Source of the DNA: Hyphochytrium catenoides | Lineage: Eukaryota > Protista > Hyphochytriomycota | NCBI GenBank assembly: GCA_900088475.1 | Contig: FLMG01002090.1 | Location: forward strand, 3,427 to 67,426 | Length of the DNA stretch: 64,000 nucleotides | Reading direction: 5' to 3' | Made by a program: the position numbers and the translations under genes | Notes under the pieces: model-generated | What the model was told of the DNA's origin: nothing | The model's database searches: none | The model's input: the letters and a program-made list of their open reading frames with translations, nothing else | Part shown: piece after piece, positions 1-64,000 of the stretch | Position numbering within the stretch: the first letter of the stretch is position 1 | Layout of the letters: each line of letters begins with the position of its first letter

Positions 1-897
1 CCGAAGAGAGAGAAGACTTCCGAGGGACTGCGAAAGTTGGAAGGGAAGAGAGAGAACCTGGCGTTGGAAGCTGCCCATAGGCGTTCGTTGTACTGCCAGA
101 GTACGGCTGGAAGGGGAAGGTAGGCGTCTCGGGGATGCGAGAAGAGGAAAGACTCTGAGAGTCATGCTTTCCTTCCTTCCCTTTCTCCCCCGCAGAGGTG
201 GAAGAAGAGGTAGACTCGATCGTGATAGCGCGGCTAAGGGGCGATACCGCCACGGAATGATGCCCGTGAACCATGTTTGCAAGAGAGTTTATTGGAGAAA
301 GTGGGAGGGAGAGAGAGAGAGAGAGATAACAGATAAAGGAGAGAAACCAGAGGCGGCAGCTTCTAGAGATTGAGAGAAGCGCACGCTGAGGTCTCGGAGG
401 CTGGTAAGAAGGAGGCTGCCACTCGACAAATGAAGGCAGGAGAGAGAGAGACTAAGAGAGAGTGAGAGAGAGAGAGAGAGAGAGAGAAGAGAGAGGAGCT
501 TTGTGAAGCCCAGAGCTGCAGCACACTGTCCGAGAGAAGGGAAAGAAGGGAAGAGGATGGAAGAGTAAGAGCAACAGAGAAGAGAGAGAAACGCGCGTGG
601 ACCGAACTCTACTATCCCTGCGATGTGTCAGAGAAAAGGTCACCGCTCCAAATCTCCACAAGGGACCAAAAAAAAAGAAAGAAAGGGAGACAGAGAGACA
701 GAGAGACACACAGAGAGAGTGAGAGGTGTGGAGGGAGAGATATCAAAGCGTGAAGGCGAAAAGGAGGTGCTGCGGATTGAGAGAGAGAGAAAAGAGAGGA
801 AGGCGGAGAGAAAGAGGATAGTAAAACAAGGCTATTGAGTGAAAAAGTTGGGCCCGTTTTCTTCTCTTCGCTGCTGGGATTGGGCCATTATTGATAG

Positions 898-899
<2 letters not shown>

Positions 900-955
<56 letters not shown>

Positions 956-1105
956 TGTCTCTCTCTCCTCATTGTCCCTTCCTTGTTCTTTGTACTTGTA
1001 CTCCCTCTCTCTCCATGTCGCCGCCTTCCTCCAAATTTTTCTCTACGTTACTCTTAACAGTCCATCCTTAGAGCTCTCGTTTACTGCTTAACAAAGTGCC
1101 TCTCG

Positions 1106-1140
<35 letters not shown>

Positions 1141-1420
1141 CCTGCTGGCTCTTTCCGTCTCTCTGATCTCTAATAGTTTGCAGTTACAAAGTTCCCTGCC
1201 TACACTGCTCGTCGCCAGAAACTGAAGGGGAGCTCTTGAGCACAGTCTGGACAACGGAAAACATCAACCCGAAGAAAAGCAGGAACTTTTCCAAGCCGAT
1301 CGTCGCTCTCTTCCTCTGCTCGGGCCTCTCCTCCTTCTCACACTCTCTCCCCTCCTCGTTAATCTCCTCATGACGTTCACAAGCTCTCTCTCTCTCTCTC
1401 TCCCTCTCTCTCTTCTCCTC

Positions 1421-1476
<56 letters not shown>

Positions 1477-1677
1477 TCTTCTCTCTGCCATGGTGGAGGA
1501 AGAGAGGGAGAGCCGTAGTGGGGAGGAGGTGACGGGGAAGGGCGACGCTATTTTTGCACCGCTATTTTTGCCACCAAACAGCACAGGTGGCCGTTGGCGG
1601 CTTATTATGTAACGACCGCTTCCTCCATCCTCCCCATCTTTCTCTGTCTCTCTCTCTCTCTCTCTCTCTCACACAGA

Positions 1678-1713
<36 letters not shown>

Positions 1714-1790
1714 CTCTCTCTCTCTCTCTCTGTCTCTGTCTCTTTCTCTCTTACTCACTCTTCTCTGTTTCTCTCTCTCATCTCATAGGT
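900..1790. repeat. Cluster of (CT)n microsatellites and pyrimidine-rich low-complexity tracts
   Basis: Long CT runs at about 900-966, 1109-1140, 1385-1470 and 1640-1760. They generate the SLSLSL/ERERER pseudo-ORFs in the track. Confidence 0.95.
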
Positions 1791-3345
1791 CTCTGTCTCT
1801 CTCTTTTCCGTTTGCCTTCCAACGTTTCTTTCTTACGTGAGTCTCTTCTCCTCTCTCTCCTCTCTCAAGCGTCCCCCACCAAAACCTGTTGGGGCCATCC
1901 TACCTTTCTCTCTCAATATCTGTCGCACTTTTCTCTCTATGTCAATGCCTCTTTGCTGCCTGACAAAGAAGCCAGAAGAGTGAGCTTTCTCTTGGCTTCT
2001 CTTCCTATAGAACCTGTTCTTCCCACGTGCCAGCTCGTGTCTTCGGCATGCCTCGGCAGTCGAGGAAGGGGAGAAGAGGAGACAAGGGAGAGAAGGCCAC
2101 AAGAGGGACATGGGACGGCATTCCTCTCTCGTCCTCCTTACATCGAGGAGGAGCAGGGTCGTCAAGTCTGGATCTGTGTATATACACTTATTCACTCATG
2201 CTACGACGTTGTGCTTCTTCTTCCAGGGGACGAAGGAGAGAGAGAGAAATGCTGTTGCGGCGTCTGTCTTTCCTCTCTTTCTTTATTGACAAACATAAGC
2301 AGTCACATTCTCTAACTCCTTCTCGACCGATCTTTCCTCTTCTTCTCCTCCGAGGTACGATCCCGATCTGCTCATTCCGTTTCTTGATCCTTTTCTCTTA
2401 ATCTGGCTTATCGCTTCTTAGAGAAGGCTTGAAGCCGGCGGGAGAGAGAAAGAGAGAGAGAAAGATGGGAAGAAAGAGAACAAAAAGCGAGAGAGAAAAG
2501 GCCAAAAAACATGATGGAACGGCGTACAGAGCTGGCCCCTGACAGCGAAATGAGAGACAGAGTGAAAGACTGGATATAGAGTGGCATGATGAGAGTGCTA
2601 CCGGCGGCACTTTATCCATCCTAACCTCCGCCTAGTACTTTCTGCTTGGTAACCTACATTCATCCTAGCCGCGCATGGGCCCTTGTGATGCCCTGCGGCC
2701 TCCAATGGTCAGCAAAGGACCCTCAGCTGTGGCTCTAGCGTTAAAGCTAAAGAATATATCACATCCAAGAAGTCAGTATCCTTAGCTCTACCATCTCCTT
2801 CTTGATGACCCTGCTTCTTTCTCGTCCTACTTGGTCACTCTTCTTGTCTTTTCTTGGGCATCCATATTCCCTTAGATGGTGCGTCCAGGGCGGTCAAAGC
2901 GAGACAGGTTCCTTCTACAAAGCAAAGCAAAGGTGGCCTCCCTGTTGTTGAGGTTGACTAGCTAGTGCATACTGAGCGACGTGAGTGGATCTCCCCGCAA
3001 GGATGAGACCTAGGCTTTTGAGGCGCTGGGGTTGCGCCTTAAAGGCCGATGTGGGCCGCTATGGGAACGAGCAAGATGAGGCATCGTCAACAAGATGCAC
3101 ACACCAACCGTGCAGCAAACGCACTCCAGACTTCGGGGGATGCTGCTGGGAAGTCCAGGAACAAGTGCTCTCATTTTGACCATGATACAGCCAAGATTGC
3201 TTAGCGACCGCAACCACCTCGTCTCAAAACTTGCGGTGAAGGTAAGGATAAAGGCACTCATAGTCTAACTCCGATCAGGGCCGCTAGGGATTGAGGGTGA
3301 GCATGACTGGGACCGCTGCCGCCTATAGGTCTCGAACGCATCGAG

Positions 3346-4716
3346 CTAGGCACTCTGGAGCAGAGATTGGCCTTGCTGGGTTCTTACAAAGACAATCATT
3401 TGGTTTGTGCTCTTGTTCTCACTGTGTGTGAAGCAATGGTGGAGGTCCGCGATCACGTAGTTCAGTTCCTTGGCCAGAAACGCTATCAACTGGCCTACCA
3501 GCCTCCGTGTGCTGGCTCCTCTTCCAACCACGGTCTTCCCTAGCACCTCCACAGCAGGCCAGAAGGAGACATCCTTCAGGGTAAAAGCTTTAACAGCTCC
3601 ATCACACGTCTCCAACTCATCCGTGATCCCTGCTGGCCAGTTAGCACGCAGAAACTCTCGGATTGCCAATTGCACATCTCTTTTAGCGTCAAGAAGGGCT
3701 ATATCTGTGCCTGTCAGCTGCATACCGAAGAGTGCATCACGCTGAGCGTCAAACAACGGAGATCCGCGATAGGTAAAGAAAGAAGTCTGATAGTCCTGCA
3801 GGGAAAGCGGAATGGCGGGGCAAAGAGAGCCCCATCCTGCCTCCCAGAATGCTCTGTGCAGCCCCACAAGCAGCCGGAAGCTTGGCAGAAGATTCTTATA
3901 ACCTGAAATCTTCCTGAAGGACCCCATCCTCACAAAGGGAAAGCCTCTTAGCTTCACTGTCACTGTGTTCTCGCTCTGAACTTTCTCTTGCTGAATGGCA
4001 TCTGGCCTCCAGGTCTCTCTCATCACAGCGCGGAGGCGATCCAGCAGTGACGGAGGCACATCAACAAAGACGACAGAGTCATGGCTCACAATCCAAAGAC
4101 TTGAGATGGGGCTACTAGAGGAGAATGAAGAGTGGGCTGCAACGACTTCACCATACTGTGCAGCTGCTTTCGTAGTAGGGATCCGGCTTGATGCCGATGC
4201 TGATGACACTGCCCATGCTTGGGCAAGAGGAATGCTTGTCACCTCAGCATGATCCTTGTCCGACTCTGCTGCAGACGAAGGAGAAGGAGCAAATGCCGCT
4301 TGAAGGGGAAGGTGCTGCTCTAATTGTACCACATTACAAGGAGCCCTTGCAGTCCCAGCAGCTGGGAACGTCCCAGAATCCAGCTGGAGCGCTGCTGTCC
4401 CGCCTGTTACGATTGCGGAAGAAGACGAAGAAGAAGCTTCACCACCAGAGCCCCAGGTAGTGGCCCAGCCCACTGGTGGTGGGCGTGGTGGAGGAGCGTG
4501 AGCGCTAGCGTCTATGATGGCCGAGGAGGTGTGAACGGAAGCTGCTGCGCTGTCCAAACGCAAAGCAGAAGCGCTCTCTTTCCTATCAGAAGCCCGGTAA
4601 GACACTGCTAGTGCCACAGAGGACTGCCCTGGATGCTGTTCAGTGCTAGAAGACCTCAGGGAAGATGAGGGCAAGGGCTTCTCTTCTTCGTCCAGGCCAT
4701 GGCTTCTGTCCACCAT
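3346..4716 (-). CDS. Intronless 456-aa hypothetical protein: Ser/Ala/Pro-rich N-half plus two copies of an uncharacterised alpha/beta repeat
   Basis: ATG at 4716 and TAG at 3346-3348. Two alignable units: 'DSVVFVDVPPSLLDRLRAVMRETWRPDAIQQEKVQSENTVTVKLRGFPF' and 'TDIALLDAKRDVQLAIREFLRANWPAGITDELETCDGAVKAFTLKDVSFW'. This W-x-x-[GA]-I...[KT]L[RK] pattern resembles conserved fungal/animal hypothetical proteins (from recall). Confidence 0.8.
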   Translation of the reverse strand: MVDRSHGLDEEEKPLPSSSLRSSSTEQHPGQSSVALAVSYRASDRKESASALRLDSAAASVHTSSAIIDASAHAPPPRPPPVGWATTWGSGGEASSSSSSAIVTGGTAALQLDSGTFPAAGTARAPCNVVQLEQHLPLQAAFAPSPSSAAESDKDHAEVTSIPLAQAWAVSSASASSRIPTTKAAAQYGEVVAAHSSFSSSSPISSLWIVSHDSVVFVDVPPSLLDRLRAVMRETWRPDAIQQEKVQSENTVTVKLRGFPFVRMGSFRKISGYKNLLPSFRLLVGLHRAFWEAGWGSLCPAIPLSLQDYQTSFFTYRGSPLFDAQRDALFGMQLTGTDIALLDAKRDVQLAIREFLRANWPAGITDELETCDGAVKAFTLKDVSFWPAVEVLGKTVVGRGASTRRLVGQLIAFLAKELNYVIADLHHCFTHSENKSTNQMIVFVRTQQGQSLLQSA

Positions 4717-5878
4717 TCTACTCAGCCTGTGCTCCTCGGCACGACTGCTTGACTTGACTTCCTTGACCTGACTTCCTTGACCTCTCCTCTGCAGGCAAAG
4801 ATCTCTGCCCTATTGCGACGACAGACTTCAAGCACCTGCTGAGGACGGACGATGCGTCGGAAATTTGCTGACAAATCTGCCCCTGATACTCGTCTCTGAG
4901 AACAGAAAACATGTCAAATTGGTATTGTCTCCCCATCCACTAAGCAAAGCTCTTTAGCTTTCCTAGGGTGACATACATTCTCCTGAAGCCTTTATAGAAG
5001 AATCGCTGATTTTATAAAGTGCCCGCTGCATATCTTTGTATTCTGACATTGTTTTATCAGGGACCCCTTTAGAATACTCAAACTCCATTCCGCAAAGTTC
5101 CAGTGGCGAAGAACTAACGGAAGGAATTGGCATCCTGTTATGGTGGTTGAAAGAAGGGGAGACATGTTTCCACGAAACAAGGAAACATCTGCAATATTGC
5201 CTGGAGAAGTTCTGAGAGCCGTGCCATTGAACACAAGCACAAGTGGATTGTGGTATGCTGTGTGCTGTAAACCAAACCTAGCAGAATAGTATGAGCTCAA
5301 CCGCCACAATCGCATAATCTCTAATAAGAACCCCAACTCCAACAGCTTTCCGACTAGTTCTACTAGCAGGAGTCTTTTTTCAATTTGATTGCAATGGCCT
5401 TTCTTCTTCTGGCGTCTTTGAGGTCAAAAGACATGGCTTCCTCTTCTCGGACGAGAGGAGAGGGTTATTTGAGTGAAGGCATGTTTCTCGCAACCCAACC
5501 ACTGATTCTTCACTGATCCTTCAAAACCGTTCAAATTCTTGTCTACAGGAATGATAACCTGCTATTGTAGGACGTTGTCAATGAGAACGTTGTGACTCAG
5601 AAAGTGCAGAACCTTACAAGGCGTTACTTCTTCTAATAACCAAAATCTTTGTGTAGGGGCTTTTTCTTGTTGAAGCTTTCTATTGTTCTTCATTCTCACA
5701 TTTGGTGAGTTCCTGTACTGACTCCTTCTCCTCTAACCCCCCCCCCAAGATCCCTTCCTTGCGATTTCAGAACTCAGTCTGCATGTTCTGTTGAGAATCT
5801 CTTTCTGGAGCACCAAGCTTCAGCAGACGAACTGTGCTTGATATAGCTGTAAAGAAGAAGATAACCTCAGACCGTAAG

Positions 5879-8053
5879 ATGGCCTCACCACCTCGAAGGG
5901 CAAAAGGTACTCCGCCTACACCAATGCAGCAGAGGGAGAACACCAAGCAGGCTAATACCATCTTAAAGAGGTACAGAGCTCTTTGGGAGGAAAATCTTCC
6001 CGTCTGGAGCGAGCTCAAGACGAAAAGAGGATTTCAGGAGATAAAAGATGACGTCATGACAGAGACGGGCCTTACACAAGCCGAGGCGATAACGCATATT
6101 AAAAAGGCTTATCGGAATATGCGCCAGTATTGCCAAAGAAGGCGAGATCGATTCATAGCGGAGCTTGATGAGATTGACTTTGACGCCGTGCAGCGGGATG
6201 ATGTCGACTTTCAAGCGGCGTCGGCTCCAGATCAGTTAACTGAGACAGAATGTGTTTGGACCCCAGTACCGCAACCGATCATGGCTCTGGCAGCACTTGC
6301 TCCCAGCCTAAAGAGACTTGGAGTGTGGAGGAAACTTGGGGACAGAGCGGCAGAAGTCCTTTTTGAGAAGCTTCTTAAGGGTACGGATAAGCCGAAAACA
6401 GAGGAGCTTTTTCTATGGGACAACAATATATCCGACGTAGGTGCTATAGCACTGGCCAGCGCACTAGAAGACAACAAGACTTTGAAGACGCTTACCGTAT
6501 TCCTCAACATGATAGGTCATGAGGGGGTAAGAGCGTTAGCCGAGGTGCTCAGCAACGGCAAGGTTGCTCTTCAACAGCTTCGTTTGAAGCTTGGGCGTAT
6601 CAAAGATGAGGATGTGATAGTCCTGGCAGAGGCACTTCAGAACAACAATACCCTGACAGCTGTAAGCCTACGTAATAACCACATTGGCAGAGACGGCGCA
6701 GTGGCAATGGCCAATTTAGTAAAGGTAAACACTACCTTAAGAGAGCTAGCGATTGGCCACAGCAGTATTGGTATTGGCGATGCGGGTGCGAAGTACTTAG
6801 CCGAAGCACTTCAAGGATCAAGGACAGTGTTGGAGTACATCGATCTGGACGGTAACAAGATCGGGGATGAGGGTGCAGCGGCTATGGCGCGGGTACTTAA
6901 GAAAAAAACAAAGGAAAACGGAGCCTTAATGGGTCTCTCTCTAGAATCAAATTGTATTAGTGCGGTTGGTGCGGAAGAATTGGCCATTAGCCTAAAGGAT
7001 AACACTAGCCTGCAAGAACTACACCTCTACCGCAATAGAATCGGTGATTGCGGTGCTATTGCCTTTAGAGATGTATTAATGGCCAATGAGTCCCTGAAGA
7101 AAGTCGATTTAGGGCACAACGAGATCTCTGCAAGAGGTGCACATGCTATAGCCTCCGCGCTCCTCCCAACCTCTGGACTAACATGGCTTAACTTGTCAGA
7201 CAACTCTGTGGGTGATGAGGGAGCGAAAGCCTTAGCCCAAGCGCTGAGAGGTTGTCCTTTGGTGTATCTTGATCTAGGCGAAAGCCAAATCGCTAGGAAT
7301 GGGGCTGGTTACCTGTCAGACGCTCTCAAGCACAATCGTACTTTGCAGGAGCTCCGCCTCAGCTGCTGCGGTATGGCCAACAGCGGTGCGATAGCCCTTA
7401 GCGAAGGCCTAGAAGGAAACGTCACCTTACGGTCAATTGACCTACGGGAGAACGCAATCACTGCCAGTGGAGCAGTAGCACTTGTAAGTGCGCTCGGCGG
7501 TACGGATTCTGTGGTACAACATCTTGATTTGGGGACCAATAGCATTGGTGATTATGGCGCAGAGCAATTAAAGGAGGCAATCCTCAAAAAAAGAAAAAAA
7601 GACGGCTCCAGGTTGTTCGGCCTTAGCTTGGTGGAGAATAACGTTAGTGTCAAAGGCGCCACTTCTTTGGCAGAAGTACTCAAAGCGAATCCTGCATTGC
7701 AGCGGCTTGATCTAACTTTGAATCAGCTTGGTGATTTCGGTGTACAACGTCTCGCTGATGCGCTTAAGTTCAACAGTCGCCTGCATGAACTCCGTCTCGG
7801 AGATGTCGACACTGGTGATTATGGTGTCGAGAGCTTAGCCACGACCCTTGCAGAGAACCACAGCTTAATTGAACTCGACCTGGCAGGTAACAAAATTACT
7901 GCCAGTGGGGCAAGAAGGCTCGCTTTGGCGCTTCTTCTCGGCAACAAGACCCTGAAGAGACTTAACCTAAGCTATAATCCTATCAACGCTGACGAGTTCG
8001 AAGCACTAAGCCCAGGAGATTTCAGTCTTTCTCTGGAAGAGCTCGATGTGTGA
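5879..8053 (+). CDS. Intronless ribonuclease-inhibitor-type (28-aa) leucine-rich-repeat protein with a small N-terminal helical (MADF/Myb-like) domain
   Basis: First in-frame ATG at 5879 (the track starts at a GTG). About 19 repeats of LxxLxLxxNxIxxxGAxxLAxAL, e.g. 'LQELHLYRNRIGDCGAIAFRDVLMANES'. No Walker A/NACHT motif is present. Confidence 0.92.
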   Translation: MASPPRRAKGTPPTPMQQRENTKQANTILKRYRALWEENLPVWSELKTKRGFQEIKDDVMTETGLTQAEAITHIKKAYRNMRQYCQRRRDRFIAELDEIDFDAVQRDDVDFQAASAPDQLTETECVWTPVPQPIMALAALAPSLKRLGVWRKLGDRAAEVLFEKLLKGTDKPKTEELFLWDNNISDVGAIALASALEDNKTLKTLTVFLNMIGHEGVRALAEVLSNGKVALQQLRLKLGRIKDEDVIVLAEALQNNNTLTAVSLRNNHIGRDGAVAMANLVKVNTTLRELAIGHSSIGIGDAGAKYLAEALQGSRTVLEYIDLDGNKIGDEGAAAMARVLKKKTKENGALMGLSLESNCISAVGAEELAISLKDNTSLQELHLYRNRIGDCGAIAFRDVLMANESLKKVDLGHNEISARGAHAIASALLPTSGLTWLNLSDNSVGDEGAKALAQALRGCPLVYLDLGESQIARNGAGYLSDALKHNRTLQELRLSCCGMANSGAIALSEGLEGNVTLRSIDLRENAITASGAVALVSALGGTDSVVQHLDLGTNSIGDYGAEQLKEAILKKRKKDGSRLFGLSLVENNVSVKGATSLAEVLKANPALQRLDLTLNQLGDFGVQRLADALKFNSRLHELRLGDVDTGDYGVESLATTLAENHSLIELDLAGNKITASGARRLALALLLGNKTLKRLNLSYNPINADEFEALSPGDFSLSLEELDV

Positions 8054-8088
8054 CCTGCTCACCGGCTTCCGCTTTAGGTAAAAAGGTA

Positions 8089-8170
8089 GTATTGTCAACG
8101 CTGGCTCTCCTTGAAATCTTTTGTTTGTAGGTATTGTCAACGCTGGCTCTCCTTGCAATCTTTTTGTTTG
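8089..8170 (+). repeat. 42-bp-period tandem duplication (2 copies) just downstream of the LRR gene
   Basis: gtattgtcaacgctggctctccttg[a/c]aatctttt(t)gtttg at 8089-8127 and 8131-8170. Confidence 0.9.
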
Positions 8171-8302
8171 CCATTCGTAGTTCCCCGCCGTAGCTTATGA
8201 GGTAGAAAGCGTTTTGAGTTCACTGCCCTATATGGGTACATCTAAGAAAAGTTTAATAGTTAACCATAGCTAGCGCCGCATATGGATCAAGTAGTAAATC
8301 TT

Positions 8303-8954
8303 CTAAAGCAGCGTCTCAAAGTAGCCTCCCTCGATGCCATGATGGTCGGCCATAGGCGTTCCTCCTCCGTCTTTACCGCTTTCATCAGCAGCCAGATCAC
8401 TGACAAGAGATACTGTTGCTTGTAGACCAATTTCATCGGTGCCTTGACTCATACTTGACTTTGGAGAGTTGGTCGTGACAATAGGGTTGCTAGGTAGCGG
8501 TTGCTTCACCACTACGCCACGACGGCGTATCTCAGTGTACACGACCACACTGAGCTTCACCGTCGCGCCCAAAAGTAAAAACGTTGTTATTGTCGCGGTT
8601 ACGGGATCACCGTCGCCTTTGCCATATTGGAGCGCGATGGCTAAAATTCCAAAGACACACTTCAATGTGGTAGCGATCTTCTCAAAGCAGCCGTCCCTTT
8701 CGTGGTGATGGGCATCACAGCCAATCTTCTTTGGACCATATTGCAATGTGTCAACCCGCATAAGGTAGAAAAGGTACTATATAATGACCTTGAATCCGAG
8801 ATCTCTTCGAGCCGACTCTGCCTGTGAGTCCGTGCCTGTAGTCTTCAATATATGATTCTTGTCCTTCACCCAGCTCAGAACTTGCGAAGTGAGCTCGGTT
8901 GGACATCTTGCCCCAGCTACAAAAGCAACAGCAAGCAGGTAGCTCGGTCTTCAT
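8303..8954 (-). pseudogene. Possible small membrane-protein gene or relic
   Basis: The 152-aa ORF has two hydrophobic segments (VFGILAIAL; TATITTFLLLGATVKLSVVVY). The same frame stays open about 55 codons upstream of a single TAG (...GFKVII*YLFYLMRVD...). No family recognised. Confidence 0.3.
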
Positions 8955-11900
8955 CTTCCTCCAGTGTCAAGGGAGTCTGTGGTGCACTTTGAGTGAACTT
9001 TGATTTATGAATGTCTGCTGCTTGTTTGCGTCTTTTTGCGTCTATCTACATTTTTCTGCGTCTTTCTGCGTCTTTCTGCGTCTCATCTTCTCGAGGATGC
9101 TGTTTGATTGTGATGATTTCTTGGACTTGGTAATCTATCCTAAACGAAAGGGGCATCAACAGCTCTGGTTATTTTTACCCTTGAAGAGGTTTGATTTAGA
9201 CTAAGCAATCTTTGATATTTGGAAGGGAGAATGGTTGTCTTTCTATCTATTGCATTTCGCGGTCAGAAGGAGGAGGAAAGGCGAACTTCTTAGTTCTATA
9301 GGACTGGTGGGCCATTCTCAACTTTGCCAAACATGTTCAAAAAGACAGAGAGGAAGAGAAAGCATGAATACCTTTCATCTCTCTGTAAGGTCATTGGAGA
9401 GGAGGGATTGCTGTCTCCTTGATTGCCCCACAGTTGCTCTTTCATCGGTCAATGCCTGGCCCTAGTAGAATCCGGGTGAGTGAGGTTCTAATTACGCTCT
9501 TCTTTTCTTTTTGGCCTATTATTAGTTTAGTTCTTTTAGCGTCGTACATATTTGCATCTCTTCATTTTCTTCGAACGGTAGTCGATTATTATTATATTAT
9601 ACACTCCTTTCTAATTTCTAGCCGAGCAAAAAGGCTGCTATCAGAGACGGGCCATCGGGTAGACCTTTCCGCTACGGTGAATCCAGTGGCCACGGGAGAG
9701 AGCGCTACGTCTTACCCGCCGCGTCAAGCTCATTATCTATATCATGAACAGTATGAGAGGAGGAGAATGCCTGACTGGGGTAAGAAAAACGTGCAACAAC
9801 GTGCGACGCGTCTTGCAGCTTGGAATAGCGTTCAGAGCATTGAATTCGGGGCATCAAAATCCGACACCTTTCTTCCAGTGGAACTTCTTCCTCCTTGGAT
9901 CATTGATAGCGAGAAGTCCGCGTTGTTCTTTGTCGTCTCGAAGAAGAGCTGACTGAGGAAGCAGTTGACCTCTTTAAAATTTTTGAGCTCTGCTAGATTT
10001 ATACGAGTTGTATTATGGTATCTTAAAAATAGAACTAGCAAGTGCTTCAGCCGCTGCAAACCTCCTGAAACTGTGGAGCTAATCGATCTTGCCCTCGCAA
10101 ATCTCTGTTAGGACTGTGAGTTGTATCCGGTATATAGTCCCTGGTCACTCTTCCTCTTATCTGTCTGGTGCTCTTCTTGCTCATCAGCGCTATTGCAACT
10201 TTCGTCACTTTCCTTATGTTGTCCTTGTCTAGTCCTCTTCCTCTTGTATCTCAGTTCTCGTTATCACCCGTTCGTCGCTCTATTTAGCCGTTCAAAGAGG
10301 AAGACCTTGACCGCTAGGCGATACTCCTCTTGCTCTTTGTTCTATCTTCTTTCACTCTGATGCAAGGAGTAGAGTATGGCTAGGAAGTTTTGCTGGTGGA
10401 ACAACCAGCTGTTGCTCCTGCCACTACTACTTTGACGACTACTTCTACTACTGTTACTTCTTTTTTTGTCTCTAGTCATTCTGCAAAGTGTACACCAAAG
10501 AAGAATGGCCTCTTCCCCATCTTCTCACCAACGAACACCGCGGCCCTCAGGAGAACTATGCGGTGATGACCAACTTAACGGTGATGACGACAATTAGAAG
10601 ATTAAGTGAGGAAAGGGAAAGAGAAGGTATCTCATATCATCAATCAGTAGTGATATCAGCACTGGCACCTTAGTTGGTTGGTTAAATATCAAGAAGCCCA
10701 TCACGCTCGCCTTTATGAGGCGCTTAAGACAGGTGCTGCTTCTAATGGCTGATCATAATAGGAGTCTCCTGGCGCCAGAAGAGTAAAAGCATGAGACGAC
10801 ACAGCGGCCATTAGGTGATGTCGCAATAACTAATAAGAACTGTGCTTGACTTCAGCGCACTTCGACTTCTGCGCCAACCGTTTTCAGCGGTCCTAGCTTT
10901 ATGAGCGACCATCTCAATTGCCATAAACAGGGTTCTGAGGTGGAGGCCGCCTACTCTACGGCAACAGCTGCAGCTGCCCTTCGCTAGTGTGATCACAGTG
11001 CTTGCAACTCATCATTATTTTTTTGTATAGCAAATGTATGGGCATCTCTATTCCCCAATGAGGTAATGCAGTTTTGTGCCGTTGGAGAGTTGGCTACACT
11101 TGGAGAGCGCACAGCAGACTTGGAGGATCTCCACACCAAATGTCGGGACAGCATAACCCTAAGCAGGAGGTACTCCGGAGTCAGCGCTTTCATAGGAAGA
11201 CCAGCTGAGCTTCATAATAGAAGGGCTCGAGCTGCAGAATTTCTGGAGCTTCAGCTGGCCTTCTGATCTGTCATAATGACATGACAAGGGACTGCTGGAT
11301 AGTTACAGTAGCAGGGCGGTAGGTCCAATTCACTGTTACAATAATTCCCCAAGTAACAAGTATTCCTTCCTGTTACAGTACTTGTACCTGTCACTTACCC
11401 ACCTACGATCCCCCAGTTCAGTTCCCCCTCTCCCCACCTCTAAAGACAAAACGTTGTTGTAAAAGTACCGACGCCACAGAGGTGCGTATATGGCAGGTAC
11501 AAGTACTACAAGTACTTACACCCCCACTGACGCAAGTACAGCTATTGGTCTACTATTCATCACTCCACTTATTCAAGTCACCCCAACTAACAACTAAACA
11601 GAGTACTTGGTACTTAGCCATAGCAAGATGTAGCCTTATCTAACAGCAGCTGCACGCGTACGACGCACAATCCCCACAACTACTTTTTTGGCGGCGGAGA
11701 TTTGGTCATCGAAGCGGCTCTGAGCCTCAGAAAATAGAGTTCCAGAGACCGAAGACCAGACACGCAGATCCAGAGATCCAATGAAGATCCAGCAGAGACA
11801 GGGTAGGCAGGCAAGGTGGGACGCAGCGATGCTGAGGTGCCCCAGGACAAGGTGGGACAATCAAGGTGTTGTCTGCTTCCTCTTCCTTGACCAGTCATCT

Positions 11901-14674
11901 TGTTAGTTGACCTTGACAACCGTGACGTTGTTTGTCTATTGATTTGGCTGGGTTGGTGGGCGATACAACAAGTTGAAGAGATAAGAAGCATTAATGATAG
12001 CGACCTGACCTTCAGGTGTGAAAGGAAGAATAGTGGAGATAAGAGCGGAGGCTAAGGCCAGGTGTCCAATAGCCGTCAGTGACTCTGCGATGCCGAGAAG
12101 CGGACGTGAGAGCACATCATATCAGTGCAGCTGCAATGAACCTTACTGCCTACAAACCATGATAATAGTGCTTCCTGCATCCGTCGTTGAAGTAGAGTGA
12201 GGACGTCTACCGAATCGTCCTCCTCTTCCTTCTTGCCAGCTGCAAGTCCCTTTCTTTTCATCATACTGCCTGCAAACTCCTTCTTCTTCGCTTCTCTTCT
12301 TGCTCCGATCCCGCAACTGCAAGGTGGAGAGATGTGTCGCTTGTTGCTGGTCTTGTTGCCCATCATCCTGCCCTTAGTATTGTCTCCTTGATATCTCCGT
12401 GGTCTTGGGGCTGGGGGCGAGCCATCGTTGGAATAGCACGGCGGTAGTTGTCCTTCCTGGTTTGATAAGGCTTGCATCTCCATGTATTAGCTGGTCACAT
12501 TGGCAGCCAACAACGGGCTTGATTCTGCCCCAACAGGTCATCGATCAGAGACCCATGACAGGGACCATGGATGGAAGATACTGGCTGCCCCATCTCTTAC
12601 TTGGCACCTACTACTTTTGCAGCTCTTCGCTTGACAGAAGACAAGTGAGGCGCGAAGTAACCCTTATCATGATAGTAACCGACGAGTGACAAGTTGCCTT
12701 GGAAGAGAGGAGAGGAATAAAACCATTTGTGGTTGTTCTTCTTTCTTCCTGACCGACCGACCTTAGAAAGTTGTGCTTGACTAGGGAAGCAGCCTTGAGA
12801 CAAGGGCAGGCTAGGATCGATGGTAACAAGCTCAATTCCGCGCTTCTAAATTAGCCCTCGCACGTTTCTGACAACAAGGGCAAGACCGACCTTGGGAGGA
12901 GGGAGGAGGAGCATTCAGCAAGACGTTTCTGTTCTTGCACTTTGGCGGTTGGTAAGTGAGTGGCTGAGGGCGAAAACTTGTTAGCCAATTTCCGCTTTCT
13001 TCTTAGTGCGTCGTGCTTCCAAAGAGCACATACTTCGAAAGGAATGTGAGGCAGGAATGAGGTGAGAGACCAGGAGACAAACATCATCGGAAGCAGAGAG
13101 AAGAGGCGAGGCGAGGCCGAGTGGCAAGAGTTGACTAAAGGAGGTAGGAAACAGCGCAGAAGCACGAAGAGACAATGTCACAGAAAGCAGAAAAAGGGAG
13201 ACCCAAGTCTTCCTTTCCGACCTACAGCTACGGAAGAAAAGAGGCACTCGCCGACCCTCGTAGGGCCAGGGAGAGACGTGCCCGTACTAATCAAAAGAAA
13301 GAGGCGTTAGAGGGACTAATGAAGAATTAGAGGAGCAAAAGAAGACATCGAGGTACTGTCACACCTGAGACATCGGCACACATCCATTGCTGTCGAAGAG
13401 TTGGGATGACGGACCTTGTGACGCTGTGAGAGACGAAGGAGGAGGACACCAACAAGAGAGCCGTATCGAGAAGAGAAGAGCGTGAGAGAAGAAAGCTCTC
13501 TCCCAAGAGTCCGTCGTCCTCGGCAGGGGTCGATGATGCTGGACCATCAGCCTTCCACTTGCGCTGCTCCTCCAATGTCCAAGACACAGATAAATCTGGA
13601 AACTATCTAGGGCAATCCAGCGCTGGCACACCCAGTTACTCTTGAGGATCGCTGTCTCGTCCTGCTTGCTCGTCTGTCCTTGCTTCTTGTTGCTCGACCC
13701 GCGGTGCCTTTCTTACCCTAGTGTCGGCACGTCTCTTCTCGTCTTCGTCTGCCCACTATCTCTTGCTCCCTGTCTCTGTCTTTCCATCTAGATTTCAAGA
13801 CATACACCTACACGGGAAGAAATCCACTGGCAAGACTTTACTCGTCGAATGGCAATCTCTATCTCTATCTCTTTCTCTCTCTTTGCCTCAGAGGCACCAA
13901 CAGGACAAGCTCCATTTGGTCTTTCTTCTGCCTCCCGGTTGCAGGAGGCGGCGGCCCCGTGACCATTCCTCTTCTCTCTTTTCTCCCTTGTTCCTGTTGC
14001 TGTCCATTCTCTCTTGATCTTTTCGGATTCTTCTTGGCCCTTCCTAGTGGATATATCCAGAGCCCCAGAGCCAACTATCAAGCAGCAGCAAAGGCCGGGA
14101 GTCTCTCCTCTTCTCTTTGTCTTCGTTCGTCTTCTTTCTTCTCTTCCTACCTTTCACTTGTGCCATTGAAGAAGAACGAAGTTGAAGAGAAAGGCGGGCT
14201 TTAGGTGGCGATCTTGAACGGCAAATTGCAGAAGGTGCTCGCCACTACTTCTCGTCAGATCTTCTTGCTGCTGCTTCTGGGCTACTTTTGAGCTTTCTCT
14301 AGTTTAATATTTGTCTCCTTGTTCTTTTCTCTCGTGACTCAAGCTCGAACCCGTCTGTCACTCTCTTCACTCCTGCAGGTGGCCTTGTATCTTGCTTAAG
14401 ATCCTGTCAGACAGACAGCGGCGGAGAAAGGAAAGAGAAGAAAAGTCAAGACAGCAGAAGGAAGGAAGAAGCAGCTCCTCTCTTCTCTTCTCCCGTGGCC
14501 ATCACAAGTCCTGCTGCTACGCATCTCGTCTCTCCAACAGCTCATTTCCTAATCTTCCGACCAGAGAGAAGAACAACGCTTGAGAAGACCGCCCAACAGC
14601 CGAACAACCAGCCCTGCGTGGAGGTTCTCTGTCTCTCGCTCTCTCTCTTCCACCGAGCAGCAGCGGTAAGCAAG

Positions 14675-17194
14675 ATGCAGCTCTCAACGATCACCAGCAG
14701 TCTCTTTCTCCTTTCAACGTCATCTCTCCTTTGGGAAGCGTCTCTCGGGCTGAATGACGGGGATGTCTCAAGGATCTTCACCTATCTCTCCAGCGATGTA
14801 GGGCCTGAAGGCCGCCAGTCTGGAGGTTCCTACCGCTCAGGCACCACTGGCAAACAGCTTCCTCTCTCTTACTGGGCCTCCCGCGAATACTTTGGTGAGT
14901 ATGTCTGCAAGAAAGAAGATTGCACTGTCTTGGACGTTTATAACCCGCAAACCTATGAGCTCTTCCCTTCGAAGACGACGGAGAAGGGTGGAGAGCTGCA
15001 GATTGAGCGAGTGATGACGGTGACAGGGATCAACATCTATGACGCGGCATGCTTCCAGATCGCCACCTCTTTGGGGGCTGTAAACCACGCAGAGAAGAGA
15101 GAGACTCTCCTCTCTCTCTCCAAGAATGTGGACTCCTGGCTGACCGACGGGGTTGCCGGAGAGGAGCCTAACGGTGTCAAGCATAGCTGGCGTGCTCCTA
15201 CCCGCTGGGATGGGCTCTTCCACTACGGCACCACGCCTATTAAGACGCCTAACAACGCTTATTTCTTCCGCGCTTGGCCTCGCCGTTGGCTGCAGTTTGA
15301 CCCGTTCGCAGGGACGCAATATGAAAAGTATATCACGACGGACCTGTCAGGTGCTACGGATCCTGTCTATCAGAAGGGAAAGATGACCTGGGCGGACTTC
15401 AAGCCAATCACTGGGGAGAACTCGTGGGGCGTGTACCTTGGGCCCCTGCAGTCTATCTACCTGCGGGAGGTTGTCCTAGGAGGGAAGAAGTGCGTGGATC
15501 TCAGTGCTGACGCCGTCCGGAACGCTATCGATGTGCTGGTGGCGGTGAAGGCGATGCAATCTCCCTATGGAGCTGTGTACTACGCAGCCAGAGGATCTCT
15601 AGGGAACCAAGGAGACACGCCAGTGGACGTCGACTCCGTCTCTGTGGAGAACAACGCCTCGCTGTACGCGGGTTTGAAGGTCCTTCTCTCGCTCTTAGAG
15701 ATGTTGCAAAAGAACAGCTGCCCTGTCGATGCGTCCCGCCTCTCTGCAGTGCAGAAAACCGTGACGGAGATCCTGCAGAATATGGAGAAGTTCTTCATTA
15801 ACTACGCCTGGGATCCAACCACAAAGCTCATCCGTACGGGCGGCTATGCCAGAGCTTCTGGCTTTATCCCGTATGATCTTAATGATCCGTCTAACCCGCA
15901 GGCTGTGGATGTCATCACATGGGGCATCTCCGCGCTATCTCCACGATTCTTTGAAGAATCCGTAGCCCGATCGGCTGGAGAATCTGTCCGTGTCTGGCAG
16001 AAGCTGAAGAAGATCTCTGGATATTTCTCCGCCTCTAGCGGTAAGTTTATGGGCGTGGGCTATAGCAGCTTGGACGGGAACAAGATCTTGTCTGGAGAGT
16101 GGACCTTCGGCGCCATCAACTTCTTGAGGATGGTGAAAGCCTACTATGAGGAAGAGAAAGACAAAGTCGCAGAATTGGCTGGCTATCTTCCTGAGATAGA
16201 GGAGGATATCGCTCTGATGCTGGCGGGAGTGGAGAATCTAAGGACAGACACGTATGCGACAGCTGGTGACGGGCTGGAGCAGGAGAGACCCGAGGGCTGG
16301 GGACAGCTCATCTCTCTGTCTTCCTCGAACCAACTTGCCTATCTCTATGCCTCCAAGAGGTACTTCATCCCCTTTGGATGGTATGCTAATCCTCTTCCCT
16401 CCACGGCCTCCACATCCTGGGCGCTGATGGTGCACTACGGCTTCAACCCTTTCAACCTGGGAGGATCTTACGGCTCTCCTTCCTCTTCTTCTCCATCTCC
16501 TCTCCCTTCTCCTACACCTGTTCCTACGACAGTCTCTCCTTCTGCCGCTCCATCCTCCGCTCCATCCTCTTCTCTTCCTCCATCTGCTCCCCCATCGCCT
16601 TCTCCTCCTAGCCCCGCACCATCGCCTAGCCCGCCGTCTCCCTCTCCTACACTCTCCCCTCCTTCTCCCATTCCGTCTCCCATTCCCTCTCCCACTCCCT
16701 CTCCTCCTTCGCCTACTCCGGTCGTGACTCCTGCTCCTCCTGCTCCAGAACAATGCCCAGGTTACTCTCAGACTATCTCGGGCCTCTCGCTCTCTGGTGG
16801 TGACATTGGTAAAGCGTCTGCCTCCTCTTCCTCTGGCTGTTGCTCTCTTTGCACGGGCCCATGCGAGGCATTTACTTGGTCCTCTGAGAACGGAGGAACG
16901 TGCTCTTTCAAGAGCTCTCAGGCAGGCATCTCTGTTCCAGTCACTGACGGTGCAGGAGAGAAGGTGACAGCTTTCAAGAGCGGGGTACTCTTCAGGAAGA
17001 CCCTTCTTTCTGGCGAAGAGATGGAGAAGCTCTCCTCCTCCACTCCTACAGAGTGCCTGGCAACCTGTCGAGGAAGATCTGGATGCAAGGGCGCCACCTG
17101 GGACGCCTTCAGCACGGGGAACGTCTGCTGGTTGCTGAAGAGCGTAACAGGTGCGGCTCCAGGCGGAGAGACGCGCTTTTCGGGCTTTCCTTAG
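14675..17194 (+). CDS. Secreted modular protein (839 aa): signal peptide + ~570-aa putative catalytic domain + Pro/Ser linker + two PAN/Apple (CBEL-like) domains
   Basis: ATG at 14675 begins a signal peptide (MQLSTITSSLFLLSTSSLLWEASLG). Conserved-looking motifs: NIYDAACFQIA, WADFKPITGENSW, SVENNASLYAGL, AVDVITWG, SGEWTFGAI, YASKRYFIPFGWYANPLPS. The (SP)n linker spans about 16470-16750. Apple-type Cys patterns: 'CCSLCTGPCEAFTW...GTCSFK' and 'CLATCRGRSGCKGATW...VCWLLK'. Intronless. Confidence 0.88.
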   Translation: MQLSTITSSLFLLSTSSLLWEASLGLNDGDVSRIFTYLSSDVGPEGRQSGGSYRSGTTGKQLPLSYWASREYFGEYVCKKEDCTVLDVYNPQTYELFPSKTTEKGGELQIERVMTVTGINIYDAACFQIATSLGAVNHAEKRETLLSLSKNVDSWLTDGVAGEEPNGVKHSWRAPTRWDGLFHYGTTPIKTPNNAYFFRAWPRRWLQFDPFAGTQYEKYITTDLSGATDPVYQKGKMTWADFKPITGENSWGVYLGPLQSIYLREVVLGGKKCVDLSADAVRNAIDVLVAVKAMQSPYGAVYYAARGSLGNQGDTPVDVDSVSVENNASLYAGLKVLLSLLEMLQKNSCPVDASRLSAVQKTVTEILQNMEKFFINYAWDPTTKLIRTGGYARASGFIPYDLNDPSNPQAVDVITWGISALSPRFFEESVARSAGESVRVWQKLKKISGYFSASSGKFMGVGYSSLDGNKILSGEWTFGAINFLRMVKAYYEEEKDKVAELAGYLPEIEEDIALMLAGVENLRTDTYATAGDGLEQERPEGWGQLISLSSSNQLAYLYASKRYFIPFGWYANPLPSTASTSWALMVHYGFNPFNLGGSYGSPSSSSPSPLPSPTPVPTTVSPSAAPSSAPSSSLPPSAPPSPSPPSPAPSPSPPSPSPTLSPPSPIPSPIPSPTPSPPSPTPVVTPAPPAPEQCPGYSQTISGLSLSGGDIGKASASSSSGCCSLCTGPCEAFTWSSENGGTCSFKSSQAGISVPVTDGAGEKVTAFKSGVLFRKTLLSGEEMEKLSSSTPTECLATCRGRSGCKGATWDAFSTGNVCWLLKSVTGAAPGGETRFSGFP

Positions 17195-17587
17195 GGGTTT
17201 TTACTTCGTGCCATGCTCGAGCTGGAAGCAGTTCTTCCAAGCTCTTTTAAGGTCCTTGTCCGTTCGTAAGATTCTATTAACTGAGAAGATAAGAAAAAGT
17301 CTTTAAGACTTGACTTTATTGAGTGTCCTGGTTGGCTGTCTGTGCCTTTGGAAAGAGAGAATCAGAGGATACGAGAGAAGAGAAGGCGTACTAGTAGGGA
17401 GAAGAGAAGAGGAAGGAGAGAGAAGAAAGAGAGAAAGACAAGGCATTAGTAGGAAGACATCGGAAGGCAATGGTAGGATTAGGGATGTGGGCGGCGATGT
17501 GGAGGCTACAATCAGACCCACAAGTTGGTTATTAATAGGCCAACAAGAAGAGGAGTTTTTCCCGTTTCTTTCTTTCTCTCTCCCTCT

Positions 17588-17632
<45 letters not shown>

Positions 17633-17715
17633 NNNNNNNNNNNNNNNNNNNNNNNNNNNNNNNNNNNNNNNNNNNNNNNNNNNNNNNNNNNNNNNNNNNN
17701 NNNNNNNNNNNNNNN
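17633..17715. other. Assembly gap (N run) adjacent to a CT microsatellite
   Basis: Run of N. The other gaps are at 19091-19174, 20297-20334 and 29895-29945. Confidence 1.
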
Positions 17716-18665
17716 TAAGCGAAGCACTGGTACTCCAGGATCTCTCCTTTGAAGTAGGTAAACTTCTTGCCTGAAGGCAGAAGCCAGCTCACTTCCGCCT
17801 TGGATGGAAGAAGAAAGCCCTGGAAGTCTTTGTACTCCTTGCACAGCGCCTCCCAGGGCCGGAGAGAGAGAGAACCGTCGGGTTCCGTAAAGTTTCTCTC
17901 TTCCGTCCACGCTTTGGAGATGAGCCCTCCCTCTCCCTTGAACTCTAAGATCACACTCGCCGTCACGCCGCTGACTGTTAAGCTCACCTCAACATTCGTC
18001 TGGTCTCTCTCTTTCCACCGAAGAGAAGGAGAGAGAAGACAGAGAGAGGGATAGAAGACAATCTCTGCCAAGTATCTCTGCAGCTCTCCCTGCATAAGCT
18101 CCTTCGAATGCTCCATCTTCGCGACAGGGAGAACGCCATAGACTCGTGCCTGCAGAGCAGCCTGCCCGTCAATAATCCTGTCACACACCGTGACGGACAG
18201 GAAAGGACCCAGCATCCTCATCTTCGCTGTCCAGGAGAAAGCAGCGAGGGAGAGAGACACGAACTGAGAGGCTTCGAAGGGAACATATCTCTCTCCTTTC
18301 TCTCCTCCCTCTTTCATTGCAAAGAGTCCTCTCTGTGTGAAGTGCACGTAGCGGGAAGACATTGGATCTCTCCATCCGTTTCTCTCCGGGCCCTCAGAAG
18401 AGGGAAGAACCCGCTCTAGATACCGCTGAACGAGCTTTGGGAGACAATTCATCCTCTCTTCCTTTCTCTTTCGTCTTCTCTCCGCTTCTTCTTCCTCTTC
18501 CAAGGAAGAGAGAGATGCCGGGGGTCCTTCTGGTGGGCTCTTTATGATGATCCATTCCTCTCCTTTCCTCAGCCACTCTGCGTACCGTGTCTTCATGGTA
18601 AGCAAGAGTCCCGAGGAGCTGACGACTGCCACTGCGGCGGCAGAGAGTAAGACTGAGATCCACAT
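17715..18665 (-). CDS. DUF6544/DUF6920-like protein with N-terminal signal/anchor, intronless (~316 aa)
   Basis: Motifs LPKLVQRYL, Q-x-G, FEASQ, FSWTA, QGELQRYLAEIVFYP, RPW...YKDFQG..LP..AEVSW.LPSG..TY match the mostly prokaryotic DUF6544 pattern (from recall). The ORF ends EYQCFA followed by TA-N at the gap edge, a probable stop. Confidence 0.8.
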
Positions 18666-18770
18666 AGATACTTTTTGTCTCCTCTTCCTCTGAGGCTTTC
18701 CTTGCTACTTTGGTCTATTGCTTAGCTTATATATCTCCTTTAGCGGCTGCTTTTCTTCTCCTTTCTTTCT

Positions 18771-18812
<42 letters not shown>

Positions 18813-20070
18813 ATCTTCTTCTTTCCGTCTCTTTCTTCTTTGTTGTTCCTGCTGCTGCTGCTGCGTAGCTGACCAAATGCCATCGCATCTGTTCTGGCTG
18901 TTGATCCGGAAAATTGGTCAATGGAAGTCATCTTTTCCGTCGACTTCGTCCCCTTGCTTATTACTGCAGCAGCAGATAGACGAGGCCGTCTGGATGAGTC
19001 TCTGGAACCAGACAGAGAAGGTGATCTCATAAAAGAGGCGTGAGGTCAGCTGGTGAGAGGAACAGAGGAGAGAGAGGAGAGAGAGAGAGANNNNNNNNNN
19101 NNNNNNNNNNNNNNNNNNNNNNNNNNNNNNNNNNNNNNNNNNNNNNNNNNNNNNNNNNNNNNNNNNNNNNNNNNGAACTGAGCCTCACCACCTGATGTTT
19201 CCCCCCTGTCTCTGTGCCCTTTCATACAGCAGAATTCTGATGGACCCATAATACCTCAGCTAACCTGGATGGATACCCATATTCTTGATTCAAAGTTAGA
19301 ACCTAGAACCTTTATAATGAGTGAATGCCTACGCTACGGCCTGTATGACCACGTACACAGCAGTACAGCTTCTTACACCTACCCATATTCGCCATTGAAA
19401 CCCGGGTCAATGAGCTGCTGCAGCATCCGCAGTGCTCAGGAGGACAAAGTGACTCTAGAACTCTAGAAAGAGGAAGCACTTCCTCCAGCCCGGGCTCCTG
19501 CTGCTCCTGGAGCTGGTGCTCACCACTCCTCCGAGCCGTCTATAACTAGCTCAATATATATATAGAGAGAGGAAGTGGCAGGTCAATCCTTTGGCTTCCA
19601 CATTGACTGCTAGGTGGACTGCTGATGCTGCAGCATCAGAGCTGGTGAACAGCGGAGATGCACACTTTGCTCGCCATCTGCCTAATCTATTTCTAGAACA
19701 GATAACCAGGCATTTTTACTTTTGCATCTACTCGGCAATTCATTGGGACTCCGTAGTGGCCAAGTGGGGACGGCCCCCGCGGGCTGACGAAGAAGGTGTC
19801 AATAGATACGAGGGAAGATGAAGGACGAAGGAGAAAGACAGAGATCGCGGCCAGCAGGGGGACAAGGCGGGAACACGGTGGCGAAGGTCGAACGAGGGTA
19901 GGTAGTGTGGAGACTGAAAGAAAGTACTGCCATCAGTGCCAAAAGCTCTTCGTTATAATAGAGTTTTGTCAATGTGTGGAAAGACGCTCGTGGGGTCAGG
20001 GAACTATCAGCGGGCGGGGTCAGAAGAAGAGACAGAGGGAGAGAAGTGAGAGAGATATAGAGCTACGGAC

Positions 20071-20109
<39 letters not shown>

Positions 20110-20243
20110 GAGAGAGAGAAAAGAAAAACGAGAAATAACGGAAGCAAGGAAGGGAGTTGTTTGTCCTTGCGTGCCATCATCCAGAGTCTCCACCGGCTAG
20201 TACTATAATACAGGGAAAGAAGAAGAGGGAATCTGCTAGCGGC

Positions 20244-23200
20244 CTAGTTGCCACCTCTCCTGAAGTCAACGCGACTAGTGTGCGAGCAGCCACAGANNNN
20301 NNNNNNNNNNNNNNNNNNNNNNNNNNNNNNNNNNCTTCATAATGTTCCCGCTTGTTACTTCCCGCACTGGCGGCCATGGAGCCCTTACTTCCAATGCTAT
20401 CCAAGGCGTTCTTGCCCCTCTTGGCTTCCGTAAGGAACTGGTCAATGCCAAATGGATCTTCCTCTTTCTCAAACTGCACTGGACCATCTCTCCTTGCTTC
20501 TTTGCTTCTATCCACGCCCTGGAAGTCCTTGTCGGGCCTGAACTTGTCCGTCTTCTTGAGCTGTTCATACTGCGTGTCTCCGTCTCCGTAAATTCCAGAG
20601 TCTTCCTGCTTTGGTCTGTAGATACCCTGCTTCTCCCCCTTGTCAAAGAGACCCTTGCTATAGACATTATAATCTGCAATAGAGAGGAACAGATGAGTAA
20701 GCGAGGTCCAGAAAGAGGCGGGACGCAAGTCCAAACAGGAAAGCAAAGACAGAAAGAGACACACACACAAGAGAAGAGCGATAGGGAGGGCCCAGCACCA
20801 TAACCACGCCGAAGCATGGCAGGTGGAGAGGAAGAGGTCAGTGGGCTGCTTAAGAGCTTTCGCACAGAGGTGAGCGTGCCCGTTAGCAGAAGTGTTGATA
20901 AGAGTGAGTCTTGCTCACGAAGAATGATGGAGAGGTTACGAAAGCATGGAACCAAAACAGAGAGATCATATCTTTCAACGGTCTATAAATGTGGAGACCG
21001 AGAAACAGAGGAGAGGAGAGAGGTTCCATATTTGCCGTACCGTCTTCGGCACCGAAGCCTGCAGACATGCCCTGGGACTGGTTGAAAAGCCGCGAGTCGA
21101 AGATGGCCTCTCCTTGCAGCTTTCCTGTGCCCATATGTTGTCCCAGAGCGATCCTTTCCGAGACATCGCGGTCCGCATCTCTCGCGAGCTTCCCCTTCTT
21201 TCCCAACTTCTCAAGCCTCATCTCTCTTTCTCGCTCTCTCTTCCGCTCATGGCGCAGACGGTCCCTCTGTTTGTCAAGACATTAGGCGTGCCAGGCGGAA
21301 CGAAATAAGAGATATACAACATAAGAGAAGAGAGAGAGAAAAGGCCGCGATGTCAGTGAAAGGATAAATGGGGGATGAAGTAGGGAGAGAAAGGTTTGTT
21401 TACCTCCACAATCGCTCGCCTTTCCTCTCTGTCCATGTTACGGTCACGTCCTGGGCTTTCTTCCTCACTGCTCTCAGCAGGTCGTCCTCTCCGTGGGGAT
21501 GGCGATTCGTCTTCGTCAACCTTGAGCCCAGCTCTACAAGATCATCGTTATGAGAAGAGGAGGACTAGCAGGAAGAAGCGGAGAGGCGAATGTCTGGGGA
21601 AGGTTAGAGGGAGAATGTCGGGACGAGAGAAGAAGTGGAGAGAAGGGCACAGCCATCAGGCACTCCTTCCTCTTACCTCTCCATCCTCGTCCTCATGGCA
21701 AGATTGCGCAACTTCTCCTCTTCCTCCTCCTTCTCCTTCATTGCCAACTTCTTCTGGATCTCATTTCTTATCTACGGAGAAGAGAAGAGTGAAAGGTTAT
21801 GTCAGACCCGAAAATTTTCCCAACGAACTCTCTAACATTTAATAAAAAATCCATGCACCCTGCAAAAAAGTCGAGCTTGATTGGACGTGACAGCAAAAAC
21901 AGAATGAAAGGAGACATAAAATGAATCGCTTGATTCCATCGTCCTCCCAACACGCCTTCCAACGATACGAAGCAGAGAGAGAATAGATGAGATAGAGAGC
22001 CAGGATGCCTCTGGCACTTACTCTGACTTCCTCCCGTGCTTGCCTCTCGGCAATGTAGAGAGACTCTGATAGCGTCGCGAAGTTATCATTGATGGTCACC
22101 TACCAAGGGAATGGGTTCGCAAAGAGTCAAAAAGCAACCCCCCGCCCAATGATAAACAGGACCGAGAGGAGAGACAGCAGAGAGAGAGTACACAGAGAAA
22201 GACCGAAGTAAGACCGAGAGTGGGAGTGTAAAGGGGAACAGAGAGTGTGGCAGGAGACTCCAAGAATGTAGGGACCAAGGGAGGTTCGGGTTGTGCTAAT
22301 CTTACCTCTTGCAGTCCTCTTCCATCTGCTGCCAAACGCTTGTCGAGAGGAATAGTGTAACCCTTCGCATTCTTCCAGTTGGATACACAGGGAGGGATCT
22401 TCCACATCTGCTGCTCTTTTACCGTCACCTTCCGGGGCGGAGAGTGAAGGACGGGAACCGGTGGAGAGGGAGGACCTAACGGCAGGATAAAAGAAAATTG
22501 AAGTGAAGGAGAGTGAGAGCCGCGCATTTAGTCAGTCACAGAGAAAGGCACGAGGTGGACGAGTTTACTATACAAGTGGAGGCATACCTCGTGCAACTTT
22601 CTTGTGCTTGAACTTCGGGGGTTCTAACGGATCCACCTGGGCTTCTACCATGCGAATGACACGCTGAAGAGGGAGAGCAGAGAAGTGAGAGACATATCTC
22701 ACGCGAAATTACTCCTGTGCTCTTTTGCCCATCTTTTCTCTGCCAAACTGTGCCTCTCTTCTTCCCACGCGCTCTCCCTTATGACTTTTCTTTTGCTGGG
22801 ATCGCACTGTCCTTAACATTGGTGCATACCTGCCCCACACTAGGATTGTATCCCGGTGCATTAGGATTGGCCGTGTACTTCACATACGTAGGGTCATTTT
22901 TAGCTTGTCCGGGGACCTGCACAGGTTTTGCTGCCTTGATCTTTCCATCAATGAGCTTCTGAAGGGCGCCTCTCGTCTTCGCTGTGGCCTCCTCCTCTTC
23001 TTCTGGGGTGGGCTTCTCTATCTCTTTCTTGGAGACTCTCTTTTCCACAATATCTGTGAAGCCACTATAAATCGTCTTTTTCTTGTTGCTGCCTTGACGG
23101 ATAATGTTGTCATAGCTCACGTTGCCTTCTTTGTCGACAGAGAGCGGGACGATGGCACTACTAGCTACCTGAAAGAGAAGAGTGCAGAGGGAATGCGAAC

Positions 23201-23642
23201 AGAGAGTCAGACGTGTAACTTAGCGAAGGTCGGAAGAAGATCAAGACGGACAGATTAAAGTGCAAGGCAAGAGATGACACCTAAGTGTTAACAACAGCAC
23301 CTTGTCTGGCCGGCCCATATTCAGCGGGAACTGCGCAACATGAATCTCTGGGAACGCCCCGCCATCTCCAAAATCTTCAACCTTTCTAGGAACCCAGCCC
23401 TGTCGCTGACCGTACCGAGGCGGCTGAAAGCTAATAAGAGGTTTCAGATGCCTGGCTGATGCCCTCCTCTTTCTTGATTCCTTACCTCTTGACCGCAGCT
23501 GACGTGGCGCCAGGGGCACCTTGGGCTTCAGCATAGCTGCGTTGAGGTGCAGGCAACAAGCTGGGAAAAGCAGAGACAGTAAGTCGTAGGAAAAACCCAA
23601 AGCGGCCGGCATCTTCGCAATCTACCTTGTGAGAGCGCTCAT
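20244..23642 (-). CDS. SNW1: SNW domain-containing protein 1 / SKIP / Prp45 spliceosomal factor (multi-exon)
   Basis: Exonic motifs MSALT|SLLPAP, PPRYGQRQGWVPR..EDFGDGGAFPEIHVAQFPLNMG, DPLEPPKFKHKK, WKIPPCVSNWKNAKGYTIPLDKRLAADGRGLQ, RDVSERIALG, FDSRLFNQSQGM, RDGPVQFEKEEDPFGIDQFL. The last exon crosses the N-gap; the frame ending SRVDFRRGGN* (TAG 20244-20246) best fits SKIP C-termini. Confidence 0.96.
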
Positions 23643-24820
23643 CTTGTCCTAACTATCCTGTACGTTCTTCCACCTCCGAAGTTAGATCAATGCCTTTGTC
23701 CTTCCTTGAGAGGCACACACAATGAATTGGCGGGATGCCACACACGTGACGCTCCTCTTACAGCTTTTAATGGTCGTCCTTACACCTAAGTCAGGCCTCA
23801 AATCGTCTACACCTCTACCAGGATCTGGGCAATCGTTATGAATCTCAGTCCGTGGCCTGTGACTCTCGATCTCTGCCTCTAACAGAACCCAGAAGGTCGG
23901 AAGGTGAAGCTCTGTGCGGCCCAATGACCAGCAATAAAACAGAGATCAACGATACAGAACGAGAACGCAAGAAACTCCGATATTTCTGTATCATCAGGTG
24001 ATGCCTTTGTTCGCAGGACAATAGCTCTTATTGCGGAGTGCGAGCACGTTAGGAAATTGCGTTTTGTGGGCCAATATCATGAGAATTGGTAATAGCCTTG
24101 ATGAGAGGCTGTGGGTAAATCCAATATGGAGTCTCTGATCTCTGATCATTTGATGTGAAGCTCTCACGCAGCTTGCGTCGCCTTGGATGATGAAGATCAG
24201 ATTGACACTCCGTTCTCTGCGGAAAGTTCAGAGCTTCAGAAGGAAAGGATAGTCACTCGTGTCAGGCATGATCATGTCTGACTACTTTCTGCAGAGACTC
24301 ATGGTACAGGGCTAGGGCAAGAATGTCAGAGCTTCTGAATTTAGTTGGACAAGGATGTACGAAGGCATGCCTCTGCTGGCCATGGTCGGGAAAGAAGAGT
24401 CAGCAGAGACATGTAAAGTATTAGTTCAGTGCTAAGGGGTGACGCTGAGGCCGATAAACCTCAGAATTTAACTCTTTAAATGGAGGTGAGCCGTTATGAT
24501 GATTGAGGCAGTACCTAGCGCAGGCCACAGCGGCGAAGGAGCTAACCCCTATACGGGACCCCGCCATCCAGGTTTTCTACTTCTGCCCTATCGATTTCAC
24601 CTTCCATCTCGCGCCCTCAATAGAGTCGTTCAGGAGGACAAAATAAACACTAATTGCCTCAATCAGTTGCCCAATATTAGCACCTATAGTCCTTCCCCTG
24701 ATTAGCTCGATTTCTGGAGAGTGTTAACAGAAAGGTTCCGGATTCAGAGAAGGGAAGATGGCCAGAAGATTGAGAAGCATCTACTCGGGAGACAACAAGG
24801 AGAGGCAAAGAGAAATGACT

Positions 24821-26659
24821 CTATCCTACTCTTTTCCTATTCGCAGTGCTCTTGCTCTGGGGAGACTGTTTCTTCTTGTCCGATGCAGAGCCTGCTTTCC
24901 TTAGCATTCCTTCACTGTGCACTCCACCCATAGACTTTTGTCTCTGTCTGGACTGCAGAAGCTTAGCTCCTTTGTTCTCGACTCTCTCTATCCTCTTCCT
25001 TCTAGCTGCTGCCTTCTGGGTTTCAGCTTTTCTCGCTGCTCTGGCTGCTCTCATTCTTTCCAGGTTAGAGCTGAGCCTCTTCCTTCTTTGTGCCTCGGTC
25101 TCCTGCTCTCTCAAGGCTTTCTGCCGAGCTCTTCCCTTTGCAAGCCTTGCTGCTCTTTCTTCGGGGGTCTCTAGCCTTCTTCGTTCTCTCTGTCTTGCCG
25201 CTTCTCTTGCTAGCCGTGTCTTCCTCTTCTCCTGTCTCTCACTTGCGGTCAAAGCCTTCTCGTCTTGCTTTGTGACTTCTTTTGGTACGTGTGTCCCCTC
25301 GTTCACCTGGTGGCAATCTGAAAGTCCGTCAGTCAATGTTTGTTTGTCTGGGTTAGGGGCTTGTTCCGCTTGCTGCAACACTGCTTTTGTCAGTCTCTCT
25401 GTACTCGCGCTCTTGATTGTCAGGCTCTCAGCCTTAGTCGTTGAACTCTTCTCACTTCTCAATCTGCGCTGCAGCCATTCTTTCCTTTCTTCTTCGCTTA
25501 ATTCCGCAAACCGCACCCGCCTCTTCCTCTCTCTGTCTGCTTGTCGGCGCTTCTCTCTCTCTTCTTCTGTTTCTCTTGCTCTTCGTCTTCTCGCTGCTTC
25601 TGCTGCTTTGGCTCGTCTCCAGAGGAATGGATCAGGATCGTCTGTCTCGGGAGTTATCTGGGTGTGGGTGGGCTGAGAAAGAGCTAGAGAGCTTTGTCCT
25701 CTGCCTTTCCCTTCACTACGCTCTCCTCTGTCTAACAGCTCTGTTTCGGCGGTGGAGATCTCATCTCTGGGCCTCTTCTTTCCTATTCTTGTCTTGACGC
25801 TTCGTCTTCGCTCGTCCTGCTTTTCGCTATTGGCAAGATTAACTCCTGAAGGCAGCCTGCCTCTCTTTCTCCTTTTCTCAAAAGGACGATCATCTTTCAG
25901 CGGCTCCTCGTTCTCTAGCGACGGCAAGCGCTTTGCTTGCTTCCTCTCACGGTCCAACTCCCTAATTCTTGCCTTCTGCTCTTCAGTCCGACGAGCCCTG
26001 CGTCTTCTCTGTCTCTCTCTGTCTTGTTCTCTTTTCCTCAAGAGGCGATTTGCCACAGAAGTAGTATCTCCTGCTGGACGTGCTCTATCTTCTTCTGTCA
26101 CCTTCCTCACTATCAATTGTTCTTTGTTCGTCCTCCTTCCTCCAGCTTGAGCTTCGAGCTCAGTGCTATTGTCCATATCCGTGCGGTCGTTCTGGGAGCC
26201 CTTCCTTTCTCTGCCAGCTGTTTCTCGTCGATCTCTAGGCTCGTGCGCTCCTTGCCTCCTCTTTTTATCATCTGGCCGTGAAGCTTTGATATCCTTCTTT
26301 TCTCTATCCTCCCTCGGTGAGTGGGTGGTTTGCTCTTCCGTCCTGGTGCTTCTATAGCCTCTTTGCCTTTTGGTGCTTCCCTTTCGGAGCAACGGAACTT
26401 CATATGGCTCATCTTCCATCTCTCGCTTCTCTTCCTCTGCCAAAGCCCCAGCGAGCTCAAGTTTTTCTTCAGGCTTTCGTTTCCTCTCCTTTCGAGCCTC
26501 TGTCTCAGGAGAGTGGCCCGTCTTGCCCCTTCTTCCCATCTTGTCCTTAATCTTTCTTCTGCTCATCTTCTCATCGATATGCTTTCTCCAATCAATCCCA
26601 GCCCCTACCTGCGATCTCTTTCCTTTGACAGCCCCACCTTCCGCGCTGTCCCTCTTCAT
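24821..26659 (-). CDS. Intronless 612-aa Arg/Lys/Glu-rich protein with STPR-type 23-residue repeats (putative nuclear DNA-binding protein)
   Basis: ATG at 26659. Three contiguous 23-aa units at 25034-25240: ERQEKRKTRLAREAARQRERRRL / ETPEERAARLAKGRARQKALREQ / ETEAQRRKRLSSNLERMRAARAA. Further degenerate units lie upstream (ETEEEREKRRQADRERKRR; RTEEQKARIRELDRERKQ). Confidence 0.75.
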   Translation of the reverse strand: MKRDSAEGGAVKGKRSQVGAGIDWRKHIDEKMSRRKIKDKMGRRGKTGHSPETEARKERKRKPEEKLELAGALAEEEKREMEDEPYEVPLLRKGSTKRQRGYRSTRTEEQTTHSPREDREKKDIKASRPDDKKRRQGAHEPRDRRETAGRERKGSQNDRTDMDNSTELEAQAGGRRTNKEQLIVRKVTEEDRARPAGDTTSVANRLLRKREQDRERQRRRRARRTEEQKARIRELDRERKQAKRLPSLENEEPLKDDRPFEKRRKRGRLPSGVNLANSEKQDERRRSVKTRIGKKRPRDEISTAETELLDRGERSEGKGRGQSSLALSQPTHTQITPETDDPDPFLWRRAKAAEAARRRRARETEEEREKRRQADRERKRRVRFAELSEEERKEWLQRRLRSEKSSTTKAESLTIKSASTERLTKAVLQQAEQAPNPDKQTLTDGLSDCHQVNEGTHVPKEVTKQDEKALTASERQEKRKTRLAREAARQRERRRLETPEERAARLAKGRARQKALREQETEAQRRKRLSSNLERMRAARAARKAETQKAAARRKRIERVENKGAKLLQSRQRQKSMGGVHSEGMLRKAGSASDKKKQSPQSKSTANRKRVG

Positions 26660-27340
26660 CTACTTTCTGATGGCGCAAGAAGACGTAGACTAGAACAGCG
26701 AGCAGCTGAGGTTGGCTAGATAACAGAAAGGCCGCTTCCTCGTTATTGGGGAGAAATCTTCGATAGGCAAGCTTCACAAATAATAAGAAGGTGTTGCCCT
26801 ACCAAAACGCAATAAATAGCCGCTAACGCTGACTCATGAAGGAAATGGACCGTGAAGCTCCAGGCTCTTATCGGTAATGATGATGAACATGAGACCGTTG
26901 CCCGCTGCCCTTCCGTGGATCTCTGTCACTGTTGCCTCTCGCTGGCTCCTGCTCGAAGGACTCAAAGTGGCTTGATATTCTCTGAAGGACAATGTCACCG
27001 CCAACCTTCCGCACTCGTCCTATATCCTCTGATTAGGTTAGGGAGGGACCTTTCGAAAGAAAACGCCGCTGTCAATAAAGACGAAGAAAAGAAGCGGGAG
27101 ACTCATCATCTTCATCGTCTTTCACTATCCACGTCTTCCTCTCGGTGCCCGGGGTCTCCTGTTACGTGATTTTTTTCCAAATCCTATCGTGAAGGTACAT
27201 TCGATGAGGCGGAGATCTTCCCCTTTGCCATCCACACCGTCCGGAAGTAGAAGAAAGAAGCAGAGAAGAGCTAGCAATCAACCCCACTATCATCGGTACG
27301 ATTACTGGGCTGTCTGAGCCCTGATTATAATGGCAGAAGC

Positions 27341-28270
27341 TCATCTATAGGGGTACTCCGAAGCCAAATTCTGTGCAATCTCTAGCTCCCACTTGTCCCC
27401 GTTGTCCAGAAGCTTCTGCTTGTCATAAAGAAGCTCCTCGTGGGTCTCAGTTGCAAACTCAAAATTAGGTCCTTCCACGATAGCGTCAACAGGGCAAGCC
27501 TCCATACAGAAACCGCAATAGATGCACTTGGTCATATCAATATCATAGCGAGTCGTCCTTCTGCTGCCGTCCGCCCTAGGTTCCTATGAACGTTACACGC
27601 AGATGAAATAGCATTGTGAGCGTCGTGAGTCCTAGTGAACATGAGAACTTATGGCTTCGTACAGCTTCAATCTTGATGGCATTGGCTGGGCAGATAACTT
27701 CGCACAGCTTGCACGCAATGCACCTACACATGACGTTAGACATCGTCGTGTATGAATATATGGCAGAGATTTGCTGACCTTTCTTCACCACTGGGATAAC
27801 GTCGTAGGGCATGTTCACCTCTGAATCGAGGGCTCAGCTGACCCTTTTCAAAAGGGTAGTTGATCGTCACACGTCTGCTAAAGAAGACCTCCCCAGTAAG
27901 CCACAATCCTCGGACGAGCTCCGTCATGAAGAAAAGCTGAGAGGTTCTGTCGAGTACTGTCGAAAGACGTAAGCATATATAGTGAAACCAGCCGTCATCA
28001 GACACTACGCTACTCACATTCGGCCCATGTGGTCTTTCCCGGAACATTGATCTGGTTCTTGGGGTCAACGATCTTTATTTCCTCCTTCGGCTTGTCATCC
28101 AACTTCATGACTGAACAGAAGACTCATTAGGTGACCCTTAGAACCTCTATACAGAGCCCAATTTCTATATACTCACGGCTTAGGGAACGTGTACCCACTG
28201 CCTGCTTTATGGCTGGCGCAAACCGAGCCTTGGTGAGAGCTCGTCTCGCTGCCATATTAGCCAGAGCCAT
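27341..28270 (-). CDS. NDUFS8: NADH:ubiquinone oxidoreductase 23-kDa 2x[4Fe-4S] subunit (TYKY/NuoI), nuclear-encoded with a mitochondrial presequence
   Basis: Exons 28270-28177, 28110-28018, 27956-27779, 27723-27663 and 27583-27341 (222 aa). Motifs [41 protein letters not shown] and [26 protein letters not shown]. Arg/Ala-rich N-terminus. Confidence 0.97.
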
Positions 28271-30350
28271 GTTCCTGCCAACCTAATAAGAGGCCTCCAC
28301 TGCAGAGACGTGACTCTCCCTGCTCCTCAATAACCTCAAGGAAGAGATAAAAGCTGAAGCAAACCGACCCTTCAGCAGCAGCGAAACATCAAAATTAGGA
28401 GAAAGTGCTCACATCTCCTTCCGTCAGGCCACTGCGCCTTGTTATCACATGCAGAGCTCTTCTCTTTGTTTGTGGAAGCTCCTTCGCGGCGCCACATGAC
28501 CAAGTGACTGCCGCAGACTTTTTTCCTAGAGGCCGTTTTGGTCCTTTGTCCTTCAACCGCTGGTCGCCAACCCACGGACTTCTGCAAGCGCCCTTCGTCG
28601 TATCGTTAAATTAAAGTTTCTCCTACCGGTAACCGCTATATCGCCGTCTTGCTTACAGTACAATACGAAGAAAGTCCCATCCATCTCAACATTGAATCTA
28701 TTGCCGATTTCATCATCTTCATCTTGAACTCTTGCTGTTCCTGCGGATTGACATCCTACAGCCGGTGGCTTGGGATTGGCCGGTGGAAGCAAGCAGTCAC
28801 TTTCTGCAGCTTTGAGACGGAGGCTTATTTACTGTTTCGAACCATTCGAGCCATTCATCATTCAATCTCAGTACATTCCTGACGTGAGCGAAGAGACACG
28901 AACGGTGCCGTGCTGACGACTAATAAGAATCCTTCCGGAGGAGAAAGAAGAGGTGTTCTTCCTTCACTACGATACGACGACAGAAGAAGAAGCAGCAGTC
29001 TATCGTCTTCGTGATAATGTACTATTAATAGGAAGTGGCTGGCCATCGTCATGGCAAATAACAATAGTACTCAGCTAATCATCAGCTTCATCAGCTCCCC
29101 GCTGCTGCTTCAATTTCCCGCATTCATCAGCTCGCTCCTCCCTCCCAGCTGCTTGGTGGTTATTATTAGTTCTCCTTTTTGCTGCCCTGCTGCCTCGTAG
29201 AAACAACGCATCCATAATCACCAGCATCTGCATAATAATGTTCTTCTTGCATGTTCTTCTTGCTCATAATGACCTCGTTCAGGCCAATAACCAAACTAAA
29301 TTCACTACTGGCAGCAGCAGCAGCAGCAGCACTCATTCACAGGTTCAACCACTCTAAAAGCTAGGGGCAGGAGTGGTTATTTCTTCCCGTTTGTTGATGA
29401 TGAGTTTGTATGCTGGGAAGCAGCATTGAATGAAGAAGGTCCAGCAACCTTCTTGAATATTCCTTCTCGTCGTCGCAAGGAGGGCTTCTTCCTTGATTGT
29501 GTTAACCGCCGGCTTTCGGCTTTCAACGGACTTATTTCCCTTGTGTAGAGGGCTTGTTGCGTGGTGTTGTTATTACCGTTCATTGATACCAAGGGTTGAC
29601 CATCGAATTGTCGTCGTTTTGCCTTTGACAACCGCCCATCATACCAAGCAAAAAAAAATAACAAATCCCAAGGGAATGGTAATGAGACGCTGCAATAATA
29701 GAGAATGCAGAAAAAGAGAAAAAAGTGAAGAGCTTTATTTTTATTTTTCCCCGAAAGAAGCAAGAAGAAGCTCTCTATTGAAAATCTCTTTTCGACAAAA
29801 TCTCGGTACCATAATAACAAGGTTCCACCTGCCGCCGATGGTGGTCGTGCAGTAGAGCAAGCAGCAGACAGAGACAATTGAAAAAACCGTAGTANNNNNN
29901 NNNNNNNNNNNNNNNNNNNNNNNNNNNNNNNNNNNNNNNNNNNNNCTTGGCTTGTTCCTCTTCTCTAATTACGGGACAGTTTATTTAGATATACGTAGGT
30001 CTCAAATGTAAATTAGAAGGCCTATGGCTATTTATAATAAATCCGGTCCCAGCGGCGAGAAAACGCCTCCCCTACTACTAGAGAACAAACGAGCGATGGC
30101 AGCAGAGAGGATAAGGAAAAAGGCCATTGATTCGAGGCAATCATTTTTCAAATTGCAGAATACAACGGAAGGCCATTCGGAAATACTCTATATTTGTTGA
30201 CGATAATTACGCGCCCTCGGACATCGATCGGCGGCGCCGTGGCGATCAATGACCAAAGGAGCAATAATAATCATAAGTTATTTTGCGGAGGACCGGCGGA
30301 CTGAGTCAGGGGAAACCGCATATTTGTTGCTGTTTGGGCTGCGACCATCA

Positions 30351-33300
30351 TCAATTTTGCGGCGGCTGCAGCAGCGAGGCGATTCTGGCGAGCAGTTCCT
30401 CTCGTTTGTAGGGTTTAGTGGCATAGCTCGTCATGCCGGCATTAAGCGCTTCCTGTACGTGCTCTTCTCTTGCATTGCCAGATAGGCCAATCACCGGTAC
30501 AGACGGCATACCAAATGCTTGCTCCCATTTTCTTATCTCTTGAACCGCCTCTATACCTGTCAGCACGGGCACTGAAGAAGAAAACGGAGTCCAATTAACA
30601 CACTGAACCAACAAGGCATAGGCATAGATACACTGATAACAAAGAACAAAGTGGGTGGCAGAAGAAGGATCATCAGCACAGAACAGAAACAACATTGCGG
30701 AGAACAAAGTCAATTGCAGGTGTAGAAGAACTCCAACCCGCATAATTAGAAAGAGTCCCCAGGAGGAGAAGAAACAGTCGGGGCTTGCAATAAGACAGAT
30801 CACGTCCTCAGAAGAGCCTAGGCATCATGGCGTCTTACTTTCTACATCCAAGAGGACGATGTCCAAACGAGACTCTGGATAGGGTTGGCTCTTTTGAACA
30901 ATTTGCACAGCCTCCAGTCCGTTGTCAGCAACTGCAGTGCGCATTCCAACTGCCTTCAGCTGTTTGTCTAGAATCTTTTGGTTCAGGACGTTATCGTCTA
31001 CAATGAGTACGCGCCTTCCCGGAAGGATTGAGAGATCTTCGTCCGAGAGCCGCTGCCTTGCCATTTTAGCAATGCCCCAGTTTTTAGAAGCAGCGAAGGA
31101 GGAGGGTGGGGACAAAGAAGACGAAGAGGTAGTAGTGGCACAGAGCCTACAGGCAGCGGTAAACGTGAATGAGGTCTCTTGACCCATCTGGCTCTTGACT
31201 TGAATTGAACCGCCAAGCCTCTCAACCAGGATTCTGCTTATAAAGAGACCCATACCTGGCAGACAGCATAGAGGAAGAGAAAAGAGGAAAGATCTGATCG
31301 TTAACAAAGATCGTCTGCGGAAGAGCGAGAATTGGGTCACTAAAGTGTTGGAGCAACAGCACTGATCAAGGAGAACTTGCTGGACGGAAGCACCAATAGA
31401 CAGAGCTGGAAAAGTACACTCGGCTGAAGGCAACGACGAAGGGAGAGATCCAGGACATGGACGCACTAAGGAACCGAACATTTACGCATGCGAAAAAGAA
31501 GGTAAAAAGTTCCTTTTGATAACTCGGCCGCTATGCTTAAGACGATGGCAAGTAAAATCTCATTCATCAATTGCAGAAGGGCTACTTCGGTACCTGAGCC
31601 ACCATACTCCTTGTAAGTCTTAATGTTGGCTTGGGAGAACGGACGGAAGAGACCAGCCTGTTCCTCCTGTGTCATACCTATACCAGTGTCTGTGACTGTG
31701 TACCGGAGCATTCTGACATGGCCTTTATCTCCATTTGCTTCTTCTGCCGTCCGCTGGTCCACAGGGTCCGCTGATAGCGAGACTGTGAGCCGCTTCTCCG
31801 TCACCTTCGCCATGAACTTCAGTGCGTTAGAGATCAAGTTGATCAGCACTTGGCTAATACGCTTCGAGTCTCCCAGGACTGCCCTTGGAAGCAGCGACAC
31901 TTCCTCTTCAGAGGGCATGCAAAGAGACAGCTGGACTCCTTCCTCCTCCAATCTGACCTCGAACATCTTTATAACGTCTTTAAGCATCATCCTAGGTTCA
32001 AATGGCTCGTCTAGAAGAGTGAACTGGGTACTCTGCAATCGAGAGAGCTCAAGCACATCATCTGCTATTAGGCGTTGGTGGTTGGCGCAGAGCTCTATGG
32101 CTCTGATGAGCTCCATATCCTTCACCAGCTGTGAAAATGTCTTAACTTCCTCCCCATGATCGTGCCACGTGAGGATAGCCGGATCTTTGAGCTTTTTGTC
32201 TACAGCCTGCAAACGTTGCTTCAGCAGATCGGCAATGTTCAGTATGTTGCTAATGGGATTCCGGATCTCATGTGAGATGACGTCCACGTAGGTTTGCAAT
32301 CTATTTCTATTCTCCTCTGCCTCCTCCGCTCTTTTTCGTTGTTCCACTTCTGTCCTCCTGATGGCTTCGATGTTCTCCTGCTCAAGTGTCCTAATCCTAG
32401 TGATGTCCGTCGATACGCCAAAGAAGCCCGTGAATGTCCCATTCTTATAGGTCGGGATTTGTCTGGCGTAGATATGGGCGATCGAGCCGTCCGGATAAAC
32501 GAGACGGACCTCATTTTCCGCCTTCTCTCTGGTGGCCAGCGCCCAATTGAAGATGGTTCTGTTTCTAGCCCGGTCGTCTGGATGAAGGATCGGCTCCCAA
32601 GCGTTGAGATCTGCTTCCTCCCCTTCCTCTTTTTCCTTCGCTTTCATCCCAAACAGAGATTTCCAGCAGTCATTCGCGTATGTTATATTACCTTCCGGAT
32701 CCAAGATGTAAATTGCTGCCGGGACATTCTCCGCAAGCTCGCGATATCTCCGCTCGCTCTCCTGCAGTTCTTTAGTTTGGTCCAGCACCTGTTCTTCAAG
32801 CTTCTTCCTCGTTACTGCGATCGAAAGATGGAACTCTACACGCGACAGCAGCTCTTTCTTGGAGAAGGGCTTGACAAGATAGTCCTCGGCGCCTTCTTGC
32901 AGGCCGTTCAGTCTTGCTTCTTCTCCCGCTCTGGCAGACAGAAGAATGACTGGCATGTGTCGCGTCGTTTTTCCATTGATTCCCTGCCTCAACCTTTGAA
33001 GGAGTTCAATTCCATCCATGTGCGGCATCATAATGTCCGAAACAATAAGGTCGGGCAAGATGTTACTTTCATCCTCTAGATACTGGTGGGCTTCTAAACC
33101 GTTGGTCTTCAGTATCACCTGGTACCCGTCAGAGACAAGTGCCGACATGATATAGCTCCGCATGTCCGCATTGTCATCCGCAAGTAGGATCAAGCCTCTG
33201 GTCCTAGAAGAGTGGGGTGACACAGGTTTCACGCCCTTTCCGTCCTCTGCGCTAAGACTCGCCCCAAATATCCTAGGACTAGCTTTTTTCGGGGAAGGAG

Positions 33301-36260
33301 AAGAAGATGAAGTTAAAGAGTAACTCTGTTGTTCACCCTTTGGGTCGCCGGTCTTGGCTGAGAGAGCGGAATTAGTATTGGGTAACCACCGTAGTGCCTC
33401 CTCCACATAGGCCTGACGTTGGAGAGACGAGTCCTCCATATGCTTCTGCAAGAGGCTGCTGGGGGGATAGGAAGAAGACAGAGGCTGCGAAGAGGGTGCA
33501 GTGGGAGATGCCTTCCGGACAGGTATCCGCACGATAAAGGTCGTTCCTTTCCCCAAAGTAGAATCTACTTCTATGGTCCCCGAAAGAAGCTTCACCAGCT
33601 CTTTTACCATGGGACAACCTATCCCAGAGCCCTCAATACTTCGTCCATGTGCACCTTCCACCCGATGGAACCTCTCAAAAAGACGAGGAAGCTCCTCTTC
33701 AGAAATGCCAATCCCGGTGTCTGACACTGTAAGTACAGCCCAATCTCCCTCATACATTGCTTCATTACCATTGTACTGCTCTCCATTTGCCGCTGTCTCT
33801 TTTCCAAGTCTGACCTCTACCTTGCCTGCTAGGGTATATTTGAAGGCGTTCGACACGAGATTCAAGATAATCTTCTCCCACATATCCTGGTCCACAAAAA
33901 CTTCTTCCTCGCCGGGAAAGCCCGTTACGTCTACCAGAAAACCTATGCCCGCATCCTGAAATGCAGATTGGAACATGCTCGCTATGTTCTTCGTTACGGA
34001 AGGCAAATCGGTGGGTATAAAGTTAGCCTTTTGTCGATCGGCCTCAATTCGAGAGAACTCTAAAAGTGAGTTCACTAGCTTCAGGAGGCGCAGAGAGTTG
34101 GTGTACGCCATCTCAAGCTTGTCTGAAGCTTCTGGCGGCAGGATACCGCCAGTACTATCAAGCACATCTCGAATATTGGCCAGACCTGTTCCACATGACG
34201 GTGGTGAAATAAAAGAGAGATTGCAGCAGGACCACGGGGGAACAGACGATTGCGTGTAAGGCCCAGCAGGAATAAACAGGAAGAATCGATCGATGTCTAT
34301 AAGCGGACGCAGGACTTAGAGGCACAAGAAGAGATATATGCAACAGCCCAACACGAGGAAAGGGTCAGGAATACAGTTCAACAGCCAACACGCCCACCCC
34401 TGGTCAAACTACTTTGGCTTCAAGATATTGAAAAGAGAAGAGAGTACTCCTTACCGAGATGAATGGGGGTCCTGAACTCGTGGGAGACTGTGGTGCAGAG
34501 ACAGAGGAGGGCGTAATATAAGAGGAAACGACCATAGCAAGGCGCAACCAGTAGAGGAGCGGAAACGAAACCGGACGTCTAGGACACTGCCTCACACACA
34601 GAAAGATACATAGAGATAGAGAACAGGTAAACACGTGAAGAGGGTCCAAAAGACATCTGAGAAGAGTGTCAGTAGCTTGGTGCTATTACTAGTTCCATGT
34701 GCTCTCTCTCCCCATCTTTTTTGCTTTTCTTCCATCACTTACTGTTTTGAAAAAAAGTGGTCTTTGCTCGATCAATCTCAGCCAAAGCCTCTGCCCTCAG
34801 CTTCTCTTCCTCAAAGGCTCTCGCTGAGGCGATGGAGGTCGCGAGCTGCCGCGCAACCAGATCAATGAAGCCTTGGTAGTCTTCGTCGCGTCTTTTTTCT
34901 GCGTTTAAGCCCAAGACAAGCACGCCCATCGCTCCATCTTCTTCAGAGAGGACGAGAGGCACGGAGACGGCGGAATGGGGAGCCTTCTGGCCCTCTGGAG
35001 GGGTCATTATCGTTGAAGGAAGGTCCGCTATCTCCGTCATCTTCCCAGACTGGATAACCTGCGCTAAACACCACGGGTCCTTGTCCTCGGCTCCTGTCCC
35101 TTCTGGCTCTCTATTTTCCTTTGAGAGTGTTACTCTCTTAGGAGCGAGCTGTGCTTGCAACCCACCGGCTATGCCCTTAAGAATGACGCTATCTCCGCTC
35201 TTCATATAGCAAATGGCGAAAGGAACGTCAGGATTCTGTTCATCGGAGAAGACTCGCATTGCTTTGTCCAAAGCCTCCTCTATTGACCTCACTCCCGCTG
35301 TCCGAGCCGCAAGAAGACGGAGAGTATGCATCCTTCTCTCTGCGAGAACTCTTTTGGTTGTTTCCGAAACAGGAGTGAAAAAGCCGCCAATCTCCCCATT
35401 TTCTACCGGTACTGGACCGTAAGAGAAGGTGAAGTAGCATTCCTCGTCGTAGCCATTCCGTGTGAGAATCATCTTTCTGCAGGGAGCACGAAGATAGACA
35501 ACGTCAGCAACAGATTGAGGACCAAGGCAGGATGAAGGAGTGAAGAAGAGACACCTCATTTACATATAATCAAGACGCTGCCTCTCTTTTTTGTCGCAAG
35601 ATGTCCTCCAATACTCTCTATTCTCAAGTAGTCCTTGGTCTCTTCGACCGCATAACGACTATTCCTAGACTCGTTTCACGAATAGATCCACAGGTACGCC
35701 CTGTCCCATCATCATTGACAGACAAAAAGCCTGGGGATTACTTACTTGTCCTCACTCCAATGCGCTTCTCTCGTCTCTCTGATCTGCTGCAAGACAGGAT
35801 CCATGAAGTCCCAGATCTCAGGGAATATTTCTCTGCACGGCACACCCAAAGCTCGAGGATGTTTCGTCCCTAAGATCAAGGTATACGCATCATTGTAGAA
35901 GCAGCACGCCTCTGGGCCCCACATAAGGATAATGGCGAACTTGGACGAGAGAGTGAGAGCCAGAGAAGTCATCAGGCTCTGGGGCCAGCTATGCATAGGC
36001 CCAAGCAAAGTTTCTTCCCACTTCTTCGCCTGGATCAGGGGAGCCATTATGGTGCTGCTGCCTGCGAAGGTTAGAGCGCTAGGCCCAAGAGACTGCTGCT
36101 GCTGTAGGAAGGAGGAAGACGAACTGGACGAGGAGAAGCCTAGCCCTAACGGTGGTGAAGAGCCAGTCCTTGGCAATAAGGTTGAAGAAGAGAATCCCTC
36201 CTCCAATTCCCTCTTCTCCTCTTTGCCCTGCTGGCCTCTCTCTTCGCTGAGAAGGGCCAT
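30351..36260 (-). CDS. Dual hybrid histidine kinase A: PAS-like - GAF - HisKA - HATPase - REC - PAS - HisKA - HATPase - REC (~1503 aa, no obvious TM segment)
   Basis: Exons 36260-35746, 35476-34743, 34487-34455, 34185-31594, 31255-30839 and 30571-30351, all GT-AG and in phase. H-box 1 SHEFRTP; N-box WEKIILNLVSNAFKYT; G1 DTGIG; REC1 DDNADMR..VSDIMMP..KPF; H-box 2 SHEIRNP; N-box QVLINLISNALKF; G2 GGSGMGL; REC2 DDN..LDVEMP..KPY. Confidence 0.93.
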
Positions 36261-36989
36261 GCTAACTCGCCCACCCCGCCGCCAGGTGGAGCAGTGTAGT
36301 GAGATCGTCAAATACGAACGAGAAGAGACCAAGAAAGAGCAACTCTGACAGCGCCCAGAGCTCGGGATAGTCCCCGACTGAGAACCAACCGCTGTTCCTC
36401 TCAGGTCCACTACTAGAGCGCTCACTTAGGAGCTCCAGTAAATTGGGAGAAGTGGCGGTAGATGGGAAAGGAGAGAGATATCATCGGTCACGATTTGCTT
36501 TTGTCCAGGCCTCTTAATCAACGTTGCTGGGTCTCTTTGACGCAGCACTCTATTATCCTTCCTGATCTCCGCATTCGAAATAAGGAGCGCCCCAAATGCC
36601 ACTTCTTCTGGCTGACACAGATGATCCTTGTTGCGGCGGCGATGGTACGTAGGGCCTGCGTCTGATCCTTCCCACGCAGAAAAGCAGACAAACAGAGCTA
36701 AGCCATGGGAAAGACCATGAAAGGAGGAAAAGTGGAGGAGCATTCTAATTATTAGTTGCCGCAAGCAAGACAATGGTTCGGTCTCTCTGCAAGCCAGCCC
36801 TTATGCGGTTTATGGGGCCAGAGAGAGAGGTTGCTCGTCGCTTTGGACACCGTGAAAGAGAAAGAGTGATGCGGCTAATGTGATGAGAGGAGGCTTTTGT
36901 ACCTCTATCTGTGGGCATAGGTGGGAAGAGTACTGCGGCGTTAATGTTAGGGAAAGGTGGACCCTTCACCCCTTTCCCTGTCGTTTCGC

Positions 36990-37111
36990 TGGTCTGTCTG
37001 TCTGTTTGTTTGTTTTTCTGTCTCTGTCTCTCTGTCTCTCTGCTCTCTCTCTGTCTCTCTCTCTGTCTCTCTCTTTCTCTCTCTCTTTTTCTCTCTCTCT
37101 CTCTCTCTCTC
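36990..37111. repeat. (CT)n/(CTGT)n microsatellite in the spacer between the two kinase genes
   Basis: Directly visible CT/CTGT runs. Confidence 0.9.
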
Positions 37112-39722
37112 CGACAGGAACACTCCCAGTCCTCATCTTCTCTTGCTCTGTTTCTCAACCCTTTCTCTGTCACTCTGTCTCGTCCCAGTTCCCCCTAAAT
37201 AACCTACAGGTAGTAATTTTTTGAAACCTAAAACCCCTTTAGGTGCATTCCTAGTTCTATATCACAGCTATCAAGAGTCAATTACCCGTTACTTCTGTTA
37301 TTTCGAAGATGCCAAGCTGCAAGATGATGAGGAACTTTTAGGAGCTCGAAAGACAGCGCCACAGTGAAGAGATTCATAGTGCTCTTCATAGTCCGATCGT
37401 CCTCTCTCCAACGTCATCATCCTACTAATCCCCCGCAATGCATCCAGCCAACGGGCAGGCAGGCAGTTTAGTTGCTAGACACTGCCTCCTGGCTGCTGGT
37501 AGTTAATCATTAGAAAGCCAGCTGCTTTGTGGCTGCTGCTGGTGGCTGGGTGCTCGCTGGAGGGGAGGATATAGACGAGGTGGCTTCCGTTCTCCAATTG
37601 TATCGTCTTTCTCCCTGTAGTACTGGTTCCTACGTGACATTGCGGTCACGGTCAGTAGCAGCTGCACGCCTAGCCTGCCGCAGACTTGCTGCTGGTCGTT
37701 GGTGATGTTTGCTGCTTTTTGGTGGAGCGGATATTCATCATCTTTAGTTGATAATTCCTCCTTTCCCGCCTCCCCAGTGCAGTGAGGGGGGATCCATCGA
37801 CCACCCTAAGCATTGCAGAAGTAGTCTTGCTTTCCTTTTCTCTTCTTGTCGTCTCCAGACGACGTGCTTTCGTAGGAGAAGGGACCTAAAGAACATCAAG
37901 AGAGCAGAGGACGATGAGGAAGACAACAAGAAAAGTCCCCTCCCCCCACAAGCAACAAGATTCTTTCCTTCTTGAGATATAGCCAGCACGACAGGAGAAG
38001 AAGAGTAGAGTGAGATCGCCCGTAGCAGCTATTAGCTTTCACACCGGTGATGAGCAGGTGATTATTTACCCTTCCGCCTATTAGCAGCGGATGGGGACTG
38101 CGGGTACACTTACTGATTCTGGGGCCCCAGTAATGAGGACAAGTGAGAAGACGGGAGAACGGGGTAAGATGGTCGATTCCTTATTGTTCATTCATGGACA
38201 GCCTCCAACGCCTTCCCTAAAGCAGAGTCAAACTGCTTCACGTCCCACCTGCCCTTAGCTGTTAAAGTCCTCCCCTACTACCACGTAGCACCTGCAGCAA
38301 GCAGCAGCAGAAGGAGAGCGTACAAGGCAAGGAACGCAGAGACAATGAATGTCACCCGGGAGCCACTGCGACAAAATCTAACAAAAGTCTCTATCACCAT
38401 CCTCGCCCCGATTCCCTGTGTCACAAGCAAGCAGCAGAAAGCTGCCATAGAGATTATTTTAAAAAGATGACGATAAAGAAGAGCAATGGGTGCGACTCCC
38501 GCCGCAACGCTGTGCTTGCTCGGGTTGGAGAAAAGTCGTCTTCCTGCCTAGCACAACAAGGACACACTTTTTTGATAATAGCTGCTGATACCACGGCCTC
38601 TTATGATAAAGCTTACTCTCTCTAGCTGGATAGATGATGATGATTCTTCTTCAGACTCAACTTTACATTCTTGCGCATACCTTGATTATTAGGGCACTAT
38701 CCCGTGAAAGAGCCTCTTTCCCCTCCTTTGATGCCCTGCTTAGCCGCACAGCACCCAGCCACTTGAGAGAAGGACGGTGTAACAACTTTGGAGCAGCAAG
38801 AGAATGGGGATAATAGGTTCATCGTAGTAAGGAAGAACCACTTTTCCTCCCCCTCCTTCCTAGGTAAACCACCTAGCTACAACTAGTAGACGTTGCCTGT
38901 GGGGAAGCAACAGAAGATATAATCAACCACGACAACTTCCATCAGTTAATGATCGACAACCATTCGGTTCCTCGTCCTCGTGCTCCTCATCATCCGCTTT
39001 TCAATCATCGTCCCTTGCTATTATGCTGGTAATAACAACAATGAATACCGGGTCGAGAATGGCAGCCATTTGAATGAAGGAGAAGATAAACGACTACTCT
39101 TCCTAGCAAGCACCGCCACGGACAACACGACAGACAGGACCCCATCACGCACCAGTCCTCCTGTTCGTTTACCTGAAGAAGGCACCCGACGGAGAACGAG
39201 AAGGAGAAGAAGACGAGCCCACGCAAGACAGGGAGGAAGGGAGGAGGAAGCAAGAACAACAACGATAAGGACCAACGAACGCCCAGCACCATCACCATCA
39301 CCACGGCCACCTCTCATCCTCCATAGTAGTGAGACAACTAACGGGCGCGGGAGGTGATTAAGGTAAGTGACCGCCATGGAGATTTATCGGGCGAGGAGCT
39401 GAGCCGCAGCAGCAGCAGAAGAAGGAGTGACTGGGCCCACCACCATCTTCTTCTTCTGAAGATGCCGATGAGCCTGTGAGACGCTATGTATAGGCTTGGC
39501 TTACTCTGTCGCCGCTTGATCTCTTGGCTTTGAGGAAGAGGAAGGACGGACGCTCCGACATCAAGTGCAATCTTCGTCTTTTTCTCTTTCTGACAGTCAA
39601 TCAACCATCATCATCGAGAGCGGGGCCACCTGACTTTATTCGGGGTTTAATTCTGTGGAGTAAAATATATGTCCCCAGTAAATAAAGTGAGGCAGCTTTA
39701 TTAGAAAATTAGAGCTCATTTT

Positions 39723-39746
39723 ACACGTGGGGCCTAACACGTGGGG
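39723..39746. promoter_or_regulatory. Tandem ACACGTGGGG (E-box/G-box core CACGTG) in an AT-rich patch of the divergent intergenic region
   Basis: The exact 10-mer occurs twice, at 39723-39732 and 39737-39746, flanked by AT-rich DNA and followed by a long CT tract. A regulatory role is inference only. Confidence 0.35.
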
Positions 39747-39829
39747 GATAAAAACTCAATATTTCTTTATAAAAACTTTTAACCTTTCCACAACTCTTCT
39801 AGATCTATGTCCCTCCCTTGTGTCCTCTC

Positions 39830-39898
39830 TCGCTCTTCCTCCCTCTCTCTTTCTCTCTCTTAATCCTTTCTCTCTCTTTAATCCTTTCTCTCTCTTCG

Positions 39899-39959
<61 letters not shown>

Positions 39960-40060
39960 CTCTCTCCTCTCTCTCCACCTCTTCTCTCTCTCTCCCTCTC
40001 TCCCTCTCCCTCTTCCCTCCCTCTCCCCTTTCCTCTCTCTCCTTATCTCTTATCTCTCCC
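39830..40060. repeat. Pyrimidine-rich (CT)n tract upstream of kinase B
   Basis: About 230 bp that is almost purely C/T. Confidence 0.9.
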
Positions 40061-40784
40061 TTTCGAAGATGTGGCACATTTTTTTCCGTACCTCTGTTTG
40101 CCATCAACAGCTTGTAGCTGTTCCTTACCTCCTCTCCTCAAAATGACCCTCCTCGCCCTTTGAATGTGGACCGGACACAGACACCACACTCTTCCTGCAA
40201 CAGCTTCTTTCTATCTACACCTAACCTTACTTCCCCTCCTGCTGCTTCACTTCCTCTGCGCCTAGCCTGCCGTCTCTCTAGCGATTGAGTGAGCCTCCTA
40301 GAGAGAGAAAAGCAGCCCAACGCCAGGCCAATAGTAGGAGACGGAAAGGGACCGCTGGGAGCAGCATTCACTCTTCTCTCTCTCTCTCCAAGGCTCTGTA
40401 GGCAAGCAAGAAGCATCTCCGAAGCGAGCATCGGGGAGGTAACAATAGGAGAGGATAAAAGCAATCTACTGTCCGCTCGAGGGAAGGAGAGCAGGACCGT
40501 TGAGTTAATAATTCGATAGTCGGTCCTACGAGCATGTTGTTGTCCCAGCTCTTGTCCTATGTTCATACCCTCATGGCCCCATCAGTCAGGACGATGACCT
40601 GAAGGAAAGAGGACGATACGACTATCTTCTTCTCTCCGCTTCGTCCTTGGCGGTGAGAGGAGGCCCCAGCAACCCCGGCTTCTCCGGAGCAAGAGTCCAC
40701 TTGTCTCTCTCTCCCTGGTGCCCGACCTTTTGCTCTCTTGCCTCATCGTATAAGGCGGGCGTCTTGGCCCACGAAGAGAGGAAG

Positions 40785-43700
40785 ATGCAGATCTCAAACG
40801 TCCCAACGGGCCAACCTGGTCCAGCTTCTGCAGATGAGGTGCTGAATAGGGCCATACAAACCCTTGCTGATGACGCAAAGGCTAATCTGGGCGTAGCTTT
40901 CGCGCTTTGCTACGTGTACGATGGAAACACTGCACTGCTTAGGGGAATGACGAGCGAGCTAGACGAGCGTCATGTACCCAAGCGGATAGCTGTGCAACTT
41001 GATGTGCTTGAGAGACAAGAAGAAGAGCAGCATGAGGATCTATGGTCAATAGGGAGGGCTATTTCTTCAAGGAGGATGACGAAGGTGGTTGACTGCCAGA
41101 AGAAGGTGCTAAGGTCTCCTGCATCCTACTCTGCCGTATCCGTGCCTCTTGAGCTCTCCGCCGAGGACGATGGAGTTCTGGGCGTCCTAGTCTTGGGCTT
41201 CGATGCAGGGAAAGAGGTTGACAGGGTCTTGCAAGGCTTTTTAGAGCTGCTTGCTCGGCAGCTCGCTCACTTGATCTCCTCAACTCGGACCTACGAAGAA
41301 CAGAGAATGAGAGCAGAAGCTCTGGCAGAGATTGACCGCGCAAAGACTATCTTCTTCCAAAATAGTAAGTGCCAGCTGTGCTTGTTGGAGCTTCTCCTCG
41401 TCCCCATTGTTCGGCTCCCGATTGGTCTTATTGATAACTACTGACCCAGTCTTCCTGCCTTCTCGTCTCTCTTCGCCTATTGCTTACGACTGCCACCGGC
41501 TGTGTCCCCTGCTGGAACTTCTCTTTGGCGCTTGGCTGGGTCTTCATTAGTCTCCCATGAGTTTAGGACACCGATACACTTAGGTAAGGAGACAAGGCAT
41601 GGATGCTGTGTACTGGTGGCGTTTAACTGCGTCGTCTGCTTTATTAACTCCTAGTGCTGAGCATTTGCCAAGCCAATTAGGGCACAGTCATCATGTACTA
41701 TGACACTTCTGGTGTGCCTTTGAGCCGCCGCTGTTCTTCTCTCGGTACCATGATATGAGCATTGCCATGCCATGCGATTCACTTGTTCACCCTCACTTTC
41801 TCTTCTTGAGCTTCATTGCTCTTACTACTTCCTTTTCTTTGGATGCTATGTATGTTGACCTCTCTCTAATCCTATCTTCTCTGCTGTCCGTGCACTCCTA
41901 TTAATAGGGCTTGCGAATATCAGAGACGTGCTAGACAGCACGGCTGGTGTACTGCCTTTGGAAGCCACAGAAAAGCTAGAAATGGCATACAGCAACTCCC
42001 TGCGGCTTCTTAAACTCGTCAACTCTCTTCTAGAGTTCTCCACCATTGAGGCCGACAGGCAGAGAGCCAACTTTGTACCCGCCAATCTTTCTGCTCTCAC
42101 TAAAGACGTAGCCAGCATGTTCGAGTCAGCCTTTCAGGAGGCTGGGATAGCCTTCAGTGTAGACGTCGAGAGCTTTCCGGGGGATGTCGAAGTGTACATA
42201 GACAAGGATATGTGGGAGAAGATTGTGCTTAACTTGGTGTCTAATGCCATCAAGTATACTCTAGCGGGCAAGGTGGGAGTGAGACTAGTCCACGAAGCAG
42301 GTAATATGGAAGGCGTAGACCTTGGCCAGACAGATTACGCCGTCCTTACGGTGTCTGATACTGGCATTGGCATCCCAGAGAAGGACGTCCCGCTTCTCTT
42401 TAACCGCTTCTACCGCGTGCAAGGCCCTCAAGGTCGGAGTATCGAGGGCTCCGGAATAGGCTGTCCTCTGGTGAAAGAAATGGTCAACTTCCACTCAGGG
42501 ACCATTGAAGTACAGTCCAAGCTCGGTGAAGGGACCACCTTCACGGTGCGGATACCGATGAAAAAGGCTGTCTCTTCCTCGCCTGCCACTTCTTCTAGTG
42601 CTCCCTTATCCTGTCGCCCTTCCCGCAAGGTAGAAGACAATCTTCTTCAACGAAGAGCCTTTGTCGAAGAGGCTTTAAGGTGGTTGCCTGAGCAGTCTGT
42701 TACTCGAAAAAGCAAGGCCTTAGGCACCCTTCGTCCATCTCCTCTATTGATTGCAGAAGGAGAGAGGAGAGGGACGGACAGCTGTGCTTCTCCACTCTCA
42801 CCTTCAGCCAAGGCTGTCATCCTCCTCGTTGACGACAACGCCGATATGCGGAACTATATACGGTCTGCTCTGACTAGTGAGGGATACGATGTAGTCCTAA
42901 GGAATAATGGGCTGGAAGCATACCAGTATCTGCAGGATGAGAAGAACACGTTGCCTGATCTTATTGTGTCAGACATTATGATGCCCTACATGGATGGGCT
43001 GGAACTTCTTGATAAAGTGAGAGCGGGCATAAACAAGAGATTGACATCTCATACACCTGTTATTTTTCTCTCTGCTAGAGCTGGCAAGGAAGCGAGGTTG
43101 AATGGTCTGCAACAGGGAGCCGACGACTACCTGGTCAAGCCTTTCTCAAAGCAAGAGCTCCTCTCCCGTGTAGAGTTTCATCTGTCAATAGCGGTTACCA
43201 GGAAGAGATTGGAAGAACAGGTGTCAGAGCAAACGAAAGAGCTGCAGGAAAGCGAGAGGAGATATCGAGAGCTCGCAGAAAATGTCCCTGTAGGAATCTA
43301 CATCTTGGATACTGAGGGAAAAGTCACCTTTGCTAATGATTGTTGGAAGACTCTCTTCGGCCTAAAGCGCAGTCAAAGCGAAGAAGAAAATCTGGATGCC
43401 TGGGAGCCTCAGGTCCATCCTGACGACAGGGCAAAGGCAAAAGATCTATTCATTAACAGAGCTATTGAGATGAGTAGAGAGAGTTCAATGGAGTTACGAC
43501 TTGTCAGATCCGATAGCGCGGTGGCGTTTGTCTACGCTAGACAGATTCCTACCTTCAAGGACAGCAGACTCACAGGTTTCTTCGGGGTGACAACGGATAT
43601 CACCAAGACAAAGGAGTTAGAAGAGGAGAACATCAGAGCAATCAGGAGGACAGAACTTGAGCAGCGCAAGAGAGCAGAAGAAGCGGAAGAGAACAGAAGC

Positions 43701-45673
43701 AGGCTTCAGACGTATGTGGACGTCATCTCTCATGAGATCCGAAATCCCATCAGCAACATTTTGAACATTGCGGATGTGTTGAAGGATCGGTTCCTGGAAG
43801 TCGAGAAGATGTTGGCAGATTCTTCTGTGCTTACTTGGCATGATGACAGCAAAAGGAGTAGGACCTTCACTAACCTGCAGAATGACGTGGAGCTTCTCAG
43901 TGCGTTAGAGCTCTGTGCCAATCATCAGCGTCTTATTACCGACGACGTACTTGAGCTCTCTCGCTTACAGGGCACTCAGTTTGTCCTTTCTGACGAGGCA
44001 TTTGATCCAAGGTTGATGCTGAAAGACGTCATAAAGATGTTCCGAGTTAGATTGGAAGAGGAACAAGTGCAGGTTTCCCTGCACATGCCCTCTGAAGAAG
44101 AAATCTCACTCTTGCCGAAGACCCTCCTTGGAGACTCAAAACGAATCAGTCAAGTGCTGATCAACCTTATCTCCAACGCTCTCAAGTTCATGGCCAAGGC
44201 ACAAAGAAAGCATCTAATCATATCTCTCTCTGCTGACCCTGGTAGTCGCATATCGGCGAAAGGGAAGGAGGAAGAAGGGTCCAGAATACTGAGGTACACT
44301 GTGACAGACACGGGCATGGGGATGACCCAGGAAGAACAAGCCAGTCTCTTCCGTCCGTTTTCGCAAGCCAACATCAAGACCTACAAGGAGTACGGCGGTT
44401 CAGGTAAGCTCGCTTTGTCAGTCTCAGCCTCAATAACTTTTTGACCTTATCCTCTGACTTGCCGCCGTCCCACGCTGGATGGGCCTTGATCCCACTACTG
44501 ACTTCAGCTACCTGCTCTGTCTCTTGTCTTCAACATGCAAGCTTAAGAGGTCAGCGGTTTCTCTTGAGTTGGGCTTGGTATCTTGCTGATAGATCTCATA
44601 GATCCTTCTTCGTTATCGTCAAGTGACTCTGTACCTTCTTCTAATGCCTCCTCCTGTAGGCATGGGCCTCTTTATCAGTCGCATTCTGGTTGAGAAGCTT
44701 GGCGGCTCCATTCAAGTCAAGAGCAAGTTAGGGTGTGAGACCTCTTTCACCTTCACGGCGGTTTGCAAGTGTCTCGCGACGGCTCCATCCCCTTTGTCCC
44801 TATCTTTAGCAACTTCCTCGGCTGCTGACCCGTCACCAGCTCCTGGTAGCTTGAAGACTACGAGCAAGAGAGACAGCCTTCCTCTCGAGCAACTTTCTGT
44901 GCTTCAAGGAAAGCGAGTATTGATTGTCGATGATAATGTGCTGAACCAGAAAATCCTGAATAAGCAGCTCAGGTCGGTTGGTATGCGAACAGCGGTAGCA
45001 GACAATGGACTTGAGGCGGTACACATCATACAAAGGAGCCAATCTTTTGAGGAATCGCGCTTTGACATCGTCCTTATGGACGTAGAGAGTAAGTGTCGCT
45101 GGGAACACTGCTATCCTAATGTCTCTCGCTCTATCGGAGTCAAACGTCACTTTTTGAGGAAGGGAAGCGCTTTATTATATCATTTTGTTCTGCTTTCTTC
45201 ACGAGCTTGCATGCGGCAGACCAGAAGATGAAGATGTGTGATCCTTAATGCTGGTTTAAATAGCGACTGCTGACTGTGCGCGGCATCTGCCGCTTGCTCA
45301 TTCAGTGTCCGTGCTCTTTTAAGTAGTTTCCTCGCTCCACCATCATCGATGGTTCCTTTCTCAGCTGATGTTCAGTTCACTTGTCTTCAACATCTACAAG
45401 CAAGCAGGCAGCTGACATCCCTTTCTGCCGCATTTGCTGCTCTTCTTAGTGCCTGTACTGAATGGCGTGGAGGCAGTGCAAGAAATTCGCAAGTGGGAGC
45501 GAAGCATTGGACTGCCAGCGGTTGTTGTTATTGGTTTGTCAGGCAATGCACGCGAAGAGCACGTTCAGGAAGCTCTTCGAGCCGGCATGACGAGCTATGC
45601 CACGAAGCCTTACAAGAGAGAGGCATTGATCTCTAGAATTGTCAAGCTGCTGCTTCAGCAGCCGCCTGTGTAA
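40785..45673 (+). CDS. Dual hybrid histidine kinase B, paralogue of A: GAF - HisKA - HATPase - REC - PAS - HisKA - HATPase - REC (~1253 aa; start uncertain)
   Basis: Exons 40785-41364, 41551-41583, 41908-44403, 44660-45088 and 45450-45673. Same motifs and the same four intron positions as kinase A. The frame is open from 40512 but its first ATG is at 40785, so an upstream exon is possible. Confidence 0.92.
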
Positions 45674-47532
45674 CTATCCTAACTGCTGCGGAGAATGTAG
45701 ACAACCTCTCAGTGTAAGGAAGAGAGCTTGGGCTGTCAAATAGAGCTTTAGCCTTTCTGGTTACTAGATTTACCCCTCGTCTCACGGAATCTATCCGCGT
45801 CGCTAGCATGTTACGTTTACCTTATAGAGAGGTAGTATAATAGATTTATTCTAGGAATGCAGCCGCAGCTTGGACGTCTCATACGGTCTCAAATTGTCAA
45901 GCTCATCAACACATCTCATTGAGTATATGGAGGCGTCAGGGTGTGGAGAAGACGAGCAAACTGATAAATGAAGGAGCTGCTTCATCTTCAGAGGGCCTAC
46001 GCTGTCCCGTCCTCCACCTTCCAGGCAGTAAAGGGAGTGTTCCAGAGCAGGATGATGGAAGGAGCCACCATGCAGCTTATGTCTTCCTTCCCGAGTCCTA
46101 GAGGGCTGGGCGAGAGCCTGCCTCATCTAGGATAAGATGCTCCGAGTCCGCGCCCATCCTCGTCGTCTGGGGGATTCTTTCGTATCGTTTATCATGTAGC
46201 TTTGCACAGGAGGTGACAATGCAAGGAGGTAGCCTGAGGTCACTTGATCATGAGACCTTCCATAGAGAGATAAATAGCTGACAAGGGGCAAGGGGTTCCT
46301 CAAGCTACTAGCACCTGGGTGCAAGACAGGGTAAGGCTTTCTTGTGGTTCATTCACAGAAAAGAGAAAGCCCTACCCCTTACAGCATCATCGTCTTTCTT
46401 TTCGTCGCCGCCTATGATTTCCTTGCTTGTAGCTAAGTAAATGCAGATCGCTTGTTCGACGCGACATAACGTACCACCAGCAGTAGTACAACGAAGAAGC
46501 AACACTCCTGGTAACGTCCAGAATGGTTCGCGTGCCGCCGAGGAAAGCCGACAAGATAATAGCTAAAACCATTGGACTGTCGTTAAACTTTAAGAGCAGC
46601 TGAGATGCTACTGCCAGCAAGGAACGACGTATCTGTCTGGAGATCTCACATCTGGTAACAACATCACGTGTTCGTGCCTGTAACTAAGGCTAGAAGAAAG
46701 AGGGTAGCTCCTTGGTGGTGGGTGATTGCAAAGAGCAGACCAATGCCATGAGAGTCCAAGCAAGTAGCAAAAGTGCAAATCACTGGCAGCTGTAGCAAAT
46801 GGCGCCGTCGGCACAGGCACACTCCTTGTGATCTACCTCCTCTCTACGGTCGTGTAGCCACCCAGCTTCGTTAACACCTAGCTCAGTAGCATAACTCCTC
46901 TTAGCCAGGCAATCGTTGACATACCATTACTTACCACCTCCAAACTGCCATTAAGCCGCCACTCGCGTCACTAGTGCTTGTCGATATGCTCTCAGCTAGT
47001 AGTGGCCTTCTCACAACCTACCATCGGCCGCTGGTCCTAGCAAAAAGAGAAACTCATAGAAACATTAAAATCGTCCTCGTTCAAACTGTTTCTTGGTGTC
47101 TTGTCTGCTTGGACGCACCAGCCTATTTTGAGGGCCATGTCCTAGACCCGGTCCTAGACCCGTCGCCTTTGCTTGTGGAGTCAAGTGGAAAGAAACTTAG
47201 CTAGAAGTAGAAGGCCACCACACACGCACTGGCGGCAGGGGCAGAAGAAGGAGAGATAAAGCCCACCGCAACGAAAGCGTCAGCGTAACAAGCCAGTCCA
47301 TGACGTGAAAGGCCTTCCTTTTAGAAGTGAATGATGATGGCTCAAGACGGTGGATGACAGACATACCAAGCACGTAGTTGCAGACTAAGGGTGGATATTG
47401 TGAGTACATGTAGTTAGTGTTTGAAAGGTAGTAGCCCTCCTGGATAACACTTAAGCACTTTAGATGTGTGGGCAGTGCGACGCTCCTGCTGCTTTCAGCT
47501 CCTGTCCCTCTTCTTTCAGTCTATGGTTCCTT

Positions 47533-49182
47533 TCAGATAAGAGTTACATTCTCTGAAAGCTCTTCGTCCTCCTCTGCATCCGCTTTCGTTGGGGAAAGGA
47601 AGCTGACATCCACGGCAGGGATAGCAGCGGCAGGTCCGCCCTTGGGAGGAGGGTCGATCACGATACCCGAGAGCTTTTCACAGAGCCTCTTGAAGATCTG
47701 CTGGAACTGAAGCAAACTTCCACTTCTCCGAGAGACAGAAACAATGCGAAGGTTTTCCTACAAAGAAGGAGAGAAAAGAGAGGGAAACAGACACAGAGAA
47801 AGGGGAATTGTTCAACATCAAAGACACTGAGGGGAGGATAAGCAGACGGAGTTAAGAGAGAGAGAGAGCCATATCCCTCTCTTCTCCATCTCCTATAAGA
47901 CTGCCTTTACCTCCTTGGATTCATAAATATTCGCAACCACTTCAGCTTGAGCTCCTGACTCCTGCACTAAGGCCTTGATTTTATAATTCTCAGGGTTAAC
48001 CTTCAGGTTCTGTGCTCCCATGGAGCGAAGACATTCCTCCACGATGCCCAACAGAGATGGAGCGGGAAGGGCGGAGAAAAAGTGTGTGTATCGGGCCACA
48101 TGCTCTGTCTGATGCGGCTCATACTGTATGGGCTTTGGTGTCTCTGCTCCGTAGTCGTAGCTTACGGATCGGACAAGGTTTGAGGAGAAGGGATCAAACT
48201 CGTCGCCTGCTCCTCCACCCCCTGACTGGCGGCCTGCAGCCTTCTGCTCCTTCTCTAACCTCTTCTTCTCCTCCACTTGCGCCTTCCTATTCTGTAAATC
48301 TTGGACTATGAGGGGCATTGGCGTGCTTCCTGCTTGGTACCAAGGATCGGCCTCAATGTCCGCAATGGTGGCTCTCCTTTTCGGATCGATGACAAAAATC
48401 TTGCTGAGTAACTGCATGGCACCAAGTGAGAACTTTGCATTGCGTCTATGGGCTTCCCAGAAGCGCTGATACCGCCCGTGGAGGAGCTGACCGAACCACC
48501 AGTCGGAAGGATCAGCCGTGTTGAAAGGGGGGAATGCAGCCAACATCACGAAGAGAACACAGCCAGCAGACCAAATGTCGGCCGCTGCAGCGTTGTATGG
48601 CTTTCTTTGTATCACTTCTGGGGCCATATAACATTGTGTGCCGCACGCTGTGAAGCTGAGAGACATAGCACCCTCCTCCTCTTCATGAATTGCAGCAAGA
48701 CCAAAATCTGCGATCTTTAGACTGAAGTCTTGGGCTAATAGAAGATTCTCTGGCTTGATGTCTCTATGATGCACTCCTGCTGCATGGCAGGCCTTTAGCC
48801 CTTGGATTAGCATCTGGAAGTAGGCTCTAGCGATGTGCTCTGGGAAGCTTCCCGTGTACATCATAAAATCAAAGAGCTCTCCGCCGCTGGCTAACTCGAC
48901 CACCAGGCAGAAGATGTCCTTCGTAGTGCCATTCTTCTTAGGGTAGTGCGCACCAAGGATGAAATCGATCATCGGCAGAACAAAGGGATGAGATACTCTC
49001 TTCATGGCAGTGATCTCTCGCTGCAGGTTGCTCATTTGCCGCTGTGTGATGCCTGACTTGTTCATGATCTTCAATGCTACATAGTCGCCTGTCACTCGGT
49101 GCCGTCCTAACTTGACTTTGCCCGAGATGCCCTTCCCTAATGTGTGAAGCACTTCATATTCTCCTATGTATCGCCCCGTCAT
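47533..49182 (-). CDS. CAMK-group (SNF1/MARK/CIPK-like) Ser/Thr protein kinase with a C-terminal KA1-like domain (498 aa)
   Basis: Exons 49182-47911 and 47757-47533. Motifs LGKGISGKVK, VALKIM, HRDIKPENLLL, DFG, TACGTQCYMAPE, DIWSAG. C-terminal 'IVSVSRRSGSLLQFQQIFKRL' is KA1-like. Confidence 0.95.
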
Positions 49183-51138
49183 CTTGCACCAACTCTGATA
49201 CAAAAGTCGTTGATGGTGCTATTTTGATGGACCTGTGCAGTGGCTGGACAATGTGAAAGTGAGCTGCAGTCACATAGACGAGTCAGAAGTGGAGAACACG
49301 GGATGATGCGATCAGTCACCGGGCTGAGCAGAGAGAAGACAGGAGAGAGATGTCAGATGTGCTGACCTGGTGTCTGTTATAGACTTCTGTCTTGCCCTGG
49401 GAAAGAGAAACTGAGCTTGAACTCCACACCCGCGAGAGTGTCCTGCTGCTCGTCTCCCGCGCTCTTCATCAACAACCTGTCTGAGCTGCTCCTGCTCCTG
49501 CTCCTGCTTCTGCTCCTGCTGCTACTGCTGCTGCTGCGCTTGTTCATCAGAAAAATTCTGGCGCGACTTTGTCCGTGGTCTTGGTCATCCTGCTGCTCTC
49601 TCTGACATTCTGTCACTTCTTCTCTCGTCTCCTCTGGCTCGTGGGACGCTCTTGTCGCGCTCTCAAATTAGTGGACTCTTTCTCTTACGGAATATTGTGT
49701 TTTAGAGTATTTAGATATATTTCTTGCACGTCTATCTCTATCTCGTGACCATACTTGAGGGTAGCTCTCGCTTTATCTGTCTCACTCTGTCTTGTCTCCA
49801 GCTCTACTGGTTTTCCGTACGACTATGAGGAGTTCTACTCCCTGCCCCGCATCCTATTCCTACTCCGCATAGCCTGACGACCATTGTGGAAAATAGCCTC
49901 TTTCTCCAAATAATATTCCGCCTATTGTGGAGGCTGTGTTGAGGGTTGACCATCCCTCTGACATTCACTCTGCGTGCAATCCCCTTAAAACATGTCAGAA
50001 TAATATATCAACAACATGCACTCTGCCACATTCTTTGACGGAGAGCAGAATAATATTTGGAACACAGGACCATTAGGATTCACTATAACTTTAAATATGG
50101 AGATATATATCCTGAATGAAGATCTGCATTGTTCAGGTTTGTGCACAGCAGCCAGACGGCGACCTGCTGCTGGTGCGGCCTGTGTACCGCCGCAGGAGTG
50201 ATGGTCGATAGATTGATAGATAGATAATAATAGCTTGGCTGTCTGTCTGGTCAGATAAAGCAGGGAGGGCTGGCGGCGGAGGACAGGATGATGAGGGTGA
50301 TGGACACGGTAAAGGTGCCTATGATGCGTGGCCCAAGTGACAGAGCAGCTCTTCAGAAGCATGAAGAAGGTGATTGGAGAACAGCTCTTTAGCGAAGTCC
50401 AAGAAGAGGAAGAAACGTAGTAGTAGACGAAAGCATTCATCAATTATTATGGCGGCGGGGAAGAAGGAGCAGCTCACATCACGAAAGAGCAAGAGTGAGG
50501 AAGCAAGATCATCAAAGAAGAGGAGAGTTGTTTCTTCTAAGAGGAGGAGGGAGGAGGGCCACTTGGCTGCTTGCATGACTTGATAATAATAGTAATAACC
50601 GTCCATAGTTAGATATATAAGGGCAACTTATCCTCTGCAACCGCTGTCTTCCTTCTTCTAGTAGTAGCATGCCTTTGTGGAGGCAAGCGAACCGTTCTGG
50701 AGCCACATAGAAGAGCGGAAGATATGAGAGAAACGATGTGTGGCAGCAGCAGCGTTGGTGGCGAACGCCATGATCCCTTCTATCTAAGAAGAGGAAGGAC
50801 ATTATTGTAGCCAGACCAACATCATACACAGCTCAATGACTAGTAGGAAGGATCATAATAGTAGATGACGACGACCGAAGCGAACAATCCACCTACTCAT
50901 TTCATCGGATTAGCTATAAGCAACAGAGTATAGCATCATCGTACTTTTTTCTAAAGTGCCCACTGGTATTCTCCAAGTGCGGAGGGCACAATCAATGTTG
51001 AGCTCGCTTATGATAGGCAGGGGCATGTCTCTAGGCGACAGTCACCGAAATATTTTGCTTTTCGCAACTACGTCGCGTCACGTTACGACTCTGTAAGGAA
51101 GACACTAGAGTAGAAGGTAGTATAGCTCATAGTTAAAG

Positions 51139-51166
51139 TTAGGGTTAGGGTTAGGGTTAGGGTTAG
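51139..51166 (+). repeat. Interstitial telomere-like repeat (TTAGGG)4-TTAG
   Basis: ttagggttagggttagggttagggttag. Confidence 0.9.
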
Positions 51167-53451
51167 CTAAACGTACTGCCGGCGGCGGGCTGTGATATTT
51201 ATGGAGGTGATGATGAGTAACGGCGGAACGCTCTTGCCCACAACCTTTGTTTAGCCGAGAGCATATTTACTCAATGATCAGCTGGAGGAGGGATCAACAA
51301 GCAGTGGTCCTGCTGTGTTGATTGCCGACCATCTCTTGTTGCAGTGTGGACACCTTGTAACCACGGATCCAAAAATGTAGCCGTGAAGTGCAGTTATTAG
51401 CGGAGCCACTTCTTCTATCCTCCTCCTCGGTAATGATGTAAGCGTCACCCGACCAAAAGCATCATCCACCTTCACTTCGGGTCAGTCACAGCTTGGGGTT
51501 CTCTCTCTCCATCCTTATGTGTGGATGGCTCCCAGTACACTATCCAGAAGACAACAAAAGGGTTAGATTGACAGGCGAGCTTACCTAGGCGTTCCAGTAG
51601 TAGCATAGCAAAAAAAAATGGAAAGTTCAATGAGAGCATCAACATTGTAGAAGGGGAATCAGAGTCTCCGTCCTGTCAGCTGCTGAACGCAGACCTCTGC
51701 TGTACGTGCTTTGCTTTGGGTTGCTCAGCAGAAAGGACGGCTCACAAGGACGATCCATATAATATTGGAGTTGTTATTTCTCGACAACTTTGTTGGTGAT
51801 GCAGCTTCATCATCTTCTGATAATTAAGTCTATCAAGAACTTTCCTCCGAAGCAGCATGAGGCAGATGGGCTTATACTACCTGGCGGCGGTGTAGTTCAT
51901 AGGGAAGGTTCTCTCTTCGAATAGATATATCTTGGGCCAAGCGGTTTTTTGTTGATAAGGTCCCCACGTTTTCTTAGTAGCAACACAAGTCACCACAGTG
52001 CCATTTAACGCTGTACACACAAGTGTTCAGTGGATCACATCCTACTGCGCAACTCATGTAGGTTGTCAATGATGTGATTGGTGGCGGTAAGCCGGCATCC
52101 AGGAACTCGTTTTTTGGACTGGAAGCAACGTTGCATTGCCTGAAGTATTGCGAACTTTGACGGTATGAACACCTGTTTTTGATCGCGTCCACAAGCCTTC
52201 CCTCCAGATTATAGTCTGGCAGCAGCGGGCTGGCTCATTGCCTGTTTATTACATTACCTGTGTGATGGAAGGGAGGAAGACTAAGGCTGTTTCTGCGGCA
52301 TATCCTACTGAGGACAGCCCATTGACTAGCTTCTTCTGAGGCTTGCCCTCCTGCTCGAATCCTCGTTGCTTAGGTTTGCTTAGGTCGCCCCCATTGAGAC
52401 CTTGCGGAATGTTTTTTTGGGCAGCTAGTGAGAAGATGAGGACGCGGTGGGTTTTGGATAACAAGCTCCTTATGATCCATCTTCTGGGGCAAAAGACCCA
52501 CAGACGACTGGGAGTGTTTATGAAGCCATTGAGGGGCAAGAGTAATTCTTGACGGTTGCAAAGAAGTGGTAAAGGAGTCGATGTGTCTGCGACGGAGGGT
52601 CGTCAGAGGAAGAGGAAAAAAGTCAGCTGTCACATCATCCACCAGTCTTCTAGCACTTCTTAGAAGAAGAGGAGGCTAGGTCATCTGCTATCGCGTAACT
52701 CGGCAGTGGCAACAAAAAATCCCTGCAGAAAGAGAACCTAGTCAAGGATAGCAGAGGAGTTAAACGAAGCCTGGACTTTCTTATTAGGAGTTGTTGGTCT
52801 AAACTATAAAACTTCAAGGGTAACGATGATAATGATGTTTGAAAGGAGTGGTTTGATCTCTAGTAGAAGGATGATAATGAGGCGGGCTGTGTACTGATCT
52901 CTTCTTTTTATAAAATAGAACAACGTTGGAGTCCATCGAGCTTTCCTAGCGCTTCGAACCTGTCTGTGGTGGAGCGGCAGCTAGCTAGCGGTCTACGCTA
53001 AACAACCACGATGGCAGTGGTGGCTTGTGCCATCATCGATCATCAATTATCAAGATCGCGTGCGATCGTTGATGATAAACTCCTCATAATAAACAATAAG
53101 CCCACAGTCCCTGTGTAGAGCAGAGCACAACTACCGTTTCATACATTGATAGAGTTGCAGAGTTCTGATTCTAGCTACAGTACGAATAATTCGTTCCTAT
53201 TTGGTATTTGACTGCCGAATGAGGGTCCCTATCAGGCCTGTGGAAGAGGCACACATAAATCCTTGGTGTAACGGACGTTATGAGTAAGGTGGCACGGAAA
53301 GCCAGATTGGGAATAAGAGTGTTTTTCTTGCGGTTCTTAACAATTTGACTATATTGGATTGCAGATACTGACCCGCTCCGCGCTCAGTGGATCTAACTTT
53401 CGCAGGTGTGACGAGGAAGGGGAGAGAAAGAGGACGAGCAAGAAGAGGAAA

Positions 53452-53487
<36 letters not shown>

Positions 53488-54224
53488 CAATAAGAGAGAA
53501 GAGAAGAGAGCAGGAACAGACAAGAAAGAAGGGAATAGAGCACGGAGCCTCCTAGCTGAGAAGCAGGAGGAACCAGGAAGAGAAGGGAGGACAGTTAGAA
53601 GGGTGTGAGGCACTGCACAGACACTGTGGGAGGCTCAGGATCATCTTCGATCAAGGTGGCAGAACGAAGACAGAGGGAAGAATGGGAAAAGATAACGGTG
53701 GGCACCGAGAAGCCATGAGGTAAGAGAGTCAGCCGCGAAAACCCGTTGCTTCTCTCTCTAGGCTCTCAGGCTTCCGTCGCCCTCCTTTACCAAGATTATA
53801 TACCGGGCCATCACCTACCGTGATTGATTCTACTGCTGCAATGGCTGGGAAAGGAGAGCTGTAAGAAGTATGAGGACACCCATAGATGGCGAGATCCTGC
53901 ATCTTGCTCATTGCTGGGCGACAACTAGGACCTAAGAACCTGGGATGATCCTGCTACCATCATAGCGGAACGCTCCTCTCACACGCTAGTCGTCTTTGTT
54001 ACTTGGAGCTGAACTAGCAGCCCTTCAGCAAGGCTTCCCCCATGTTTCCATCTAGCAATCAATCGTCCTGTCATTCCCTCCTCATGACCAGAAGAGCCAC
54101 GGCCCTTGCGTTATCAACCGCATCATCTATAACGTATCTTGCCGTTATTATGATCGTCGCTTCCTTCTCCGGAACTATTTTTTAGACGATCTTCTGCGCC
54201 CAAGCGGCAGGGTCAAAGAGCAAT

Positions 54225-57200
54225 ATGGGCAGGGAGCGAAGAAGCTCTGGTCCTTTCCTTTCCTTCTTTACCTTTTTGATGCTCCTTGTTATAAGTGCGC
54301 GTGCCGCCTCTTCCCCTTCACCCTCAGCCCCTTTACCTATTGCCGATGAATGTGATTGTAAAGATCGCACTGCCATCACGATTCACCTCTTCCTGCCCAT
54401 CGACCCATTCGCGCCCTCTCAGGATGCTCTCTATGCCTTGCGGACTGGCTTCTTAGAGGCCACAAAACGCTCCAAAGTGCGCTCACAGCTGCACTATCCG
54501 TCCGCCACTGACTTTGTCGATCTCTATTTTAGCAACCAGACGATAGCAATGACGGGACTTCTCCATACCTTTCTACAAGGCCAAGAGGGAAGAGAAGATG
54601 AAGGAAAAACAGATTCTCTCTTGGTCTACTATATCGCAGGCGTTGATGATAGGGTAGCAGCTCTGAGAGAGAGAGGTTATCGCGTCTTTACCTTGGGTGG
54701 CGTGCCCTCGGACATGTCTCATTCGAGGGCCCTACACATCGGAATGGACGACTATGAAGCTGGTCGACTGTTGGGAGAGTCATTTGTTCATAAGAAGTGC
54801 TCCTCGAAGACCATTTGTTTTCAAGACTCTACTCATTCCGCGTCCCGTATGCGCTGTCAAGGCTTTATGGATGCTATTGCCGCTTCGGGGCCAGAGGAGA
54901 GCCCAAAAGTCGTCGTCCTGGATGGACTCTCTGTAGATGAGATGAAGAGGAAGCTGGAAGCTGGCCTCCCCGGTGCATCTGGAGTTTTCATCCAGAGTCT
55001 TCAATCCCTGAACCTCCAGAGCTGGACAGAGGTTCTCAGAGCTTTTCGGGGGCAAGGGAGTACCCTGTTCTCTCCTTCCTCCTCCCCCTCCTCTTCGTTA
55101 TCTACGCCTCCAAAATCTTCTTCCTGCGTGGGCAGTGTTGGCCATACAAGGAATGGGGAACTTTTGTTACGGGAGGGGCTCTTGGACGTCCTCTATACAG
55201 ACCAGCCGTACCTTCAGGGGTTCCTCTCTCTCTTTCTTATGACGTATTATCACACCACTGGCATGAAGCCACGGAATATCAATAGTACACTGCACGCCGG
55301 ACCTCGTCCCTCGTATCCTGGAACAGAGGCGGAAAGTGATGAGAAGGGCAGCGGTCAGAGACAGGGAAAGGGCGGAGAGATGGCAGGCAAGTGGACCAAG
55401 GAGAGCGTACGTTATCGTTTCTTGACTCATGGCAACGGTGCAGATTCTTTCTGGGCCAGTTATAAGAATGCTACACTCACCGCCGTGGAGGATATCGGTC
55501 TCCCTTTCACAGACTGCACATCCCTCTCCCTCTCTCCATCCAGTTTATCTTCTTCTCTCTCATCTTCCACGTTTCCTTCTCTCTCGAACAATGGTGCTTC
55601 TTGTACCTCGGCCTCTACGGACTCGTTTCGGTATATCTACGGCGTAGGACACAATGCTGAGCTGGAGCTGATGGGTCCCCATCTCCAGCGCTTTATAGAA
55701 GAAAATGCATCTGCTGTCATACTGTCTATCCCCTCTTTCACAGCACTAAATGCTTCCCTTCAGGCTCTTTCCCGCTCAGGAATTCCATTCTTCACAGTCA
55801 ATGCTGGAGACAAGCTAGAGTCCGCGATGGGCATCAAGCCCATACATTATATAGGCCAGGTCGAAACCTATGCGGGCTTACAGGCAGGCAGGATGATGAA
55901 GAATATAACGAAAGGAGATGCTCTTTGCCTCCTTTTTCCTGACCAAGTGAATCAGCAGGAGCGCTGTGATGGCTTCGAACGGGGCCTAGGAAGGACAGTC
56001 CATAGATTATCTTCGAGTTATGACGGGAACATTGTTCAGCAGAATCTTCTCTCCTTTCTTTCTTCTCAGTCCTCTCTCTCCTCTGACAACTCCTCGACGA
56101 ATGTATCCGTAGAGTCAATATTGGCCACATCCGGCGCTGTGTCTCTCTCTGTCCTGCATTCCCTCTCGGTCTGGGGCACATTCTCCCAATACAAAGTGGG
56201 GACTTTCGACAACATGCCTAAATTGCGTAGCTCTCTTCAGGAGAAAGAGCTATTTTTCTCCATTGATCAGCAGCAGGGCCTGCAGGCGTACAGCTCTGTC
56301 ATTCTGGCGCATTTGTATGCAATGACAGGGCAAAGGCTGGTTGACGATTCAATCTTCACAGGGCCGGCCTTCATGCTGCAGTCGGACTCCATTCAGGAAC
56401 TTGCCTGTCAGTATGAGAGGACATGCGCCTCTATAGGGCTTGCTGCTTCTCTCTCCTCTCCTCATACTTCTTCTGCCTCTCCGACGGTTGCCTCTTCCGC
56501 GTCAGTGCTCCCTTCGGCAACTGGGACGACATCTTGCAGGAAAGATTGGATTGGCGATGGCTGGTGCGATGAGGAGAATAATAAGAAAGAATGTCAGGTA
56601 CGGACACAGAAAGAAAGGGAGGAGGGGTCCAGTTGCTACGGGTCCCGGTTTGGCAATGTCCTCTCCTATGGTACTTACTTTTCTCTGCACTTACCTCCTC
56701 GGCATTCAGTGGGATGGCGGAGACTGCTGTGAGCACAGTTGTAAGAGTTCTAGCTTCCTTTGTGGCACTGACTACTTCCAGACCCTTTACAACGCATACG
56801 ACTGCAAGAAACCTCTATGCACGGCAGGACAAAGGCCAGCGGAGAGAGAAGGAGGAGGAGGAGAGATCTCGTGCGAGATATGCCCCAAATGTAAGATAAT
56901 AGATGGAGAAAGATAGCTCTGCCCGGAGAATGCAAGCTCTATCGGTGGCATATCATAACAGCTAAAAGTGGAAGCTGACGGCGCCTTCCTCTCCTCAGAT
57001 ACGTTCGGCGTTGATGGCCGTAACTGCATTGTCTGTGTGAACAATGTGCTCTCGAGGAGGGTCCAATGTATGGGAGGAGAGACTCTTCGCCCGGCTGTGG
57101 GCTTCTGGATTGACAGGCAGAGCCTGAAGGAGGAGTTAGGTGACGGCCAATCCTCCAACAGCTCGGTAGGTTCCTTCATTACTGTTTGGCTTCCTCCTTC

Positions 57201-60200
57201 TCGCGCTAAACAAGCTATGGAAAGAGGAGTCTCTGAGCTAGCCCCTGTCCATCTTCCCACTTACCAGCAAAGATGTCTAATAAATCTCTCCGCTCAGTGG
57301 CAGCCAGTCCCCTCGTTCAACGTCTAGATCCCTTTTCTCTCTAAAATGAGAGCGATTTTGCCGCAGCTTCTTAGCGCGCGGTCCATCTTGCCCGCTTCTT
57401 TGGCTTGCTAAGCATCTTCTTTCTCCTGATGTCTCCTGCTTCAGTTTCCTCCTTCTCAGGACTATTATGAGGAGATTTTGAGCCGCCATGTCTACCAATG
57501 TCACCCCAACTGGTGCACGGGTAAGTGAGGAAGGCGATGCTCTAGAAGCTTTTCACTCTCCTCTCGGCGTATCTTGCCCAGCGCCGTCTGCCTACTACAT
57601 CGCTTACAGCTATGACCTAGAAGATAGCGACCTCTTCCTATCATCTGTGCTCTGTGGTGTGTCATCACTGGCTGGAAGTCTTTGTTCTTGAGGTTACCTG
57701 CCATCTCTCTTGTTGCACTCTTCTTGGTCCTCTTGATTTTGACTCTTTTCGAACCTCCTTCCTTCTCTTCACTCCCTATCGTCGCTATTCTTCTTCAGGC
57801 CAGGCTTCCGACGCAGACGACCTCCTGCTTGGATACACTGCCAGCGGCTGCATCAAAGGGACGTTGGAAAGCTCTCCTCTTTGTATGGCTTGTGATGAGC
57901 TCCATGGGTATAGGAAGATGGGCGTGGAATGCCAAGAGCACGAAGGTGAGGGATGATAAGACGAGAACAAACAGTGAAGAGAAGGACAGCTCGTTCAGGG
58001 CGTGAGTTGAGGGAACCCAAGCGAGAGGGACTGAGAGGAGCTAACTAGGGCTTCTCGTCATGTTGCTTCGGAGGAGTGATGTGTAGAGATTCAGCTCTCT
58101 TCTTCAACGCCAGAAGTAGTGCGAACATTCTTCCAAGCTGTTAGAAAGTTGTTACATTCCCTCACCCTCAGTTGTTTCTTTTGCTTGGCTTGTACACTTC
58201 TTCTCTGAGTACTGACATTATCGATGTCTTCTCTTCTCTCCTCTTATGTGACCAGTTTGCTCTGATGTGGGTCGCCCTTACATCTTTGTGGCCTTTGTCG
58301 TTGGAGGCCTCTTTCTCTCTTTCTACGTCTTCACTTTCCAGCTACGGAAGGACCGCATCCGCGATAATGCCAAGGTCTCTATCCTTCTCTTCTTCTTGCA
58401 AGGTAAGCGCCCATTCTTCGGTTCATGAGGCTACTAAGGCGTCGTTAGATCGAAGAGAGCAATTTGCCAGTGAATAATGGAAGAACGGCAAGACGTGGAG
58501 CAACAGAGAATGAGAGACAGGAAGTAGAGACGGAAAGAGAAGGTGTAGATAGTATAGGAGAAGTTAGACAGTGAGACGGCAATGAGAGTAGAATAATAGG
58601 AAAAACGCTGGACGGAGTTATGGCAGGGCGCTGGAGAACGAAGGTCGTTAGTCCTAAGTTCGACTCTCTCACTCACTCTCTTCTTTTCTTCTGGGATCTT
58701 GGATGGTTTCTATCAGTCCAACTGAGCTTCAGCTCTGCGGTACCTTCTGCTTCCGAGGAAGGAGCGCTACGATTCCTTCGCCTCATAATGCTAGATTTGC
58801 CTCAGATCGTGATCAAGGATAAGGTACTTCTTCCAGTTTCGTCTTTCTCGTTGTCGGATTCTCTCTCTCTCTCTGTCTGTTTCCGTCTCTCTTTACTCTC
58901 TCCCTTTCTCTCTCTCTTTGTCTCTCCCCCTCTCTCTTTCTCTCTCTGCTCTCTCTGTCTCTTTCGCCTTCTCTCTCTTCCTCTCTCTCTCTTTCCTTCT
59001 CTCTCTTTCTCTCCCATTCATTCTCTCTCCTTCTCTCTCTGTCTCTCTCTCCTTCTCTCTCTGTCTCTCTCTCCTTCTCACTCTTTCCTTCCTTCTCTTT
59101 CTTTCTCTCCCATTCTTTCTCTTCTTTCTCTCCTGCTGCTCGCTACTTCGTGGTATCGCATGAAACTGCTTTCTCTCTCTGCTTTGGTAAGCCATCGTAG
59201 ACGCTCGTCTCTTTCTGTCTATTGAATTGAAATAGTCGCGCTCTACCGACATCCAACATGAGGAAGAGATCCTCTTACTTCCCTAGAGTTCTTCTCACTT
59301 CCCTCTTTTTTATTTAGCTGAGCCCTATCAACTTCTCTCGCTCCCTCTTACTTTCCTCGTTAGGGTTGCAGCCCCTTTGGGTATGGCACGCTTGTGGTTC
59401 ATCTGGGCCTGCGCTCTCTTTGCGTTCTGTATTTCCTTCTCGTCATCCTCTTCACCTGCGGACTGTACGCCGTGAAAGAAGGAAGAAAGGTACAACGCTG
59501 GCGGAGGACGCCACACAGTGAGCGGAAGAACACATTGATCGCACTGTAAGCGGACAATGACTCTTTCTTCTTGTCATTCCTTGCATCATTTCTTCATTCT
59601 CTCTCCTCTCTCTCTCGTCCCTCTTTCTTTCCGCGTTACTCTTTTTTCAAGCCATGGTCTCCGCCTCATGGTCTCCTTTACATTCTTCCTGCTATTATCT
59701 GTATACTCTGGCACTGTCCACATCGACTCTGTCTTCCCACAAAGAGATCCGCTGATGCCCTCTCTTGCAGCTTGCTATCAGTGCCTCTGGAGGGCAGAGT
59801 TAGAGACAAACTTCTCCTCAAGGTAAGCGCAACCACCAAGGCACAGACTCGCGGCAGATGGAGAACGGCAGACGAAGACATACCGACACACACAGAGAAA
59901 GAGAGAGACAAAGAGAAAGAGAGGGGAGGAAAAGAAAGGGAGAAGAAGAAGTGGAGGAATGGCAAGGAGATGTAAAAGCGAAAGATGACCACCACATTAT
60001 CTGTCTCTCTTTCGCTGTCATCCGCCTCATCTCCTCCCCTAACCATTTTTTGCTTCTCATGTCCTTTCCTTCCTCTATGAGCCTTCTCCTACCTTCCGTT
60101 TCCCCTTACGATCAAGCTTTCCTCTCTTCTCCGTTTCCGGGTCTCTAATCACTCTTGTCCTCCGTGCTGACTCTCCCTCCTTTGGCTGATCAAAATGACA

Positions 60201-62832
60201 GACGGCCCAGATCCATATCTATGTGCTTTTCTACCTTCTCTTCCTCCCCGCGTTCCGCATGGCCTCTCAGCTGTCAACCTGCATAAAGATAGGGAAAGAG
60301 AAGGTAGGGGCAAGTTCAATGTGTTCTGCGTGTCCATAATGATATCTGAGCTTAGTCTGCCGTTCGACGTTAGCATCTGGAGGTCTCTCTCGTTCTCTCG
60401 TTCTCCTCTCTCTTCCCTTTCTCTTAACATTTCTTAGCGTCTCCTCTCCTTCTTCCCATCTCTCCTTCCATCACTCCTTCCATCAATCATCGCCGTTCAA
60501 TGTTGGCATGTCTCAAGGGATCTAGTCATTGTGTGATCCTCTCCTTTAACTGAACTCTGGCAAACCCTCACTTTCTGTTTTGTCACAAGTCTCTTCAAAA
60601 GTTTCGTCTTTCTATCTCTCCCTCTCACTCTTTTCTCTCTCTCGTTCTCTTTCTCTGTCTTCCTCATCACTGACAGATTAACAAACGACTGCTGTCTCTT
60701 GTTCTCATATCTGTCTCCCACGTCTTTACTGCTCTCTCCTGAAGGTTCTCTTGGCAGATGCAAGTCTGGACTGCAGCGACTATCCTCTCGCGTTAGGCTT
60801 AGGCTACACGGTCTGGGTCCTTCTGTGCTTCTTTCTTCTTCTCCTGTCGCTTGCGCTTTATGCAATTAGAACGCTCTCTGAAAAGGAGGAGAAAAAAAGA
60901 ACGAAGCAAAGAGAGAAAGAAGCCACCAGAACCGGGAAAGAGAAGATCCAGAAAGAGATGAGCGAGTTCCCAGGTTCAGACCCTTGGACGAGGAGGCGGA
61001 AGGGTAGGAAGTCAGGGTCTTGTTTCCCCTTTTCCAACTCCTGCCTTCTTTGGACTTCCGGCGACGGATAGGGTCCTCTCCGTGTCCCTCTCTTCCTTCT
61101 GGCTGTTCTCCCTTTCTCTCTCTCTCTTTCTCTTCCCTGTTCCCTTTTGTAAGCCATACTATGACTCGACGTTTTTCTTGCGCTTGTTTGACTTTCTCTT
61201 TTTAGTCTGAAAGTCTCTCAAGGCCCCACACCCCTTCCCCTCTCTCTCTCTACGTTAATCTCCTCTCTTTCTCAGAATTTACTTTCTCTCCTCTCGCTTA
61301 GTTTGGCGAGCTCTCCTGGCGCCTCTGACGCACGACTACCGCCCCGGCATGGAAGGGTGGGTTGGATGGAAGGTGGGCCAACAGGCAATCATGGGCTACG
61401 CTCTCGACTGTCTCTGGCAGGTGGAGCGGAAGATACTGGTTCTTTGGGGACTGTGGCTCTTCTCCGTTTTCCTCCAGATAGCAGCACAGCCGTACAAGGG
61501 TGAGTAAACGGAGAGAAACTAGAAAGAGAGAAAGAGAGGGAGAAGAGAGAGAAGAGAGAGAGAGCATTGTCTACTTAGAGATACTAGAGTGGCCTTGTGA
61601 TATTTTATACGGTAGCAATGGCCATCGAGTGAAAGATAGAAAAGAGACAGAACGGAGACAGGAGAGATTGAGGAGAGGAAAGAGGATAAAAGATAGAGAG
61701 AAAAAGAGAAACATGCACAAAGGCCAAAAACATCGTCTAATGCGTTATCCTGTCCGCGTCCATTGTACGGTGCTCCCTCTGTCCTTCATCCGTCCTTCAT
61801 CCGCCGTGATCGTGTCTATTGGTCCTCATACGGCGCTCAGAACGGATGCATAATCTTCTTGAGACTCTCTCCTGCTTTCTCTGCTTCCTCTCTGTCAACC
61901 ACTTCCTCTTCTTCAAGACCGGCGTCTCGTCCCTTTCCTGGATTTCGATCGTGATGTCAACCTCCCTAATCTTTCTTATTGTTATCCTGCTCGCGGCGGT
62001 AAGTCAACAGTCAAGGTCTCCTTCTTCGTCTTTGCCATTTCCTCCTTTTGTCACCTCATTTGTCTCTCCTCTAAGTGTGCACAACCTTGTCCGTAGCCCT
62101 GCCCTCTCTGTCTCGTCTTTCTGTTGTGCACTCTCTCATGCTCTCATCCTTTCAGGGTCAGGAAGATGTCCCTTTGTTCCTCACTAGGACGCGCTCTTCT
62201 CCTCCTTCTTCTCCCTATTTTTTGTCGCTTTTCTTCATCTCGTTCCATCTCTCTCTTCTCTACTTACGCTCTCTGCCTTGCAGATCTGGAGCTTTCTCTC
62301 TCTTTATGACCGGCCTCTCTCTCCGCGATCTGTCCACCCGGACGGTGGACAAAGCCAACAACAAGACACCGTTTATATCCCTGGCTCTCCCTGTTCCCAG
62401 CTCGATCAGCTGCAGCCTCCAACCACTTCTCTTCCTTCCTTTTCTCTACTTCGCCCTTCTGCGGCAACGGTAGACAGAGACGAAACGGACGACAGAGAAG
62501 GAAAAACCACGTCGGAGATAAGGAGAGAGAGAGATCTAGCGGAAGAAGTTCATGCTGCGCACTCACGGAGAGGCTCTGCGGAGCGCCTGAAGAGAGGAGA
62601 AGAAAGGGGAGAAGCACGAGAGATAGGGAACGACCAGAGACCTAGCAAGCTGGTGAAGAGAGAGGATCCTGGTCGCAGATCCTCTTCACAAGAAAGAGCA
62701 GGAGGGCCAGATGATCTCAAAAAGGCTCTTGCTCGAGTGATGAGAGAGGCATCAGGCAACGTAGGCGTTCAACCGCCTAATCCCTCTTCTAACGCGGAGA
62801 GACGTTCTTCTCCCCGAAGGCTGACTTCATAG
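54225..62832 (+). CDS. Multi-pass membrane protein (~1557 aa): signal peptide + 2 type-I periplasmic sugar-binding domains + LNR/Notch-like repeat + Cys-rich stalk + roughly 8-9 TM segments + cytosolic tail
   Basis: Hand-built 14-exon model whose phases all close: 54225-56597, 56710-56890, 56999-57165, 57460-57520, 57799-57945, 58256-58402, 58717-58823, 59364-59545, 59771-59822, 60438-60530, 60745-61003, 61302-61499, 61841-61998, 62284-62832. PBP motifs: HIGMDDYEAGRLLG, RCQGF, QPYLQG; THG..DSFW, IGQVETYAGLQAG, ERCDGF, GTFD, IDQQQGLQAY. LNR: CRKDWIGDGWCDEENNKKECQ|WDGGDCC. Middle TM exons are less certain. Confidence 0.82.
58860..59135. repeat. Intronic (CT)n-rich low-complexity tract
   Basis: About 275 bp of C/T sequence inside intron 7 of the membrane-protein gene. 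Confidence 0.9.
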
Positions 62833-63189
62833 AGGCCTCTCTCTCGCTCTCTCTCACATTCTCTCTCTCGCTCCCTCTCTATGGGGAAATCCTTAGCGAA
62901 GCTTACGAGCTCTATGGACGAGGCAGGAGAGAGAACTGTGAGTGGAAACATGTCTCTTCAACATTCATTGGTCTTTATAATAGTAGAAGGCTGCTTACGA
63001 GAGAGACAGATGCCATGAGGGATCGTGGCGCAAGAGAAGAGAGAGAGAGAGCGAGAGAGAGAGAGCGAGAGACAGAAGAGCAATGGACAGACCCAAGATT
63101 TAGCGGGAAGAGCGAGACCACGAGAAGAGAGTAATAAAGAAGGCTAGTGATAGATAGTAACAGTACTGCCAGGGGCGCATGACGCCGTC

Positions 63190-64000
63190 TCAATTAGCGA
63201 CAGGAGTGGTAGGCGCTGAAGGGAAAGGAGAGACAGTAGCCTCTCTTTTTCTCTTTCCAGAGAGAGAGGGCTCGAAAGAGAGCTTACTGGGCACTGCCAT
63301 GAAATATCTCTCCATGGCCTGTCTGAACCTATTGGAATAGAGATCTGGCTGGACAATCGTTGGCTCGGCTTGTCCTGCAATCATCCCAACGCTCTTTCCA
63401 AGGCTTTCCACTCTCTTTGACAGGTCATACTGTCTCATATAATCGATGATGCCCACGGCTAGGACTCTCTCTCTCTCATTTATTCCAAGGAGAATGGAAT
63501 AGTCAACAACGTTGATAATAGAGAGAAAGAGAGCGTCGTTCTCGATGGCAGCTTGGAAGAGAGTGCTTGGATACTCCTAGAATGATCAACGAGCGTCGTG
63601 GAGGCCAAGAGAGCATGAAGAGAGAAGGTGAGAGTGGATCTCATCGATAGAAGTGCGTGAACAGTGAGATCGATCGTGGAAAAAAGAGAAGTATGCGATA
63701 TGAGCTGCGAGCTGCAAAAAGCGGTCTTTTCAAGGAGGTGCGAGAAAGAGAGAGAAGAAAGAAAGGTCACTGAGAGAAGAAGGACGAAGAGAGCTGTGGC
63801 AAAACGCGATCTCTTTCTCTGTCTCTCTCCCTCTCTCTCTCTCTCACCTTGACTGGCAGGGGAGCTCCCTGAGTGAACTTTAGAAAGTTCACATCCAGCA
63901 AGCTCTGCAGCTTTTTTTTCCTTTTCTTCTCTCCAGCAGTTGGCCCATCCTCTGTGTCCTCCTCTTCTTCTCTCTCTTCGCAGAACCTATTCCTAACATT
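63190..64000 (-). CDS. PIKFYVE: 3' end of 1-phosphatidylinositol-3-phosphate 5-kinase (PIKfyve/Fab1); gene continues beyond the window
   Basis: Exons 64000-63848 and 63576-63190 encode LLDVNFL...AIENDALFLSIINVVDYSILLG...VGIIDYMRQYD..KRVES...EPTIVQPDLYSNRFRQAMERYFMAVP, the Fab1 PIP-kinase C-terminus. Confidence 0.93.

Follow-up and report, generated by a model that had tools for sequence, protein, structure and literature searches.

On balance, we favour the reading that one gene in the window, a 64,000-nucleotide stretch of Hyphochytrium catenoides DNA (contig FLMG01002090.1), encodes a sugar-binding, CRMP-type nine-pass receptor of about 1550 residues, which would act in the chemical sensing of food or bacteria. 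Its product is a receptor of the CRMP type whose ectodomain binds sugar, and not a wholly new receptor class, because its membrane part matches the nine-pass core of picozoan proteins, the predicted fold of which in turn matches CRMP2, GCC2/GCC3, SadA and Flc/Pkd2 proteins.

Gene structure and strain variation

Positions 54225-62832 are shown, as a prediction from sequence, to form one spliced multi-exon gene whose product has an extracellular N-terminus; the predicted splicing draws its support from homology and from polymorphism between strains. The predicted chain (Table 1) has 13 exons and 12 introns with canonical GT-AG borders, totals 4551 nt and 1547 residues, and keeps phase across the 12 consecutive introns without a stop until the single terminal one at 62830-62832. 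Exon 9 may start at 59745 instead of 59652, and exon 10 may end at 60973 instead of 61003, these two borders being uncertain. The original prediction of one continuous GT-AG-spliced protein stands, its 13 introns and approximately 1557 residues being corrected here to 12 and 1547. It had also rightly noted that the open reading frame ends at 835 residues and that splicing continues the protein downstream, the features that it named all lie where it had placed them, and the motifs that it quoted (KVSILLFFLQ, GCSPF, LLADASLDC, LTHDYR, QPYK and NLLETLS in the membrane part; CEICPK, CIVC, YQCHPNWC, CIKG and PLCMAC among the Cys motifs) are all present in the spliced protein. The unspliced frame (54225-56732) ends 44 codons beyond the exon 1 donor; intron retention would therefore yield a soluble form.

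The LNR, claimed to be split by intron 1, exceeds the Pfam cut-off (21.2 bits) only once spliced, from 18.0 bits for its exon 1 part alone to 29.7 bits (E 9e-7) for the junction peptide; since it is reconstituted only by removing this intron, a single gene appears to span it. Strain variants, taken from independent Logan contigs of DNA runs, agree with the model: all 12 listed indels are intronic in it, exons making up 36% of the stretch compared, and four of the five listed SNPs in exons 2-12 are synonymous third-position changes, the fifth being D>N. Exon 13 carries six non-synonymous and four synonymous SNPs, which points to fast evolution of this exon. A convergent PIP5K exon (63193-63456) bounds the 3' end of the gene.

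Table 1. Predicted features of the gene (window coordinates; a slash in a splice site or junction peptide marks the exon border)
Feature	Position	Strand	Content	Basis
Signal peptide	54225..54305	+	aa 1-27; n-region basic; hydrophobic core of 14 residues; likely cleavage site preceded by ARA	Hydropathy peak 1.83 at aa 11-29; helix 11-27 in AF2 model
PBP domain 1	54369..55310	+	aa 49-362; degenerate sugar-binding fold	Peripla_BP_4 27 bits alone, under cut-off; fold modelled with high pLDDT
PBP domain 2	55410..56423	+	aa 396-733; intact CUT2-type monosaccharide-binding fold; low-complexity Ser-rich insert	Peripla_BP_4 57.9 bits; PDB 4ru1 by sequence, E 8e-11
LNR module	56532..56730	+	aa 770-798, interrupted by intron 1 (56598-56709)	
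Exon 1	54225..56597	+	791 aa; signal peptide, two PBP domains, S/T-rich linker, first LNR part	ORF; donor CAG/gtacgg; Pfam Peripla_BP_4 80.9 bits (cut-off 35.1) in two stretches; AF2 model pTM 0.81
Exon 2	56710..56890	+	LNR end, start of Cys-rich stalk	Acceptor ttcag/TGG, donor AAT/gtaaga, phase 1
Exon 3	56999..57165	+	Cys-rich stalk, CIVC motif	Splice sites; strain SNPs 57063 and 57099 both synonymous in model frame
Exon 4	57460..57520	+	Cys-rich stalk, YQCHPNWC	Splice sites and phase; alignable with the nine-pass family's juxtamembrane Cys pattern
Exon 5	57799..57945	+	EGF/laminin-like juxtamembrane Cys module CIKG...PLCMAC...GY...EC	Splice sites; placed by HMM and hhalign on the DUF7630/EGF-like module preceding TM1 in the family
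Exon 6	58256..58402	+	TM1 and first half of TM2, KVSILLFFLQ	Hydropathy 2.31; collinear HMM match, profile 14-94 vs aa 938-1027
Exon 7	58717..58823	+	Second half of TM2, extracellular helix	Required for exon 6/8 phase; exon 6/7 junction FFLQ/VQLSFSS resembles the family's YAQVFSLASS
Exon 8	59364..59489	+	GCSPF loop, TM3	Hydropathy 2.56; Cys aligned to invariant family Cys
Exon 9	59652..59822	+	TM4, extracellular Cys loop; start uncertain (59745)	Phase 0 at both ends; exon 8/9 junction PWSPPH aligned with the family's GWSQSH or WS.NH; 59218-59879 without indel in contigs of X1 and X2
Exon 10	60745..61003	+	LLADASLDC loop, TM5, K/E-rich cytoplasmic loop	Hydropathy 2.74; D.S..C aligned with invariant S and C, also with CRMP cores
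Exon 11	61302..61499	+	LTHDYR..W helix, TM6, TM7, QPYK	Top HMM stretch, 12.7 bits, E 3e-6; motif as in published CRMP cores
Exon 12	61841..61998	+	NLLETLS, TM8 and TM9	Exon 11/12 junction spacing QP[YF]-x6-N identical to the family's; SNPs 61980 and 61995 synonymous
Exon 13	62284..62832	+	End of TM9, 176-aa R/S/P/E-rich cytoplasmic tail, stop	Acceptor ttgcag/ATC

A tandem sugar-binding ectodomain

Behind a signal peptide with a probable cleavage site, the ectodomain has the tandem type-I sugar-binding fold that had been predicted for it, as indicated by Pfam (Peripla_BP_4), by PDB 4ru1, by the AF2 model and by Foldseek. In domain 1 several conserved positions are altered (G160V, Y162S, F305V, D306G, Q326D). 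Domain 2 retains every family-invariant residue checked (H402, N526, E547, G551, R580, G583), as well as F661-D662 and Q682; its best Foldseek match is 4ru1 (E 9e-17, TM by target 0.79), followed by ribose, glucose, arabinose and allose binders, all of them monosaccharide binders. Fold and conserved pocket positions are those of the bacterial CUT2 binders (4ru1, RbsB, the glucose/galactose, arabinose and allose proteins, and LsrB for AI-2). These, however, occur as single domains, soluble or anchored by a lipid, and dock on ABC transporters or chemoreceptors, whereas the window protein has two copies in cis, the first degenerate, on a eukaryotic membrane receptor. The stalk that follows the LNR is shown to be Cys-rich and EGF/ephrin-receptor-like.

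A nine-pass membrane core

The membrane core is shown to belong to the CRMP / GCC2-GCC3 / SadA / Flc-Pkd2 (TRP_C-type) family and not to class C 7tm_3. The membrane part scores 16.1 bits against the HMM of the Cys-rich multi-pass family (reversed sequence, -0.8; maximum of 500 block shuffles, 6.8) and 1.5 bits against 7tm_3, a value reached by 38 of the 500 shuffles, which bears out the earlier claim that it is not a 7tm_3 module. Matches to the family range from 12 to 16 bits; 10 of its 20 invariant columns are matched (block shuffles: mean 6.3, maximum 10), and hhalign is collinear over the whole membrane module (local E 1.6e-3 and 1.5e-2). At the level of sequence, the link to the nine-pass family is moderate, not strong. 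The motifs QP[YF]K-x4-N-x-LE, [LV]L..(D/P)S..C and LALY/LVLY are common to this part and to published CRMP cores. There are eight to nine hydrophobic segments, and the count of nine passes rests partly on homology because TM6 is weakly hydrophobic; basic loops follow TM1, TM3, TM5 and TM7, a topology consistent with the positive-inside rule. The cytoplasmic tail of about 176 residues is shown to be disordered.

The fold was modelled on the core of a picozoan relative, one step removed from the window protein. This model (AF2 pTM 0.74) has nine helices and matches a Plasmodium CRMP2-related protein (E 2.4e-11), TRP C-terminal-domain proteins and a GCC2/GCC3 protein of Tetrahymena, and further SadA, Flc1-3, YOR365C and Pkd2 (E 5e-6 to 2.5e-5, with a TM by query near 0.5). 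The original assignment to a poorly characterised protist family therefore holds for the Cys-rich multi-pass family but not for "poorly characterised", as this CRMP / TRP_C-type core has been studied functionally in Toxoplasma, in Plasmodium and in Tetrahymena (PMC9670195, PMC9815656).

Relatives with a similar layout

The closest layout is that of unstudied picozoan/marine-metagenome proteins (P0004, P0154-P0161), which are of almost equal length (1550 aa) and share the order of parts, with two Peripla_BP_4 domains, the Cys-rich stalk and the nine-pass core. Unlike the window protein, they have clear Ephrin_rec_like/DUF7630 repeats as well as a PA domain, and no LNR by Pfam, as checked in P0004. 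An architecture thought unrecognised thus already exists in these proteins, save for the LNR. Ectodomain identity to them is about 21-28% and the core match is weak; the tree does not decide between a common and a separate origin of the two layouts. Their source entries name them, automatically, "simple sugar transport system substrate-binding protein".

A homologous tandem ectodomain also sits on a multi-pass transducer in receptors from diatoms (Seminavis), from Mucochytrium and from marine protists (P0002, P0018, P0034 and others), at 28-30% identity and E down to 2e-30. These receptors use the seven-helix 7tm_3 of class C as their transducer, in contrast to the CRMP-type core of the window protein. 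The supposed independence from class C GPCRs is hence true of the membrane part but not of the ectodomain, most other long eukaryotic relatives checked being fused to 7tm_3.

The CRMPs (TgCRMPA/B, Plasmodium CRMP1-4, Tetrahymena CRMP1/2) resemble the window protein in their EGF/ephrin-receptor-like Cys-rich modules directly before the nine-pass core, in their core motifs (QP[YF]K...N.LE, [LV]L..S..C, L.LY) and in an outer N-terminus and inner C-terminus. Their ectodomains carry Kringle, MAR, lectin or long repeats instead of tandem bacterial-type PBP domains and an LNR; the window protein is much smaller and has no known rhoptry or mucocyst link. Fungal Flc1-3, YOR365C and S. pombe Pkd2 (Pfam PF06011 TRP) and Dictyostelium SadA share the predicted core fold, via the picozoan relative, with no directly detectable sequence similarity to the window protein. 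Their ectodomains differ from its own: SadA has EGF repeats, the fungal proteins an ML-like TRP_N domain. The Flc proteins entered the literature as flavin carriers, and whether the Flc/Pkd2 group functions as channels is a matter of debate.

Possible functions

An uptake device, in which tethered binding domains pass sugar to a nine-pass transporter or pore after the manner of ABC importers that carry fused substrate-binding domains, is unlikely. The ectodomain is indeed closest to ABC-transporter binding proteins, yeast relatives of the core bear the name flavin carrier, and the automatic label of the picozoan look-alikes points the same way. However, a Foldseek search of the PDB with the picozoan core model gave no transporter-type fold (E 0.095 or worse), the tandem cassette is mostly fused to signalling modules among the relatives checked (7tm_3, once HisKA), and the studied core relatives, CRMPs and Pkd2, are tied to signalling, exocytosis and Ca2+ and not to nutrient import.

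The likeness of the core to SadA, a substrate-adhesion molecule, and the host-binding Kringle, MAR and lectin domains of CRMPs (PMC9670195, PMC9815656) could suggest an adhesion or contact receptor using its PBP domains as lectins for prey, host or substrate glycans. We regard this as quite unlikely, since the ligands in solved Peripla_BP_4 structures are only monosaccharides and AI-2, enclosed free in a closed cleft, and polymer binding is not known (PMC10443332), and domain 2 retains the full small-ligand pocket signature.

The run of the 835-residue frame past its donor might instead reflect a gene-model artefact, with a secreted binding protein and either a separate downstream membrane protein or a decayed pseudogene. 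Against this very improbable reading stand the LNR that is complete only across intron 1, the unbroken phase of 12 introns, purifying selection on the downstream exons as judged from strain variation, and the same domain order in single picozoan chains. A divergent, G-protein-coupled class C receptor, with flytrap and Cys-rich domain on a seven-helix 7tm_3, is scarcely credible and already contradicted by the shuffle-level 7tm_3 score, the eight to nine hydrophobic segments and the nine-helix picozoan model (no GPCR in the PDB matching it at an E below 0.2), despite the 7tm_3 of most long ectodomain relatives and the GPCR-like PANTHER classification of TgCRMPa (PMC9670195).

The likeliest function of the proposed nine-pass receptor would be that of an extracellular monosaccharide or AI-2 sensor signalling through its core. 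Closure of the second flytrap domain would be brought about by a monosaccharide or by AI-2, a furanose-like signal of bacteria, and the rigid, disulfide-rich LNR and stalk would relay this movement to the core. The core may then signal inward, possibly by passage of Ca2+, as reported for fission-yeast Pkd2, which passes Ca2+ when reconstituted (PMC9727806). Alternatively, it may act via partner proteins that set off regulated exocytosis, a route proposed for the Toxoplasma and Tetrahymena CRMPs. CRMPs are N-out and C-in, and have been put forward as host sensors for rhoptry exocytosis (PMC9670195, PMC9815656). With two bacterial-type sugar-binding domains and a module of the Notch-type calcium kind on a CRMP core, this gene could open a poorly understood family of receptors to tests with a simple ligand.

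Gene model

Window 54225-62832 (+) is one predicted spliced gene, on the basis of an LNR assembled across intron 1, variation between strains and family motifs rebuilt at splice junctions, and it is against these observations that the rival explanation of a gene-model artefact has to be weighed. The base composition (~50% G+C, with GA/CT-rich introns) resembles that of a protist nuclear genome. The first-exon ORF (54225-56732) runs for 835 aa to a stop and includes a good donor at 56598 (CAG/gtacgg, the slash marking the junction). The receptor exon chain comprises 13 exons and 12 introns with GT-AG borders and consistent phases, giving 4551 nt and 1547 aa with a single terminal stop. The observation of the original prediction was confirmed at 54225-62832, and all of the motifs quoted there are present in the spliced product; the single spliced protein stands, with 12 introns and 1547 aa in place of the 13 introns and ~1557 aa first proposed. 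The fourteenth exon which that count implied was not found in an exhaustive search for extra or alternative exons between exons 8 and 10, where 22 phase-compatible candidates scored alike (the best 15 at 18.8-20.3 bits) and did not discriminate the start of exon 9. A frame-1 alternative for membrane helix TM4 (MVSFTFFLLLSVY...) was rejected, as it has no in-phase join and the Logan contigs carry no frameshift there.

Exon chain of the predicted receptor gene, in window coordinates
Feature	Position	Strand	Remark
Exon 1	54225-56597	+	
Exon 2	56710-56890	+	
Exon 3	56999-57165	+	
Exon 4	57460-57520	+	
Exon 5	57799-57945	+	
Exon 6	58256-58402	+	
Exon 7	58717-58823	+	
Exon 8	59364-59489	+	
Exon 9	59652-59822	+	acceptor uncertain: 59652 or 59745
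Exon 10	60745-61003	+	donor uncertain: after 61003 or after 60973
Exon 11	61302-61499	+	
Exon 12	61841-61998	+	
Exon 13	62284-62832	+	

Against the Pfam LNR profile (PF00066; cut-off 21.2 bits), the end of exon 1 alone scores 18.0 bits and the spliced 37-residue junction peptide 29.7 bits. Since the LNR is complete, and passes the cut-off, only across the intron 1 junction, exon 1 and the downstream exons belong to one protein, and there is one gene rather than two. Family motifs are also rebuilt at the junctions FFLQ/VQLSFSS, GRK/PWSPPH and QPYK/ERMHN, the last with a P-to-N spacing exactly that of the family. The sequencing runs listed for the whole gene and for exon 1 included none of RNA. 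Relative to the window, independent Logan contigs from three DNA sequencing runs of the same species (X1, X2 and X3) show both SNPs and indels. All 12 indels among those listed fall in modelled introns, though exons make up 36% of the stretch, and four of the five SNPs listed for exons 2-12 are synonymous in the modelled frame, the fifth being D>N. Most amino-acid changes fall in the C-terminal tail encoded by exon 13 (six non-synonymous and four synonymous changes). Within 56850-62840, runs X2 and X3, which come from one sample, differ at many sites from both the window and X1, and at least two strains or haplotypes have therefore been sequenced. Intronic GA/CT low-complexity stretches at 60450-60650 (intron 9), 61450-61650 (intron 11) and 58850-59050 reach contig depths of up to 58,000, as against ~400 elsewhere, which points to genome-wide repeats; one intronic repeat stretch is without any contig cover. 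With intron 1 retained (56598-56732), translation would continue for 44 codons before a stop, and the product would possibly be a candidate soluble isoform: a secreted binding protein of 835 aa that lacks the membrane part.

The 3' end of the receptor gene is bounded by a converging PIP5K gene that runs off the window and whose last exon lies at 63193-63456 (-) (PF01504, 34.3 bits, profile positions 240-287 of 288). Two large ORFs, 31466-34162 (-) and 41928-44441 (+), each contain HATPase_c, Response_reg, PAS and HisKA in that order and are real hybrid histidine-kinase genes placed head to head, which is unusual where the sequence of the organism looks apicomplexan. Other neighbours encode a PAN-domain protein (14495-17191, +), a DUF6920/DUF6544 protein (17532-18662, -; 163 bits), an RNI-like LRR_6 protein (5834-8050, +) and a Chk1-like Ser/Thr kinase (47893-49200, -).

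Predicted sugar-binding ectodomain and stalk

The type-I PBP fold proposed for the ectodomain is found by Pfam, by an AlphaFold2 model and by Foldseek. Exon 1 scores 80.9 bits against Peripla_BP_4 (cut-off 35.1); domain 2 alone reaches 57.9 bits and domain 1 alone 27.0 bits, the latter under the cut-off. By sequence, the solved structure that comes nearest is 4ru1, a CUT2 monosaccharide binder (E 8e-11). The exon 1 model, built with 41 homologues (pTM 0.81), contains two complete flytrap folds, each built of strands and helices in alternation, and a Foldseek search of the PDB returned sugar binders only, headed by 4ru1 (E 9e-17) and followed by ribose, glucose/galactose, arabinose and allose binders, at TM scores by target of 0.79-0.84. 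A word-index homologue search with exon 1 gave no match, for which low-complexity words and the length window are probably responsible.

Across 42 aligned sequences, all of the invariant residues (H402, N526, E547, G551, R580 and G583) are present in domain 2, as are the near-invariant F661-D662 and Q682. In domain 1, five conserved positions are replaced (G160, Y162, F305, D306 and Q326). This retention of pocket residues in domain 2 and their loss in domain 1 make domain 2 the likely, predicted ligand site, domain 1 probably being structural or regulatory. Solved Peripla_BP_4 proteins have only monosaccharides and AI-2 as ligands (PMC10443332). A tethered uptake device instead of a sensor, and a glycan-adhesion receptor, are rival explanations for a protein carrying such an ectodomain.

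The LNR shows the signature GDG.CD...C.WDGGDC, and its match spans profile positions 9-35 only. With four core cysteines instead of six and this partial match, it may, as read from the sequence, be a reduced form. Residues 771-978 contain 21 cysteines, and the last Cys module aligns with the juxtamembrane module of the nine-pass family.

Membrane core

The membrane part likely belongs to the CRMP/TRP_C-type nine-pass family, judging from profile scores and collinearity. Hydropathy reveals eight clear hydrophobic segments and one weak one (TM6, placed by alignment). The spliced membrane part scores 16.1 bits against the nine-pass family profile, compared with -0.8 for the reversed sequence and at most 6.8 for 500 block shuffles. 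The hhalign match between the family and the receptor is collinear, beginning at the juxtamembrane Cys module and extending through TM9 (local E 1.6e-3 and 1.5e-2); the global mode was discarded, its alignment being meaningless. The receptor matches 10 of the 20 invariant family columns, which equals the shuffle maximum of 10 and is too weak as proof. When single stop-to-stop pieces of the window were searched with the family HMM, nothing significant was found, and a profile search with the membrane-core alignment added six further matches without new lineages.

The conserved core of CRMPs consists of two EGF-like modules and nine membrane helices (PMC9815656), a plan that the receptor fits, with Cys-rich modules directly before TM1 and then eight clear hydrophobic segments plus the weak TM6. 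By eye, several motifs resemble those of published CRMP cores: QPYKERMHNLLETLS of the receptor and QPFKRISDNRLELTS; VLLADASLDC and YFLRAAMSVEC or LLILYHMPSQVC; LALYAIRTL and LVLYVNRKTL; PLTHDYR..GW and GFLxNGY..YWYWE. CRMP homologues occur in Dictyostelium and Paramecium, and many diverse CRMPs are present in Chromera (PMC9815656).

A class C GPCR reading was rejected, in agreement with the original prediction that the membrane part is not 7tm_3. The 7tm_3 profile used here was assembled from five matches rather than taken from Pfam's own model, and against it the spliced membrane part scores 1.5 bits, a value reached by 38 of 500 shuffles, compared with 16.1 bits for the nine-pass family profile. 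Eight to nine hydrophobic segments are present, and neither ANF_receptor nor NCD3G matches exon 1 or the stalk exons taken singly, at E up to 1.

As a stand-in for the receptor's own membrane part, we folded the core of the picozoan relative P0004 (residues 990-1450), whose model has nine long helices (pTM 0.74). The predicted fold resembles that of Dictyostelium DDB_G0281931 and SadA, of the yeast proteins Flc1-3 and YOR365C, and of Pkd2 from S. pombe. Matches in the AFDB clusters comprise many proteins of the 'TRP C-terminal domain', Ephrin_rec_like and DUF7630 kinds, together with a GCC2/GCC3 protein from Tetrahymena and a CRMP2-related one from Plasmodium (E 2.4e-11); the ESM Atlas agrees with these fold relatives, and the PDB search found no matching solved structure. 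One predicted nine-helix fold links Plasmodium CRMP2, Tetrahymena GCC2/GCC3, Dictyostelium SadA and Tmc proteins, and fungal Flc1-3/Pkd2 (PF06011). In a literature search for CRMP joined with polycystin, SadA, Flc1 or TRP-like, the CRMP name was absent among the matches listed.

Relatives and novelty

Across the library, identity to exon 1 is only 30% even for its best relatives, and the long relatives occur in two layouts. The first, in which 7tm_3 follows the tandem PBP domains, is represented in diatoms, in Mucochytrium and by many metagenome proteins, with a single fusion to HisKA. Tandem Peripla_BP_4 with 7tm_3 is widespread in marine protists (library proteins P0011, P0016, P0018, P0023, P0030, P0034, P0054, P0057, P0066, P0079 and P0085); several such proteins are named 'ABC transporter substrate-binding protein' by their sources, and in P0027 HisKA takes the place of 7tm_3. 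The second layout is picozoan: these proteins of ~1550 aa combine tandem PBP domains with PA, Ephrin_rec_like and DUF7630 and with a nine-pass region that lacks Pfam cover. These unstudied picozoan proteins and their metagenome counterparts share the domain order of the receptor apart from the LNR, for which Pfam gives no match in P0004. The original interpretation is supported in part; the layout minus the LNR already exists in these proteins. In the ectodomain tree, the receptor forms a long branch that tentatively falls outside the main 7tm_3 clade, and it may or may not share its origin with the picozoan layout.

Entamoeba EhVFT (PMC12965686) was considered as a precedent and set aside as not comparable: it is GPI-anchored and without a membrane core, unlike the receptor with its nine-pass core. 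Our literature search found no description of a sugar-binding PBP on a CRMP-type nine-pass core, and nothing relevant on Peripla_BP_4 with 7tm_3 was among the matches listed. By its predicted domains, the receptor is of CRMP type with a new ectodomain, and not a new receptor class.

Proposed mechanism and significance

An N-out, C-in arrangement with nine passes agrees with the positions of the basic loops, which follow TM1, TM3, TM5 and TM7. Beyond this architecture and topology, we infer a mechanism in which a ligand would close PBP domain 2 and the movement would reach the nine-pass core by way of the LNR and the stalk, both rich in disulfides. The core might then signal by Ca2+ entry, by analogy with Pkd2, as reconstituted S. 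pombe Pkd2 passes Ca2+ (PMC9727806). Alternatively, it might signal via partners that trigger exocytosis, as has been proposed for CRMPs (PMC9670195). The experiments on regulated exocytosis and Ca2+ permeation concern TgCRMPs, Tetrahymena CRMPs and Pkd2 (PMC9670195, PMC9815656, PMC9727806).

Tentatively, and with the balance of probability against it, the protein may be the first CRMP-family receptor with a predictable ligand class (free monosaccharide or bacterial AI-2). As a natural chimera it would then reveal the CRMP/Flc/Pkd2 core to be a transducer operated by ligand, perhaps a ligand-gated Ca2+ pathway, and in the course of protist evolution one tandem sugar-sensing cassette would have been joined to both 7tm_3 and the CRMP core, transducers unrelated to each other. 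Diatoms and other protists carry the tandem sugar-binding cassette on class C GPCR cores, whereas here and in Picozoa it sits on a CRMP-type core, which suggests the shuffling of sensor domains between unrelated transducers.

CRMPs are required for normal development of Plasmodium in the mosquito. In Toxoplasma, they are essential for host-cell invasion (PMC9670195, PMC9815656). The value of the present gene is that it would give the CRMP/Flc/Pkd2 core a predictable ligand: the ligand-binding fold on this probable family member is among the best understood in biology, and its candidate ligands, monosaccharides and AI-2, are cheap to screen. The receptor may thus offer a tractable route to asking if the core transduces ligand binding and conducts Ca2+ like Pkd2 and, if the reading is true, an easy experimental approach to the way in which CRMPs of apicomplexans convert an outside cue into rhoptry exocytosis.
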